Notes: generated by a model not told the origin, from the letters alone. Counted from the first letter of the whole stretch, positions 1 to 63,998 are shown. The stretch is 63,998 bases of DNA, filler included, from Candidatus Babelota bacterium (GCA_017999075.1; 8 parts of 8 records of this genome joined end to end with filler, not necessarily neighbours in it); one strand, 5' to 3'. Translations and numbers: made by a program.

Positions 1-2
1 CT

Positions 3-935
3 CCGAGAATATCCAATGTTAAGATTATTCCTCTTTTAAAATATCTTGAAGGATACACATATATTTATATAGGGAATTATGAAGAATCAATTAAATCCTT
101 TGATTATTTCCTTAATTCAAAAAATGAATTTTCTGATATTGAAACTTTGATTCAGGATAATTATTTAAAATTGACTTTATGCAATTTGAAGTTGAACCGG
201 TATGATGCTGCTGAAAATAATTTTGAACTTTACGGAAAAAACAAGGTTGTTGACAGATTCGCTGATGAAGCTTTGTATTATAAATCTAACATTGAACTTG
301 GCCCTGATGAAAAAATGCAGATTGACGATCAAATATCAGGAGATACAAGCCGCCTTATAAACGCTATGTTTTATGCATCTCTTTACAAAGAACTTCATAA
401 AAATGCTTCTTTAAAAAATGAAGCGTTTAATGCTGACTGTGACTATATTCTTGGAACAGCTATGAATAAATTAGGCAGGCCTGAAGTTGCTGTTAAATTA
501 TTTAATAGATTTTTATCTAATTCAGGATATAATGATAAAACTGATAAAACATTATATTTATTGGCGAAATATTACGGTGAAACCGATAAAAATTTGGCAT
601 TGTCATATTACAGGCAGTTGGTGAACGGATTTTTAAAATCTCCGTATTGGACAGAATCATTTTATTTTTTAGTTCAATATTATTTTAATGAAAAAAAATA
701 TAGTGAAATTATAAAATATGCGGAAGTTTTAAAAATGAAAATGCTTGATGAAAAAACAGTGAAATCGTACAGATTTGAATTTGATGATTTGCTGTATTAC
801 TTCGCTCTATCTTATGAAATGAATGTTTACTATAAGGAAGCCGTTGAATTATATGAATTATACAAAACCAAGTTTAAAACAGGTCTTCATATTGAAGACA
901 TTGAATTAAGGTTAAAAAAAATAAAATTTAAATAG
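3..935 (+). CDS. Tetratricopeptide-repeat protein (BamD/YfiO-like helical repeats), 5' partial
   Basis: Frame is open from window start through the listed TTG at 147. Repeated Tyr/Ala/Leu helical pairs followed by 'F/Y-x-x-S-x-Y/W' turns (FLSNSGY, FLKSPYW, FKTGLH). Confidence 0.7.
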   Translation, partial: PRISNVKIIPLLKYLEGYTYIYIGNYEESIKSFDYFLNSKNEFSDIETLIQDNYLKLTLCNLKLNRYDAAENNFELYGKNKVVDRFADEALYYKSNIELGPDEKMQIDDQISGDTSRLINAMFYASLYKELHKNASLKNEAFNADCDYILGTAMNKLGRPEVAVKLFNRFLSNSGYNDKTDKTLYLLAKYYGETDKNLALSYYRQLVNGFLKSPYWTESFYFLVQYYFNEKKYSEIIKYAEVLKMKMLDEKTVKSYRFEFDDLLYYFALSYEMNVYYKEAVELYELYKTKFKTGLHIEDIELRLKKIKFK

Positions 936-946
936 GATGGATTGTG

Positions 947-1219
947 ATGGAAAATTACCATAAACCTTATTCAAAATTTGATAAATCAGATTTAATACTA
1001 AGAGATCATCTTGCAATTGACAGAACCAAACTTGCCAATGAACGCACATATCTTGCATACATCAGAACGTCGCTTACGTTTTTTATTTCGGGAGTATCAT
1101 TTTTAAAATTCTTTGATCAATTAATTATGCATATTACAGGCTGGATTTTTATACCTCTCGGCATTTATTTTTATTTTTTCGGTCTCTATAAATATCTGAA
1201 GTTGAAAAAAAATTTATGA
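947..1219 (+). CDS. DUF202 / YidH-family small membrane protein
   Basis: RDHLAIDRTKLANERTYLAYIRT motif followed by two hydrophobic helices; AGGATGG RBS upstream. Confidence 0.9.
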   Translation: MENYHKPYSKFDKSDLILRDHLAIDRTKLANERTYLAYIRTSLTFFISGVSFLKFFDQLIMHITGWIFIPLGIYFYFFGLYKYLKLKKNL

Positions 1220-2358
1220 ACATTCTAAATTTGAGTTTGAGGTATTATCCGGCTTCTGGTGGAGCTGAAGATTTAAATAAATCAGTTGTTGAAAAACTGG
1301 TTGAGTCAGGATATAATTTTACAGTTTACACCACGTATTTAAAAGACCATATAGCTAATTTAACTTATTCTTGTTCTGATATAGATGAAAAGTATGATGC
1401 TTGTTATAATATTAAAAGGTTTAAAGCAATTAAGATTCCAGGAACTGTATATCATATAATACCTCAATATATTTTTAATGGAATGTGTTTGAAAAACATT
1501 GATTTAATTCATTCTTGGACAATGATGTATTTTCCTGCTTTTTCAGGTTTTTTTTTAAAATATTTAAAGAATAAACCTCTTATATTAAATCCAATTGTAG
1601 ATGAAAATAACATTGTAAGACGTAGAGTTTATTCCAATACTATAGGAAAATCGGCAATTTCAAAATCAGATTGTGTGGTTTTGCTTACAAAATATTCATT
1701 GGATGTTTTGAATAAATATGGGTTTGATATAAAAAAATATGAAATAATTCCTGCAGGCGTTGATGTTACTGAATTTGACAATTCAATTGAAAAATCAATT
1801 TTTATAAAACAGGATAGATATAATTTGTTGTATGCTGGACGTATTGCAGAAGGTAAAGGAATAGATGTTCTTGTTAAATCTGTTAAAATGTTGATTGATG
1901 AAAAATATGAAGTTCATTTGAATATTGCAGGACCTGATTTCGGATATTATAAAACTTTAAAAAAAATGGTGGATGATTTTGAATTAACAAATCATATAAG
2001 TTTTTGTGGAAAACTTTCCAGAACAGAATTGGTTAAATTATTTAAATCATCGGATGCTTTTATTCTTCCGAGCAGATATGAAGCTTTCGGAATAGTTTTG
2101 ATTGAAGCTATGGCTGCAGGATTACCGGTCATAGGTTCAAATATTTCAGCTATACCTTATGTTATTGATAATGAAAAAAACGGATTGTTATTTGAACCTG
2201 ACAATCATATTGATTTAACCCAAAAACTTAAAACTATTATAAAAAATAAAATTTTATCAGAAAAATTTTCAGAAAATGCAAGAGAAAAAGTTCTTGAAGA
2301 ATATAACTGGAAAAGAATAATATCAAAATATTCAAAATTATATGACAGTTTAGTTTGA
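1216..2358 (+). CDS. Glycosyltransferase family 4 (GT-B)
   Basis: N-terminal YYPASGGAE; YAGRIAEGKG; C-terminal EAFGIVLIEAMAAG signature; ATGA overlap with the upstream gene. Confidence 0.93.
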   Translation: MNILNLSLRYYPASGGAEDLNKSVVEKLVESGYNFTVYTTYLKDHIANLTYSCSDIDEKYDACYNIKRFKAIKIPGTVYHIIPQYIFNGMCLKNIDLIHSWTMMYFPAFSGFFLKYLKNKPLILNPIVDENNIVRRRVYSNTIGKSAISKSDCVVLLTKYSLDVLNKYGFDIKKYEIIPAGVDVTEFDNSIEKSIFIKQDRYNLLYAGRIAEGKGIDVLVKSVKMLIDEKYEVHLNIAGPDFGYYKTLKKMVDDFELTNHISFCGKLSRTELVKLFKSSDAFILPSRYEAFGIVLIEAMAAGLPVIGSNISAIPYVIDNEKNGLLFEPDNHIDLTQKLKTIIKNKILSEKFSENAREKVLEEYNWKRIISKYSKLYDSLV

Positions 2359-2476
2359 ACCAGAATATTCGGATTTTAAGATACATTTTTGTATTAAATA
2401 TATAAAAAGATTACATTTTGGTATGTTTTATTTCACGGTTTTTTATAAAAATTATTAAATAAAACAATTTAAATTG

Positions 2477-2504
2477 TTGATAAAACAAAATTTAATAATA
2501 TAAT
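2477..2504 (+). promoter_or_regulatory. Putative sigma70-type promoter of glnA
   Basis: TTGATA-16nt-TATAAT; a second extended -10 (TGCTATAAT) lies at 2525-2533. The AT-rich background weakens the call. Confidence 0.4.
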
Positions 2505-2625
2505 TAAAAAAATGTAAAAACGTTGCTATAATAAATGATGTTTTTATAAAACAAATTTATTTAATTGAATTATGATATTTAAAAAATAATCATTAATTCA
2601 AAATTTCAGGAGGAATAATCAGGTT

Positions 2626-4809
2626 ATGAGAAAAGATATTTTAAAAAAGTTGGGAACTACTGAATTGAGGCAGTTGACTAAAAATGGAATCAGCGTAGCA
2701 TCGTATTTCGGAGAAAATGTTTTTGACATAAGAAAAATGGAAAAATATTTATCTCGAAAAACTATAATCGCATTTAAGAACTGGATTAATAATGGAATAA
2801 AAATCGATATGAATTGCGCTGATGAAATAGCTGAGGCTATGAAAAATTGGGCTATAACTATGGGAGCTACTCATTATACCCACTGGTTTCAGCCTATGAC
2901 AGGTATGACTGCTGAAAAACATGATAGTTTTATAAAATTAAACTCTCCTGGCCAGGTTTTAGAAGAATTTTCAGGGAATAAACTGATAAGCGGAGAACCG
3001 GACGCAAGCAGTTTTCCAAGCGGAGGAATAAGAAGTACTTTTGAAGCGCGCGGTTACACTGCATGGGATCCGTCAAGTCCTGCGTTTATAATGGAATCAG
3101 CTTACAGCAAAACTTTGTGCATACCTTCAATATTTATTTCATATACAGGAGAAGCATTGGATAAAAAACTTCCTTTATTGAGATCAGATGAAGCAGTTAA
3201 TAAAGCGGCAGTAAAACTTTTGAAAATTTTCGGGAAAGACGTAAAAAAAGTATTTTCAACCTGCGGTGCGGAACAAGAATATTTTCTTATAGACAGAAAT
3301 TATTTTAATATACGGCAGGATTTACTTTTATGCAACCGCTCGCTTATTGGAGCGCAGTCTCCAAAAGGGCAACAACTTGAAGATCAGTATTTCGGTTCAA
3401 TAAAAGAGCGGGTTTTAAATTATATGAAAGCAGTTGAAGAAGAAGCATATAAATGCGGAATACCGTTAACTACACGGCATAACGAAGTTGCGCCTAATCA
3501 GTTTGAGTTTGCTCCGATTTTTGAAGAATCAAATCTTGCAGCGGATCATAATCAGCTGTTGATGAATATTATGAAATCAGTGGCTCACCGTTTTGGACTT
3601 GTATGCCTTCTTCATGAAAAACCATTTGCCGGAGTTAATGGAAGCGGGAAACATTTAAACTGGTCATTAAGCGATGAACAGGGAAACAATTTACTTAGTC
3701 CTGGTGAAACGCCTGAAGATAATCTGAAATTTTTAACTTTTATAGTTGCAGTTTTGCGTGCAGTGTATAAACATGCGGATTTGTTATATTCAAGTATTGT
3801 ATCTGCAGGAAATGAACACAGACTTGGAGCCAATGAAGCTCCCCCTGCTATTATTTCAGTATTTTTGGGAGACTATATCAGCAACCTTTTAGATGAAATT
3901 GAAGCAGGGAAAAAAACGTCTATTAGTAAAAAAAATTTTGTTGATTTTGAAGTGGGACGCTTGCCGAAATTTATAAGAGATAATACAGACAGAAACAGAA
4001 CGTCTCCATTTGCGTTTACCGGATCAAAATTTGAATTCAGAGCTGTAGGTTCTTCTCATAATATTGCGACTCCTATAACATTTATAAATACGATAATTGC
4101 AGAATCGCTTGATTATTTGTCAGAACAGCTTAATAAAAGAATAAGTAAAGATAAGGATAATTTCGAAGACGCTGTATTCGGATTGCTTAAAGAAATCATA
4201 AAAGAAACAAAAAATATCAGGTTTGAAGGAAACAATTATTCGCAGGAATGGGTAGAAGAAGCTAAAAAACGAGGGTTAAAAAATGAACCGTCAGCCGCAA
4301 AGGCTTTGAAAGCTCTTATTAAACCTGAAAATATTAAAATGTTTGAAAAATATAAGGTATTCAATTCAAACGAAATTTCTGCGAGATATCATATTTGGGT
4401 TGAATTATACTGTACTTTATTGATTATTGAAGCAAACACTATTATTGAGATGGCTAATGCTAATGCAATACCTGATGCTTTGGATTACCAAAAATTATTA
4501 CTGGAAAATTTAAAATCAATACTTGATATAGACGGATTGAAATATGATAATGCTGCGATAGAAGATTTAAATGAACATCTTGGCGATGTTTCAAATAAAA
4601 TTTATTACGTTAGAAAAAACGTTAAGTTATTATCTCAAATTCTTATTAATATAAAAAATCTTGAATCTGAAGAAAAATCAGAACGTATTTTTAAAGAAAT
4701 GAAACCTATGATGGAACATATAAGAAAACATATTGATGAACTTGAACTTGTTGTTCCTGATAGAAATTGGTCACTTCCAAAATACAGAGAAATGTTGTTT
4801 TTAATTTAA
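2626..4809 (+). CDS. glnA: Glutamine synthetase type III (GlnN-type)
   Basis: 727 aa; THYTHWFQPMTG, EPDASSFPSGG, HNEVAPNQFE, KPFAGVNGSGKH, RLGANEAPP, DRNRTSPFAFTG; AGGAGG RBS. Confidence 0.97.
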   Translation: MRKDILKKLGTTELRQLTKNGISVASYFGENVFDIRKMEKYLSRKTIIAFKNWINNGIKIDMNCADEIAEAMKNWAITMGATHYTHWFQPMTGMTAEKHDSFIKLNSPGQVLEEFSGNKLISGEPDASSFPSGGIRSTFEARGYTAWDPSSPAFIMESAYSKTLCIPSIFISYTGEALDKKLPLLRSDEAVNKAAVKLLKIFGKDVKKVFSTCGAEQEYFLIDRNYFNIRQDLLLCNRSLIGAQSPKGQQLEDQYFGSIKERVLNYMKAVEEEAYKCGIPLTTRHNEVAPNQFEFAPIFEESNLAADHNQLLMNIMKSVAHRFGLVCLLHEKPFAGVNGSGKHLNWSLSDEQGNNLLSPGETPEDNLKFLTFIVAVLRAVYKHADLLYSSIVSAGNEHRLGANEAPPAIISVFLGDYISNLLDEIEAGKKTSISKKNFVDFEVGRLPKFIRDNTDRNRTSPFAFTGSKFEFRAVGSSHNIATPITFINTIIAESLDYLSEQLNKRISKDKDNFEDAVFGLLKEIIKETKNIRFEGNNYSQEWVEEAKKRGLKNEPSAAKALKALIKPENIKMFEKYKVFNSNEISARYHIWVELYCTLLIIEANTIIEMANANAIPDALDYQKLLLENLKSILDIDGLKYDNAAIEDLNEHLGDVSNKIYYVRKNVKLLSQILINIKNLESEEKSERIFKEMKPMMEHIRKHIDELELVVPDRNWSLPKYREMLFLI

Positions 4810-4819
4810 GTTTAAAAAA

Positions 4820-4930
4820 AATTAACCGGATAACAAATTTATTTTAAGCAGATTATGAACTGTTTTAATAATTTTGATATCCGGTCAATTTTACTGATTC
4901 AATAATTAAAAAACGATAAAATTATTGAAT
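4820..4930 (+). terminator. Two tandem stem-loops downstream of glnA (terminator or mRNA-stability element)
   Basis: AATTAACCGGATA...TATCCGGTCAATT long imperfect hairpin, then perfect 11-bp arms ATTCAATAATT (4897-4907) / AATTATTGAAT (4920-4930). Confidence 0.5.
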
Positions 4931-5021
4931 GAAAAATATTTTTTTTTGCTGAAACAACAAACCAATATTTTGCCGCATTTTTTCAAGATTATTATATCTG
5001 CAAAGTGAAGATATTTTTTTA

Positions 5022-5049
5022 TTGACTATAAAGATTAATAAAGTATAAT
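5022..5049 (+). promoter_or_regulatory. Putative sigma70 promoter of the tig operon
   Basis: TTGACT-16nt-TATAAT about 130 nt upstream of tig. Confidence 0.55.
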
Positions 5050-5179
5050 AATTTATCAAGTTAATAAAAGTATATTCGCAAAGAATTGTTTTAGGTTAGT
5101 TCTGACGTAAATAAAATCAAAAAAATTCCTGAAACATCATATTTCCCGAATATAAAAAAATAAAATGAGGTAGGTTAAA

Positions 5180-6499
5180 ATGGAAGTTAAAGAAACAAGA
5201 AAAGAAAATTCTGTAATTAGTTTGTATTTTGAATATCAGTTTGATGAATTAAAAGAAGAATTCAAATCAGCATTTAGAAGCATGAGCAGGGAAATAGCAT
5301 TCCCTGGATTTAGAAAAGGAAAAATGCCTGAAAACTTATTGAGACAACGCGCTATGCCGTATATAATTTCAAATTTTAAAGAAGAATATTCTAAAAAAAT
5401 TCTTAGAGAATATATTGAAGAAAAAAAATATAAATTGTATAGCTTCCCTGCTGTTACTAAAATTGAATTTGATGAAAACCAGCCTTTTATTATGGAAGTT
5501 GAATTTGAAGTTTATCCTGAATTCAAACTTAAACCTGAAGATTATAGCGGATTAACTATTGATAAAATAGAATATGAAGTAACTGACACTGATGTTGATA
5601 ATGAAATAAAAAATAATATAAAAAGAGGACGTTTTACATTATTTTCAGATAAAGAAGGGAAAATTGATATTAATGATACTGTTTATGTCAATTTATCAGG
5701 AAAAGATAAAGAAGGAAATGAAATTTCTTCGCTGAATATTAAAGATTATCCTATAAATATAAGAAAAAAAGTTGAAGTTAAAGACGGTGCGAATTTATTA
5801 GTTCTTGATGAAATAAATAATAGATTAATCGGTTCAACAAAAGAAAATAAAATTGAGTTTGAATATTTGTTTGATAATACTGTGGAAAGCGAGGCGCTAT
5901 CTGGAAAAACAGCAGTAATAACTATTGAAATCAATAAAATTCAGGAAGAAACATATCCTGAAATCAATGATGAACTTGCTGCAAAAATGAAATATGATTC
6001 TGCGGAACAAATGCGGAATCAGATTAAAGAAAATTTGATTTCTGAAAAAAAACAAAATGAAGAATCAAAGGCGATAAACGGATTTATAAAACAAATAGCT
6101 GACCGTGTTAAAATAGATATACCTTTGACAATGGTTGATAATGTTAATTTGCATCAGCGCGATTCTATGGAAAAAAGTTTTGAAATGTATAATATGAAAA
6201 AAGATTCTTTTTACAGCATATTAAAAACTACTCCGGAAGAATGGCTTATAAATAACCGCGAAAATGCAGCGTATTCTGTTAAAGAACATTTAATTAAAAA
6301 CGGTTTGATTGAACTTGAAAAAATAGAAGTTACAGAAGAAGAAGTTAATGCAGAATTGGAAAAAATTGCAGCTGAACATAAAACTGATAAAACTAAAGTT
6401 AAACGTGATTTAATAAAATCTGAACGTTGGGAATCGTTTAAAGACAGTTTAAATGACCAAAAACTTGAAAAACATATTATTTCGAAGTTTCAAAAATAA
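5180..6499 (+). CDS. tig: Trigger factor
   Basis: Ribosome-binding signature PGFRKGK; EFEVYPEF; FKBP-like middle domain; 439 aa; GAGGT RBS. Confidence 0.93.
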   Translation: MEVKETRKENSVISLYFEYQFDELKEEFKSAFRSMSREIAFPGFRKGKMPENLLRQRAMPYIISNFKEEYSKKILREYIEEKKYKLYSFPAVTKIEFDENQPFIMEVEFEVYPEFKLKPEDYSGLTIDKIEYEVTDTDVDNEIKNNIKRGRFTLFSDKEGKIDINDTVYVNLSGKDKEGNEISSLNIKDYPINIRKKVEVKDGANLLVLDEINNRLIGSTKENKIEFEYLFDNTVESEALSGKTAVITIEINKIQEETYPEINDELAAKMKYDSAEQMRNQIKENLISEKKQNEESKAINGFIKQIADRVKIDIPLTMVDNVNLHQRDSMEKSFEMYNMKKDSFYSILKTTPEEWLINNRENAAYSVKEHLIKNGLIELEKIEVTEEEVNAELEKIAAEHKTDKTKVKRDLIKSERWESFKDSLNDQKLEKHIISKFQK

Positions 6500-6557
6500 T
6501 AATTTTAATTTGTAATTTTAATTTATTAATTTTGCTATCAGGCTTTATTTAAATTAT

Positions 6558-7736
6558 ATGAGCAACCAAAAATGGTATTTCGGAAGATACGGCGGGAAAT
6601 TTGCTCCTGAAATTCTTTTACCCGCTTTAACAGAACTTGAACAGATATTTTTTAAATATAAAACTGATAAAAGTTTTATATCTGAATACGAAAAATATTT
6701 AATTGATTATGTCGGAAGACCTACTCCTTTATATTTTGCAGAAAGGTTTTCTTCAAAATATTGCGGAAACAATAAGGTTTTTATTAAAAGAGAAGATTTG
6801 TGTCATACAGGTTCTCATAAACTTAATAATGCTCTTGGTCAGGCTTTACTAACAAAAAAAATCGAAAAAAAAAGGGTTATAGCTGAAACTGGTGCAGGAC
6901 AGCACGGGGTTGCAACAGCTACTGCATGCGCTTTGTTGAATCTTGAATGTGTTGTTTATATGGGAAAAACCGATGTTGAACGGCAGTATCCTAATGTTCA
7001 GAGAATGAAGCTTCTCGGAGCTAAAGTGATACCCGTGGAGTCAGGAAATATGACTCTTAAAGATGCAGTAAATGAAGCTATGAAAGACTGGGTTGCTTCT
7101 CATAAAACCACGCATTATATTTTAGGTTCTGTTATTGGACCATATCCTTTTCCTGAAATAGTATCATTTTTTCAAAGTGTGATAGGAAGAGAAACATCAT
7201 ATCAGTTTAAAAATAAACTTAAAACTAATCCTGATACTATAATCGCATGCGTTGGAGCTGGAAGCAATGCAATAGGAATCTTTAAACATTATATTGATAA
7301 AAAAATCAAATTGGAGCTTTATGGAGTTGAAGCTGGAGGAAAAGGCGTTAATACCGGTGAACATTCAGCTAAACTTTATAAAGGTAAACCCGGAGTTTTA
7401 CATGGAAGTTATACATATTTATTGCAGGATAAAAATGGACAGATAATAGAACCGTATTCAATATCAGCTGGTCTTGATTATCCGGCTGTTGGCCCGGTTC
7501 ATTCTTATTTGAAAGATGAAAAAATAGTAAAATACACCTCTGTTACGGATAGAGAAGCATTGAATGCTGTAAAACTTTTAAGTCAGTCTGAAGGTATAAT
7601 TCCTGCGCTTGAAAGCGCTCATGCAGTAGCGTACTGCTTAAAATATTGTAAAAAAAATCAAAATAAAAAAATTGTAATATGCCTTTCAGGAAGAGGAGAT
7701 AAAGATTTAAATACAATTATTGAAAAGTTGTTTTAA
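6558..7736 (+). CDS. trpB: Tryptophan synthase beta chain
   Basis: FGRYGG, KREDLCHTGSHKLNN (PLP lysine), AETGAGQHG, SAGLDYP, IPALESAHA, LSGRGDKD. Confidence 0.97.
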   Translation: MSNQKWYFGRYGGKFAPEILLPALTELEQIFFKYKTDKSFISEYEKYLIDYVGRPTPLYFAERFSSKYCGNNKVFIKREDLCHTGSHKLNNALGQALLTKKIEKKRVIAETGAGQHGVATATACALLNLECVVYMGKTDVERQYPNVQRMKLLGAKVIPVESGNMTLKDAVNEAMKDWVASHKTTHYILGSVIGPYPFPEIVSFFQSVIGRETSYQFKNKLKTNPDTIIACVGAGSNAIGIFKHYIDKKIKLELYGVEAGGKGVNTGEHSAKLYKGKPGVLHGSYTYLLQDKNGQIIEPYSISAGLDYPAVGPVHSYLKDEKIVKYTSVTDREALNAVKLLSQSEGIIPALESAHAVAYCLKYCKKNQNKKIVICLSGRGDKDLNTIIEKLF

Positions 7737-8539
7737 TGCTTACAAAAACAATATTACGTTATTCTGATTTATATATTGAATACGCTAAACAGAATTTTAA
7801 AGTTATGCTTGAATACCGCGCAGATTTTTTTATAGGTGCGTTATCAACTTTTTTTTTACAGCTTGGAAGTATTGCATTTGTTTGGATAATTTTTAATAAT
7901 ATAAAAGATTTAAACGGATGGTCGTTTTATGAAGTTGCTTTTATATTTGCTTTAACGACTATTGCAAAATCAATTAATCATATATTTTTTGATAATTTTT
8001 GGGTTCTTGGATGGCACTATATAAGAACCGGAAATTTTGATATAATTCTTACCAGACCAGTTTCTCCGCTTTTTCAATTGATTGCCAATAAAATTCAGCA
8101 GGACGGTTTTGGAAATTTAATAATAGGTTTGATAATTTTTTTCAAATGTATAATTGAATTAAATTTAAATTTCACGTATATTGACATATTTCTGTTAATT
8201 GTTTTTATAATTTCCGGAGGAATGATTTTTGCCGCTATAAATTTTATAACATGCACTTCTTCATTTTGGATTATTCATTCGCATACTTTAATAAGTTCTG
8301 TTTTTACTTTTCACGAATTTGCATTGTATCCGCTTACAATATTTAAAAAAAGTGTTATAATATTACTTACTTGGGTTATACCTTATGCTTTTTCAAGTTT
8401 TTATCCGTCAAATTATTTTTTAAATAAAGGATTTAAAGAATTATCTTATTTAACTCCGGTAATTGCAATAGTATTGTGGTGTATTGGAATGCAGTTTTGG
8501 AAATCAGGATTGAAGAATTATACCGGAACAGGTTCTTGA
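7736..8539 (+). CDS. ABC-2 family transporter permease (DUF990 type)
   Basis: MLEYRADF, GWSFYEV, GNFDIILTRP, YPLTIF, C-terminal YTGTGS; about six TM segments. Confidence 0.88.
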   Translation: MLTKTILRYSDLYIEYAKQNFKVMLEYRADFFIGALSTFFLQLGSIAFVWIIFNNIKDLNGWSFYEVAFIFALTTIAKSINHIFFDNFWVLGWHYIRTGNFDIILTRPVSPLFQLIANKIQQDGFGNLIIGLIIFFKCIIELNLNFTYIDIFLLIVFIISGGMIFAAINFITCTSSFWIIHSHTLISSVFTFHEFALYPLTIFKKSVIILLTWVIPYAFSSFYPSNYFLNKGFKELSYLTPVIAIVLWCIGMQFWKSGLKNYTGTGS

Positions 8540-8571
8540 TATTTTAAAATTATAAAGAGGAAATTGTTAAA

Positions 8572-8934
8572 ATGAAAGTACTTATAATTGATGATTCGCC
8601 TATAGCCAGGTTTGAATTAAAAAGTATGCTTCAAAATGTAGGATTCGAAAATTTTTATGAAGCAGAGAACGGTGATGAAGGATTTGAACTTGCTAAAAAC
8701 ATCAAACCTGAAATAATTTCGCTGGATATACTTATGCCTGGAACTGACGGGGTTGAAATATTAAAAAAATTAAGAAAGGAACTACCTGATTCTAAAGTTA
8801 TAATGATTTCAGCTTTAGGCAAACAACATACATTAGTGGAATGTCTTAAAATAGGAGCAGTGAATTTTATAGGTAAACCTTATTTAACAGAACAGGTCGA
8901 AGAAGTATTCGGCTATTATCTGAACCTTAAATAA
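8572..8934 (+). CDS. Single-domain response regulator (CheY-like)
   Basis: IIDDS, LDILMP (phospho-Asp), MISA, FIGKP; 120 aa. Confidence 0.9.
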   Translation: MKVLIIDDSPIARFELKSMLQNVGFENFYEAENGDEGFELAKNIKPEIISLDILMPGTDGVEILKKLRKELPDSKVIMISALGKQHTLVECLKIGAVNFIGKPYLTEQVEEVFGYYLNLK

Positions 8935-8964
8935 ATTTTACTGTGTTAATTAGATAAATTTATG

Positions 8965-9972
8965 TTATGATACGTCAGAATCAATTAATTTTATAGCTTT
9001 GAACCTGCAAGTGTTGTAACATACCTGACATTTAATACATTTCGACTGGTCGATAACATGTTTTTCTTTTTTATTACCGGAAATAGCCTGTACCGGACAT
9101 TTTTTCAAGCATAACCCGCATCCTTTACAATCATCTGTAATTTGAAGTGTTGGTCTTGGAGCGATTGAATCGGTTATTGACTTTATCGGTTTTACAGGAC
9201 ATACTGTATGGCATTTCCCGCAATCTATACATTTGGTATAATCAATTACAGAAAGATTGTTTACTATTTCTATTGCTTGAACCGGACAAATTTTTTTGCA
9301 CAATCCGCATGCTATACATGCAACATCGCACTTAGATTTTGCTGTTTTACCTTTATCGTGATTTTTGCAAGTTACGGACACGTGATTTTTTTCTGATAAT
9401 AATGTGATTATATTTTTTGGACAGGCTGTTACACATGCACCGCATCCCACACATTTTTTTTCTAATATTACAGGAATTTTGCCGTTTTCAAAAGAAATCG
9501 CATTGAATTTACAGACTCTGAAACAATTACCTAACATAAGGCATCCGAATTCGCATAATTTCGGCCCTGTTAGAAGTTTGTTTGCCATTTCGCAATCGTT
9601 AAGTCCTTTATATTCGAATTTGTATCTTATATATTCCTGCTCGCCTCTGCATAAAATTCTTGCAGTCTTGCGGTCGGTTTTTTCCACAGTTGCGCCGAGA
9701 ATATCTGCTATTTTTTCCGCTGTTTTCGACCCGCCTGGCGAACATAACGTGACGCTTACTTTTGATCCCGGTTTTCCAAGAGCTTCAGCATACCCCATAC
9801 ATCCAGGAAAACCGCAGGCTCCGCAATTAGCTTTCGGTAAAATTTCAAATATATCCGACACAGTTTTGTCCACTTCTACAACAAGTTTTTTTGAAGCAAC
9901 GACTAAAAATACAGAAAATGCTACTCCTAAAATTCCTAACAGCATTACAGCTATGATTATTGTTAAATTCAC
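8965..9972 (-). CDS. rnfB: Rnf electron transport complex subunit B (polyferredoxin, long form)
   Basis: N-terminal TM; LPKANCGACGFPGC; CSPGG; multiple CxxCxxCxxxCP motifs; AGGAG RBS before GTG. Confidence 0.92.
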   Translation of the reverse strand: MNLTIIIAVMLLGILGVAFSVFLVVASKKLVVEVDKTVSDIFEILPKANCGACGFPGCMGYAEALGKPGSKVSVTLCSPGGSKTAEKIADILGATVEKTDRKTARILCRGEQEYIRYKFEYKGLNDCEMANKLLTGPKLCEFGCLMLGNCFRVCKFNAISFENGKIPVILEKKCVGCGACVTACPKNIITLLSEKNHVSVTCKNHDKGKTAKSKCDVACIACGLCKKICPVQAIEIVNNLSVIDYTKCIDCGKCHTVCPVKPIKSITDSIAPRPTLQITDDCKGCGLCLKKCPVQAISGNKKEKHVIDQSKCIKCQVCYNTCRFKAIKLIDSDVS

Positions 9973-10051
9973 TGAATTTCTCCTGATTTTATTTTTTATA
10001 TTTTGGAAACAGTTCCATTGTTAATATAAATGTTTTCACAATATTGTTTAT

Positions 10052-10079
10052 ATTATAATCATTAATTTTTAATCGTCAA
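10052..10079 (-). promoter_or_regulatory. Putative sigma70 promoter of rnfB
   Basis: Minus strand reads TTGACG-16nt-TATAAT. Confidence 0.5.
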
Positions 10080-10088
10080 TATAAGTTT

Positions 10089-13000
10089 TTATTTAATGAT
10101 AATTTTTGATCCGAATGAGTTGCCGCGTATATTTTCGTTATACATTAATTCTGCAAATGCAGAAGGATTTGTAAATGTCCCTTCTACTGCAGCTTTAACT
10201 CTGAAATAAAAATTATAATTTCCCTGAGGCAATTCATTATAATAATATCTTATTTCATCATCGAGATACATTGAATATGATGGCTGTAAAGTTAATTTTT
10301 CCGAAGGTTTTGCAATCTCAGATGATATTTCAAGAGCAGGATTCATCGGTTCAAATCCGGCGGCTATAGGAACAGTTACCACTACGAAATTTTTCTTTTT
10401 AGGATTTATCACAGATGTATGGATTTCAATTATGTCTCCTATTTCATAATTTAATGATGTTCCGGGTCTGCTGATTTTGTTTCGCTTAATAATAGAATTA
10501 TCAGCGTCTATTTTAATAAATTCCATATCTACGACGAAACCGCTGTTTTCCTGACCGACCAAATATCCTGCCAATGCAGGAATATAAGATGTTTTAAATG
10601 AAGCAAATACTTTTTTTTCATTTTTTTTCATTACAACTTTTCCTGATTCAGTCAAGTTTGTTTTATAAAACTGCACAGGCGATTTTGAAGTTAACTCAAA
10701 TTTCTCTTTAGTTTTTCCAAGCGTTATTTCGAATTCTGTATTTTCATATTTTTTCTCGGGAATGGAAATAATATCTTTTAATGCCAAAAGAGCAGCGGCA
10801 TTGTTGATAGTGTTTCCCCAGCCATTATCCTTTCCGAGTAAAATCAGTTCATCAATCATCTGGTTCAATTTTGCGTTATTTGAATCGGTTCTCCACAATG
10901 AACGTACCATATTTGAAAGAGTCCGTTTTTCAGGACTTAACACTAAATCAGAATTATTATTTACCGGATAATTTTGAAGTCCTGAATATTTTTCAATTCC
11001 GTTTCTTAATGTAAAAATTGCATTTTCCCACAGTTCTTTTCTTAATTGTTCTAAATATTTTTTTTCAATTTTATTGCTGTTTTCAATTAGAGCAATCATT
11101 AATTTTGATTTTGAGTACAAATCCATATAATTAATTTTTTCATATAATTCTTTTCCATAGGAACTATCAAAATAACCCGCTCTTCCAAGAGAATATAATG
11201 CTTCAACGCGTTCGAGAAAAGACTGGCCGTCTATGAAATTTGAATAATCTGAACGTAAAGCGTTTTGTAAGACAGTTATAGGTCTCGCGAGTAATTTATC
11301 GGAAAATTTATATCCTGCTTTTTTTGCTTCAACAAGAAATTCAACTGTGTATGCGGTAAGATAAACGTATCCTTCACTTCCAGGCCAATATCCGTATAAT
11401 CCGTCAGAATTCAGACATTGTTCTATATAAAAAAAAGTTTCATTGATTTTTTCTTCGATTGATTTGACAAGTTCTTTCATTTTAAAAGAATCAAGGATTC
11501 CTCTTAACGCTACTGCAGAATAAGCTTGGCTTATTTTTTGTTCCAGGCAGCCGTGCGGATATTGAGCAAGATACGATAAAGCATCGGCAGTTTTTAAAAC
11601 GGCGATTTTGTCAGTTGCCATAAATTCGCGAATTAGACTGTTTTCTCTAAATTTTTCTTTTGGAAAAGGGAAACTGTAGTCTGAACCTGCTGTAAGCTCA
11701 GTGTCATACTGGTAAGAAATTTTTTTGCGGTCATCTTTTATAGGAAGGGTTATTTCAAAAGCGTCTCCTGCATTATCATAAATTCTCGTAAGCGATATTT
11801 TTATCTTCATATCTGTTTCGTTGATTTTCCCTGATTTTATAAGTTGCGGCGTTTGAATTTTTATATTGAAAAATAACTGTTCTGCCGCGTCTGATTTAAT
11901 AAAAATATTTTTTTGTGTTTCGCCGATGATTTCCGCGTTTTCAGTTTCAATCTCGCATTTTACATTTCCCGAATCGCCTTCTATAATTCGGCCTATTCCT
12001 CCTGCTTTGAATTCGTCTCCTATTCTTACAAAACGTGGAAGAGCAGGTTGAATAATAACAGGCAGCCGAACTGAAACTACAGATTTTGCAGTGCCGAATT
12101 TTTCTCCTGTTTTGTCGCATACAACAGCACGGATTTTGAAATTAGTCAAGTCGTCTGAAATATTGAATTTTATTGATATAATTCCGGAATCTCCTATTAA
12201 AATTGAAGGATTGTAGTAAGGTACTGTTTTAAAATTTTTTCTAACTGTATTTTTTTTCTTTATGTCTCCGCGTGATTTTCCGTCACCGCCTACTTCTTCA
12301 TTTAATAAAACCTTTCCTATAATTTTATTTCTGTAATCGATAATTCTGACTGAAGAAGGCAAAGGCTTAATCATATTTTTCAGCGGATCAATATTTTTCT
12401 CCTGAGATAGAGATAATACTGCCTCATCAACAAGCCAAAATGTTAATTCTCCGGAAACTGGTTTTAAATTATTATCGGTTATTTCTACTCTAAATTCCAC
12501 TTCGCTTCCCGGTAAAACCGTTCGAGGATGAATTAGTTTAACGTTTATATCATTTTCTACAGGTTTAATTTTTATATAGTTTGTAGAACAGACTGTTTGA
12601 GGCTTGTTTATATCTATTTTAGACTTTTTAATAAAATTGTTGGAATCCGAATTTCTTCCACGTATTAACATAAAATGAGCCGTAAGTTGAGGCGTAAAAT
12701 TTTTTGATATGGGAATTTCTATCACCGCATTTCCATTTTCTACAACAGACCATGAATAAACATTTTTTTCAGGTTCTTCTATTACTGTTAATATGTTTCC
12801 AGTTGAGAACGGGCTTTTAACAACAAGTTTGGCAATTTCTCCTGGGTTGTAGCTGTCTTTATCCGAAACTACTTTAAAAACATTATCTACGGCTTTTTCC
12901 CATGATACAGGTTTATCTGAATCTGATATATAAAAATCAGAAGATACTGCTTGAATTCTTCCTAATCTGTCTTTTCCTTCGATTTCTAAAATATAAACTC

Positions 13001-15808
13001 CTGAATTCAGATCAGGAATATCAATAATTTCAGTATTTTTTTTTGAAATAATTTTTTTTTCAAATATCAGGTTATCTACACTTTCAGTTACATATTCTGC
13101 TTTTGACTGAGAAAAATTTGCTTCACGCAAATATGAATGCCATTCTCTCTTTAATAATTTTACAGTCAGATTTACTCCTTCGCATAATTTTCCGTCAAAT
13201 GATACAACCTTGAATTCCGGTTTTATCATATCTGATTTATAAAATATTTTATTGTTTTTCAATCCTATCACAAAAGGAGGCAATGAAATTATGTCTTTTG
13301 TTCTTGTTACTGATTGCTGGTCAATATCCGTAACAGTAGCTTCAACACTGTAAATTCTTGGAGACCCATCGATTTCAGAACCAGGATTAATAACAATATT
13401 GCAGGCACCTGAATAGTCAATCAATCCGGAATCTTCTTTTAATCCATAACTTGAAAATGACTGGTAATTTCCGAAACGGTTATCTGAAGAATAAATGAAT
13501 CCGTCTTTTGTTTCCGATAAATATGCATAAGGATATTGAATAATACGCCATTGGACAGGTCTATTTGTTATTTTTCCGCCGGCATAATATTCTGCAGTTG
13601 TTTTAATATTAAATGGCCTGTCATTAGGGACAGAATCAGCAGAATATAATTGGATATCAAATGTAGGTATTTTATAAGCTTCTTTTTTAAACTGGGTTTT
13701 TGCAGCCAATGAAATTATTTCTTTACTGTCTTTTACGCTTACTGTATAATCTCCTGTAGGAAGTTTGTCCTCAATAAAAGTATAATTAAAACTTCCGAAT
13801 TCGGATAAACTGATTTTAGATTTCCAGATTTTGTCGCCCGGGCCTTTTATTTCAAGAACAAACCTGTCATTAAGTTCACGAGGAATAATTAACATCCCTT
13901 TATTTTTTTTTCTTATATATCCTTTAACAAAAACTTCTTCGTCAGGTTTATAAATAGGCCTTTCAGTAAATACGTGCAAAAAATATTCATTGTCATTTTC
14001 TAATGAATAAGGATCGTTGTTGAGCCAGTTAAGCCAGTTTGAATTTTCAGTTCTATACCAGTGATTATTTACAAAATAGGGAGGCGGGGTAACCGGATTT
14101 AATACCAGCATATCTTCATCTTTGCTGATTAAAATACGTTTCAAATTAGCATCTAATCTTTTTTTGTGGATATATTCGAAAATTCCTGATTCATCAGTAA
14201 ATCCTTCAATTAAATTTTTCCAATTATCATTATTTTGATTATAAGGTATACCTTGAATTGTTATTTTAGCTGATTTTATTGGATTTCCGGTTTTCACAGA
14301 AGTAACTATAAATTTGATGCATTGTTTTTCTTCCACCACACTTAATGACAAATCTGTAACCTGTATTCTTACATATTTTCTTGATGAATCACCATTTAAA
14401 CGCCGTGTTCCTACAAGGTATGTCCCGGGTTTGCCAATTCCGGAAATATCTTCAAAATATTGTTTTAATGAAATGCCGAACATTATTGTTTTATTATAAT
14501 CTGCCGATTCCAAATCCAAAATTTTTGATATTAATGGAGAACCGAGCATTTTTATATGTTTTGAAATTTGATCATCATTAATACTATCGTTTTCATTACT
14601 TTGGTTTTCTGTATTTTCATAATATTCTCCATTTTCTTCATCATTATATCTTTGCCGGAAGTGAGTTTCCTGAATCTGTTCAGCAACTGCTTCGTTTGTA
14701 TTAGGTTCCTGTCCTGGACGCGGAGGTTCATTTTTTTCATTTATATTTATAGGTTTTGAAGGAAACGGCCAGAATGCTCTGTTTAACGGATCTATTTTAT
14801 AAATTCTTAAATCTATTTTTTCTTCACTTCTGCCAGTAACAGGAAAATCCTGTGGACCGAATAATTCAACAATTCCTTCACTTTGTTTCCAATTGAATAA
14901 TGATTCATCGCGTTTCATAAAAAAATAAAATTCAACATTTTTTTTCAAATCAAGATATCTATTATCAACATCTTTTATTTTTGCTGGAGATATAATTGCT
15001 TTATATAATTTTTCTTTCTCAAATTTTCCGTAAATATTAATGTTTTGACCGCTGACATCGAAATTAACAATTTCTGCTGAAGGAGAAAAGCGTACTAATT
15101 TTTTTATATCAGATAATGTCAATGCTGATAAAGGCGATGAAAAATTTAAAACTATAGAATTTTGCCTGATTCCGGATATTGCTTGTTCTTTGTCATACAA
15201 AACACCATTTTTTGTTATAGGTAAAATTGCGGATTCAGGAATACCGGCATATTTTAATTGAAAAGTTTCTTTAGTTGAAAAACAATATTTTATTGAAGAT
15301 TTTTCGTCGTCGATCGCGAGCTTGAAATTTAGTATTGTCTTAATTCCGGATTTTATCGGTTCTTTTAGAGATATTATATATTTTGCATTTTGATTTTTAG
15401 AATACCGTTGTGCCTGTTTTACAGAAAAATCAGACTGAGGAATAATAATTTTGTTGTCAGCGTCAGTACCAGGAAGTTCAAACTGTTCTATTTGTATCAT
15501 TTTTTTCAAGTCATTTGTGGAAATTTCATATTTGAAAGTTAAAGTAATATCTTTGATTTCAGGATTGTCATTTGAATTGTTGGCAGGATTCATTGAGTCA
15601 GGTGGATCCATCAATGTAATAAGGCTGTGCTTATGGTTTCCAACCTGCACAAAATATTTTTTTAAAGGAAACCATTGAGATGCCGGTCTTAACTGTAAAG
15701 TTTTATCGTCTATCCATCTGTATTCTCCAGATTGTTTGAAATCGGTTATAATATATTTTGAAGGATTATCTTCAGAACAAGGCGCTTCTTTTTTTTGAGA
15801 AACTCTGA
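10089..15808 (-). CDS. Bacterial alpha-2-macroglobulin (YfhM-like), 5' partial
   Basis: TERPIYKP (MG2), VDEAVLSL, VRKNF, DDLTNF, PALPRF; thioester YPHGCLEQ (CLEQ at 11538-11549); frame stays open to the contig end (GEYRWIDDKTLQLRP). Confidence 0.93.
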
Positions 15809-15908
15809 NNNNNNNNNNNNNNNNNNNNNNNNNNNNNNNNNNNNNNNNNNNNTTAATTAATTAANNNNNNNNNNNNNNNNNNNNNNNNNNNNNNNNNNNN
15901 NNNNNNNN
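15809..15908. other. Artificial contig linker
   Basis: N-run + TTAATTAATTAA (stops in all frames) + N-run, 100 nt. Confidence 0.99.
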
Positions 15909-15910
15909 AA

Positions 15911-18043
15911 TTAAAACAAACGCCGCAAATATTATTTCTATTTACCCGCGTATTTTACATTACTGCGCGTCAAATCTATTCAACAAAAGCAGACAAAAAT
16001 GATTCGATTGATAATAACTGCGATTCATTTAAAACATTAAAAAAAATTATTGGCGGTCTGGATTCAAACGATTTACAGGAAAGATTTTATCGGTTAATTG
16101 AAATTATCATTAGATTAGTTGAACGCCGGCATATATGGAACGAATATTTGAATGCTTTGGAAGCAATTTTCAAACTCAAGGATTTCTTTTGTTCTATGTT
16201 CGAGAATATGGCGGCTGAATTAAAAGAAGAATTTATATTCAGACCCGTAGATATTGTTTTTGAAATCGGCGCGGATAATCTCAATCAAATTGAATTATTC
16301 CTGCTTACCGCTCATCTGCCGGATATTTTTCAGCATCATTATTATTTTAAGTCACTGCATTTATCTGGAACAGCTTATTCTGAATTTACTGAAAGTATAT
16401 GGCTTGAGTTTTTGAACAAAACAAATTCGCCGGCAATCAAACTCGATATTTTGCTGCGCGCAAGGCATTTCAATAATCTTAATCTGTTAAAATATGTTAA
16501 AGAATACAATCAATCGCTCGACAAAAATCTTTATATAATTGAATTATTAAAAATTATTGACGAAACAGATGCGCAATTCGATGTATTGCTTAATTCTATC
16601 AGCGAAGATAATAAATCCTTTGCAGTTAACGAAATTTTATATAATAAATTACGCGAGCCGCATTCCGCGATTGTTCGCGGCGATTTATCTTTGATTAGAA
16701 AGCTGAGCGTTTTAGAATATAAATACCTGCATTTTACAGTTAATAACCTTATTACATTACCGTATTATTATAAATATTATTTATATAAAAACAGGAATGA
16801 AATTAAACATAATTTTGCAACTGATTCTGACAGTTCAACCGATAATAATTTTTTTGTTTTTATTATGAAATATATAATTGCCGTATTGGCTGATTCGGAT
16901 AACTCAGTATCTCTTCAAGATATTATGAAGACATTCTTGAATTTTGGAAAGTTTGAAAATTCCGCTGATATTTACGCTTATTTTGATAAAAATATGTTCG
17001 AACTCTCTGCGCTGATTAATAAAAATAATTATAAAGAAATTTTATGCGATGATTATATTGAAAATAAAAAAATGAATTTTCTGAATATCAGGATTGCAAT
17101 TGATATTGTAAATAAAATCGATGCGGAGTATGCTTGTTCATATCTTAAAACTAAACTTGAAAATCTTTATGCAGCCGCCAATAATAAGATTGAATTTTAT
17201 CAGAATATTTTTACGGTGTTTGCCTATGATTGCGGCGCGATGGATGCGGATTATTATTTTAAATACATTGAGCGGGTGCCGGCCGCTGAACTGAAATTTT
17301 CGGTTAAAAATATTTTAACTAATTTTATCAGCGGTTTTAAAAAATCAGGAAAAAATGATAGAGCGGACCTCTACAATAAATTGATTAATGTTAACGAAAA
17401 TAATATTTATAAATTATGCGCGGTTATTGCAATACTTGAAAACTGCAACGAAAATGACAATAACGAATTTTCTAAATATTCAACGCAATTATTTAAAATA
17501 ATTGATATACTGGATAATGAAAATAAAATTCGCGTAATTGATTACGAACTTTTAAATGTTTTTATAATGCGCGATAATAAAGCGGATGTTATTCAGCTTA
17601 TTGCAGTAATCGAACGATTGCTTGAGAATAATAAAAATAATATTTATATGTATTTGCTTGCGCTTGACGCGGCAGGATTTTCTAAATATTTGAATAGAAA
17701 TTTTGTATGCAGGTTGGCTGAATATCTTTATGATAATATCGCGTATTTAGAAAATTGTTCTGAATATTACGGTTTTACAGATGCAATTTCAGGACAAAAT
17801 AATGAATTTCCGTTTATACGCAATTTGATTGATTGTTTAGTTGAAGCAGGTTTTTTCGAAAATAATAATAAGACGCTTCAGAATTTTATAAAAAGGTTTG
17901 CGCGGTTTCCGCAATATACAATGTATCTTACAGGCAAATTAATTTATAAATATTTTGAAACTCAATCTGATGAGCATAAAAAAATAATGTTGGCTAATAT
18001 GATTAGCGATATTGATTTTATTAATACGCGGAATTTTGAATAA
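15911..18043 (+). CDS. Hypothetical helical, Asn/Tyr-rich protein, 5' partial
   Basis: Frame is open from the contig start through the listed 16148 start; more than 700 codons; no recognisable motif. Confidence 0.7.
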   Translation, partial: LKQTPQILFLFTRVFYITARQIYSTKADKNDSIDNNCDSFKTLKKIIGGLDSNDLQERFYRLIEIIIRLVERRHIWNEYLNALEAIFKLKDFFCSMFENMAAELKEEFIFRPVDIVFEIGADNLNQIELFLLTAHLPDIFQHHYYFKSLHLSGTAYSEFTESIWLEFLNKTNSPAIKLDILLRARHFNNLNLLKYVKEYNQSLDKNLYIIELLKIIDETDAQFDVLLNSISEDNKSFAVNEILYNKLREPHSAIVRGDLSLIRKLSVLEYKYLHFTVNNLITLPYYYKYYLYKNRNEIKHNFATDSDSSTDNNFFVFIMKYIIAVLADSDNSVSLQDIMKTFLNFGKFENSADIYAYFDKNMFELSALINKNNYKEILCDDYIENKKMNFLNIRIAIDIVNKIDAEYACSYLKTKLENLYAAANNKIEFYQNIFTVFAYDCGAMDADYYFKYIERVPAAELKFSVKNILTNFISGFKKSGKNDRADLYNKLINVNENNIYKLCAVIAILENCNENDNNEFSKYSTQLFKIIDILDNENKIRVIDYELLNVFIMRDNKADVIQLIAVIERLLENNKNNIYMYLLALDAAGFSKYLNRNFVCRLAEYLYDNIAYLENCSEYYGFTDAISGQNNEFPFIRNLIDCLVEAGFFENNNKTLQNFIKRFARFPQYTMYLTGKLIYKYFETQSDEHKKIMLANMISDIDFINTRNFE

Positions 18044-18059
18044 TAAAAGGATGTGCAAA

Positions 18060-19115
18060 ATGGATATTAAAAATTCAATATGTGTGATAGGTATAGGCGG
18101 CGCTGGTATAAACTGCATTGAAACAAACATTATAAAAAATAAATCGCTTTTGGATGTTGATGTTTTTGCGGTTGATTCCGATAATCAGACATTAGACAAG
18201 GTTAGAAATAGTTGCGTATTTCCTATTCAGACAGGCGTAACATCATTGAACGGCTTGAGTTCGGGCGCGGATTTGCTTAACGGGCGGCGCGCGTTCAAAG
18301 AAAAAGCGGTCGAGATTGAAAGCATTTTAAAAAATAAAAAATTAGTAATTATAATCGCCTCGCTTACGCGCGGCACAGGCGCAGCCGGTATTTTCGAGAT
18401 TATTAATATTGCTGAAAAATATTCAATCAATATTATACCGATAATAATCAACCCATTCGATTTTGAAGGTCCGCAAAACCGGTTCGTCAATGATTTGCAT
18501 CTTTATATTATCTCGCATTTTAATAAACATATTTTCATTATTGACAATCAGAAAATGATGAACTTTCAAAACGAGAATTTTGTTAATACCTGCGAAAAAG
18601 TTAATATTATAATCTGGAAATTTATTAATCAGATTTTGAATTACTGTATTTTGAATCAATCCGCCAGAATAATGCCTGCGATGTTTTCAGCAGCCGAAAA
18701 CACTGAAGACATTCTTAAAATTGAAGTTTATGATAAAGAATTTAAAAATATCAGCGGGCTTGTAACGCGCATACGCAAAGACGCTGCGCTGATGAATAAT
18801 TATATGTCGTCATTTATCGGCATCATTGAATCGTATAAAAAACGCATAGAAAAACTTGAGAAAGGCGAGACAACGATTGAAACCGCAGTCAATAAACCCG
18901 TTAATTTTGAGGTATATTCACAAAATTCAACTGCCGTTACTATTGCCGGAACATTCAATAACTGGGAACCCGATATGTATAAACTGAATTCTGTCGGCAA
19001 TGACAAATGGCAGATTATTCTTAATCTACCGACCGGCAGATATGAATACAAATTTATCGCTGACGGCGACTGGGACAAACTTAATCAGTGGAACAGGGTA
19101 ACGGTTATAAGATGA
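18060..19115 (+). CDS. FtsZ/tubulin-like GTPase N-domain fused to a coiled coil and a CBM48/AMPK-beta-like glycogen-binding domain
   Basis: VIGIGGAGIN, AVDSD, ASLTRGTGAAG, PFDFEG, IDNQK; C-terminal VTIAGTFNNW...W...LNLPTGRYEYKFIADGDW; AGGATG RBS before ATG 18060. Confidence 0.85.
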   Translation: MDIKNSICVIGIGGAGINCIETNIIKNKSLLDVDVFAVDSDNQTLDKVRNSCVFPIQTGVTSLNGLSSGADLLNGRRAFKEKAVEIESILKNKKLVIIIASLTRGTGAAGIFEIINIAEKYSINIIPIIINPFDFEGPQNRFVNDLHLYIISHFNKHIFIIDNQKMMNFQNENFVNTCEKVNIIIWKFINQILNYCILNQSARIMPAMFSAAENTEDILKIEVYDKEFKNISGLVTRIRKDAALMNNYMSSFIGIIESYKKRIEKLEKGETTIETAVNKPVNFEVYSQNSTAVTIAGTFNNWEPDMYKLNSVGNDKWQIILNLPTGRYEYKFIADGDWDKLNQWNRVTVIR

Positions 19116-19213
19116 CTAACTGAATTTGATTTCAATTTTATTTAATAAAAATTATTTTATATAAAATGCAATGCATAAGAACAAGTTATAAGAAATGCAG
19201 CCCTAAAGAAATA

Positions 19214-19242
19214 TTGACTAACAAAAAAATTACATTTATAAT
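19214..19242 (+). promoter_or_regulatory. Putative sigma70 promoter for a gene beyond the contig end
   Basis: TTGACT-17nt-TATAAT. Confidence 0.5.
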
Positions 19243-19253
19243 ATATTAATTTT

Positions 19254-19353
19254 NNNNNNNNNNNNNNNNNNNNNNNNNNNNNNNNNNNNNNNNNNNNTTA
19301 ATTAATTAANNNNNNNNNNNNNNNNNNNNNNNNNNNNNNNNNNNNNNNNNNNN
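19254..19353. other. Artificial contig linker
   Basis: N-run/TTAATTAATTAA/N-run. Confidence 0.99.
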
Positions 19354-19896
19354 TTTTATTCTGTTAGTATAGATGTTCAGGAATTATTCTATAAATTGCG
19401 ATATCCTGCAATATATGAAAAAGTTGAAAATAATATTAAAGAATTTTTAAATATGAATAATAATAAAATAAAAACTCAAGTTTCACTAGTAAAAACAAGG
19501 TATCATAATGAGGAAGATTTGGATTTATTCAAAAAAATATGGGAGGATAAAGTGAATATAGTCCGGATATATGAGGAACATTCTAGTGACGGGAAATTTG
19601 GTTCATTGAAAATTAAAAGAAATAACCGACAAACTTGTGTGATGCCTTTTTATGAAATGCTTGTTTATTACAATGGCACATTAGGTAGATGTAACCATGA
19701 CTGGGACAGCAACGATATTGGCGATTTGAATTATAATTCTATATCCGAAATATGGAATAATAATTTTTATAAAGATTTGCGCGTTCAGCATAAGAGTTTA
19801 AAAATAACAGATGAAGTTTGTAAGAATTGTGATTGCTGGTATCCTGAAATTGCAAAACAAGGAACAGGAGAAGTTATAAAAAATGAAAAAAATTGA
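19354..19896 (+). CDS. Radical SAM/SPASM-domain protein, C-terminal part (5' partial)
   Basis: Open from contig start; SPASM/twitch motif C-x-x-PF...G...C..DW...IG...IW...CKNC. Confidence 0.8.
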   Translation, partial: FYSVSIDVQELFYKLRYPAIYEKVENNIKEFLNMNNNKIKTQVSLVKTRYHNEEDLDLFKKIWEDKVNIVRIYEEHSSDGKFGSLKIKRNNRQTCVMPFYEMLVYYNGTLGRCNHDWDSNDIGDLNYNSISEIWNNNFYKDLRVQHKSLKITDEVCKNCDCWYPEIAKQGTGEVIKNEKN

Positions 19897-21022
19897 TAAT
19901 TTTATACCGCTTGCAAAGCCCGTAATAACAGATTCTGAAATAAATTCTGTTGTGGAAGTTATAAATTCTGGCTTTTGGACCACAGGTCCTAAAGTAAAAG
20001 AATTTGAGACGCAAATAATAAATTATTTGGGAAATGATTTGTTCTGTATTGCTTTGAATTCATGTACAGCAGGATTGTTTTTGAGTTTGAAAGCTTTGAA
20101 TATCGCTGCTGATGATGAAGTGATTGTTCCCACTTGGACATTTGCCGCTACAGCTCAAGTTGTTGAATGGGCAGGAGCTAAATTAGTTTTATGCGATGTT
20201 GAAGAAAGCAGTCTTAATATAGATGTTGATAAACTTGAAAAATTAATTACATCAAAAACAAAAGCAATAGTGCCGGTTCATTTTGCAGGATATCCATGTG
20301 ATATGGATAGAATTTTAAATCTTGCAAATAAATATAATTTATATGTTATTGAGGATGCGGCCCACGCAATTGGTTCGAAATATAAAAATATTAAAATAGG
20401 TAATTTTGGAGATACAACAGTATTTTCATTTTATGCTACTAAAAATCTTGCTTGCGGGGAAGGTGGGATGGTTGTTTCCAAAAACGGGAAACTGATTGAA
20501 AAAATATCTAAATTATCTTACTTTGGGATAAATAAATCTGCTTTTAACCGTTATACTGAAAAAGGCAACTGGTATTATGAAATTGAAGATTTAGGATATA
20601 AATTTAATTTTGATGATATTCATGCTGCTATAGCGCTTGAACAATTAAAAAAAATAGATATTATGAATAATCGGCGACGGGAGATTGCAAAGTATTATAA
20701 AGAAAATTTAGACAGTAAAATAACTTTTATTAAAGATTCTGAAGATAAATACCATACATATCATTTATTTCCTATAATATTACCGGGAAATATTAATAGA
20801 GATGAATTTATTCTGAAATTGAAAGAAATGAACATAGGGGCAAGTGTTCATTTTATTCCTCTTCACAAACATCCTTATTATAAAAAAAAATATTTAGATA
20901 AACATTTTCCGGCTGCAGATAAAATTTATCCGAATATTTTATCAATACCGATGTCTCCTGTATTAAAAGATATTGAAATTAAATATATTGCTGAAATTAT
21001 AAATAACTTAGTAATAAACTAA
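19883..21022 (+). CDS. DegT/DnrJ/EryC1/StrS PLP-dependent sugar aminotransferase
   Basis: TTGPKVKEFE, NSCTAGL, PVHFAG, IEDAAHA, FSFYATKNL, GEGG. Confidence 0.95.
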   Translation: MKKIDNFIPLAKPVITDSEINSVVEVINSGFWTTGPKVKEFETQIINYLGNDLFCIALNSCTAGLFLSLKALNIAADDEVIVPTWTFAATAQVVEWAGAKLVLCDVEESSLNIDVDKLEKLITSKTKAIVPVHFAGYPCDMDRILNLANKYNLYVIEDAAHAIGSKYKNIKIGNFGDTTVFSFYATKNLACGEGGMVVSKNGKLIEKISKLSYFGINKSAFNRYTEKGNWYYEIEDLGYKFNFDDIHAAIALEQLKKIDIMNNRRREIAKYYKENLDSKITFIKDSEDKYHTYHLFPIILPGNINRDEFILKLKEMNIGASVHFIPLHKHPYYKKKYLDKHFPAADKIYPNILSIPMSPVLKDIEIKYIAEIINNLVIN

Positions 21023-21038
21023 GGCGGAGGAGTTATTT

Positions 21039-22373
21039 ATGCTGGATTCTTTTGAAAATTTTAAAAATAAAGCTTTGCGACAAAAAACAATTTCTGTTTG
21101 GGGTTTAGGTTATTTGGGATATACAACAATTTTACTGCTTCAAAAAAACGGATTTAAAGTTAATGTGTTTGATTTTAATGGCGAAAGAATGGAATTATTG
21201 AAAAAAAATAAATACCCTGAACTATCTCAAATTAAAAGTTGGTCAATGCTTTCGAATTGCCCTGCTCTTGATATAAGTAAAATTACAATTGTTAATGATA
21301 TAAAAGAAATGTTTAATACAAATATTCATTTAGTAGCGATTCCTAATGAGAATACGAATTTAAAAATTCAAAATCAATATTCTGAAATAGCTGATATCTT
21401 TGGTCAGAATTTTTTTGAAAATCAAGATGAAAAAAATTTGATAATTTTTCTTTCTGCCTCTTTTCCTAATAGCATAAAGGAACTTTTTATAGAAAAAATG
21501 AAAGATTCCAATAATATTATAATTGCGGCTGCATTTAGAAATGATTGGACCATAGAAAAATTTTTTGCTGATGATTATAAATATTTTGCGGCGGCAGATG
21601 ATGAAAAAAATTTAGATTACATAAGATTTTTCTTCAAAATAATGCGGTCGGAAAATTTTATATTATTTGACAATATTAAAGAATGTGAATTAAATGAAAA
21701 TTTGCGGAAAGTTTTAGAATGGGGGATTTCATCTCTTTGCAATCAGATTATGTTTGCTTTTCCAAAAGTAAACATCAAAAAAATCACAAAATCAGTATTA
21801 AAAAATATGGATTTAGAAAATATACTTATAAAAATAAGTTTAGGTGGATATAAATATCCGATGGCAGTCCGTAATATTTTCAAAAGTGCCGAACATCCGG
21901 AAATATTGACTATTTTAAAGGAAATACAATCTGCTGAGTTATCAGAAATTTTACAATTTGTTGAGTTTACCAAAAAGAATAATATTAAAAATGCTGCTAT
22001 TTTAGGTATAACTACTTATTCCAATAAAAAGGAAATAGAATATTCAACGTCTGTTATACTTGCAGAAGCCTTAAATAATGCAGGTATAAATGTATTTATT
22101 AATGATCCCTTATATTCAAAAAAAGAAATAAATGAATTATTTCCTGATTATAATTATTTTAATATTGATAAACAGATGCATAAAATAGAAATTTTATTTT
22201 TAATGACTTCGCATAAAGAATATGCATTTTACACACAAAAGGATTTAGATGAGTTTATAACTGACAAAATTTCTTATATTGTTGATAATGTGGGGTTGTG
22301 GGAAAATATGTCTTTTTCGGATTCTGTATCATATTATAGTATAGGAACCGGTAATTTAGATATTTTAAAATAG
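21039..22373 (+). CDS. UDP-glucose/GDP-mannose dehydrogenase-like protein, divergent active site
   Basis: GLGYLG Rossmann motif; C-terminal AILGIT...NDP...MTSHKEY...IVDNVGLW; catalytic K and C motifs not recognisable. Confidence 0.7.
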   Translation: MLDSFENFKNKALRQKTISVWGLGYLGYTTILLLQKNGFKVNVFDFNGERMELLKKNKYPELSQIKSWSMLSNCPALDISKITIVNDIKEMFNTNIHLVAIPNENTNLKIQNQYSEIADIFGQNFFENQDEKNLIIFLSASFPNSIKELFIEKMKDSNNIIIAAAFRNDWTIEKFFADDYKYFAAADDEKNLDYIRFFFKIMRSENFILFDNIKECELNENLRKVLEWGISSLCNQIMFAFPKVNIKKITKSVLKNMDLENILIKISLGGYKYPMAVRNIFKSAEHPEILTILKEIQSAELSEILQFVEFTKKNNIKNAAILGITTYSNKKEIEYSTSVILAEALNNAGINVFINDPLYSKKEINELFPDYNYFNIDKQMHKIEILFLMTSHKEYAFYTQKDLDEFITDKISYIVDNVGLWENMSFSDSVSYYSIGTGNLDILK

Positions 22374-22381
22374 AGTTAAAA

Positions 22382-24061
22382 ATGTGCGGAATAGCTGGGA
22401 TAATAGATTATAATAATTATTTTGAAAGTACGGATAATTTAGTTCGAAATATGTTGCTTAAAATCCGTCACCGCGGACCTAATCAGTCCGGGATAAAACA
22501 ATATGCTAAAATCGTTTTAGGAATGAACAGATTAAGTATAATTGATAATAAAGAACACGATATACCGTATAATTCAATAGATGATAAATATGCGATAGTT
22601 TATAATGGTGAAATTTATAACTATAAACAAATATTTAATAATTTGAATAATGAATATAAAATAAAATTGAATTCGGATGCCGAAGCAGTTTTGTATAGTT
22701 ATATCAAATATGGCACAAAAGCATTTAAAGATTATAACGGCATGTATACTTTTGCCATCTATGATTCAGTTGCTGAAAAGGTAATCATTGCACGGGATAA
22801 AACCGGAGAAAAACCATTATATTATGCTTGTGCTCACAATTATTTTATTTTTTCTAGTGAAGCAAAAGCTTTGCTGGAAATAATCAAACCGGAAATAAAC
22901 AAAAATTGTTTAACATATCAGGCTTATGAATTTTGTGCTGAAAAAGAAACATTGTTTAAAAATATTTATCAATTAGAGCCAGGAGAATATATTGAAATTG
23001 ATATAAGAAAGAAAAATTTTAATATAAGCAGTTATTGGAAAATCTGGGATAATTTATATGAAGTAAATGATGATTATAGTTATATAAAAAAGAAGTTAAC
23101 TGAACTTTTAGAAGATGCAATTTTGTTAAGAACAGAAAATAAAATTGATAATCACGGGGTTCTAGTAAGCGGCGGGTTGGATAGCGCTATTGTAGCTGCT
23201 ATATCAAAACCCGAATATATTTATACATGTCATTATGATATAGGTCCTGATTATGATGAACTTGAATATGCTAAAATACTGGCGGATCATTTAAAAAAAG
23301 AACTGATAATAATTACTCCGTCACCTGGTGATTTTAAAAGAACTAAAGATAAAATAGCCTATTATTTGGATACGCCTTGTACCTGGACTTCATTCAGTTT
23401 GTGGATGCTTCTTGAGAGAATATCAAAAGATGTTAAAATTTTGCTGAGTGGCGATGGCGCTGATGAATTATTCTCTGGTTATTATAGATATCTTCTTTTG
23501 TACCATGATGAACAAATTAAACAATTAAAATCTATGAAACAGTATTCCTACTTAATAAGTCAGTATTATGGTTCAGCAGTAAAAAGATATGCTAAATTAG
23601 TAAACAGATGTGAAAATTTAATGGATAAAAATGTAAGTAATTATCTAATAGATAGCATAGGTTTTTATTTTGATAAAATGAATGATGACATAATTCATTC
23701 TATGGGGGTAACAGATTATTATACTACAATGCAGGTGAATCTCCAAATGGCGGACAGATTAAATATGGCTTTTTCAATGGAAAACCGTTCTCCGTTTTTA
23801 GATTACCGGATAGTTCAATTTGCATTCAGTATCCCGTCAAAATATAAAATAAATAATGGGATAACAAAATATATTCTGAAAGATATTTCACGTAGTTTGA
23901 TTCCGGATGTAATAATAGACAGGATTGACAAAAGGGGTTTCAGCGCACCGCTTAACCGCTGGTTTGGATGGGATAAATATGGTAAATACGATAGATCGGC
24001 ATATAAGAATGTTGTATTTCAGGACTGGAAAACTATTTATGGAATAAAGGGTAATATATGA
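22382..24061 (+). CDS. asnB: Asparagine synthase-like glutamine-dependent amidotransferase (WbpS/WbqG-like sugar amidation likely)
   Basis: MCGIAG, HRGP, RLSIID, NGEIYN, SGGLDS, SGDGADELF, ENRSPFLD, KRGF. Confidence 0.93.
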   Translation: MCGIAGIIDYNNYFESTDNLVRNMLLKIRHRGPNQSGIKQYAKIVLGMNRLSIIDNKEHDIPYNSIDDKYAIVYNGEIYNYKQIFNNLNNEYKIKLNSDAEAVLYSYIKYGTKAFKDYNGMYTFAIYDSVAEKVIIARDKTGEKPLYYACAHNYFIFSSEAKALLEIIKPEINKNCLTYQAYEFCAEKETLFKNIYQLEPGEYIEIDIRKKNFNISSYWKIWDNLYEVNDDYSYIKKKLTELLEDAILLRTENKIDNHGVLVSGGLDSAIVAAISKPEYIYTCHYDIGPDYDELEYAKILADHLKKELIIITPSPGDFKRTKDKIAYYLDTPCTWTSFSLWMLLERISKDVKILLSGDGADELFSGYYRYLLLYHDEQIKQLKSMKQYSYLISQYYGSAVKRYAKLVNRCENLMDKNVSNYLIDSIGFYFDKMNDDIIHSMGVTDYYTTMQVNLQMADRLNMAFSMENRSPFLDYRIVQFAFSIPSKYKINNGITKYILKDISRSLIPDVIIDRIDKRGFSAPLNRWFGWDKYGKYDRSAYKNVVFQDWKTIYGIKGNI

Positions 24062-26694
24062 GTTTCAATAATCATTCTTTAATTGAAATTTTAAATAGGA
24101 ATAGGTGCTCTAATGATACATGGCTTACAATATATAAAGGTTCAATCGCAGAGGATTATTCATATAAGGATATATGCAGTAGAATAAATGACTATATACA
24201 TTATTATGATTATTTAAATATTGAAAAAAACGAGCTTGTTTTAATAATTTTAAAAGAGTCAATTGATTTGTTTGGAGCTTTTATTGCCGGTATTTTATAC
24301 GGAATTTTACCTGCTTTTTTTGCATACCCTTCAGAAAAACAAAACAAAAGTGTTTTTTTAGAATCGTTGAATAATTTGTTTAGTTATAATAAAATACATT
24401 ATATTGTAACTTATTCCGAATTAGCAGTTTTATTGGAAACTCAACAGTTAAACTATAATACTAAAATAATTTTATATGAAAAAGTAAAATACAGTCATAA
24501 TGATTGCCTTGATAATAATCTGAATGAAAATACGGGGAATTTTTTACAATTCACTTCCGGAACCACGAATCACAAGAAGGGGGTTAAATTATCGCTGAAA
24601 TCATTAATGAATCAGATAAATGCATATGAGAAGCATCTTTCTTTAAATAAAAAAAGTAAAATAATTTCATGGTTGCCGCATTATCATGATATGGGATTAA
24701 TTTCGTGTATGCTTTTGCCGCTGATAAAAAATATACCTCTTATAATGATGTCGCCATTTGACTGGGTTAAACGTCCTCAATTATTATTTGAAGGTATTAC
24801 AAGATACAAAGCGACACATTTATGGCTGCCTAATTTTGCGCTTGCGCATCTTGCTAAAAGTATAAATGATTCGGAAATAAAAAAATATGATTTAAGCTCA
24901 GTTGAATTTTTAACATGCTGCTCTGAACCATTGTCATATAACACAGTATTTAATTTTATAAATAAATTTTCTGAAACCGGAATTACAGCAGATAAAATTT
25001 ATAATTGCTATGCTATGGCTGAAAACACATTCGCCATGACTTCGACTTCAAGAGAAAATCTGTGTTTCACTGATTTTCAGGGAAAAAAATTTTTTATAAA
25101 AGATTTAAAAAAAATAATTGATGTCAAATTATTCGCAAGCGTTGGTATTAAATTGGATAATATTAAAATTAAACTTATTGATAATTATAATAAAGAAATT
25201 AATAGCGATGGAATTCAAGGCAACATTTTAATTCAAAGTGATTGTATGCTTTCGGAATATCACAATAATCCTGAAGAAACACAAAAATCCTTTATTGACG
25301 GCTGGTTTTCGACAGGTGATATCGGTTACTGGCTGGATAATGAATTATATATCTGCGGCCGAAAAAAAGATATGATCATTGTTGCAGGCGAAAATATTTT
25401 TCCTGAAGATATTGAAACAATATTGAATGAACATCAGGGATTTATTCCGGGGCGAAATGTTGTGTTCGGCGTATTCGATGATAATATAGGAACTGAGAGA
25501 ATTATTATACTAGCTGAAACCAGCGAAAAAAATAATGTTGATATTTTAAAGTTGAAAAAAGTTATTTTTGACAGACTGAATATTTCAGTTTTTGAATTTA
25601 TTTTATTGCCGCATATGACTTTGAGAAAAGGGACTGCGGGAAAAATATCGAGATATTTAAATAAACAATTCTATCTTGAAGGAAAGTATGATGAGTACAG
25701 GCACCACCTCCTAAATACATCAGAATTTAATATTGAAGAAAATGGAGATTTTTCAGAATTAAAAAAATATATTTTAGAAATTATTCCGGATATTAATTTC
25801 CGGAACAATACAAAACTTTTTACCTCAGGAATTATGGATTCATTTTCATTTCCTGTTCTGATTTTAAAATTGGAAGAAATTTATAGTATAAAAATTCCGG
25901 AAACGTTATTATCTGTGGATAATTTTGATAGTTTGGAAAAAATCACTGAGACAATAAAACTAATAAAAAATAATAGTTCTGCTAAACTGAATTTTGATAT
26001 ATTAGATAATAATGCGGAAGACTATTCGGAATCTTATAAAAAATTATGCGACAGACTTTCGCCGCCGGGAGAAGTGTATAATCTAATTGAAAAAATGATA
26101 AATAATTTCCCTTTACATGTCAGTAAATTTTATTGCTGTATGTTTAAACTTTTGGGAATAAAAATTGGAAATAATGTTAAATTTTTAGGAAGCGTAAAAA
26201 TAAAAATTCGAGGGAAGGCAGAGAATATTATTATAGGAAATAATGTTATTATTGGAGATAATGTTGATTTTAGAAATCGTGAAAATGGTAAAATTATTTT
26301 AAAAGATAATGTTTCATTGGATAATAATGTGAGAATTGTAGCTGCCAGGGAAGGTAGTGTTGAGATAGGAAAAGGCAGCGGATTAGGGGCCAATTGTGTT
26401 ATAAATTCAGGTGGTAAGGTTAAAATAGGTGAATTTACAATGATCGCTGGAAATGTAAATATAAATTCGTCAAGTCATGGAACTGACAAGAACAGTTATC
26501 TGATGATACAGCCGCATCGCCATGGTTCTGTATCAATTGGAAATGATGTCTGGATAGGAAGCAACGCATCTGTACTAATTAATTCTGAAGTTGGTGATGG
26601 CGCTGTAATATCCAGTAATTCATTAGTGTCAGGGAAAGTTCCTTCATTTTCTGTTTTTGCAGGTGTTCCTGCGAAATTTATTAGAAAAAGATAA
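24058..26694 (+). CDS. Acyl-AMP ligase (FAAL-like A domain) + acyl carrier domain + hexapeptide (LbH) acyltransferase fusion
   Basis: FTSGTT..KKG, WLPHYHDMGLI, YAMAE, TGDIG, GRKKDMII; carrier motif GIMDSF; hexapeptide repeats ending IGNDVWIG...GVPAKFI. Confidence 0.88.
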   Translation: MSFNNHSLIEILNRNRCSNDTWLTIYKGSIAEDYSYKDICSRINDYIHYYDYLNIEKNELVLIILKESIDLFGAFIAGILYGILPAFFAYPSEKQNKSVFLESLNNLFSYNKIHYIVTYSELAVLLETQQLNYNTKIILYEKVKYSHNDCLDNNLNENTGNFLQFTSGTTNHKKGVKLSLKSLMNQINAYEKHLSLNKKSKIISWLPHYHDMGLISCMLLPLIKNIPLIMMSPFDWVKRPQLLFEGITRYKATHLWLPNFALAHLAKSINDSEIKKYDLSSVEFLTCCSEPLSYNTVFNFINKFSETGITADKIYNCYAMAENTFAMTSTSRENLCFTDFQGKKFFIKDLKKIIDVKLFASVGIKLDNIKIKLIDNYNKEINSDGIQGNILIQSDCMLSEYHNNPEETQKSFIDGWFSTGDIGYWLDNELYICGRKKDMIIVAGENIFPEDIETILNEHQGFIPGRNVVFGVFDDNIGTERIIILAETSEKNNVDILKLKKVIFDRLNISVFEFILLPHMTLRKGTAGKISRYLNKQFYLEGKYDEYRHHLLNTSEFNIEENGDFSELKKYILEIIPDINFRNNTKLFTSGIMDSFSFPVLILKLEEIYSIKIPETLLSVDNFDSLEKITETIKLIKNNSSAKLNFDILDNNAEDYSESYKKLCDRLSPPGEVYNLIEKMINNFPLHVSKFYCCMFKLLGIKIGNNVKFLGSVKIKIRGKAENIIIGNNVIIGDNVDFRNRENGKIILKDNVSLDNNVRIVAAREGSVEIGKGSGLGANCVINSGGKVKIGEFTMIAGNVNINSSSHGTDKNSYLMIQPHRHGSVSIGNDVWIGSNASVLINSEVGDGAVISSNSLVSGKVPSFSVFAGVPAKFIRKR

Positions 26695-26714
26695 ATATAT
26701 TGATGGAGAATAAA

Positions 26715-27068
26715 ATGAAAACAGATTTAAAACAAAAACCGCGGAAATTCAAATTAAAAGATACTGTAATAAAAGATTATGGAAAAATTTTTCTTGAAAA
26801 TGGTGAAATGGTTTCATTTGTTACTAAAAGCGGGAAAGAATGTGATTTTAATGCATTTGACTGGGGTTTTTATTTAGGCCCGTCTCTTAATGGAAGATTG
26901 AAAAATGAAGGTTTTAAAACCGCATTAGTTCTTAATGAAGCTGGAAGAATTTATATCAATGCTGTTGAGAAAGAAAAAATTGAAGAATTTAAAAAGTATT
27001 TGACGACTAACCAAAACAATAAAATATTATGCTGGCTGGATGAATGGCTGGCTGATAGCAATAATTAA
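26715..27068 (+). CDS. Conserved hypothetical protein in glycan-modification cluster
   Basis: GGAG RBS before ATG 26715; conserved-looking WGFYLGPSLNGRL motif; tightly packed in the operon. Confidence 0.7.
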   Translation: MKTDLKQKPRKFKLKDTVIKDYGKIFLENGEMVSFVTKSGKECDFNAFDWGFYLGPSLNGRLKNEGFKTALVLNEAGRIYINAVEKEKIEEFKKYLTTNQNNKILCWLDEWLADSNN

Positions 27069-27095
27069 AAACAAATTTAAAAATTGGAGGATGAA

Positions 27096-28226
27096 ATGAA
27101 GTTTTGTAAAAAATGTGTTTTACCTGACACGCGCCCGGGAGTTGAATTAAATGAAGATGGTATTTGTTATGCTTGCATTGGCGCAGCAGAAAAAAAAGAA
27201 GAAATTGACTGGGCAGCAAGAGAACAGGAATTAATAAAAATTTTGAATGAAAATAAAAGTAAAGATTCGGGATGGGATTGCATTGTTCCAGTGAGTGGGG
27301 GTAAAGATAGTACGTGGCAGATTTATAATATTAAAAAACGATATAACTTAAATCCCCTTGCTTTAACCTATAAAGCTCCATGCAGAAATTCTCTGGGGGC
27401 GAAAAATTTACAGAATTTAATCAATATTGGAGTCGATCATATTGATTTTACTGTAAACCCGAAAGTTGAAAAACGTTTTATGCTAAAAGCATTGGAAGAA
27501 AAAGGAGCTGTCGCGTTATTAATACATATGATATGTTGGGCGTTGGCATTAAAATTTGCTGTAAAGTTTGGAATAAAACTTGTTGTATGGGGTGAAAATA
27601 CAGGTTTGGAATACGGCGGCAATAAGAATGATAGAGAAAATCCGTATTTGAATCATGAATGGATGCGGAAATTTGGTGGAATGAATGATACTTTTGCAGA
27701 AGACTGGATTGGCGAAGACTTGACAAAACAGGATATGTATCCGTTTATTATTCCGTCAGATGAAGAACTGAAAAAAGCGCAGGTGAGTTCTCTGTTTTTA
27801 GGTTGGTTTTTAAAATGGGATCCGCTGGAAGTTGCAGAATTTTCTAAAAATGTGGGTTTTAGCTGGGCTGATAAACCCACTATTGGATATTATCCGTTTT
27901 GTGATCTTGATGATGATTTAATTGTAATGCACCATTTTTTTAAATGGCCTAAATTCGGAATAACAAGGATGTGGGATAATTTAGCGATTGAAATTAGAAA
28001 CGAAAGAATGACACGGACTGAAGCTGTTAATTATATAAAAAATAATCCTGAACCTTTACCTGAATATAACATAAACGCTTTATGTAATTATCTTGAAATA
28101 TCAAGAGAAAGGTTCTGGGAGATTGTTGAATCGCATAGGAATAAAAAAATCTGGCATAAAGAGAATGGTAAATGGATTTTACCTGCTGTGATTGAAGAAT
28201 TCGGATTTATGCCTGAAATATATTGA
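27096..28226 (+). CDS. N-acetyl sugar amidotransferase (WbuX/PseA/WbpG-like PP-loop)
   Basis: CKKCVLPDTRP, CYAC, PP-loop VSGGKDS, WGEN, EYGG, KFG.TR; GGAGG RBS. Confidence 0.92.
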   Translation: MKFCKKCVLPDTRPGVELNEDGICYACIGAAEKKEEIDWAAREQELIKILNENKSKDSGWDCIVPVSGGKDSTWQIYNIKKRYNLNPLALTYKAPCRNSLGAKNLQNLINIGVDHIDFTVNPKVEKRFMLKALEEKGAVALLIHMICWALALKFAVKFGIKLVVWGENTGLEYGGNKNDRENPYLNHEWMRKFGGMNDTFAEDWIGEDLTKQDMYPFIIPSDEELKKAQVSSLFLGWFLKWDPLEVAEFSKNVGFSWADKPTIGYYPFCDLDDDLIVMHHFFKWPKFGITRMWDNLAIEIRNERMTRTEAVNYIKNNPEPLPEYNINALCNYLEISRERFWEIVESHRNKKIWHKENGKWILPAVIEEFGFMPEIY

Positions 28227-28301
28227 AACTTTAATAATTTCAATTTTCAGGTTGAACACACAGTCCTATATATAAATTGTTTTAAAACGTATTGCATTAT
28301 T

Positions 28302-30128
28302 ATGAATATAATTTTTAGAGCCGATACAGGGATTGATATAGGAATAGGCGATTTGTTATCCTGTATTAATTTAGGAATGACACTGGAAAAATATGGTCAT
28401 AAATGCGTATATCTGGTAAGAGACTCAGTTTCTTCAATTCAGTTACTTGAACGATATGACTTTGAATACGAAATAATGTCTTTGAAAATGTCGATAAAAC
28501 AAGAATGTGTTTTTATTGAAGAAAAATGTAAACAGTACAGCGCGGATGTCCTAATATTGGAAATCACACGGAATAGTTATAATGAATATCAATTTTCGGC
28601 GAAACCTGCACGGGTATTAGCGGCTATTGATTTTCAGGGAAGCGCTGACAGCAGATTTGATTTGATAGTGAACTGGGAAATTAATTCTAATTTGTTATAC
28701 AATGAAAAAAAATTTCCATCTACAAATTTTCTTCTTGGACCCGATAAGGTTATACTGTCTGATGAGATTTGCAGTTTTCGGCAATACAATAAAAATGTGG
28801 AAAAACCAGGGATTGAATCTGAAAAATTAAAAGTTTTAATAACATTTGGCGGTTCTGATTCTGTTGATTCAACTTCCAAGATGTTAAAAAGTTTGAGTCG
28901 AATTTCAAGCAATCTTGAAATTAAAGTTATTATTGGTGATGCTAATGTAAATTTGGAATCTGTTAAAAAAAATGTTGAATTGTTGAATCATAAAATTGAA
29001 ATTTTGCCGTCACAGAAAAGTATTGTTTATTTGTTGAATTGGTGCGATATTATAATTTGCGCAGGCGGTCTTACAGTATCTGAAGTTGTTGCGTTAAGAA
29101 AATCTGCAGTTGTGATTGCTAACTGTGAACATCAGATTCCGAGATGTGAGTATTTTTATAAAATGAATTTGATATCATATCTGGGTTTTTGCGAGAATAT
29201 TGATTTCGAAAAATTGTATGATAATCAAAAGTTTGTCAGGATATTTAATGATTCAGAATACCGCAATAAACTATCTGAAGAATGTGCGGAAGCTTTTACT
29301 GCGTTTGGAGGTAATGAGCTTATACGATTTAATATAGAAAATTTGGGATTGCAGGCAGATAGAAATAATATTGAAAAGAAAAAATCTGTTGTGATTTTAT
29401 CTTTGAATTCGTTTCCTGGTCTGATTTCGAAGCTTGTTGAATCAGGATTTCGGGTTATTTGTTTATTTGTTGAAAATAAGTCAGAAAAACGCGTAGAAAA
29501 TGTGATAGATGAATTAAAAATGAAATCTGTTGAATTTCATTTTTATAATAAAAAGACTGCCGAAGAATTTTTGAGGGGAAATTGTCAGGAATATGATTAT
29601 TTGCTTAGTATGGGGTGGCCTTATATAATTTCTGAAGATATTGTTGAATTGTGGGAAGGCAGAGCATTCAATGTTCATCCTGCAGTGCTGCCGGATTATC
29701 CGGGATATTCGCCCGAATGGGAAGTTATATCCGCTGATGAATATGAACATGGTTTAACGTTTCATTTGCTTGATAAAAAAGCGGACACAGGGAAAATATT
29801 ATTTCAAAAAAGATTTCCTGTTGATATTACTTATAATGCTACTGATTTAAAAGAAAGCGCATTTAGAAAAATACCGGGGTTTGTTGCTGACTCAATGAAT
29901 AAGCTTTTAAGTTTAAATTTTGATACTATTGAGTTTCCTTTTAATGAAATTAAAAAATACTGTCCTCCGAGAAAACCTTCAGATAGTTTAATTGATGTTG
30001 AAAAAAAAATGATTGATATTGTCCCCGCTATAAGAGCGGCGGATACGAAAGCGTATCCCGCTTTTTTTTATTATAAAAATAAAAAGGTTAAAGTTAAATT
30101 TGAATATGCAGATCCAGATGAAAAATAA
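28302..30128 (+). CDS. PseG/SpsG-like GT-B nucleotide-sugar hydrolase fused to a C-terminal N10-formyl-THF formyltransferase
   Basis: FRAD...IGIG, ITFGGSD, ICAGG.T.SE, EHQ; then NVHPAVLPDYPG, G.TFH, DTG, IRA..YPAFF. Confidence 0.85.
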   Translation: MNIIFRADTGIDIGIGDLLSCINLGMTLEKYGHKCVYLVRDSVSSIQLLERYDFEYEIMSLKMSIKQECVFIEEKCKQYSADVLILEITRNSYNEYQFSAKPARVLAAIDFQGSADSRFDLIVNWEINSNLLYNEKKFPSTNFLLGPDKVILSDEICSFRQYNKNVEKPGIESEKLKVLITFGGSDSVDSTSKMLKSLSRISSNLEIKVIIGDANVNLESVKKNVELLNHKIEILPSQKSIVYLLNWCDIIICAGGLTVSEVVALRKSAVVIANCEHQIPRCEYFYKMNLISYLGFCENIDFEKLYDNQKFVRIFNDSEYRNKLSEECAEAFTAFGGNELIRFNIENLGLQADRNNIEKKKSVVILSLNSFPGLISKLVESGFRVICLFVENKSEKRVENVIDELKMKSVEFHFYNKKTAEEFLRGNCQEYDYLLSMGWPYIISEDIVELWEGRAFNVHPAVLPDYPGYSPEWEVISADEYEHGLTFHLLDKKADTGKILFQKRFPVDITYNATDLKESAFRKIPGFVADSMNKLLSLNFDTIEFPFNEIKKYCPPRKPSDSLIDVEKKMIDIVPAIRAADTKAYPAFFYYKNKKVKVKFEYADPDEK

Positions 30129-30822
30129 GCGTATAGTGATTTTACAACCGGCATATATTCCCTGGTTGGGATATTTTGAGCAGCTGGACATGGCAGATGT
30201 TTTTATTTTTCTTGATCATGTTCAATATACCAAAAGATGCTGGTATAATAGAAATTATATAACTGACAAACAGGGTAACAAAATATTATTGACGATACCG
30301 CTCCAGAATATTCATAGAAATACTTCGATTGAATTCACCGAACTCAATGAAGAACATAATGACTGGATTTGCAGGCATTTAAAAACTGTTAAACATAATT
30401 ATTGCAAAACAAGGTATTTTGATGAGGTTTATTCTCTCTTTGAAAAAGAGTTGAATAATAATTATAAATATTTGGGTGAATTGACTATAAGTATTATTGA
30501 GCGTATTTCTGAATATCTCGGTTATAATACACAGCTTTATAAAAGTTCGGATTTTGAATTTAATAATAAAAAAGAATATCTGATGCTGGAAATCTGCAGA
30601 AAATTTTCTGCAGATGTTTTGCTGACAGGAGAATCAGGAAAAGATTTATATGACTATGATTTTTTTATTTCAAACGGAATCAAGGTGGAATATCAAAAAT
30701 ATAAACACCCGGTTTATCAACAGCAGCATAAAAATTTTGTGCCTTATTTGAGTGTGATTGATTTACTGTTTAATTACGGAAAAAAATCAAGGGATATAAT
30801 TCGAACCGTGGTATCATATTAA
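30118..30822 (+). CDS. WbqC-family protein (putative glycyl/acyl transferase)
   Basis: QPAYIPWLGYF, DHVQY, WYNRN, HPVYQQ, LSVIDLLFNYG. Confidence 0.92.
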   Translation: MKNKRIVILQPAYIPWLGYFEQLDMADVFIFLDHVQYTKRCWYNRNYITDKQGNKILLTIPLQNIHRNTSIEFTELNEEHNDWICRHLKTVKHNYCKTRYFDEVYSLFEKELNNNYKYLGELTISIIERISEYLGYNTQLYKSSDFEFNNKKEYLMLEICRKFSADVLLTGESGKDLYDYDFFISNGIKVEYQKYKHPVYQQQHKNFVPYLSVIDLLFNYGKKSRDIIRTVVSY

Positions 30823-30837
30823 AAAGGAAGTGCAGAA

Positions 30838-31920
30838 ATGGAGTTGTTTAATCTTAAAACTGTAGTTAATAATTTTGCTCAGGATGAATGTGAAAAAGAT
30901 TTAAAAAGAGCAGAATCTTATTACGAAAAAAATAATGAAATTAATAATTTATATCTGAATAATAATCTTGAAATCATTAAAAATCCAGGTGATTATATTT
31001 TAGCGAAAAATTTGGGTAAAAAATATTTACCGGGCATCAGAGTTCGTAATTACAGTTCTCCTGATAATTTTCCTCTTAGATTGAATATAGAAATTACAAA
31101 CGAGTGCAATTCCAAATGTAAAATGTGCAGCAGAGTTAAAATGAACCGTAAAGAAAGGCATCTGTCGTTTAATGAATTTAAAAATATTATTGATCAGACT
31201 AAAGGACATAATTTGGTAGAATTATATCTTTACAGGTTAGGGGAACCTTTTTTAAATCCCGGACTGCCGCAGATGCTGGAATATTTAAAAAGTTTTAATA
31301 ATTTTGAATATATCTGGATAAGTTCAAATGGGTTGGAGCTTACTGAAAAGCATATGGATATGGTTTTAAACAGCAACATTAGAATGTTTAATATGAGTAT
31401 AAACGCAGCCTATCAGGAATCATACAGTAAAATAAACGATATTGGAAAATTAAAAACAGTTGAAGACAATTTCCGGAAAGTTATCGAACACAAAAAAAAA
31501 TCTAATAATAGATTACCATTTATGAGGTCGCAAATGCTTATTCAGGATGCAACAGAAGAAGAAGGAAAATTCTTTATCGAAAAATGGCAGGACTACGCTG
31601 ATATTATAAATTTAGGAATAATTGAATTTGGAAGCACCCTTGATTTTAATAAAGAAATTTCTAATAAGTATCATACTGTAAATATTGAAGCGGATTGCAA
31701 AAAACCTGCCAGATACAGTTTTTATCTGTATACTAACGGTGCAGTAGTTCCGTGTATGTGTGACTATAATGCTGAGTATTTGAATATTGGTAACTGGCGA
31801 GATGACTCCCTTGAAAAAATTTTTAAGGGCAGTAAATATCAGAGTTTTTTATCCAGGCATTTTAATGAGAAACGCCATGAAATTGAATTTTGTAAAGACT
31901 GTTTAGACTACACATTTTAA
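30838..31920 (+). CDS. Radical SAM/SPASM-domain protein
   Basis: IEITNECNSKCKMC (CX3CX2C), GEPFLN, SNG, C-terminal C..P...G..VPC.CD...CKDC. Confidence 0.92.
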   Translation: MELFNLKTVVNNFAQDECEKDLKRAESYYEKNNEINNLYLNNNLEIIKNPGDYILAKNLGKKYLPGIRVRNYSSPDNFPLRLNIEITNECNSKCKMCSRVKMNRKERHLSFNEFKNIIDQTKGHNLVELYLYRLGEPFLNPGLPQMLEYLKSFNNFEYIWISSNGLELTEKHMDMVLNSNIRMFNMSINAAYQESYSKINDIGKLKTVEDNFRKVIEHKKKSNNRLPFMRSQMLIQDATEEEGKFFIEKWQDYADIINLGIIEFGSTLDFNKEISNKYHTVNIEADCKKPARYSFYLYTNGAVVPCMCDYNAEYLNIGNWRDDSLEKIFKGSKYQSFLSRHFNEKRHEIEFCKDCLDYTF

Positions 31921-31937
31921 AAAAGGAGAATTGTATT

Positions 31938-32633
31938 ATGGAATGTAATGAGGAGTTTAAAAAAAATAAAAAGGTATGGAGCGATTTTTACAGTCAGGAT
32001 ACTAAAAATTGTAAATTTTACGATGAAAATATTGTAAGATTATTTTCAAGTAAAGAACCGGATATACCTGCGCCTCCGGCTAAGATATTAGATCATGGAT
32101 TTGGAAGCGGTAACAATATAAAATTTTTACTGGAAAAAGGATATCAGGTATTTGGCGCTGAAATAAGCAAATCTGCTGTTGAAAAACTGGATAAAGAATT
32201 TAATGAAAATCGAAAAACAGTTGATCTGAAAGAAATAAATGGTTACGAAATGCCTTATGAAGACAATTTTTTTGATATCGTATTATCGTGGAATGCGCTT
32301 CATTATAATGCTACTATAGAAAATGCTCAGATGGTTAATCAGGAACTGTACAGGGTTCTAAAACCCGGAGGTGTTTATATTTTATCTACAATAACAACTG
32401 AACATACTTTATGTATTGGCGCTGAAGAACTTAAAAAAGGACATTTTGCTGTTAAATCTAATCATAGATTTGATAATCGAGGTGGATTGAAGTTATTTGT
32501 GCCTGTATCTAAAGAACATTTTCTTGAAGTTTATGGCTGGAAATTCAAAAATATTAGATATGGATGGATTAATGTTAACTTGTTTATTCCTGATAAAGTT
32601 TTAGCCTGCCATTTGATGTATGGTGTTAAATAA
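31938..32633 (+). CDS. Class I SAM-dependent methyltransferase
   Basis: ILDHGFGSG, GAEIS, FDIV, RVLKPGG. Confidence 0.9.
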   Translation: MECNEEFKKNKKVWSDFYSQDTKNCKFYDENIVRLFSSKEPDIPAPPAKILDHGFGSGNNIKFLLEKGYQVFGAEISKSAVEKLDKEFNENRKTVDLKEINGYEMPYEDNFFDIVLSWNALHYNATIENAQMVNQELYRVLKPGGVYILSTITTEHTLCIGAEELKKGHFAVKSNHRFDNRGGLKLFVPVSKEHFLEVYGWKFKNIRYGWINVNLFIPDKVLACHLMYGVK

Positions 32634-32635
32634 AA

Positions 32636-33544
32636 GTGAATGATATGAACCGGAATTTTAAAGAAAAATTTGTTAATGAATTAAATTCGCGCAGTTCTGA
32701 ATATAAATTGGTAAAAACTGATACAGGGTATTATAAAGTTGAACCACGTCCCACGAAAATTGAGTTGGAAAAATATTATTCTGAAAAATATTATGAAAAT
32801 ATTGATTCAATGGCAGAAAAAGGAATGGATATAGGCAAAACTGATAAATTTGAAAAATTTCATTTTGAAAGACATTACGAAGAAATATCTTTGTTTTTAG
32901 AAAATAATTTTCAAAATAAACATATAAAAATATTGGATGCCGGATGCGGTCTTGGCAAATGTCTTCTGTATTTAAAACAAAAAGGATTTGATAATCTTTA
33001 TGGTTTGGAGTTTGAAGATAGAATAAATAATGACGGAATATATGTGTACAAAGGCGATTTCTTAGAAACTGCGTTCAACACCGCGTTTGATTTTATTATG
33101 TTTAATAATGTCATTGAGCATGTTCCTGAACCAGAAAAATTTATTTGCAAAGCTTATAAATTGTTGAATGAAAAAGGAGTTGTAAGGGTTCAGGTGCCGA
33201 ATGATTTATCATATACTCAATATAAAGCTGTGGCAAAGAATAATTATGAAAATTTCTATTTTTATAATCCGTATGAACACCTTAATTATTTTAGTTTTGA
33301 AAGTGTTAAAAATGAACTGAAAAAATCTGAATTTGAAATTTTAAAAACAACAACGGATTTTTCTATGGATCAGTTTTTATTAATGGATATTGACTATTCT
33401 AAGGAAAAACAATTGGGGGAATTATGCCATAAGTATAGGATTAATTTTGAGTATAATATGGGAAATGAGTATTTAGAAAAATATTATGAAAAAATGGCTG
33501 AAATTGAAATAGGCCGTGTTGTTATTGCTTATGGCCGAAAATGA
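32636..33544 (+). CDS. Class I SAM-dependent methyltransferase
   Basis: ILDAGCGLG, NVIEHVPEP, QVPND, EHLNYF. Confidence 0.9.
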   Translation: MNDMNRNFKEKFVNELNSRSSEYKLVKTDTGYYKVEPRPTKIELEKYYSEKYYENIDSMAEKGMDIGKTDKFEKFHFERHYEEISLFLENNFQNKHIKILDAGCGLGKCLLYLKQKGFDNLYGLEFEDRINNDGIYVYKGDFLETAFNTAFDFIMFNNVIEHVPEPEKFICKAYKLLNEKGVVRVQVPNDLSYTQYKAVAKNNYENFYFYNPYEHLNYFSFESVKNELKKSEFEILKTTTDFSMDQFLLMDIDYSKEKQLGELCHKYRINFEYNMGNEYLEKYYEKMAEIEIGRVVIAYGRK

Positions 33545-33575
33545 ATAACATAAAACTCATTACTGGAGTATTTAA

Positions 33576-34274
33576 ATGACAGAAACTGAAGTTAAAAAGA
33601 TTTTAATTGTTGCCGCACATCCTGATGATGAAGTACTGGGATGCGGAGGTTTAATCGCAAAGTATTCTAAAAACAAACAATTTGAATTTTATACCCTTAT
33701 TTTAACCGCAGGCGCAAATACCAGATATCATGAGAATATGGAAAAAGTTTTAAAACAAAATGCTGCTGAAGCAAATGAAATATTGGGAGTTAAAAAACTA
33801 TTTATTGAAGATTTGCCTAATCAGGAACTTGATAGCATACCTTTAACAACAGTTATTAAAACAATTGAAAAATATACTGATTTGATTAAGCCTGAAATAT
33901 TGTTTATAAATAATGGTTCAGATTTAAATAAAGATCATCAGGTGGCGTATGAGGCCGGAATAACTGTTTCGCGCCCTGTAACCGGTCAGTTTATAAAAAG
34001 GGTATATTCATATTTTACAGCTTCTTCTACAGAATGGGGGCTTAAATCTCGTTTTGAGAGTTTTTTTCCGAATCTGTATATTGATATAACAGAAAGTATG
34101 GAATATAAAATTAAATCTATGGAATGTTATAAAACAGAAAATAGAAATTACCCTCACCCGCGCAGCTCTGAAGCTTTGTGTAAATATGCTGAATATTTTG
34201 CCATATCATCTTCTTGTGGAAAATATGCGGAACCGTTTATGCTTTTGAGAAATATTGAAGGGGAACTGATTTGA
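33576..34274 (+). CDS. PIG-L/LmbE family N-acetyl deacetylase
   Basis: AAHPDDEVLGCGG, D.N.DH, YPHPRS, AEPF. Confidence 0.93.
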   Translation: MTETEVKKILIVAAHPDDEVLGCGGLIAKYSKNKQFEFYTLILTAGANTRYHENMEKVLKQNAAEANEILGVKKLFIEDLPNQELDSIPLTTVIKTIEKYTDLIKPEILFINNGSDLNKDHQVAYEAGITVSRPVTGQFIKRVYSYFTASSTEWGLKSRFESFFPNLYIDITESMEYKIKSMECYKTENRNYPHPRSSEALCKYAEYFAISSSCGKYAEPFMLLRNIEGELI

Positions 34275-34771
34275 ATACAAATACTAATACGATAAATTAT
34301 TTAAAATATTCGGATTTTGAAAAAAAAGATTTATCTAAATTGATTGGATTTTTATCTCTTTTATATCCAACTCAGTCAATAGAAAGTATAACGGCGAATG
34401 TAAATCGCCCTTCTGAAAATAAAATTTATATAGCAAGTTTTAGTAATGAGATTATTGGGACCTGTTGGTGTTTGCCTTTAAAATTTGATAAATATTATAT
34501 TGGTGGTGTTGGAGGAGTTGCTGTTTCCAAAGAATTTCAGCATAAAGGCATTGGATTTAAATTGGTTTCATATTTAATAGAAAACGAAACCGATTTTGAT
34601 ACTTTTTTGTTATGGACAAGGGTTCCTGCTTTTTTTGAAAAATTAGGTTTTTTTGATTTTTCAAAAGGAATAAAAACAATTGAAGGAGATTCCACGCCAA
34701 TGTTAAAAACTGAGAATAACTATTTGAGATTTAATTTTCCTGTAACCAAATGGGAAAGGATAAAATTTTAG
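34271..34771 (+). CDS. GNAT family N-acyltransferase
   Basis: Motif A VAVSKEFQHKGIG; FFEKLGF. Confidence 0.85.
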   Translation: MNTNTNTINYLKYSDFEKKDLSKLIGFLSLLYPTQSIESITANVNRPSENKIYIASFSNEIIGTCWCLPLKFDKYYIGGVGGVAVSKEFQHKGIGFKLVSYLIENETDFDTFLLWTRVPAFFEKLGFFDFSKGIKTIEGDSTPMLKTENNYLRFNFPVTKWERIKF

Positions 34772-34784
34772 AAATAACAGGAGT

Positions 34785-35061
34785 ATGATTATGAATTTGT
34801 GGTTAGATTGGGATGAATTTAATGATTTAACAAAAAACAGAAATACTGTTTTATTCGGATCAGGGGATATTGCAGTAAAAACTATTTATAAATTATCTAA
34901 CAAACCCTTGTTTATAGTAGATAATTCAGATCAGCTTCAGGGACAAGTTTATGAAGGAGTTTATGTTAAAAAACCATCGGTATTGAAAGAGTTGAGTAAA
35001 GATTGTATTATTATAATTACTACAAAATCATATAATAGCGTGATTGTTGAATTGAAAGAAA
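34785..35061 (+). CDS. N-terminal Rossmann-like domain protein typical of glycosylation loci, 3' partial
   Basis: VLFGSG, FIVDNS, G..V..P, IIITT; runs into the linker. Confidence 0.6.
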
Positions 35062-35161
35062 NNNNNNNNNNNNNNNNNNNNNNNNNNNNNNNNNNNNNNN
35101 NNNNNTTAATTAATTAANNNNNNNNNNNNNNNNNNNNNNNNNNNNNNNNNNNNNNNNNNNN
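35062..35161. other. Artificial contig linker
   Basis: N-run/TTAATTAATTAA/N-run. Confidence 0.99.
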
Positions 35162-35162
35162 C

Positions 35163-38100
35163 TCACCATACGGAGATACAATAGAACTGAGGTATAGCCC
35201 TGATGATAACGACGGCGCTTATGCTGCAGGTTCAGGATCAATTCTCTCACGTTACCGTCAGCTCGTAAGTTCCTGCAACGAATCGATTTTTTTTATGAGT
35301 GATGCGTGGTGGTCTTCAGCAGGCGCAGACGCTTTAAGAGACGATATAATTGCCAAATCAGGTATTATATGGCGAGGATGCGCAGGTTATGATGCAGGGT
35401 TTCCTGATTGGGATGTAACTACTAAATCAAATTTTGAAGCAGATGCAAACGGAACACTCCGCAATCAGCCTGGAGGATTTAATCAGTTGCACAGTAAAGT
35501 ATTCATTTTCGATATGGAAATAGTAGCTACAGGCAGTGCTAACATGTCAGCTTCAGCAATGTATGATGCGAATTCCAATGACGAAGTAAACATAATAGTT
35601 CACGATTTCAGACTTGCAAGGCGATACATGAATCACTATCATCATATTATGACTAATTCAGGAGTTACAAATGACCCGAGTTCCGATGGTTACGACGGAG
35701 CTGCACCAAATGCTCCCTCGAATTTTACTGTTACACCAGGATTTTCAAATTTTTCTGCAACATGGACTCCGTCAACTTCAACTGACATAAGCCGTTATTA
35801 TATTTTTGTAGATACACTCCCAATAACAAAAAACAGAATAGGCGACAGAATTGACGATGATCTTGATGGTTACTATGACGAAGATCCAATCGGCAACGCA
35901 GACGGTTTTTCTTCAGGTGCAGCAGACAATTTATCAGATCTTTCAGCAAATGACGATGATGCTGACGGTTCTGCAGATGAAGATCCTTGGATGAATCCTG
36001 AAGTAATGGTTAAAACCACAAGCGGCGCATCGTGTATTATTTCATCATGGAATGTTGGGGATACTTTTTCAGAAGGAATTAATTACTACTTTGCTATTGT
36101 GGCAGTAGATACTCAAGGCAACGAATCACCTGTAGACACATGCGGCCCATATATGTTAGCAACAGTTACAAATGTTCAGGCAGATACATCAGTAAATATT
36201 TCAGCAGACACATTTTTCACATATGAACCGAATATTACAGTTTTTGCATGTACAATAGCAGGCTCTAAAAACGGTGATATTTTAGACACTTTCACATTAA
36301 AAAATAATGGAAATATGGATTCCAACCAGGTTCAAAACATTAAAATCTGGTTTGATAACGGTAATTATTCATGGGATTCTGGAGATACTTATGCAGGAAG
36401 TTTAAAATGGGTTTCAACTAAAACATGGTTTTCTGATACAATGAATATAACTCTTCCAGCTTCAGGTTCTTCATTTATAATTACTTTTGATGCTTCACAA
36501 AATGCTATAAACAACAATACATTTCAGGCTTATATTCCTGCCGGCGGGTTAAATTCTCAAAATGTTGATACAGGTCCTGAAATAAACATATTAAACCCAT
36601 TTGTAATGACATGTTCTAATACACTGATTCTAAAAAAATACTCTGATATGCCATCCTATCAAATTTATAAAAATATAAATAATGTTAATTTGTTATCTCT
36701 TGAATTCTATGCGAATCCTTACAGTGATAAATTGAATTACATTGCCGTACAAAATAACGGCAATGCTAATGGCGCAGATTTTTCAAATTTAGAACTATAT
36801 GATGACAGAAACCTTAACGGATATGATATATCAGATACATATATCGGTGAACTTATATGGAACGGTTCGTTTTGGGATACAAACACCCTATCATACCCTC
36901 TGTTAAGCGGAGCTAATCATATTATAATAACCGGGGATTTTTCCGATCAAATTAATACTGCAGAAACTGTTCAGATACAATTAAAATCAAATGGTTTTAA
37001 AACAATGTATTGTGAAACTCAACCTCCTGCGGCAATACTAAACTCTAATATTTCCACATGCAACAATTTAATCAATCTTACTCCATTAAATCTTACTACA
37101 TTCGGTTATTTTAAAAATTCAATTAATGCTCCTGTTTTTATTTTCAGAATAAACGGTTTGCCTACAGGCGACACTTTGAATGTATTGGAAATATCAAATT
37201 CAGGAACTTTAGACAATTCCAAATTAAAATCTTTAACTTTATGGAATGATGCGAATGCAGATTCTTCACTTAATACCGGTATTGATAATTTCATTGATAC
37301 ATTTACTCATATTGGTTCTAATATTTACAGATTAACCGGATTGAATATCGGCATTTCAAATTCTTCTTTTATTATTGCAGCTAATATTGACAGTAATGCA
37401 CTTAGCGGCGACACATTTAAAGTATATATTCAAGCTAACAGCTGTAAAACATTGTTTGGAGATTTATTTCCATTAATTCAGACAAATATTTCTGACAGTA
37501 TTTTTATAACAAATACATTACAGATAATTAATAATTCTTCGACATTATCGACTGAATTGTATAAAGAACAAACCAATGTCACAATTTTTGCATTCAGAAT
37601 AAGCGGAAATCCTAATGGCGACACTTTATTGCGAATTATTTTGGAAAGCGATGGAACCCTTGACAGTTCTGGAATTTCAGCCATGAAACTTTATGCAGAT
37701 GACGGCAATTATTCATTTAATCAAAATGATACTTTTTTAATTTCTTTTTCTGCTGTTTCAGGATATTCAAACAAATGGCAGGCAGATACAGAATTTCAGT
37801 TGAACTCTACAACAAATTTTATTATTGTTATGGATGTGAGTAATTCAGGAAATAATGGTGAAACATTTGTTCCTTATATTCCTGCTTACGGCGTTATTAC
37901 ACATTCTTCAGACTCAGGCCCTCTGACAAATTTATCTAACAACATAATTGACACTCTTGTAGTTCCAATAGTTTCAATTACAATAAATCAAAATAAAGGC
38001 GGAGAAAACGTTTTTCCCGGAGATACCGGAATAACTGTTTTATCTTTCCAAATTACAGGTTTTTCAGGAGGAGATACTCTATCAACATTGTCTGTAAAAT

Positions 38101-38484
38101 CAATAGGTTCTGTTTCACCCGATTCATTTTATAACCTAAAATTATATATTGATAATGACAGTAATTTCACTCTATCTGCAAGCGATTCATTTATAAATAC
38201 TCTTTCTTACAGATCCTCAGACAATGTTTTCATTATTGATTCATTGTCTAATTTAATAAAAAACACAAATATGTTAATAACTTGTGATTTAAATTATTAT
38301 GTTTCCGCAAATGATACTCTGCAGTTTTGTTTTCCAGCTTATTACAGCTCCTGCACTTTAGCTGATACCGGTCCATCTGTTCAAATTATTAACAATTCTT
38401 ATTATGGTATTGATCGAACATGCACAATTATTATTAATAACGAATCAAGTAAAGTTCTTTATGATAATGACACATCTGTTATTG
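35163..38484 (+). CDS. Large extracellular protein: phospholipase D/nuclease (HKD) domain + FN3-like domain + five ~150-aa beta-rich repeats; partial at both ends
   Basis: LHSKVFIFD...ATGSANMS...NDE; APNAPSNF...W...YYFAIVAVDTQGNES; frame open across the entire contig. Confidence 0.8.
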
Positions 38485-38584
38485 NNNNNNNNNNNNNNNN
38501 NNNNNNNNNNNNNNNNNNNNNNNNNNNNTTAATTAATTAANNNNNNNNNNNNNNNNNNNNNNNNNNNNNNNNNNNNNNNNNNNN
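38485..38584. other. Artificial contig linker
   Basis: N-run/TTAATTAATTAA/N-run. Confidence 0.99.
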
Positions 38585-38812
38585 AAAATATTAGAAAACG
38601 AAAAAACAAAATATATTCATAAAGAGGCAGTATCGCCTGAATGTAAAAATGTTGTAAGTGGCCACTTAATAGATACTTTTGAAAAAATATATAATCAGAC
38701 TCCCCCCCCCGAAAAAGTAATTGTTTTTGTAAAAAAACAATTAAAAAATAGCCGTGATAAAGTAAGAAAAAAAGCCGAAAAATTTATAAAACGGGTAAAT
38801 GAAAATAAATAA
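38585..38812 (+). CDS. C-terminal end of a hypothetical protein (not in the ORF track), 5' partial
   Basis: Open frame KILENEK...ECKNVVSGHLIDTFEKIY...FVKKQLKNSRDKVRKKAEKFIKRVNENK*. Confidence 0.55.
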   Translation, partial: KILENEKTKYIHKEAVSPECKNVVSGHLIDTFEKIYNQTPPPEKVIVFVKKQLKNSRDKVRKKAEKFIKRVNENK

Positions 38813-39034
38813 AATAATTACTGCACTTGGAAGGGTTATCATATCGTAAATTATTAAAATATAATATATATAAAAGAAAATATGCCATATATAATTCCAA
38901 ATTAAGGATGAAATAATCCCGTAATTTGTTTTCAGTTTAAAAAAAATAAAAAAACTTGACAAATTATTTCTTATATTTAAATGCATTGCCGCAATTATTT
39001 TTGTTTTTGTAGCATTTTATATTGTATTCAAAAT

Positions 39035-41902
39035 TTAAAGGATTGAAAATTTGTTATTGTTAAATTTTGCTTTTTGATTTTTAACTGACTTTTCGATTTT
39101 TTTCAGCTCATACGTCCATCCTAACCTTTTTGCCGCTTCAAAACTTCGGTTTAAAATTTTTTCTGATTTTATTTTTTGACCTATCCTGGAAAGATAAGCG
39201 GCATATTCGTAAAGCGCAGGTATCAGGGTTTCATTGAAATCAGACTTTTCAGCTATTGAAATAGCGTTGTTGAAATAAGTGTCAGGATTAAAATCCAATC
39301 CTGTAAGTTCAAATATTTTTTTGGATCGTTCGTCTTTTGAAAATTCCGGAACAGCATTCGCCAGCATTGCTGAGGCAAGATGAGTTCTACCGTACAGTAC
39401 GTCATTTCCGCCGAGTTTGGAAATTGTAATAAACGATTTATAAATAAAATCAACCGCTTTACAATATAATTTGAGTTTGACATAACAATACGCAAGATAT
39501 CCGTATCGCGCTCCGATCATATTTATTATGCCTGTTTTTTCGCCGATTCTAACTGATTCAGATAAGTATTTAGCAGCATTTTTATAATCTGACTGATAAA
39601 TATAAACAAGCGCTTTTGCATAGGCCAACCAATAAAATTGTGATTCGTTTTTAGTGTGGTTGCATATTGAATAAGCTTTGTCAAGAGCTGTATGCGCAAT
39701 ATCGAATTTGCATAGCATGCCGTTAATATTAGCAATCTGGTTTAGTGAAGATGAAATTTGAACAGCGTCTCCGAGTTCCTCTGCTATTTCAAGCGATTTA
39801 TTGTAATTTTCAAGAGCTGAAAAAAGTTTGCCCTGAAGTATATTCACATCGCTGATTTTATTAAGTACATAGCAGATATCGCGTTTTCTACCGAGTTTTT
39901 CAGATATTTCAAGTGAGCCGTGATAATAAAACAGAGCTTTATTATAATCAATCAGATTATAATGAAAAATAAATCCGAATGAACGAAGACAGATCAATAT
40001 GCCGTAATCAAAATTTATATTTTTGAAAATTTTAAGAGTCCGGTCATAATATTTCTGAGCTTGCGCATAATCAGCTTTTATCTCGTAATAAGCATAACCC
40101 AAACTGAAAGTATTCCATCCGAGATTAATTTTATCATTAAGAACTCTGCAAATTTTAAGAGAATGGCTATAATAATCTACAGCAGAATCAAAATCACCTC
40201 TATCCATATAAATAATACCGAGATGCCTGAGCGCATTGCTTATTTCAGTATTAACTTTAATTTTTTTAGAAAAATTTATTATTTCAATAAATTCTTTTTC
40301 GGCTTCTTTGAGCAGACTTTTTTTCCAATAAACTATTCCGAGAATATTTTTTAATTTTAATTCAATCTGAAGGTCATTTTTATTTTTAATAAGTTTTAAT
40401 CCTCTTTTTACAGTTTCAATGGCTTTATCAAAAGCTCCGATATTTTCGTAAATATCAGCCTGAATGATATTTATATTCATTTTTTCAGAATCAGAATCGG
40501 AAAGTTCGTAAAGTCTGCTATAAACACGCAGGGCAATGTCCATTTTATAATTATCTCGGCTGAATTCGCCTGCTATATATAAATATTTTTTTGTTTGGAT
40601 AATGATGCCGGCTTTATCAAAATGATACGCTATTTCAAGAGCGAAGCGCTTATCATTTTTAAACATTTTTTCCATTGCAGATGCAGCTGTGAAATGCAGA
40701 GATTTAAGACGGGCTTTAAGCTGCATTGAATACGCAGCTTCGCGCAGCAGTATGTGCTTGAAAAGATAAATGAATTCAGAAAGTTCAGACCAGATATTTT
40801 CAGTCTTGCCGCTGATAACAATATCATTAATTCCGCCTATTCCATTATTAGCGTTATAATAATCGGTATTTGAATTATTTTTTTTTGAAATTCCTCGCGC
40901 CAGGATATTTATCATATTAGCTAAAATTGTAATATCAAATTCCCTGCCTATTACTGAAGCAACCTGCGTAATTTCCTTTAGTTCAGACGACAATCTGTCT
41001 ATACGTGAAATTATTAAAGACTGAATAGAGGAAGGAATTTCTATTTTTCCTTTAATAAGTCTGATTTTTTTTTCTTTTTTTCTTATTAAATTATTTTCCC
41101 TTAAATATGTGCAGATCTGTTCAATGTAGAAAGGATTGCCTTCTGACTTACGCAGAATAAATTGAAAAAGGTCATTATTGGGTTCAGCTTTAAGCTGAAT
41201 CCTGATCATTTCATTTACATTATTCTTATCAAAACTTTTTAACTCAAGATGATTTTGCCGTAATAAACCCGCGGGAAAAAGAACCGGTTTGGAACCGTCA
41301 TCGTTAAAGCGGGCAGTTGCAATTATCAGTAAATTAATTTTTTCAGGATTTGTTATCAGAATGTGTAAAAAATTTTTTGTATCTTCATCAATCCAATGAA
41401 AATCTTCAATCAGTAGAATCACAGGTTTTATAGCAGATTCCGCTTTTATCAGTTCTTTGACAGCATAAAGAGTATTTTCATAACGAGCTTGACTGTCTAA
41501 CTTATAATAAAGTGAATTTTCATAATAAATTCCGATTAATCCGGCTATTAATGATTTAGTCCTTATCAGTTCATCAGATAAATTTTTATAATAATCAATT
41601 TTACTTTTTGATAGTTCATTAATAATAAAAAAAAATTTTTTTTCGAAATTTTTTTTCTTTTCGGCATAATCTGAAATATTCGTCTGATCAAAATGTTTGT
41701 TCAAAAAATATACGACAGGATTAAGGCTGTTTTTCAGAATGCTGTCAGATTCCATAGTCAATAAACTCACACTGTCATTTATTTTTTCAATAAACTGCAA
41801 AGCAAGCTGAGATTTTCCCATTCCGGGCTCGCCGTAAATATTTACTTTACCGGCAAATTTATTTTCAAAAAGCGGTTTACTGAAATTTATAATATTATTT
41901 AA
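39035..41902 (-). CDS. STAND/AAA_16 ATPase with C-terminal TPRs (type often fused to an N-terminal adenylate/guanylate cyclase), probably 5' partial
   Basis: Walker A YGEPGMGKS spans the listed Met; Walker B LLIEDFHWID; GNPFY; SRIDRL; ASVIGREF; FKHILLREAAY; many TPRs. Confidence 0.88.
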   Translation of the reverse strand, partial: LNNIINFSKPLFENKFAGKVNIYGEPGMGKSQLALQFIEKINDSVSLLTMESDSILKNSLNPVVYFLNKHFDQTNISDYAEKKKNFEKKFFFIINELSKSKIDYYKNLSDELIRTKSLIAGLIGIYYENSLYYKLDSQARYENTLYAVKELIKAESAIKPVILLIEDFHWIDEDTKNFLHILITNPEKINLLIIATARFNDDGSKPVLFPAGLLRQNHLELKSFDKNNVNEMIRIQLKAEPNNDLFQFILRKSEGNPFYIEQICTYLRENNLIRKKEKKIRLIKGKIEIPSSIQSLIISRIDRLSSELKEITQVASVIGREFDITILANMINILARGISKKNNSNTDYYNANNGIGGINDIVISGKTENIWSELSEFIYLFKHILLREAAYSMQLKARLKSLHFTAASAMEKMFKNDKRFALEIAYHFDKAGIIIQTKKYLYIAGEFSRDNYKMDIALRVYSRLYELSDSDSEKMNINIIQADIYENIGAFDKAIETVKRGLKLIKNKNDLQIELKLKNILGIVYWKKSLLKEAEKEFIEIINFSKKIKVNTEISNALRHLGIIYMDRGDFDSAVDYYSHSLKICRVLNDKINLGWNTFSLGYAYYEIKADYAQAQKYYDRTLKIFKNINFDYGILICLRSFGFIFHYNLIDYNKALFYYHGSLEISEKLGRKRDICYVLNKISDVNILQGKLFSALENYNKSLEIAEELGDAVQISSSLNQIANINGMLCKFDIAHTALDKAYSICNHTKNESQFYWLAYAKALVYIYQSDYKNAAKYLSESVRIGEKTGIINMIGARYGYLAYCYVKLKLYCKAVDFIYKSFITISKLGGNDVLYGRTHLASAMLANAVPEFSKDERSKKIFELTGLDFNPDTYFNNAISIAEKSDFNETLIPALYEYAAYLSRIGQKIKSEKILNRSFEAAKRLGWTYELKKIEKSVKNQKAKFNNNKFSIL

Positions 41903-41907
41903 TTAAT

Positions 41908-42007
41908 NNNNNNNNNNNNNNNNNNNNNNNNNNNNNNNNNNNNNNNNNNNNTTAATTAATTAANNNNNNNNNNNNNNNNNNNNNNNNNNNNNNNNNNNNN
42001 NNNNNNN
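41908..42007. other. Artificial contig linker
   Basis: N-run/TTAATTAATTAA/N-run. Confidence 0.99.
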
Positions 42008-44468
42008 TTGTCAAATCATTATGAACCTGAGTCAAATCATTTTTTGTTATATCCTGGGCAAGCAATCCCACAAAACTCGAAATTGTTATAAGAGGACTCC
42101 TTAAATCATGAGATACAGTATAAACAAATCTCTCCATTTCAGCATTTTTAATTTCAAGTTCATTTATCAATTTTTCACGTTCATGTTCAATTTTTTTTCT
42201 ATCTGTAATATCATTGAATAAAACAGCAAACTGATATTTTTCAGGAGAAAAAGCTATACATTCATAATATTTTTCTAATGCAGCAGAATAATTTTCAAAA
42301 ATTATATGATTTCCGGTTAATGCAACTTTCCCGTATGTTTCAATCCAATATTTTTCTGTTAAAGGAAGCGCCTCAGTGACGGTTTTTCCTATAATATCTT
42401 TTTTTTTCAAACCTGTTAATCTTTCAAATGGCTCGTTTATTTCTATAAACCTATAATCAACAGGATTTTCATTTTCATCGCAAATAATAGTATGTAAAGC
42501 AAAACCGCTTGACATATTTTCGAATAAAAGCCGGTATTTTTTTTCACTTTCTCTTGCTGCTTTTTCAGCTTGAATATGTTCAGTAATATCTCGCGCAGCA
42601 GCATATATCATATTTTTTTTATATGGAGTCGATCTCCATTCTATAAATTTATATGATCCGTCAAAACACCTGTATCTGTTTATAAAATTTATTATATCTT
42701 CTCCTTCTTCCAGTTTTTTTATTGATGAATAAGTTGCCGGCAAATCATCAGGATGAATAAAATCAATAAATTTTTTTGACAATAATTCTTTTTCATCATA
42801 TCCAAGAACTGCTTTCCAAGCTGGATTCAACCGTTTAAAAAACCCATTAAAATCAGCAATACACATTAAATCAAGAGACAGATTGAAAAATCTGTCAAGT
42901 TCGTCTGTTTTTTCTTTAAGCGCCTGTTCTCTTTCTATCCGATCTCTTATATCGCGAACTGCTATCAACAACAGCTTTTTATCATCCAGAGCAAAAATCC
43001 GAGCAGTAATTTCAACAGGAAACACAAATCCATTTTTGTCTTTATGATAGCGGATACGGATAAATTCCAGCTGTTCGGAATTTTTGATTCTATATTCGGT
43101 TTTTTCAGGTTCATTCGACAATTGAAAAGCAGGCATACCGATCAATTCATCTTTAGAATATTTATATAAATCGGTTGCCGCATTATTTGCTTCAATAATT
43201 TTCAATGAATCCATATCTATCAAAATAATAGCATCTGATTCTGACTCAAAAAGAAGCCTGTATTTTTTTTCGCTTATTGACAATTCGATTTCTTTCCGTT
43301 TTAATTTTTTACCATTTATTACAATGACGAATATTACTATAATAAGCGCCAATATTATAAAAATAAATGGAAATATATATTTGAAATGCCTATCAAACCA
43401 CTTAGGCATTTTATTTATTATCACGCTGTTTTCAGGCAATTCAGATTCGTTTATTTTCCACCGCTTAAGCTCGTTGAAGTTAAACATAAATTTGTTTATA
43501 CTTTCCGTGAATACAGGAATATCTTCAATTTTCATTCCTGAAAAATATTTCAAAGTGAGTTCTGCCGCTTTTCTTCCCTGCAGTTCAGGATCGTTTAATT
43601 TACCTCCTACTGTTCCATATCTGAACATCATGATGTAAGGAGAATAAACAGGTCTTGATGCATTCCTGCATATCAAAGGTATAACAATATCCTGATCTAT
43701 GTACCCATTCCTGTCATTAAAAAAATCAGCAAGATAAATAGCTGTATTATTGTCAAGATTCTTGATTTCATTTATAAGTTCGTCTAATGTCAAGCCCTTG
43801 TTTTCTCTGTCTATAAAAACAAATTTTAATTTTTGATAATATTTTTTTTCAAGCTGCTCCAAAAGTAACCTGTTATTTTTACCGTTTGTCGTCAAATCTG
43901 TTATAACAGCCAATCTTTTTACATCAGGATGAATTTTTATTATAGAATCTATAGTTTCTTCAATATCCAGAATTTCCATAACTCCTGTTATAGATTTTCC
44001 TTTCAATATCGAATAATCAAAAGGTTTGTTGACCCCGCAAAAAACTATAGGAATATCTTTTCCGAAAATCTCAGTTCTGCAGGATTTCATAAAATTCAGA
44101 GCGTCATCATCTACAGTTATAATTAAATCAGGTTTTTGCGCAGAAAATTTTATACTTAAATATTTTTTATATTGAGAAAAATATGTGTTGAAAAAATCAT
44201 TTAGAAACCGTTTGGTGTCTAAAAATTCATAGAAATACTCGGCATTAAAATTATGCTCTGAAAAAACTTCCAGCATTCCTTTATCAACTGAATGTACCCA
44301 CCAGAATTCAGGATGATAAGAATGAATAATCATTATTTTTTTTCTGGGAAAAGTTCCGGCAGGCAAGTTATCTGCTGATAAACAATACGAGCTGCAAAAC
44401 AAAAATATATAAGTTACAAACAAAAAAAATATATATTTTGATATATTATCTTTAAGTTTTATTGTCAT
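42008..44468 (-). CDS. Sensor histidine kinase (ABC substrate-binding-like periplasmic domain, TM, three PAS, HisKA), 3' partial
   Basis: IHSYH, PIVFCGVN, TGVME; TM segment; PAS ends RDIRDR, RDITE, NDITDRK; H-box VSHDLRSPL. Confidence 0.9.
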
Positions 44469-44482
44469 TTATGATATTAAGA

Positions 44483-46009
44483 TTATATCTTTGAAATTAT
44501 ATTTTTAATTTCCAATAAATCAAACGGTTTTTTTAAAAAAGAACATATTTCAGGCTGCTGAAGATTTTTTTCAGATAAATTCAAGTCTCCGGACATAACT
44601 ATTATTTTTACATTTTCATTATTCCGTACTATTTTTTTGCATAATTCAAATCCCTTTATCCCGGGCATATTTATATCAAGAAAAATCACGTCAAATCTGC
44701 AATCAGAAGTTACACTTAACGCTTTTTCTACTGTATCTGCCGTAGTGACATTCTGATATCCTATTTTGTTTAAAAGACGTTTGAAGATTTTCAATAATTG
44801 CAATTCATCATCAATAATAAGTATTTTTAAATTAGTATTTTTAACTGGAGGAATATGATTTTTTCTATTATTTTTCAATGATTCCTGATAACAGTTATTC
44901 TCAATTTCTGCAGACGGCAAAGTTACACATACTTTTGTGCCAACTCCGCATTCACTCGTCAATACAATTTTCCCAGAATATTGTTCAATAATTTTTTGTG
45001 AAACCGAAAGACCAAGTCCTGTGCCTTTTATCCCAAAATCATCAGTTGCAAAAGCTCCTTTTGTCGTAAAAAAAGGAGTGAATATTTTTTTCAAATTTTC
45101 TTTGGATATTCCTATCCCATCATCTGTAATATAAATTTTCACATTGTTACTTTCGTCTGCTGTACATATTTTTATTGAACCTTCTCCTTTAGGTTTTATG
45201 GCATGCCTCGCATTTATAATCAAATTCAGAAAAACCTGCTGCATCTGCCCTGGATCAACTTCAACTTTAAATTTACTCCTAAACTTTTTTATAATTTTTA
45301 TATTTTCAATTTCAAACTGTTTTTTCTGAATTTCAATAATATCATCTATAACATCATTGATTTGTATATTTTCTGTCTTTGCAGGCTGAGGCCTGGAAAA
45401 TGTTAAAAGCTGCAAAACTATATTTTTTGCCCGATCTACTTGATTTTCTATTATTTCAAAATTTTCTCTTGTTTCATAATTTTCAAATTTTTCAGTTTCA
45501 TTTATAACATGCACGCTAGTCTTTATTATTGATAAAATATTATTAAATTCATGAGCTATACCTGCCGTAAGCTGACCCACAGCGCTTAACTTTTCAGATT
45601 GAATTAATTGTTTTTCTAAGTTTTTGCTCAAAGCAATATTTTCCCATTCTCTCATTGAACGTAAAATAAAATAACTGATTTCATTAAAATTCTCAGGAGA
45701 TTTAACCATATAATTGAACGCTCCAGCTTTCATGGATTGAACCGCAATTTCTTCACTTCCGAAGCTGGTCATTATTATTACAGGTATTTCACTAAATTGA
45801 TTAACTATATCCATTCCGCTTCCGTCAGGAAGTCTCATATCGCAAAGTATGATATCAGGTTTGCTTAAATTATATTCTTCGACAGCTTTACATACTGAAT
45901 CAGTTCTTATTACGTTTATATTCGAGGATTTATTTTTTATACTTCTATTAATAATTTCATAATGTTCTTCATCATCTTCAATCAAAAGTAAGTTTATAGT
46001 TCTGTCCAT
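44483..46009 (-). CDS. Hybrid REC-histidine kinase-REC protein
   Basis: LIEDD...DMRLPDG; AGIAHEFNN; NLIINA; DDGIG; FFTTK; GTGLGL; C-terminal IIDDE...LDINMP...KPF. Confidence 0.93.
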   Translation of the reverse strand: MDRTINLLLIEDDEEHYEIINRSIKNKSSNINVIRTDSVCKAVEEYNLSKPDIILCDMRLPDGSGMDIVNQFSEIPVIIMTSFGSEEIAVQSMKAGAFNYMVKSPENFNEISYFILRSMREWENIALSKNLEKQLIQSEKLSAVGQLTAGIAHEFNNILSIIKTSVHVINETEKFENYETRENFEIIENQVDRAKNIVLQLLTFSRPQPAKTENIQINDVIDDIIEIQKKQFEIENIKIIKKFRSKFKVEVDPGQMQQVFLNLIINARHAIKPKGEGSIKICTADESNNVKIYITDDGIGISKENLKKIFTPFFTTKGAFATDDFGIKGTGLGLSVSQKIIEQYSGKIVLTSECGVGTKVCVTLPSAEIENNCYQESLKNNRKNHIPPVKNTNLKILIIDDELQLLKIFKRLLNKIGYQNVTTADTVEKALSVTSDCRFDVIFLDINMPGIKGFELCKKIVRNNENVKIIVMSGDLNLSEKNLQQPEICSFLKKPFDLLEIKNIISKI

Positions 46010-46025
46010 AATATAATCTTTATAA

Positions 46026-46466
46026 TCAAAACGGTGCTTTATTCCAAATCAACCAGTAGTATCCTAAATTTTCCATCAACTTCACAAATTTATCGTATTC
46101 AAGAGGTTTCACAATATAACTATTAACTGAATTAGTATAAGCCTTTGTAACATCCGCTTCCGCATCTGAAGAAGTTAAAATTATTACAGGAATTTGTTTT
46201 AATTTATCATCGTTTTTTATATTTCTTAATACTTCTATTCCATCAATCTTAGGAAGTCTTAAATCCAAAAGTATGATATTTGGAGTGGGGTATTTAGTCT
46301 TATCTGAATATTCATTTTTTTCAAACAAATAATTCAATGCTTTTTCTCCATCATCAACATGAAATAACTTATTTGAAATTCTATGGGTTTTAAAAGTCCT
46401 GAAAACTATTTCTGCATGATCTTCATTATCTTCAACAAGCAATATAGTCAAACTTTCTCCATTCAT
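46026..46466 (-). CDS. Single-domain response regulator (Rcp1-like)
   Basis: LLVEDN, LLDLRLPKIDG, LTSS, NSYIVKP, YYW tail. Confidence 0.92.
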   Translation of the reverse strand: MNGESLTILLVEDNEDHAEIVFRTFKTHRISNKLFHVDDGEKALNYLFEKNEYSDKTKYPTPNIILLDLRLPKIDGIEVLRNIKNDDKLKQIPVIILTSSDAEADVTKAYTNSVNSYIVKPLEYDKFVKLMENLGYYWLIWNKAPF

Positions 46467-46608
46467 AATATCAATGTACCACCTTCTTCTAAAAAAATCA
46501 TAAAATTTTCAAAATATTTGGATACATTTATCTTATGCTTCATAATTTTAATAGCCATCAATATTTCATGTTATTTTCAATAATTAAGCATTTTTGTATT
46601 TTTAAGCA

Positions 46609-46643
46609 TTTATATATTATGACATATATTTTGTCAATGTCAA
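46609..46643 (-). promoter_or_regulatory. Putative overlapping sigma70 promoters of the phosphorelay operon
   Basis: Tandem TTGACA-TTGACA on the minus strand, pairing with TATAAA (17-nt spacer) and CATAAT (16-nt spacer). Confidence 0.4.
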
Positions 46644-46702
46644 TATTATTCTTAAATTCAGAAAATATCAATGCAATTATGCCTGATCTTAAAATTATAT
46701 TA

Positions 46703-47131
46703 TTATTTCACTTTTGCAAACGATTTACCTGATTCCTGTTGCGATGAAGGTTCAGACAAATGAGCTAAAACCAATTTCCATTTTTTATTTTTATTTTCTA
46801 AAACACAAGTATATCTGTATTGATAAACATTTTTTTCTTTTTTTATTCTAACAATATAAGTTACATAACCTGAAACCCAGGCAGTGTTCGAATTATTTTC
46901 AAGATGTACAAATTTTATCGAACATTTCAATTCATCAACTTGCGAAAAATCTCTGGTCAAACCTTTTTTTAAATCTTTCAAATTTTTCGCAATTTCATCT
47001 TTTCCTGAACCAAACATAAAAAATTTTTCATCTACGCATTCAATGCTTTTCTCTATATTTTTTAAGGAATACGCGTCAAACATTTCTGTCAAAACTTTTT
47101 TAATTTCTTTCTGAATTTTCAAATCAGCCAT
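46703..47131 (-). CDS. SnoaL-like / NTF2-fold protein
   Basis: FGSGKDE, AWV, RYTCVL...WKLVLAHLS.P; GGAGG RBS before ATG 47131. Confidence 0.85.
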   Translation of the reverse strand: MADLKIQKEIKKVLTEMFDAYSLKNIEKSIECVDEKFFMFGSGKDEIAKNLKDLKKGLTRDFSQVDELKCSIKFVHLENNSNTAWVSGYVTYIVRIKKEKNVYQYRYTCVLENKNKKWKLVLAHLSEPSSQQESGKSFAKVK

Positions 47132-47198
47132 TATACGAACCTCCAAATTTTTTCAAAATAAAACCACAAATAAACACCGGATATTTTCGGCAAACTGA

Positions 47199-48272
47199 TT
47201 ACTTTTCAAGTTGATATATTATTTTTTTTCCGCATTCAGGGCAAAAACGCAGGTTATATTCTGCAAAATACGGCTTCAAATACTTACCGCAATTCTGACA
47301 ATATGCCGGTTTCATAAAAGATCTCCAGTTTTCATCCTGAATTTGTTCAGCCTCTATATTTTTTTCTTTTAAGCCAAATTGATACTGCAGAGTCAAATTA
47401 TGCATACTATCCAGATCATTATAAGGAACAAAAGCATAATCAAATTCCATACGGGAATATTTTAACCCAAACCCTATACTTATTTTTTTAGAAGCTTCAT
47501 TCAGTCCATCATATCCCAAACATACAGCAAGAGTATTTTTATATTTCCACTCAATACCTGATTGTATTCCAAAATTATCATAATACGTTTTAACAAAATC
47601 AAAATTAAAATCAAAATTATCCAAAATCGGACAACTGAACCCAATCCGGTATGTCCGCGGCAAATTTTCATCTTTTGACATATATTTCAATTTACTGCCG
47701 AGATTCAATATTGAAAATCCGGTTCTGATATTTTCATCAAATAATGAAAACTCTTTTTGTACCCCGAAATCAACAGCTACTGCATTTGCAGAATATTCGG
47801 CAAGCCGGCTTTTTATATATTTAAAACTGATTCCACTATTAAACCATCTATGTAATGAATATCCGTAACTGACAGCAGCGCAAATATCCTGAGCAGAAAA
47901 GTTTCCTAATATCTGATCGAATCCTGTATAAGTTGTTCTATCGAATTTTCCATAATCAAGATACTGTATATAGACTCCAAGATTTTTCCATTGATAACCC
48001 AAATAATGATGACTTATATTTTCAAAATATGAAGAATATGAAAAACCAATTTTTGAAACCGAATTATCCGCTATACTTGCAGGATTGTATTTCAAAGCAA
48101 ACAAACCGTAATTACTGGATGTCATTGCATTGCCTAAACTGATTGATTTTGCTCCTGCTCCAAGCAATAAAAAATTGCCTGAAACACGTCCTCCTTCAGC
48201 TTCCGCATTTATTTTCCCGGCGCTTAATATTATCGCTGAAAAAATGATTAAAAATATATTAAACCTTTTCAT
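47199..48272 (-). CDS. PorV/PorQ-family (FadL-like) outer-membrane beta-barrel with a C-terminal zinc-ribbon extension
   Basis: Signal peptide; FLLLGAGAKSISLGNA; YNPA; AVDFG; NLG; LPRTYRIG; DYAFVPY; tail CQNC..CPEC; GGAG RBS. Confidence 0.8.
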   Translation of the reverse strand: MKRFNIFLIIFSAIILSAGKINAEAEGGRVSGNFLLLGAGAKSISLGNAMTSSNYGLFALKYNPASIADNSVSKIGFSYSSYFENISHHYLGYQWKNLGVYIQYLDYGKFDRTTYTGFDQILGNFSAQDICAAVSYGYSLHRWFNSGISFKYIKSRLAEYSANAVAVDFGVQKEFSLFDENIRTGFSILNLGSKLKYMSKDENLPRTYRIGFSCPILDNFDFNFDFVKTYYDNFGIQSGIEWKYKNTLAVCLGYDGLNEASKKISIGFGLKYSRMEFDYAFVPYNDLDSMHNLTLQYQFGLKEKNIEAEQIQDENWRSFMKPAYCQNCGKYLKPYFAEYNLRFCPECGKKIIYQLEK

Positions 48273-48338
48273 AATCTCCATTAATAAAAAGAAGTTTTTA
48301 AAAACTTCCAAAATTCAAAATATTTTATTTTTTGAGAA

Positions 48339-51300
48339 TTATCTTACAATAACAAACTTACCCGTCTTTTTCCCGCCTGCCTGAGCAGTGACTACAAATA
48401 TATACACACCTGAAGAAACCTCCTGCCCTTGATCATTCTTAGCATCCCATTGCGCTACATCTGTTGAATTATTCAATTCCCTGTCAACTACTTTCCTTCC
48501 GTCAACTGTATAAATTTTCAAGTGTGAATTTACTGCTAATCCAGAAAATATTATTCCTGAATTTACATTGCCATCCTGATAGGGAATACCATTTTCACTA
48601 ACGTTATCATACGGCACAAACGGATTAGGTATTACAACAACATTATTTAAATCCTGAACTGCTGCTCCGCCGAATAATGTGAACAGCGAAAAATGTTTTA
48701 CATATCCGGTAATAATATTTTTTTCTGTATCTATCGATTTAGTTTCTAATTGTTCCCACACATTATTCGTTCCATATGTCCATATTAACATATCTTTTTC
48801 TTTAATTGAGGTTCCGTCAATAATACCATTATTATCCAAATCATTATATGCGATTGTCAACTCCAGCGGATTAGTATCATAAATTTTTACAGAGGTATCG
48901 GAAAAACTTATCTGCAATATTCCAGAAGCGCGCATTTTATCAATTTTACCTAATGCCAGTTTTACAATTTCTGTATCAGGTTTAATTACTTCCATTTGGA
49001 CAACAGCATTTGTATCAATAGAATTTTTCGGAACAGACAATGCTCCCGAAACATTATTAAAATTATCTTCAGTTGAAACTGCAGTCAATGAAACTTCATT
49101 ATTCTTACCCATATTCACTTTTTCCGCGACAATAGGCAAACCATCATCTTTAACATTTTTTTTTGAATCAGCATCAGCATGATTTATTTCAATAGTAATC
49201 TGAGGCGGACTTTGATCAATCTTATCATCAACATCCGTTGCTACTGCCCGCAGATCATAAAAGCCGTCAGGAAACACTGTAAAATCTGTTAACACAAAAT
49301 ACGGACTGTTATTATCAGGGTTATTAGAGCTGTTATTTGTTTTTGTCGGAACAATGTCAACCCATACAGAATCAGCAGTTGGTTTCATTTGAAAAGTAAT
49401 GAATTTAACCCTGTCTGTTTTAAACTTTTTATCTGCACCTAACAATAAAATTTCAAATGAATCGGATTGACTGTACTGACTTATTATTTTTGTATAGCAG
49501 TAATAACCATTTATAATTCTGTCATAACTCAGCATATATTCCTGCTGTCCTGTTATATTATATTGAATCAGTCTGTTTACCATTACTTTATTAGGATCAA
49601 TCTCTTTGGTATAAACATTGATATACAGCATACTGTTTAAAATAGATGTTTCAATATAATCAACAGGATTGCCCATTAACGAATTATTAAAATTATTATG
49701 AATTTCAGTAATGTAATCTTTTGTAGATTCAAATATTGCCGAATCACTGCTGCTGTACATATCTGCCATAACATTAACGCTGTTGCCGCTGATTTTTTGT
49801 CCAGCCTGCGGATGTTTGATATACGCATGAAGTTCAGTTTCAACGCTCTCAACAGGCTGCGGGGTAATGCTTACACTGTTCACGTTTTTTTCTTCAATCC
49901 CGTTTTCATCTGCTGCTCTGACGGAAAAATTATATTGAATATTTATTTGAAGGTTATTCAGATAATAATTATATAGATCTGTTGTATCAGAATTTCTGTT
50001 AATAAACCCTATTGGAGAAGAATAATCAATTATTCCTGTTCCGCTATCCCAATAAATTTTATACATCACAACATTCTGAGACAATGATTTTTCAAAACTC
50101 AATAAAGCATTGCCATGACCATAATCCTGAATCTTAAGATTGCTTGGAGGCATAATCAAAACAGGAAGATCATTTTTCAAATATTTTATTTCATAAATTA
50201 CACTTTCAATCAATCCCCTTGCATCTATCACTGAAATTATTACAGTATCAACGTCAGCATCACCAATATTTACTGCATCAAATGAAATTGTACAAACAGA
50301 ATTTGATTTTATAACAACAGCTTCAATAAAATCAGTATCTGTTACTGTAATATTCAAGGATGCAAATGTATCACTTGGATCATAATCAAATATCTGTGTA
50401 TCAGTAAGTATAAGTTCAAACGTATCATTATTTTCATAAATAATCACTGAAGTATCCGTAAGATATATGTATGGAGTTTCATTAATATTATCTATATAAA
50501 ATGTTTCGGAAGTATTGGTAATTCCTTCTGTTTCTGTCCATATTCCGCCATCAAATCCTTTTATTGTCAGTTTATATATCCCATCATTATAATTTTGAGT
50601 GTTCCATAAATATGTGCAGGAAAGACCGTCATCAGAATAAGTATATACGCCATTTGTCCAGGAACCTGCGTTCATTGAATCTCCTTCACATAAGAGAGTC
50701 CATTCACCGTTATTAAATTTATAGTATATAGAATATCTTTGTATAGTGCTACTGTCAGGGTCGAATGCTGACCAGTTTATATAATTTAATCCTGTCTTTA
50801 TCCCATTATATAATAATGTATCAAATGAGTTCAATAAAATTACAGGAGGCTCTTCAGGAACAATTAAAACAAAATCTATGCGCATTGACAAAGGATTTGT
50901 TTCATATCCGTCATACGCCCAAACTTTAATATATATTGTATCTCCAATATTTTTGATTCCGGAATAATAAATTTGATTTACGTCTGTTTCTCCATAACTA
51001 ACAAGTTCAATTGCCCCTGTTGTTTCGCGGTACCATTCATAATAATACTGTGCGTTATCAATAATATCTGAATCAGACCACCCATATATGTCCGCTGAAA
51101 TATACTCGTTTTCAAATGCATAGTCAGGCAATGACACACTGCTTATTATAGGCAAATCGTTTATTCCGGTTATATTCACTGTATAAGCAATAGAATCTGA
51201 TAGACCATAGCAGTCTGTAACTGTAATGTATACTGTATCTATTCCATATTCATTAGAAATAAGATCAAATTTCAATGTATCGGATGAATTCCCGTATGTA

Positions 51301-54300
51301 ATTGACACTTTAACTTTAGATGTATCACTGACTGACAACGTCAAAAACTGAAAAGAATCATACGAATTAGAATCTTTTATATTCGATGAATCAAGAACAA
51401 CATAAAAAGAAATGGAATCTTCCTGTGTAAAATATGAATTCGAGGACATTGTTATCGTTGGAGGGGTATTTGTATATGCTGTTATTGTATCATAAAAAAT
51501 TCTGTCAAACGAATCAATTAATTTTACAACAATTTTATTTTCATAACCTGATAATGTTGCGGTGCCGCTCCAAATTCCTCCTGCAGACTGAACAAAAATT
51601 TCCGAATGTAAAATATCGTTAACATAAATCTGAACAGTATCCTCAGAATGGGTTTGAAATGTTGTTCCGGAAACAATTATACTGGCGGAAAATGTATCAT
51701 AATTATTCTGCGGAAAAGTTATTGAAACACATGTAAATCCAAAATAATTTACAGCAACTGTGTCATACGTAGCATTATTTCCGCTGCCAGTCAGCAGTTT
51801 AGCAATAATCGAATCACCCGGAGAATTCAAACTAACAGTTCCTGACCAGTTTGAATTAGCGGAAGTTATATGATACAAAGATTGCAATACAGAAGAATTA
51901 TATAAAAACACAGTATCTCCTGATTGAGAATTTAATGAAGTTCCATAAACAGTAATAATTTGACTGGAAGTATCAGTATTATTAAACGAATTTAAAATTT
52001 TTATTTCAATATGCGTATCAGGTAAAATAATATCTGTAACTTGCCTGATCAATGAAACGAATGTTGTTTCACCCATTATGTTCAAACTGCCTGTGCATAC
52101 TACTTCAATAGTATCTCCATTCCGCGCCATAAGTATATTGTCATTTAACAAACTATATTCCTCATTTAAACGTGGATACGTAAACTTCAAAGTATCAATT
52201 CTATAAATTTCCGAAGCTATTGATGTTTCAGTTAAATAAAAATTTATGTTTTCGCCTGTCCTTAAATTTGTAATTCTAACCGGAACAGTGTCTATCAGTA
52301 ATTCCGAACTTCGCCCTGAATTGCCGTAAACCTGAATATAAAAATTTTTATCAATCGAAAAATCCGCTGTATCTTCTTCATTAAACTCTTCATTCATAAT
52401 TTTCAGATCTATAACTTCCGGATGCCTGTTAGATGCAGAAGCGAATAAAACAACTTTACTGCTCACATTAGACTGTATAATTTTATTATACGCTACTGCT
52501 TCAACAGTATCTCCTTTTAAAATATGAAATAATTGATTGGTTTGATCAGTATAATTTGGTGTATCCGGACTTATATAAGTTACAAGTGTTGGAATATTTA
52601 AAGGATCAACAACATACTGATTTGAAGCTGCATCAGTTTCAATCAACCTTATTTCAAGATCTGCAGAACCATATTCGGAAAGGAAAGCATAACCTGAAGT
52701 ATCCTGAAATATCTGACTTTTAGGATTGACGTTAAGTCTAATATAAATTTCATCGCGCAAAACATCGTTAGAATAATTAGATAAATATATTGAACCAAAC
52801 CATGTGTCTGGATAATCTAAATTATCGCAGGCTTTAATATACAGCTTATTAAATGGAGATTCCGCAGTTCTTTCTGAAGGAGTTAATATAAAATAATAAT
52901 TTGAAGAATCATAAATATTTATAGAATCAATATTAATCGGAGAAAGAGGAAAAGCTATAAACGATGTATCGCACGCATATTTATCCGGTTCATCTATATC
53001 TATGGGAGGTTTGTTCCCAGAAAGAACGCTATTGTATATATTAAATGAATGCCGTTTAACAGGTTCTGCAACAAGTATGTGATACTGATAATTTGTCTGG
53101 TCTATAACTAAATTAGTATGAAGTTCCGGAATATCATTATCAGATACTATTGATTTTACATCATCTCTATTGGTATAAATTCCTGAATTTGCAGCAGTTT
53201 CTACCATTCTAATATTTATTACATTAAAAGAATCCGAATCATATCCTGCATCCGCGCACCCGTCTAAATTATCTGAATTTGCCTGCTGCACATCTATTAT
53301 TCCAAAATTATCAGTTTTATACAATTTTACTGTTACATCAAATGTATCGGCAAATAAATCTGAAGATGTAAGTGTGTCAGCAAATGCCCGTAAATAAATA
53401 TATTTTAAGTTCGAAAGATTGCTTTCTATTGATTGTCCTAAGGTAAGATGCGGAGTTTTCAATATTTCAATATAATTCGAATCAGTCATAAAATCTATTT
53501 GGTATATAAAATCCGGCTGATCGAATTCATAATTACATCCTGAATCAGTCTGATTTACAGCACAATAAACCGCATCAGAAAACCAGCTTTCATTCAAATA
53601 TTTTTTTCCATTTACTATATGAGTGTCAAAAGATGTTATTCTATAGTAATATGTTTCACCTGAAATAATATTGGTATCAACATATTGTAATGTTAACAAA
53701 GATACAGTATCAATCATGAATTTATACCAGTCATTTGTATCAGATTGTTTACATTTGAATATATGAAAACCATTCAACCCTGATAAAAACAAATTTTGTT
53801 CGTCACTAGTTGGAATTGTCCACGATAGATAAACAGATGTATTTGATAAAACAGACTGAAAATTTGAAGGTGCAGCAGGAGCGACAGTATCTTCTCCTGC
53901 TGTTATATCTATTTGAGATGTTCTGAACGGCAGCCAAGAAATTTTATCTTTATAACTGCCGTGAATATAACCGTATATAACAGATGAATCCGTAGTATTC
54001 CAATAGTTGTAACTAAAATTGCAGTTAGCCGCTGATTCATTCAATACTCCTGAATCAGAATTTATAGATGACGGAATTATATTGTTAAACACAAAAGTTT
54101 CAGATGAGGATGTTCCGCTAATATAAAACGCATATTCTATATTTGAATCAGATGTATTTTGAGAAAAATAATTGTTGTTTGAATTTTCAATTAAAAAACC
54201 TTGTTTATTATTATTTGAACTTTTATTATTCGTAATTCTATTATTATCAGAAAAAACAATATAAAAACCATGCCAACCATTAGAATAACTCAAATTATTA

Positions 54301-57300
54301 ATGATTATGTTATTAGATGAAAAATATGAATTAAAACCTATCGAACTATTACCATAAATTATGTTATTTTTAATTATATTATTATCAGAACCGTTCAATA
54401 AATTTATACCGCGCAAGTTACAGGAATTCACAAATACATTTTCAATATTAGAATAATCCACATTATTCCATTCAATACCATAGCAAGCATCTTTTATTTG
54501 TATATCTTTTATTAAAAGACCTGTTTGAGTATCAGCATATATCCCCTTAACATTTATACTGTCGTTACAATCAATTATTGCATTTAATGAATCAGAGCCT
54601 ATCAATGAAATATTATCAATACTTATGACTATTGTTTCAGAATATATACCTGCATCAATAAAAATTGTGTCTCCAATGCTGCAATTTGCAATTGCCCGAG
54701 TTATCGTTCTGAACGGTGAAGTATTTATGAATCCAAGATTAGTATCGTATCCAACTGCAGTTGTACGAATATCATTTGTTAAAGAAGTATCATTAACATA
54801 CCAAACATTACTGCCTGCTGTGACTATATAATTAATACTTATTATACTTTCCGAATATCTATTAGATTCGTCTATAACTTTAGCAGTAACCGAATTAATC
54901 CCTGGTGATAATGAAATTTCAGAATACCAGTTTCCTGTATCTGTTACTGTAATGGTATTAACCTGATTCGAATTTACATATATTATTATAGAATCTCCAG
55001 GATCAGTAAAAGCAAGAGTTCCCCTTATAATCAGACCGCTCGAATTTGTATCCGAATTATTTTCAGGAATTGTTATACTAATTTGAGGGCCGGCGCTAAT
55101 AAAAAAAGTATCATAAAAAGTAATAGATTCCATTCCTGAAATCAATTTAATATCATAGAACCCAGTAATATTATTATTAAAATTAACGCCGCTTATTGAT
55201 GTTCTTGGAAAATACCCTCCTGCATAGTTATAATCAATAACTCCAAAAGGAGAAACCATTATAGAATAAACTAAATTGTTCGCTATATTATTATCAGCGA
55301 TATTTAAAGAATTTTGATTTATCCCGGAATTATAAAAACCTGATAAACCCGCAATATAAATTGTCATGATTTCTAAACTTTCCGCTCTATCAGGATATAT
55401 CCCGATTTTTTTACGATTACTGTCTAACCAATTCCCCGAAATTTTTTCATTCATTACCAGATATCCGTTGGTTTCAGAAACAATTCCAGCGCTGTTATTA
55501 TAAAAAACATTCCAGCCTTTAGTATCTATGTTGTCTGTAAGATTGAATATCCCATAAAATCTGCCATACCCGCTTCCGTCCGAATCCCAATAATTTATAT
55601 TCTGGCAATTAAGACGAATTCCGCCTATACTGAAACCAGAGCTGTCAGGAGCATTATGACTGGGAAAATAACCATAAACATATATAGTGTCTCCTGAATT
55701 GCCGGTTCCATAATCAGGGAATATACTGAAAGAATAATCATTCATTCCATAATTATTCTTATAATATCCGATATTAAGCAATGAACCATATGTATTTTCT
55801 CCATTATTAAAATCAATTTCAAAACCTATATTTCCAATTTCAGGTAAAACTCCTATTTGCGAACATAATATTTTTTCAAAACCGCCTGAAGCAGATAAAA
55901 TTGAACCATTCAAAGAATTTATTGTCTGCCCGTAAATTTTTATATTAATATTCGAAGCAGATCTGTTTTTTGAAGAAAAACACGAAACATAAAAAACATT
56001 ATTTAAATTCACTGAACCGCTGAATAAAAGATCCGGATAAACTCCTAATATCATAGTATCATTATAAACGCTATTAGAAGCTGCATATTTTTTATACATT
56101 ACCAGATAACCGCTATCATCATTAAATGCTATATTGGCTCCCTGTTTGATGGATTGAAATCCCTTCTTATTAAAACCTGAAGAAAAAATAAATTCACATA
56201 TATATTCATAATAATTATTATCTGAAAATTTATGGTAAGAAATATTTTCATTTTGCTGAAGAGTAACATCCCCGATTTTAAAAGGAAGAACATCATTTTC
56301 CGACTTATTGACAGAAATACCTCTGACATATACTGAATCTCCTGCCTCTCCTAAACCATAATCAGGATAAATGCATAGTATTGATGGATACCCTGAATTT
56401 TTTTCATATCCGATTATTATACCCTGCGTATCTACAAAAATAAAATTTTTTGAAGAACCTGAAGAAGTTAAGACAACTTCAAAATTATTAAATCCTTTTT
56501 TTGAAGGCGCTGCATTACCAGCGTCAACTGATGTTAAAATAAATCCGCCGGAATAATCATTTTTATCTATAAAATCAAAAACAGATGATTCCCAAGAACC
56601 AATTTTTATTTTATAATAAAGATACTGATTTAAATCACCAGAATAAAATTTATTAAATCCTTTAAATCCTGCTATGAAAAAATCACTGAAATAATTTGAA
56701 CCTGTTGAAATAATTTCAGGCCAGATGCCTATAACTGTATTATTAGCCGGATCATTTTTTTTATGCATAACTAAAAACGAATCGGAAAATATTTGGTTGT
56801 TGGTATAAATAGAAACCCAACCTTTTGTATCAATATTTTCTGTAAGATAAAAAGAACCATAATAATTAACGCTATTATCAGTATAATTCCAAAAATTAGC
56901 ATTGATAGTCAACAGATTTATTCCGGCAATATTAAAATTATTTAAGAAATCAAAATTACCATAATTTATCAATGATGTATTATAACCTCTAATATATATA
57001 GTTTCTCCTCTTTCACCCAATCCGTAATTAGGAAAAAAACAAACAGCATTTCCTCCAATATTCCCATAATAACCTGCAAGAATACCATTTGTATCATTAA
57101 AATAAATATTATTCTGATTATTTTGTACATCTTCAAAATATATACTGTTCCATCCATATTTGCTTGAAGAAGCTGAAAGTTTGGTAAGTATAAATTTTCC
57201 ATCAGCAGAAGAATTAATACTTCCTGCAGTTATGCCAGATGCATTGATTTGAATACCATAATTTATTACATTAGAGTTGAATCCAGAAAATCCAGCGATA

Positions 57301-57619
57301 TAAAAATAATCACTAATTCCTGCTGCTATCATTTCAGGATATATTCCGATTATTGCGCCGCAGTTTGCAGAAAAGCCTTCTTTTTTAAACATAATCAATA
57401 TTCCATTAGTATCATAAAAATAAGCCGGAGAACCATTTTCAGGAAAAATGGTAAGTGAATTCCAGCCTTTTTTATCATAATCAGAAGAGAGCACTGCTCT
57501 TATAATATCAAATCCTCCTGACGGTTTTATCCATGCGCTGTCAACCAAATTTAAAAATGAAGTTTCGATTGAAAAATTCACAATTTTATTTTCTGAGCTA
57601 TTGTTAAATCCTCCAATGC
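48339..57619 (-). CDS. Giant (>3090 aa) surface protein: N-terminal repeats, Ig-like domains, NosD/right-handed beta-helix, FN3 and cadherin-like domains, T9SS-CTD/FlgD-Ig-like C-terminus; 5' partial
   Basis: WYVND...PFRTI..A...GDTIFIDAGIY followed by NN-rich beta-helix; DTVAPAAP..YYYRITSFD; HFSLF; PNPF...IYTVDG...WDAKNDQGQEVSSGVYIF. Confidence 0.85.
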
Positions 57620-57719
57620 NNNNNNNNNNNNNNNNNNNNNNNNNNNNNNNNNNNNNNNNNNNNTTAATTAATTAANNNNNNNNNNNNNNNNNNNNNNNNN
57701 NNNNNNNNNNNNNNNNNNN
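57620..57719. other. Artificial contig linker
   Basis: N-run/TTAATTAATTAA/N-run. Confidence 0.99.
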
Positions 57720-57748
57720 GGATATATGATTTTGTAAGAGAAGAAGTT

Positions 57749-59056
57749 ATGAACCGCGATAAATTTTCTGAACTTGGATGGTGGCAGATTGAAAACCGGC
57801 TGAAGAATGAATTTGATATAATAATTCCCACTAAAATTCTGGAAAATGTTCAAAAATATTATGTTAGAGCTTTAATAGACAAAAATTTAAAGAAATATTC
57901 GAATTTCACCAATTTTGTGAAAATTTACAAAATTCCTAAGAATGTTTTGAATTATGGAAAACGGTATTTTAACGACCAGAAAAAAAGATTGAAAAAGAAT
58001 CAGGGGACTAAATCAGTTTCATCTGCCAATATAAATATAAATAGAGAAGTAAATGAATATAGTTTTGTGCGTCCTGAAGTTAAGATACCTGAAGACACTT
58101 CTGCGGTAATAAAATTGCCGGAAATTCAAAAAAATGAATTTGAAAATTATCATAATAAAAATTCTAATTCCAAAGTTTTGATAGAACCTTTAAATCTTGA
58201 AGCATACGATACTTTTATAAAATCCGGATTTTATTCGGAACAAACCGGAACAGATGATGAATTTGAAAAAAAACTTGATGCATTCAATAAATCGCTTCAG
58301 AATTTTAAAGAACAGTCTGATAAATCCGAAAAAGAATTTACAGTAAAAAAAGTTGATCCGAAATTGTTTGAAAATCCTTCTCTTGAAAAAGCAAACAGAA
58401 TTTTTTCTGAAATCAAACAGTCAATAGATAAAAATGAATATAACGATCTTGAAGCCAGAGTGCGCACCACAATTGATAAAACCAGTGAAAATATGGGTTC
58501 GGATAAAATTGAAAACAATGATCTTAATTTGCTGAAAAAAGATCTTGAACTTGCAATGGAACAGATAACAAATCTTAATGACGGTATAAAAAATTTTTTG
58601 TCACAGGTGGATTCAAGGTATGACGCTAAACTTCAGGCTGCTTTAAAAGAAAACCAGAGACTGAGTCAGCAGCTTGATAATGCCAATAAACTTGCTTCAA
58701 CTTTGAAAGAACATCTGTTGAAAAAACTTGATGAATCATATAAACAAAATTCGGTTTTGAATAAAAAAAATCTGAGTTTGGCTGACAATATGATTGAACT
58801 TAGCGATATTCTTAAGGAATACCAGAATCAGAATGCGGAACTTACTGAACTTTTGAGAAAATCTGTAAATGAAATTGAACGGTTGAGAAATGAAAATAAA
58901 CAATTGCTTGTAAAACTAAATGTTGAATTTGAAGAATTGAAAAAGGAAAATAAGATTTTAAAAGAACGTTTGGATATTCAAACCCAATCAATTTCGGCTC
59001 CGAGAACAGAATTTAATCTTGAATTTAAAAACAGAGCGGTGCAGACTTTAAAATGA
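57749..59056 (+). CDS. Hypothetical coiled-coil protein (possibly 5' partial)
   Basis: Long E/K/L/Q heptad region in the C-terminal half; frame also open upstream to the contig start. Confidence 0.7.
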   Translation: MNRDKFSELGWWQIENRLKNEFDIIIPTKILENVQKYYVRALIDKNLKKYSNFTNFVKIYKIPKNVLNYGKRYFNDQKKRLKKNQGTKSVSSANININREVNEYSFVRPEVKIPEDTSAVIKLPEIQKNEFENYHNKNSNSKVLIEPLNLEAYDTFIKSGFYSEQTGTDDEFEKKLDAFNKSLQNFKEQSDKSEKEFTVKKVDPKLFENPSLEKANRIFSEIKQSIDKNEYNDLEARVRTTIDKTSENMGSDKIENNDLNLLKKDLELAMEQITNLNDGIKNFLSQVDSRYDAKLQAALKENQRLSQQLDNANKLASTLKEHLLKKLDESYKQNSVLNKKNLSLADNMIELSDILKEYQNQNAELTELLRKSVNEIERLRNENKQLLVKLNVEFEELKKENKILKERLDIQTQSISAPRTEFNLEFKNRAVQTLK

Positions 59057-59589
59057 AATTTTTTAAAAAATTTATATTAATTGTTTTTATTGTGTTTGCT
59101 TTGCAGTATTCATTGTGGGCTAAATACTGCGAAGTTTGTAAAAAAAATTATTCTGAAAAATTTAATTTTTGTCCTGTTCATGGAAAAAATCTTAGGATCA
59201 ATCCGACACTGATAAAGATTATTCCTGAAAAAAAAAATGACAATAAAATATCGGAGATTGTAAAAAAAAATATTGATGAAGATAACGCTGTAAAAAAAAT
59301 TATTGAGGATAATGAAAAAGAAAAACTGAAAAAAGAACTGTCTCTGAATACATATGATTATGACAAAACAATTAGTCTTATTAAATTGTATTTTGACAAA
59401 GATAAGAAATTAGCCGGTTTTTTGCTCGAATATTTGTATGAATTGTACCCTGAGGATATAGAACTTCTTAAGATTTACAGCTCGTATCTGTTAAGTATTG
59501 ATGAATTTGATAAAGCTCAGAAGTTCCTTGAAAAAGCAGAAATGATTATTTCTAAAAAAATTCGGGAGAAAGAAAATGAAAAAAACTAA
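59053..59589 (+). CDS. Secreted hypothetical protein with zinc-ribbon-like motif and TPR-like C-terminus
   Basis: Signal peptide MKFFKKF...SLWA; CEVC-x9-CPVH; helical YPED...AQKFLEKA. Confidence 0.65.
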   Translation: MKFFKKFILIVFIVFALQYSLWAKYCEVCKKNYSEKFNFCPVHGKNLRINPTLIKIIPEKKNDNKISEIVKKNIDEDNAVKKIIEDNEKEKLKKELSLNTYDYDKTISLIKLYFDKDKKLAGFLLEYLYELYPEDIELLKIYSSYLLSIDEFDKAQKFLEKAEMIISKKIREKENEKN

Positions 59590-60640
59590 GTTCGGGATAG
59601 TAGGGTGCGGGAGAATATCAAAACGCCATCTCGAAGTTCTTACAAATCTTGAAAATGCTGAAGTTGCTGCAGTTTGCGATATAATAAAAGAAAAATCCGA
59701 AGATGCAGGGAAAAAATATAATGTCCCTTATTATTTGTCATATGATGAAATGCTGACTAAACATAGAGATATTGAAGTTGTAAATATATTGCTGCCCAGC
59801 GGATTGCATGCTTCTGCAGGAATTGATATAATTGAAAAATATAAAAAGCATCTTGTTATTGAAAAACCTATGGCATTGAGAATGGATGAGGCGGACAAAC
59901 TTATTTCTTCTGCAAATGAAAATAATATTAAACTTTTTGTGGTGAAACAGAACAGATATAACCTGCCTGTAAAAAAATTGAAAGAAGCTGTGGTGTCGGG
60001 AAAATTTGGGAAGATAGTCCTTGCAACAGTGAGGGTAAGATGGTGCAGAGATGAAAGTTATTATAAATCGGATAATTGGCGCGGCACTTGGAAATATGAT
60101 GGCGGAGTTTTAACGAATCAGGCGAGTCATCATATAGATTTGCTTCAATGGCTGGCAGGACCTGTTGAAAGTGTTATAGCAAAAACAACTACCGCTCTTA
60201 ATAATATTGAAGTTGAAGATACTGCTGCTGTAATAATGAAATTTCAAAGCGGAGCACTTGGAATAGTTGAAGCTACCACTTGCGCCAGACCTGTTGACCT
60301 TGAAGGTTCTCTTAGTATTTTGGGGGAATGCGGAACAGTTGAAATAAGCGGGTTTGCAGTAAATAAAATGAAAACATGGATATTTAAAAATGAATTGAAA
60401 GAAGAAAGTGAAAATGTTATTAAAGAGTTTCAGCAGAATCCTCCTAATGTTTATGGGTTCGGTCATAGTGAATATTTGAAAAATGTTATAGAATGCGTAC
60501 AGAAAAATGTTAGAATACCTGTTGATGGAATCGAAGGCAGAAAATCAATTGAACTGATAAATGCAATTTACGAGTCGGTTGAAACCGGAAAAGAAGTTTA
60601 TATACATTTTAAACCGAAATATTGCAAGCTTGGATATTAA
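59576..60640 (+). CDS. Gfo/Idh/MocA oxidoreductase, WlbA/WbpB-like (UDP-GlcNAcA 3-dehydrogenase)
   Basis: GIVGCGRIS, PSGLH, EKPMA, VKQNRYN, WRGTWKYDGG, NQASHHIDL, VYGFGH. Confidence 0.9.
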   Translation: MKKTKFGIVGCGRISKRHLEVLTNLENAEVAAVCDIIKEKSEDAGKKYNVPYYLSYDEMLTKHRDIEVVNILLPSGLHASAGIDIIEKYKKHLVIEKPMALRMDEADKLISSANENNIKLFVVKQNRYNLPVKKLKEAVVSGKFGKIVLATVRVRWCRDESYYKSDNWRGTWKYDGGVLTNQASHHIDLLQWLAGPVESVIAKTTTALNNIEVEDTAAVIMKFQSGALGIVEATTCARPVDLEGSLSILGECGTVEISGFAVNKMKTWIFKNELKEESENVIKEFQQNPPNVYGFGHSEYLKNVIECVQKNVRIPVDGIEGRKSIELINAIYESVETGKEVYIHFKPKYCKLGY

Positions 60641-60659
60641 TTTTTTTTGATATCAAATT

Positions 60660-61027
60660 ATGGATTCCAATATAATAAATTTTATTAATCAGATAGATGT
60701 TCCTTCCTGTATAGTAAGATTAAACGGTGAAATTCTGTCCTTTAATATGATGTTTAAAGAACTTTTTTTCCCTGATTTTGAAACTGTTAATAATAATATT
60801 CTTACAATTTTTTTTAATAAAGAAGATTATCTTAACATTGTAAAAAATCTTAAAAATTTTAAAAAATTAAAAAAATCTACAATTGTAAGATATAAGGTGA
60901 TTCAGAATGACGGAGAAGAAATAAATCTGTTTGCTGATACTTATTTCAGCGTAGTGGAATATGAAACCAAACCATATATGCTTTTTCGTTTTCATGATGT
61001 CATTCAACTTGTAAATAACCAGATTAA
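60660..61027 (+). CDS. PAS-domain protein, 3' partial
   Basis: P.CIV..NGEIL.FN..F pattern and terminal FHDV; runs into the linker. Confidence 0.55.
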
Positions 61028-61127
61028 NNNNNNNNNNNNNNNNNNNNNNNNNNNNNNNNNNNNNNNNNNNNTTAATTAATTAANNNNNNNNNNNNNNNNN
61101 NNNNNNNNNNNNNNNNNNNNNNNNNNN
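61028..61127. other. Artificial contig linker
   Basis: N-run/TTAATTAATTAA/N-run. Confidence 0.99.
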
Positions 61128-61167
61128 GTGTAATCCTTTTTAAAAAAAAATAAAATTCTATAAAATT

Positions 61168-61212
61168 AAAAAAAACAGCTTGAATTAAAAATTAAAATTC
61201 AAGCTGTTTTTT
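61168..61212 (-). terminator. Rho-independent terminator after ygeY (probably bidirectional)
   Basis: Perfect 17-bp inverted repeat AAAAAACAGCTTGAATT / AATTCAAGCTGTTTTTT with A/T tails on both sides. Confidence 0.85.
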
Positions 61213-61259
61213 ACTTAGATCTCAGAAAATTTTTCAATATTCTGATGCAATTTTCAGAA

Positions 61260-62498
61260 TTATTTTTTCTTTCCTGAAACCTTTTCTGTATAAACTGAAG
61301 GGAATGCAGCATAAAATGAAGCTGCATTAATAAGATCTTTTATAGGAACTTGATCTTCAACCTGGTGAGCATGAATTTCATTTGCAGGACCAAATCCAAT
61401 ACAAGGAACTTTATGCATTCCCATAATTGCTACTCCATTAGTGCTGAATACCCATTTTTTCAATTGAGGTTTTTTCTTAAATACTAAATCATAAGTAGAA
61501 AGACCTGCTTGACATAACTGATGTTTTTCTTCTAATAACCATGTCGGAAAATATTTTTTTGTCGGATATTTCAAACCTGTATATGAAGGGGTATCGTACA
61601 TTAAAACTTCAACTTTAAAATCAGTTGGTTTTAATCCTGCGCGTTTGCAAGCATTTTTAACTTCATCAACAGCTATCTTTTCATTTTCTCCGAGAGTAAG
61701 TCTTCTATCAAGATGAATATAAGCTTCTCCTGCTACAGCGCAAAGAGATGGACTTTTGGAACTTATATGAGAAATTGTAACAGTTCCTTTTCCAAGAAAA
61801 TCATGTTTTTTCAAACGTTCATTCAATTTTTCTATTTCAAGAGCTACTCTGGACATCATATAAACAGCATTTTTTCCGCGTTCTGGAGCGCTGCCATGAC
61901 ATGATTTACCGAAAGTAGTAACTCCGATTTCCATTCTTCCGCGATGACCTCTGTACAAATCAAGGTTTGTTGGTTCGGTAATTATAACACATTCAGGTTT
62001 TGGTATTGATTTTTCTTTTATGATATACTGCCAGCAGAGACCGTCACAGTCTTCTTCCTGAACGCTTCCCACCACATATAATGTATAATCTCCTGTTAAT
62101 TTTAAATCTTTAATAACTTTTCCCGCATAAACCATTGAAACCATTGCAGCTTCCTGATCAGATGCTCCTCTTCCGTAAATAACTCCGTTTTTAATAACAG
62201 GTTTAAACGGTTCACGTTTAGCTTTTTTCCATTCAACTTCACTGCCGACTCCAACAGTATCAATATGGGCATCCATAGCTATGATATGTTTTCCATTTCC
62301 TATTTTACCGAATATGTTTCCCATTTTATCAGTAAAAACTTTATCAAACCCTACTTTTTTCATTTCTTTAGCTATACATTCAATAACCTTTTTTTCCTGG
62401 CAACTTTCTGACGGAATTTTTATCATTTCGCACATAAAGTTAACCATTTCTTTTTCATATTTTTTGGTTTGTTTTAAAATAGCTTGACTATCTAACAT
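61260..62498 (-). CDS. ygeY: YgeY-family M20 metallohydrolase
   Basis: DAHIDTVG, GRGASDQ, VQEEDCDGLCW, TEPT, GHRGRMEI, SCHGSAPERG, FSTNGV, GFGP..E..AH. Confidence 0.9.
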   Translation of the reverse strand: MLDSQAILKQTKKYEKEMVNFMCEMIKIPSESCQEKKVIECIAKEMKKVGFDKVFTDKMGNIFGKIGNGKHIIAMDAHIDTVGVGSEVEWKKAKREPFKPVIKNGVIYGRGASDQEAAMVSMVYAGKVIKDLKLTGDYTLYVVGSVQEEDCDGLCWQYIIKEKSIPKPECVIITEPTNLDLYRGHRGRMEIGVTTFGKSCHGSAPERGKNAVYMMSRVALEIEKLNERLKKHDFLGKGTVTISHISSKSPSLCAVAGEAYIHLDRRLTLGENEKIAVDEVKNACKRAGLKPTDFKVEVLMYDTPSYTGLKYPTKKYFPTWLLEEKHQLCQAGLSTYDLVFKKKPQLKKWVFSTNGVAIMGMHKVPCIGFGPANEIHAHQVEDQVPIKDLINAASFYAAFPSVYTEKVSGKKK

Positions 62499-62535
62499 AA
62501 ATATAACACCTCGTAAATTAAAATATATTTTAAAA

Positions 62536-62772
62536 TTATTTTTTTAAATTAAACATATTTCCAAGACTGCTTAATTTAACAGGAGGAGCAGATTGTTTTG
62601 CAAGTAAATTTTCACGCTGAATTTCTTCATAAATTTCTTTTCTATGAACAGGTACAGTTCGCGGAGCATTTATCCCGAGTTTAACTTGTTCGCCGTGAAT
62701 ATCAACTATAGTAATTTCTATGTTATCTCCGATAACTATACTTTGATTCCGTTTTCTTGTTAAAACCAACAT
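62536..62772 (-). CDS. csrA: Carbon storage regulator CsrA
   Basis: [18 protein letters not shown]...VKLGINAP...VHRKEIY; extended C-terminus typical of FliW-partnered CsrA. Confidence 0.97.
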
Positions 62773-62775
62773 TTA

Positions 62776-63234
62776 TTATTTACCCTCTTTTGATTGTTTT
62801 TCTTTAAATTCTTCCATTATAAAATGACGTACCGTATATTCCTGAATTTCTGAAATAGCCTGACACGCTAATTTGTTTTTAGGATTTATTATTAATGGCC
62901 CTTGCAGATTTGCAGTCATCATTTGCGGATTATTCTGTGGTATGACAACAATACTGTAACTTATAAGTTCGGTATTATCCGCAGCTTTAATTTTGTTCAA
63001 AAAATCTTTGCCGATTTTTAATTTATAATTATTTTTAAATAAACTCGGGTCTATAACAACAAAAGCAAGTTCCGCATCTTCCACGCATTGAAACCATGCA
63101 AACGGAGCTTCTTCTTCTTTCATAAGAAGTATATATTTTGTCAAATCCGGAAATCCGAATATCCCGTCTATTACAGTAATTATTTCATTCTCGTTTATTT
63201 CAATTTCTCCGAGCGTTTTTGTCTTAATTATCAT
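62776..63234 (-). CDS. fliW: Flagellar assembly factor FliW
   Basis: GIFGF, WFQCVED..LAF.VIDP, TANLQGPLIIN; adjacent to csrA; AGGAG RBS. Confidence 0.95.
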   Translation of the reverse strand: MIIKTKTLGEIEINENEIITVIDGIFGFPDLTKYILLMKEEEAPFAWFQCVEDAELAFVVIDPSLFKNNYKLKIGKDFLNKIKAADNTELISYSIVVIPQNNPQMMTANLQGPLIINPKNKLACQAISEIQEYTVRHFIMEEFKEKQSKEGK

Positions 63235-63302
63235 TTAAACATAACTCCTGAATTATTTTGCATTTAATTAAATCAAAATTAATAATTATATAAAACTAAT
63301 AC

Positions 63303-63331
63303 AGTTTACATTAAACATTCAGTAATGTCAA
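63303..63331 (-). promoter_or_regulatory. Putative sigma70 promoter of fliW-csrA-ygeY
   Basis: Minus strand TTGACA-17nt-TAAACT; a divergent TTGACA on the plus strand at 63349-63354. Confidence 0.55.
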
Positions 63332-63434
63332 TTATTTTTAAAAAAATCTTGACAAAATTGTACTAATATATGAAGATGTGACAGAATATTTATTTGGCAA
63401 CAATTTTATTTTTTTATCAAAAAAAGGAAAAAAT

Positions 63435-63998
63435 ATGAGTAACTGGTATGTTTATATTGATTCCGAAACTCAGGGACCTTTTCCTGAAGACAAAATCAAG
63501 AGTATGATTCAATCCGGAAAAATATCTGCCGACACAAATATTATGAAAGAAGGAACAAAAGAATGGATAGCCGCAGGTTCTTCTCCTGATTTCAAAGGGA
63601 AAACATCAAATCAGAAAAATCTAAGAAACGATATAATAGACGAAGAAGGACTTTGCCCCACATGCGGATATTTTACAGGTTCTTTACTGACATGTCCGCG
63701 CTGCGGTGCTCGTGTCAAAAATAAAATAGCTTTGGCTACTGTAAAAAAAATAGCTATCATAGGTTCTATTATAGGAGTTATATTTTTGTGGTATGCTGCG
63801 AGGATGAAACAACCGACTTTAATAAAAGCTGCAGAAGTCGATGAACAAATGAATGGAGCGTATGTTACAATTGTAGGAAAAGTTGTATCTTACAATGAAG
63901 ACGAAGGTAAAGACACTTTAAAAATGAAAGTTGATGATGGTTCAGGCCAGCCTATAGGAATAAATGCTTTTAAAAAATTGAAACAGATAAAACAGATT
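63435..63998 (+). CDS. GYF_2 (DUF4339) + zinc ribbon + TM + OB-fold protein, 3' partial (not in the ORF track)
   Basis: MSNWYVYIDSETQGPF...KEGTKEW; CPTC-x9-CPRC; TM IAIIGSIIGVIFLWYA; VTIVGKVV...KVDDGSG; AAGGA RBS. Confidence 0.8.
   Translation, partial: MSNWYVYIDSETQGPFPEDKIKSMIQSGKISADTNIMKEGTKEWIAAGSSPDFKGKTSNQKNLRNDIIDEEGLCPTCGYFTGSLLTCPRCGARVKNKIALATVKKIAIIGSIIGVIFLWYAARMKQPTLIKAAEVDEQMNGAYVTIVGKVVSYNEDEGKDTLKMKVDDGSGQPIGINAFKKLKQIKQI

Follow-up and report, generated by a model that had tools for sequence, protein, structure and literature searches.

We found, in a metagenome-assembled genome (MAG) of a Candidatus Babelota bacterium (GCA_017999075.1), a gene that encodes in one chain a fatty acyl-AMP ligase (FAAL)-type adenylation (A) domain, a DltC/ACP-like carrier protein (CP) domain and a left-handed beta-helix (LbH) acyltransferase of the WbbJ/WcaF/Maa type (Table 1), the three parts that a preliminary description of this DNA had named. 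Comparison with homologues suggests that this fusion protein is probably a self-loading, carrier-dependent glycan acyltransferase, in which the loader would charge the protein's own carrier and the LbH domain would pass the acyl group to a nonulosonic acid (NulO) sugar or a nucleotide-sugar precursor.

The window, meaning the whole stretch of 63,998 nucleotides that was analyzed, consists of several contigs of the MAG joined by N spacers (15809-15908, 19254-19353, 35062-35161 and further on). The fusion gene sits on contig C31 (window 19354-35061), and thus only genes within these limits count as its neighbors. The first 4 nt of the fusion gene (ATGA) are also the last of the AsnB-like gene upstream of it. 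All NCBIfam matches of the fusion protein are below the curated cut-offs.

Table 1. Features of contig C31, in window coordinates; residue numbers (res) are those of the fusion protein.
Feature	Position	Strand	Basis
DegT-family aminotransferase, nearest PseC/ArnB, below equivalog cut-offs	19883..21022	+	HMMs
NDP-sugar-dehydrogenase-like protein (DH), weak match	21039..22373	+	HMMs, locus comparison
AsnB-like glutamine amidotransferase	22382..24061	+	HMMs; stop overlaps fusion-gene start
Fusion ORF, 878 aa: FAAL-type A domain, carrier, LbH acyltransferase	24058..26694	+	ATG start, TAA stop
A domain, FAAL type, res ~20-548	24115..25701	+	Domain HMMs, structure relatives, core motifs
Segment at FAAL-specific insertion site, res ~327-357	25036..25128	+	Alignment to FAAL structures
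Carrier domain, res ~560-642	25735..25983	+	PDB and NCBIfam matches, predicted helices, motif
LbH module with N-terminal helical cap, res ~645-878	25990..26691	+	Pfam, PDB, NCBIfam
Conserved ~120-aa protein, unknown family	26700..27068	+	Most constant LbH-module neighbor
WbuX-family N-acetyl-sugar amidotransferase (PP-loop SGGKDS, Zn ribbon)	27084..28226	+	TIGR03573 1.6e-98, above cut-off
PseG-like hydrolase fused to formyltransferase domain	28302..30128	+	HMMs
PIG-L-family de-N-acetylase	33576-34274	+	HMMs
GNAT acetyltransferase	34271-34771	+	HMMs

Judged from its sequence, the A domain is FAAL-like and lies outside any named equivalog. Pfam AMP-binding matches residues 31-401 (E 2.9e-35), and the top NCBIfam model is NF006624, 'fatty acyl-AMP ligase' (1.7e-76, residues 26-545), with 257.8 bits against a cut-off of 600 bits; other FAAL models likewise stay under their cut-offs. 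With a family profile, the closest solved structures are FAALs (3kxw, 1.6e-102; 3pbk, 2.3e-83), and the McyG A-PCP didomain is also among the best solved relatives. The core motifs TSGTTNHKKG (166-175), YAMAEN (318-323), TGDIGY (419-424), GRKKD (434-438) and AGKISR (527-532) are present, the set A3, A5, A7 and A8 plus the A10 lysine (Lys529) being complete, and K174, E322, D421, R435 and K529 show no variation in 33 aligned sequences. Alignment to FAAL structures places the FAAL insertion between A5 and the next strand: residues ~326-365 (boundaries approximate) align unbroken with small gaps only. Against CoA ligases, both models and structures, the match falls into two pieces, the best of which begins only at ~353-362, with the models resuming past residue ~355-362. 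The insertion segment has a lower pLDDT (66-67) in the AF2 model. In the sequence alignment, a segment 'MMSPF..(5)..P' at residues 230-240 is common to the L. pneumophila FAAL and may bear on the FAAL-specific helix and blocked CoA pocket (PMC8460268); P233, F234 and P240 are invariant in the homologue alignment. Given this FAAL type, an amino-acid substrate, which the preliminary description had allowed, is unlikely.

The carrier domain holds the motif GIMDSF at residues 591-596 (nt 25828-25845). Its Ser595 (codon 25840-25842) directly precedes one of the helices predicted by AF2 (566-575, 597-608, 620-623 and 626-641; pLDDT 61-85), namely 597-608. Pfam PP-binding (PF00550) gave no match to the fusion protein's own carrier, even at E<=10; homologues clear its cut-off of 20.8 (L002, 28.0 bits; L027, 28.3 bits), and it is precomputed on 14 of the 120 homologues listed. 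Searched against the PDB, residues 547-659 matched carrier proteins in 14 cases out of 14, including an Atu2571/aminoacyl carrier (4e-5) and DltC (1e-4), and the NCBIfam match is also DltC (2.8e-7). Among the 112 sequences with a family carrier match, Ser595 is kept in all, and Asp594 and Gly591 in 110 each. Two ACPS-family phosphopantetheinyl transferases (ORFs of 237 and 126 aa) are encoded on other contigs of the genome.

For the LbH module, Pfam Hexapep matches residues 825-859 (7.2e-10; 38.6 bits, cut-off 27), and the AF2 model has a regular series of short strands at 745-860. The top PDB matches are SACOL2570/Maa/LacA-type O-acetyltransferases (1e-11). The module seems slightly nearer to the WbbJ/WcaF/Maa O-acetyltransferases (WbbJ and WcaF being the top NCBIfam models, 1e-18) than to NeuD/PglD-type N-acetyltransferases (1e-13); the NeuD/PglB/VioB model reaches 51 bits, with a cut-off of 160.8. 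The counterpart of His807 (codon 26476-26478) in SACOL2570 is the His of the 'ATH' motif, which is the catalytic base in LacA and Maa, and the column is His in 199 of 207 LbH-family sequences. WbbJ, WcaF, Maa and LacA, as well as the polysialate O-acetyltransferases NeuO and OatWY, share with the fusion the LbH fold, the aligned catalytic His and a C-terminal 'GxPAKxIR' tail. However, they are free-standing acetyl-CoA enzymes, and the fusion LbH scores 67.4 bits against family cut-offs of 192 (WcaF family) to 243 (WbbJ).

The domain architecture is recurrent. By domain HMMs, A, carrier and LbH occur together in 70 of the 120 homologues listed, collinear across both linkers and from many sources, and 17 full-length fused clusters (50% identity level) are among the best 150 matches in 1.84 billion representatives. 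Two proteins have the permuted order LbH-CP-A (P0104, 864 aa; P0142, 874 aa), and four are CP-LbH didomains with the A domain missing: P0123 (309 aa, Met start), P0135, P0136 and L098 (351 aa, the ORF being bounded by an upstream stop). In P0132, the FAAL is replaced by an LnmK-type hot-dog domain (2.9e-42) ahead of CP-LbH, and the column aligned with His807 has no His; LnmK is described as an enzyme that charges an ACP with propionyl (PMC11350588). At 43-53% identity, LbH-only forms occupy the same place in the locus, with no A domain or carrier nearby in any of 11 such loci. Repeated gain or loss of A-CP is not robustly resolved in the LbH tree, the well-supported branches of which force just one origin of LbH-only forms.

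Within contig C31, the gene neighborhood bears out the sugar-modification operon that had been described around the fusion. The order is rSAM-DegT-DH-AsnB-[A-CP-LbH]-small-WbuX, where "small" is the conserved ~120-aa protein, and the nearest relatives of the contig, L102 and L104 (DegT 62-63%, AsnB 57%), have rSAM-DegT-DH-AsnB-[209-aa LbH]-WbuX-small. Across 12 fused loci, the small protein is found in 9, an AsnB-like protein in 7, and NeuB and a WbuX-like protein in 6 each; NeuB is also found in 4/11 LbH-only loci. Contig C31 itself has no NeuB, and two NeuB genes are on other contigs of the genome. In two fused loci (L099 and L101, 14.9 and 20.9 kb), neither NulO nor other glycan genes were seen within about 10 kb of the fusion, whose sole partners there are the small protein and an APH-like kinase; some lineages may therefore use an acceptor other than a NulO. 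Another locus, L006, carries a flippase, a UDP-GlcNAc 2-epimerase and a glycosyltransferase, with no NeuB within its 8.6 kb. The best explanation of these comparisons would be that a conserved cassette of NulO loci (AsnB-like, WbuX-like and ~120-aa proteins plus LbH) has the LbH as its resident transferase, and that the A-carrier didomain is an add-on altering the acyl donor of the LbH.

In the mechanism that we propose, the FAAL-type domain would, as expected from its family, adenylate a free carboxylic acid, most likely fatty or hydroxy-fatty, and the acyl group would then pass, bypassing CoA, to the phosphopantetheine of Ser595 in the carrier of the same chain. The LbH, presumably trimeric, would draw the acyl group from the carrier with His807 as the base and transfer it to a hydroxyl or amino group of a Pse/Leg-like nonulosonic acid or of its locus-made nucleotide-sugar precursor. 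This order of loader, own carrier and LbH, already put forward in the preliminary description, is strongly favored by the invariant Ser, the permuted and CP-LbH forms, the LnmK-type swap and the LbH-only orthologues in the same slot. The amine made by the DegT enzyme, which it had offered as a possible acceptor, is one candidate among others. Against the proposed mechanism stand the carrier's missing Pfam PP-binding match, the NCBIfam scores under the cut-offs, the LbH-only relatives in the cassette, the loci L099 and L101, the lack of NeuB on C31, the missing His of P0132, the weak resolution of A-CP gain and loss in the LbH tree, and the absence of the full-length protein from all 40 related genomes.

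The earlier premise that LbH enzymes normally use acyl-CoA proved too general. LpxA and LpxD are LbH acyltransferases that O- or N-acylate a UDP-sugar from an acyl-ACP donor, and the epsilon-poly-L-lysine and delta-poly-L-ornithine synthetases (Pls/PosA) are A-T-LbH proteins; a carrier-fed LbH design therefore has precedent. LpxA/LpxD, weak sequence relatives (matches for L091 and L102, 4e-7 to 4e-8), have the carrier-bound donor proposed for the fusion but take it from the free ACP of fatty-acid synthesis, with no fused loader or carrier. Pls/PosA are like the fusion in having A, thiolation and C-terminal LbH domains in one chain, and their LbH part is described as accepting carrier-bound acyl and making an amide (PMC10522769). 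However, they are polymerising enzymes whose A domain is of the amino-acid type and whose three LbH units, arranged in tandem, build a pseudo-trimer amid six transmembrane helices, whereas the fusion has a FAAL-type A domain and a single (domain HMMs), soluble LbH unit and belongs to a glycan locus; TIGR02353 (Pls/PosA) matches its LbH at 7.7e-12, with 44.4 bits against a cut-off of 423. The fusion would work like the Pls/PosA family yet lies outside it.

In other glycan loci, namely V. cholerae O1 wbeK-O (tetronate on perosamine), Aeromonas group II, DltABCD and AlmEFG, all likened here by description, carrier modules are encoded by separate genes. In the first of these, WbeK serves as an ACP, and WbeO belongs to the LbH acetyltransferases. 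The parts of these systems are separate proteins, with transferases of other families or unproven, whereas the fusion is one chain, with a carrier most like DltC and aminoacyl carriers. The Aeromonas group II flagellin glycosylation islands are described as having an ACP, a 3-oxoacyl-ACP reductase and an AMP-dependent synthetase beside pse genes, and a 'liposugar component' was suggested for them (PMC7874193). E. coli Aas (compared through NF006386, which matches the fusion protein at 2.2e-25) and the FAALs described as fused to lysophospholipid acyltransferases (LPLAT; PMC8460268, PMC12820801) also join an adenylating domain to an acyltransferase with an ACP intermediate and bypass CoA, but do so with an LPLAT/PlsC-type transferase acting on phospholipids, unlike an LbH in a sugar locus with the carrier in chain. 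The FAAL-ACP loading didomains of PKS/NRPS, described as having the cognate ACP fused and CoA rejected (PMC8460268, PMC12820801), similarly join an insertion-bearing FAAL to an ACP but hand on to a ketosynthase or condensation domain instead of an LbH. When we looked for a hexapeptide/LbH partner of FAALs, the word 'hexapeptide' occurred 0 times in the main texts of these two papers and gave 0 matches in five supplement files of PMC12820801.

The fusion is a genuine gene and not a sequence error. The MAG is fragmented (594 contigs, 87% complete) and the carrier escapes the Pfam model, which could point to an assembly chimera or frameshift joining separate genes, or to a dead carrier. Comparative data already contradict such an artefact, making it extremely improbable: the homologues are collinear over both linkers and the carrier Ser is invariant. 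In addition, a 6220-nt Logan contig, which may be from the same sample, spans 23800-26900 with 0 differences and 0 gaps, and identical short contigs are found in runs of two other studies, one of them covering 25814-26002.

It could also be that the chain combines two independent activities, the LbH being an ordinary acetyl-/acyl-CoA sugar acetyltransferase and the A-carrier part passing its acyl group to another enzyme, such as the neighboring AsnB-like or WbuX-like amidotransferase, both ATP-dependent, or one encoded elsewhere. The LbH-only cassette relatives presumably use a soluble donor, which might hold for the fused LbH as well; fusion makes no difference to how well the catalytic core is conserved, and acetyl-CoA enzymes are the closest relatives among solved structures and named families. 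However, proteins that lack the A domain, carry it in permuted order or have the LnmK type in its place still keep the carrier joined to the LbH, which is hard to explain if the LbH ignores the carrier, and with the carrier Ser so strictly kept we regard this division as quite unlikely. The same loader-carrier-LbH chemistry might otherwise serve a different acceptor, such as a small molecule, a lipid, a finished polymer or a protein-linked glycan at the membrane. LbH enzymes of the WbbJ/WcaF type often act on repeat units that are already assembled, and the loci L099, L101 and L006 would agree with such an acceptor. This also seems rather unlikely, as sugar-nucleotide enzymes flank the gene on both sides on C31, in overlapping or near-abutting frames, and NeuB recurs in both fused and LbH-only loci.

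We would tentatively, and with some doubt, see in this protein the founding example of an unrecognized family of carrier-fed LbH glycan acyltransferases, in which the donor depends on an exchangeable loader, be it a FAAL or an LnmK-type acyltransferase/decarboxylase in the same chain, a permuted arrangement, or a loader that acts in trans. Such enzymes may decorate nonulosonic acids with lipid-like acyl groups, fatty or hydroxy-fatty, with no CoA intermediate and, with the AsnB-like, WbuX-like and ~120-aa proteins, might make up a widespread, never-described four-gene cassette for NulO decoration.

The ORF encoding the fusion runs uninterrupted from ATG to TAA over 878 residues, its start overlapping the stop of the AsnB-like gene by 4 nt and its stop lying 5 nt from the start of the next gene. 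The valid neighborhood of the fusion is contig C31 only, whose terminal ORFs (19396-19896 and 34785-35117) are truncated by the contig ends. The joined contigs are separated by N blocks at 15809-15908, 19254-19353, 35062-35161, 38485-38584, 41908-42007, 57620-57719 and 61028-61127, each spacer consisting of 44 N, 12 nt and 44 N; genes of different contigs are not neighbors, and ORFs entering a block, such as 34785-35117 and 35295-38540, are truncated or artifacts. The source MAG (3.83 Mb, 594 contigs, 87% completeness), of an uncultured wastewater/digester bacterium, belongs to an isolated lineage, as 40 related genomes included one of the same genus, one of the same family and one of the same class. 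A search of the single available genome from the same genus (97% complete) did not find the fusion. On another contig (15909-19253), the 367-aa product of an ORF at 18012-19115 is unusual in combining a CBM48/AMPK glycogen-binding module at its C terminus (5.5e-12) with a GTPase domain of the Tubulin/FtsZ type (4.5e-15).

The preliminary description had considered that the fusion might be a sequence error joining separate genes. This is contradicted by collinear homologues and by an identical contig from an independent pipeline. The 120 best homologues were listed from 5.8 billion proteins and their architectures called by domain HMMs, giving 70 with adenylation domain, carrier and LbH acyltransferase (A-CP-LbH), 1 permuted, 5 A-CP and 44 with the A domain only; 33 of those listed were collinear across both linkers, at 33-51% identity. 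Searching 1.84 billion representatives (clustered at 50% identity) with a carrier+LbH profile returned 130 clusters at E<=1e-30, and full-length fusions (at least 858 aa) made up 17 of the best 150 clusters. The 6220-nt contig from the independent assembly pipeline spans 23800-26900 with 0 differences and 0 gaps (the run may be the MAG's own sample), and identical short contigs were present in runs of two other studies (anaerobic digester, activated sludge), one of them spanning 25814-26002. Joints resting on 20-30-nt matches to unrelated contigs were ignored. Judged from these sequences, the fusion is real. Stand-alone FAAL-like proteins of ~549 aa (44 of the 120 listed; P0068-P0103) carry A domains that are 46-48% identical, as similar as those of the fused homologues. 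The two stand-alone contexts viewed, those of the genes at L001:9857-11593 and L004:9944-11593, contained DUF1302, GH20 and AAA/DUF4143; these are not glycan loci and are therefore uninformative on the role of the fusion.

Domain matches, motifs and structure matches bore out the proposed chain of a FAAL-like A domain, a carrier and an LbH acyltransferase. The best NCBIfam model for the A domain was NF006624 "fatty acyl-AMP ligase" (1.7e-76, residues 26-545, 257.8 bits against a cut-off of 600). The closest solved structures to a 33-sequence family profile were the FAALs 3kxw (1.6e-102) and 3pbk (2.3e-83), with further matches to FadD32, FadD23, FadD28 and the McyG A-PCP didomain. The domain has the core motifs, with an invariant lysine (Lys529) in A10. 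Residues ~327-357 align to the Legionella pneumophila FAAL without a break, whereas CoA-ligase models and structures match the domain in two pieces, the second from ~353-362. In these alignments, this is the pattern predicted by a FAAL-specific insertion, a feature that the preliminary description had named as a check.

Domains of the fusion protein and genes of contig C31 (window 19354-35061)
Feature	Location	Strand	Assignment
Adenylation domain	residues ~20-548		Pfam AMP-binding, 2.9e-35
Carrier domain	residues ~560-642		GIMDSF at residues 591-596, nt 25828-25845
LbH acyltransferase with N-terminal helical cap	residues ~645-878		Pfam Hexapep, 7.2e-10
C31 gene 1			radical-SAM/SPASM gene, cut by contig end
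C31 gene 2			DegT aminotransferase, nearest PseC
C31 gene 3			NDP-sugar-dehydrogenase-like
C31 gene 4			AsnB-like amidotransferase
C31 gene 5	24058-26694	+	fusion
C31 gene 6	26700-27068	+	122-aa protein, no known family
C31 gene 7			WbuX-family N-acetyl-sugar amidotransferase; TIGR03573, 1.6e-98, above cut-off
C31 gene 8	28302-30128		PseG-like hydrolase (residues 1-279) fused to formyltransferase domain (residues ~416-595)
C31 gene 9			WbqC
C31 gene 10			radical-SAM/SPASM gene
C31 item 11			two methyltransferases
C31 gene 12			PIG-L de-N-acetylase
C31 gene 13			GNAT

Pfam PP-binding gave no match to the fusion's own carrier even at E<=10; the carriers of its homologues clear the threshold of that model. 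All 14 PDB sequence matches of residues 547-659 were carrier proteins (aminoacyl carrier protein/Atu2571, about 4e-5; DltC, 1e-4), and NCBIfam returned DltC (2.8e-7) plus three ACPs. In the AlphaFold model (mean pLDDT 77.4, pTM 0.62), the predicted phosphopantetheine serine, Ser595, directly precedes helix 597-608 in a small helical bundle. The top PDB matches of the LbH domain were the O-acetyltransferases SACOL2570/Maa/LacA (1e-11), followed by CatB/Vat (2e-8) and polysialate O-acetyltransferases (1.5e-6), with His807 aligned to the His of the SACOL2570 "ATH" motif. Its top NCBIfam families were WbbJ and WcaF (1e-18) and NeuD/PglB/VioB (1.3e-13), every score being under cut-off. As the fusion fell under every curated family cut-off tested, it is therefore a member of three superfamilies and of no named family.

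Whether the LbH domain draws its donor from the carrier was explored by comparing family members. The carrier serine column was Ser in all 112 sequences with a family carrier match and the preceding residue was Asp in 110 of them; the LbH histidine column was His in 199 of 207. Two clusters, P0104 (864 aa) and P0142 (874 aa), have the order LbH-carrier-A, with AMP-binding and PP-binding confirmed by Pfam and "LDS" retained in P0104. Carrier-LbH didomains without an A domain were found in P0123, P0135, P0136 and L098; the initial Met of P0123 (309 aa) lies right at the carrier, and the L098 didomain (351 aa) has a stop and a methyltransferase gene upstream. A further candidate didomain, L089, was rejected: it matches the fused P0057 without a difference and is shortened by the contig end. 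P0132 (663 aa) has a hot-dog domain of the LnmK type (Pfam, 2.9e-42) ahead of the same carrier-LbH unit, with the caveat that its aligned catalytic column has no His. The review PMC11350588 describes LnmK as an acyltransferase/decarboxylase that brings propionyl from methylmalonyl-CoA to an ACP, and thus another loader stands in the place of the FAAL. The permuted, carrier-LbH and LnmK forms would be expected if the LbH domain takes its donor from the carrier and would be hard to explain otherwise. This comparative case supports the central part of the earlier interpretation. The premise that LbH enzymes use acyl-CoA proved too broad, since LpxA and LpxD are, by their NCBIfam family names, "acyl-ACP" LbH transferases.

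The L098 locus, whose carrier-LbH protein is genuine, lacks a FAAL. It does contain, at 2663-3886 (-), a 407-aa ORF with a class-II aminoacyl-tRNA-synthetase core (Pfam tRNA-synt_2b, 2.1e-7). We take the fusion's carrier to be most like carriers loaded by aaRS-like ligases, and the 407-aa protein might be a trans loader, which we regard as a lead only. Separately, four proteins of 545-600 aa (P0206, P0224, P0235 and P0246) have three tandem LbH units related to that of the fusion, without the A-carrier part, and may be single-chain pseudo-trimers like the C-terminal domain of Pls/PosA.

To place the fusion in its genetic context, 4 genome and 39 metagenome loci were scanned with window proteins and domain HMMs. 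A full LbH-family match was present in 25 loci (12 A-CP-LbH, 2 CP-LbH and 11 LbH-only). The LbH-only proteins were ~200-243 aa long, except for L109 (147 aa, cut by the contig end), and no A domain or carrier was found in any of the 11 LbH-only loci. Neighbors were shared by the fused and the LbH-only loci: the ~120-aa protein encoded beside the fusion (9/12 and 8/11, respectively; the three LbH-only loci without it are contigs of 1.2-2.2 kb), AsnB-like (7/12 and 8/11) and WbuX-like proteins (6/12 and 8/11). A four-gene cassette of AsnB-like, WbuX-like, small protein and LbH, with or without A-carrier, recurs at window 22382-28226, L091:1-4034, L092:4641-10512 and L104:8290-13928; a second AsnB-like gene is often present, and NeuB is usually near (a neighbor in 6/12 fused and 4/11 LbH-only loci). 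The NeuB genes of the MAG itself are on two other small contigs.

The closest relatives of C31 are L102 and L104 (DegT 62-63%, AsnB 57%, first radical-SAM protein 57-58%), with the order rSAM, DegT, DH, AsnB, 209-aa LbH, WbuX, small protein, AsnB, rSAM ... NeuB, PseG, against rSAM, DegT, DH, AsnB, A-CP-LbH, small protein, WbuX, PseG-formyltransferase ... in the window. The same slot thus holds LbH alone or A-CP-LbH, which argues that the LbH is the resident transferase of the cassette and the A-carrier didomain an add-on. Only three columns set fused and unfused LbH domains apart: Ser805, Gly828 and Gly859 in P0001 numbering. Unfused forms were interspersed with fused ones in the LbH tree and well-supported branches force no more than one origin, in an analysis that left out L109 as partial and wrongly counted the long-branch outgroup L002_21491 as LbH-only. 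At L088, the fusion gene is separated from the small protein/CMP-transferase genes by a Mutator-family transposase (5573-6535, -), which fits with mobile or rearranged cassettes.

The small protein belongs to a family of ~115-130 aa (C31 gene 6, L002:9599-9949, L027:9583-9924, L091:2974-3333 and others) with the conserved motifs PRxF, WGFYATPSxNGRL and WLDE, and it almost always adjoins the LbH/fusion gene or the WbuX-like gene. No family in NCBIfam or Pfam contained it. Its confident AF2 model (pLDDT 84.6) had no PDB match by Foldseek at E<=0.001, the best match of the wide VIA-align search reached Z 5.1 on 44 residues and is a generic beta-alpha-beta element, and the ESM Atlas returned "hypothetical protein" clusters only.

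The three domains are present with their catalytic residues conserved, and the genome encodes two ACPS-family phosphopantetheinyl transferases. In the mechanism that we propose, the FAAL-type domain would adenylate a free acid and load it onto the phosphopantetheine of Ser595, and the LbH domain would then move the acyl group to a sugar. For the substrate, our best guess is an acid of the fatty or hydroxy-fatty kind, and we consider amino acids unlikely. O-acetyltransferase families match the LbH domain with slightly higher scores than NeuD/PglD-type N-acetyltransferases do, all of them far under cut-offs. The PseG-like/formyltransferase protein suggests an N-formylated nonulosonic acid (NulO). 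At this locus, PIG-L could strip an N-acetyl group, the fusion re-acylate that amine and the formyltransferase formylate the other amine. PIG-L had no matches in the other loci scanned, so this idea is not conserved elsewhere. Two loci, L099 and L101 (14.9 and 20.9 kb), speak against NulO as the acceptor in all cases: beside the fusion they carry just an APH-like kinase and the small protein, and no glycan genes.

Aas and FAAL-LPLAT proteins are known fusions in which an adenylating domain is joined to an acyltransferase. AMP-ligase and ACP genes lie inside the glycan locus of Vibrio cholerae O1 (wbeL, tetronate; PMC3441752) and, with a "liposugar component" suggested there, inside the flagellin glycosylation islands of Aeromonas (PMC7874193). 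Two FAAL surveys (PMC8460268, PMC12820801) list fusions to ACP, PKS/NRPS, LPLAT and reductase; "hexapeptide" is nowhere in the main texts of either, and five supplement files of PMC12820801 contain no LbH or hexapeptide term. We found no published description of the A-CP-LbH architecture or of a carrier-fed LbH in a NulO locus in a search that most subscription journals fell outside. NulO-modifying enzymes were described as poorly known in a 2017 text (PMC5378307). Rather than a new principle, the fusion represents a widespread, unstudied enzyme family that lends itself very well to tests.

In pseudaminic and legionaminic acids, the numerous acyl groups on nitrogen and oxygen (acetyl, formyl, acetimidoyl, hydroxybutyryl, glyceroyl and others) shape motility and the recognition by phages and the immune system. 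The fusion is a directly testable, one-polypeptide candidate for both the choice and the delivery of a non-acetyl acyl group, and it extends the uses of FAALs past PKS/NRPS and phospholipid contexts. With LbH alone, carrier-LbH, FAAL-loaded, LnmK-loaded and permuted forms, its natural variation offers a ready series for studying the switch of LbH enzymes from CoA to carrier-protein donors or back. If the mechanism is true, the module would be usable for placing designed acyl groups on sialic-acid-like sugars.
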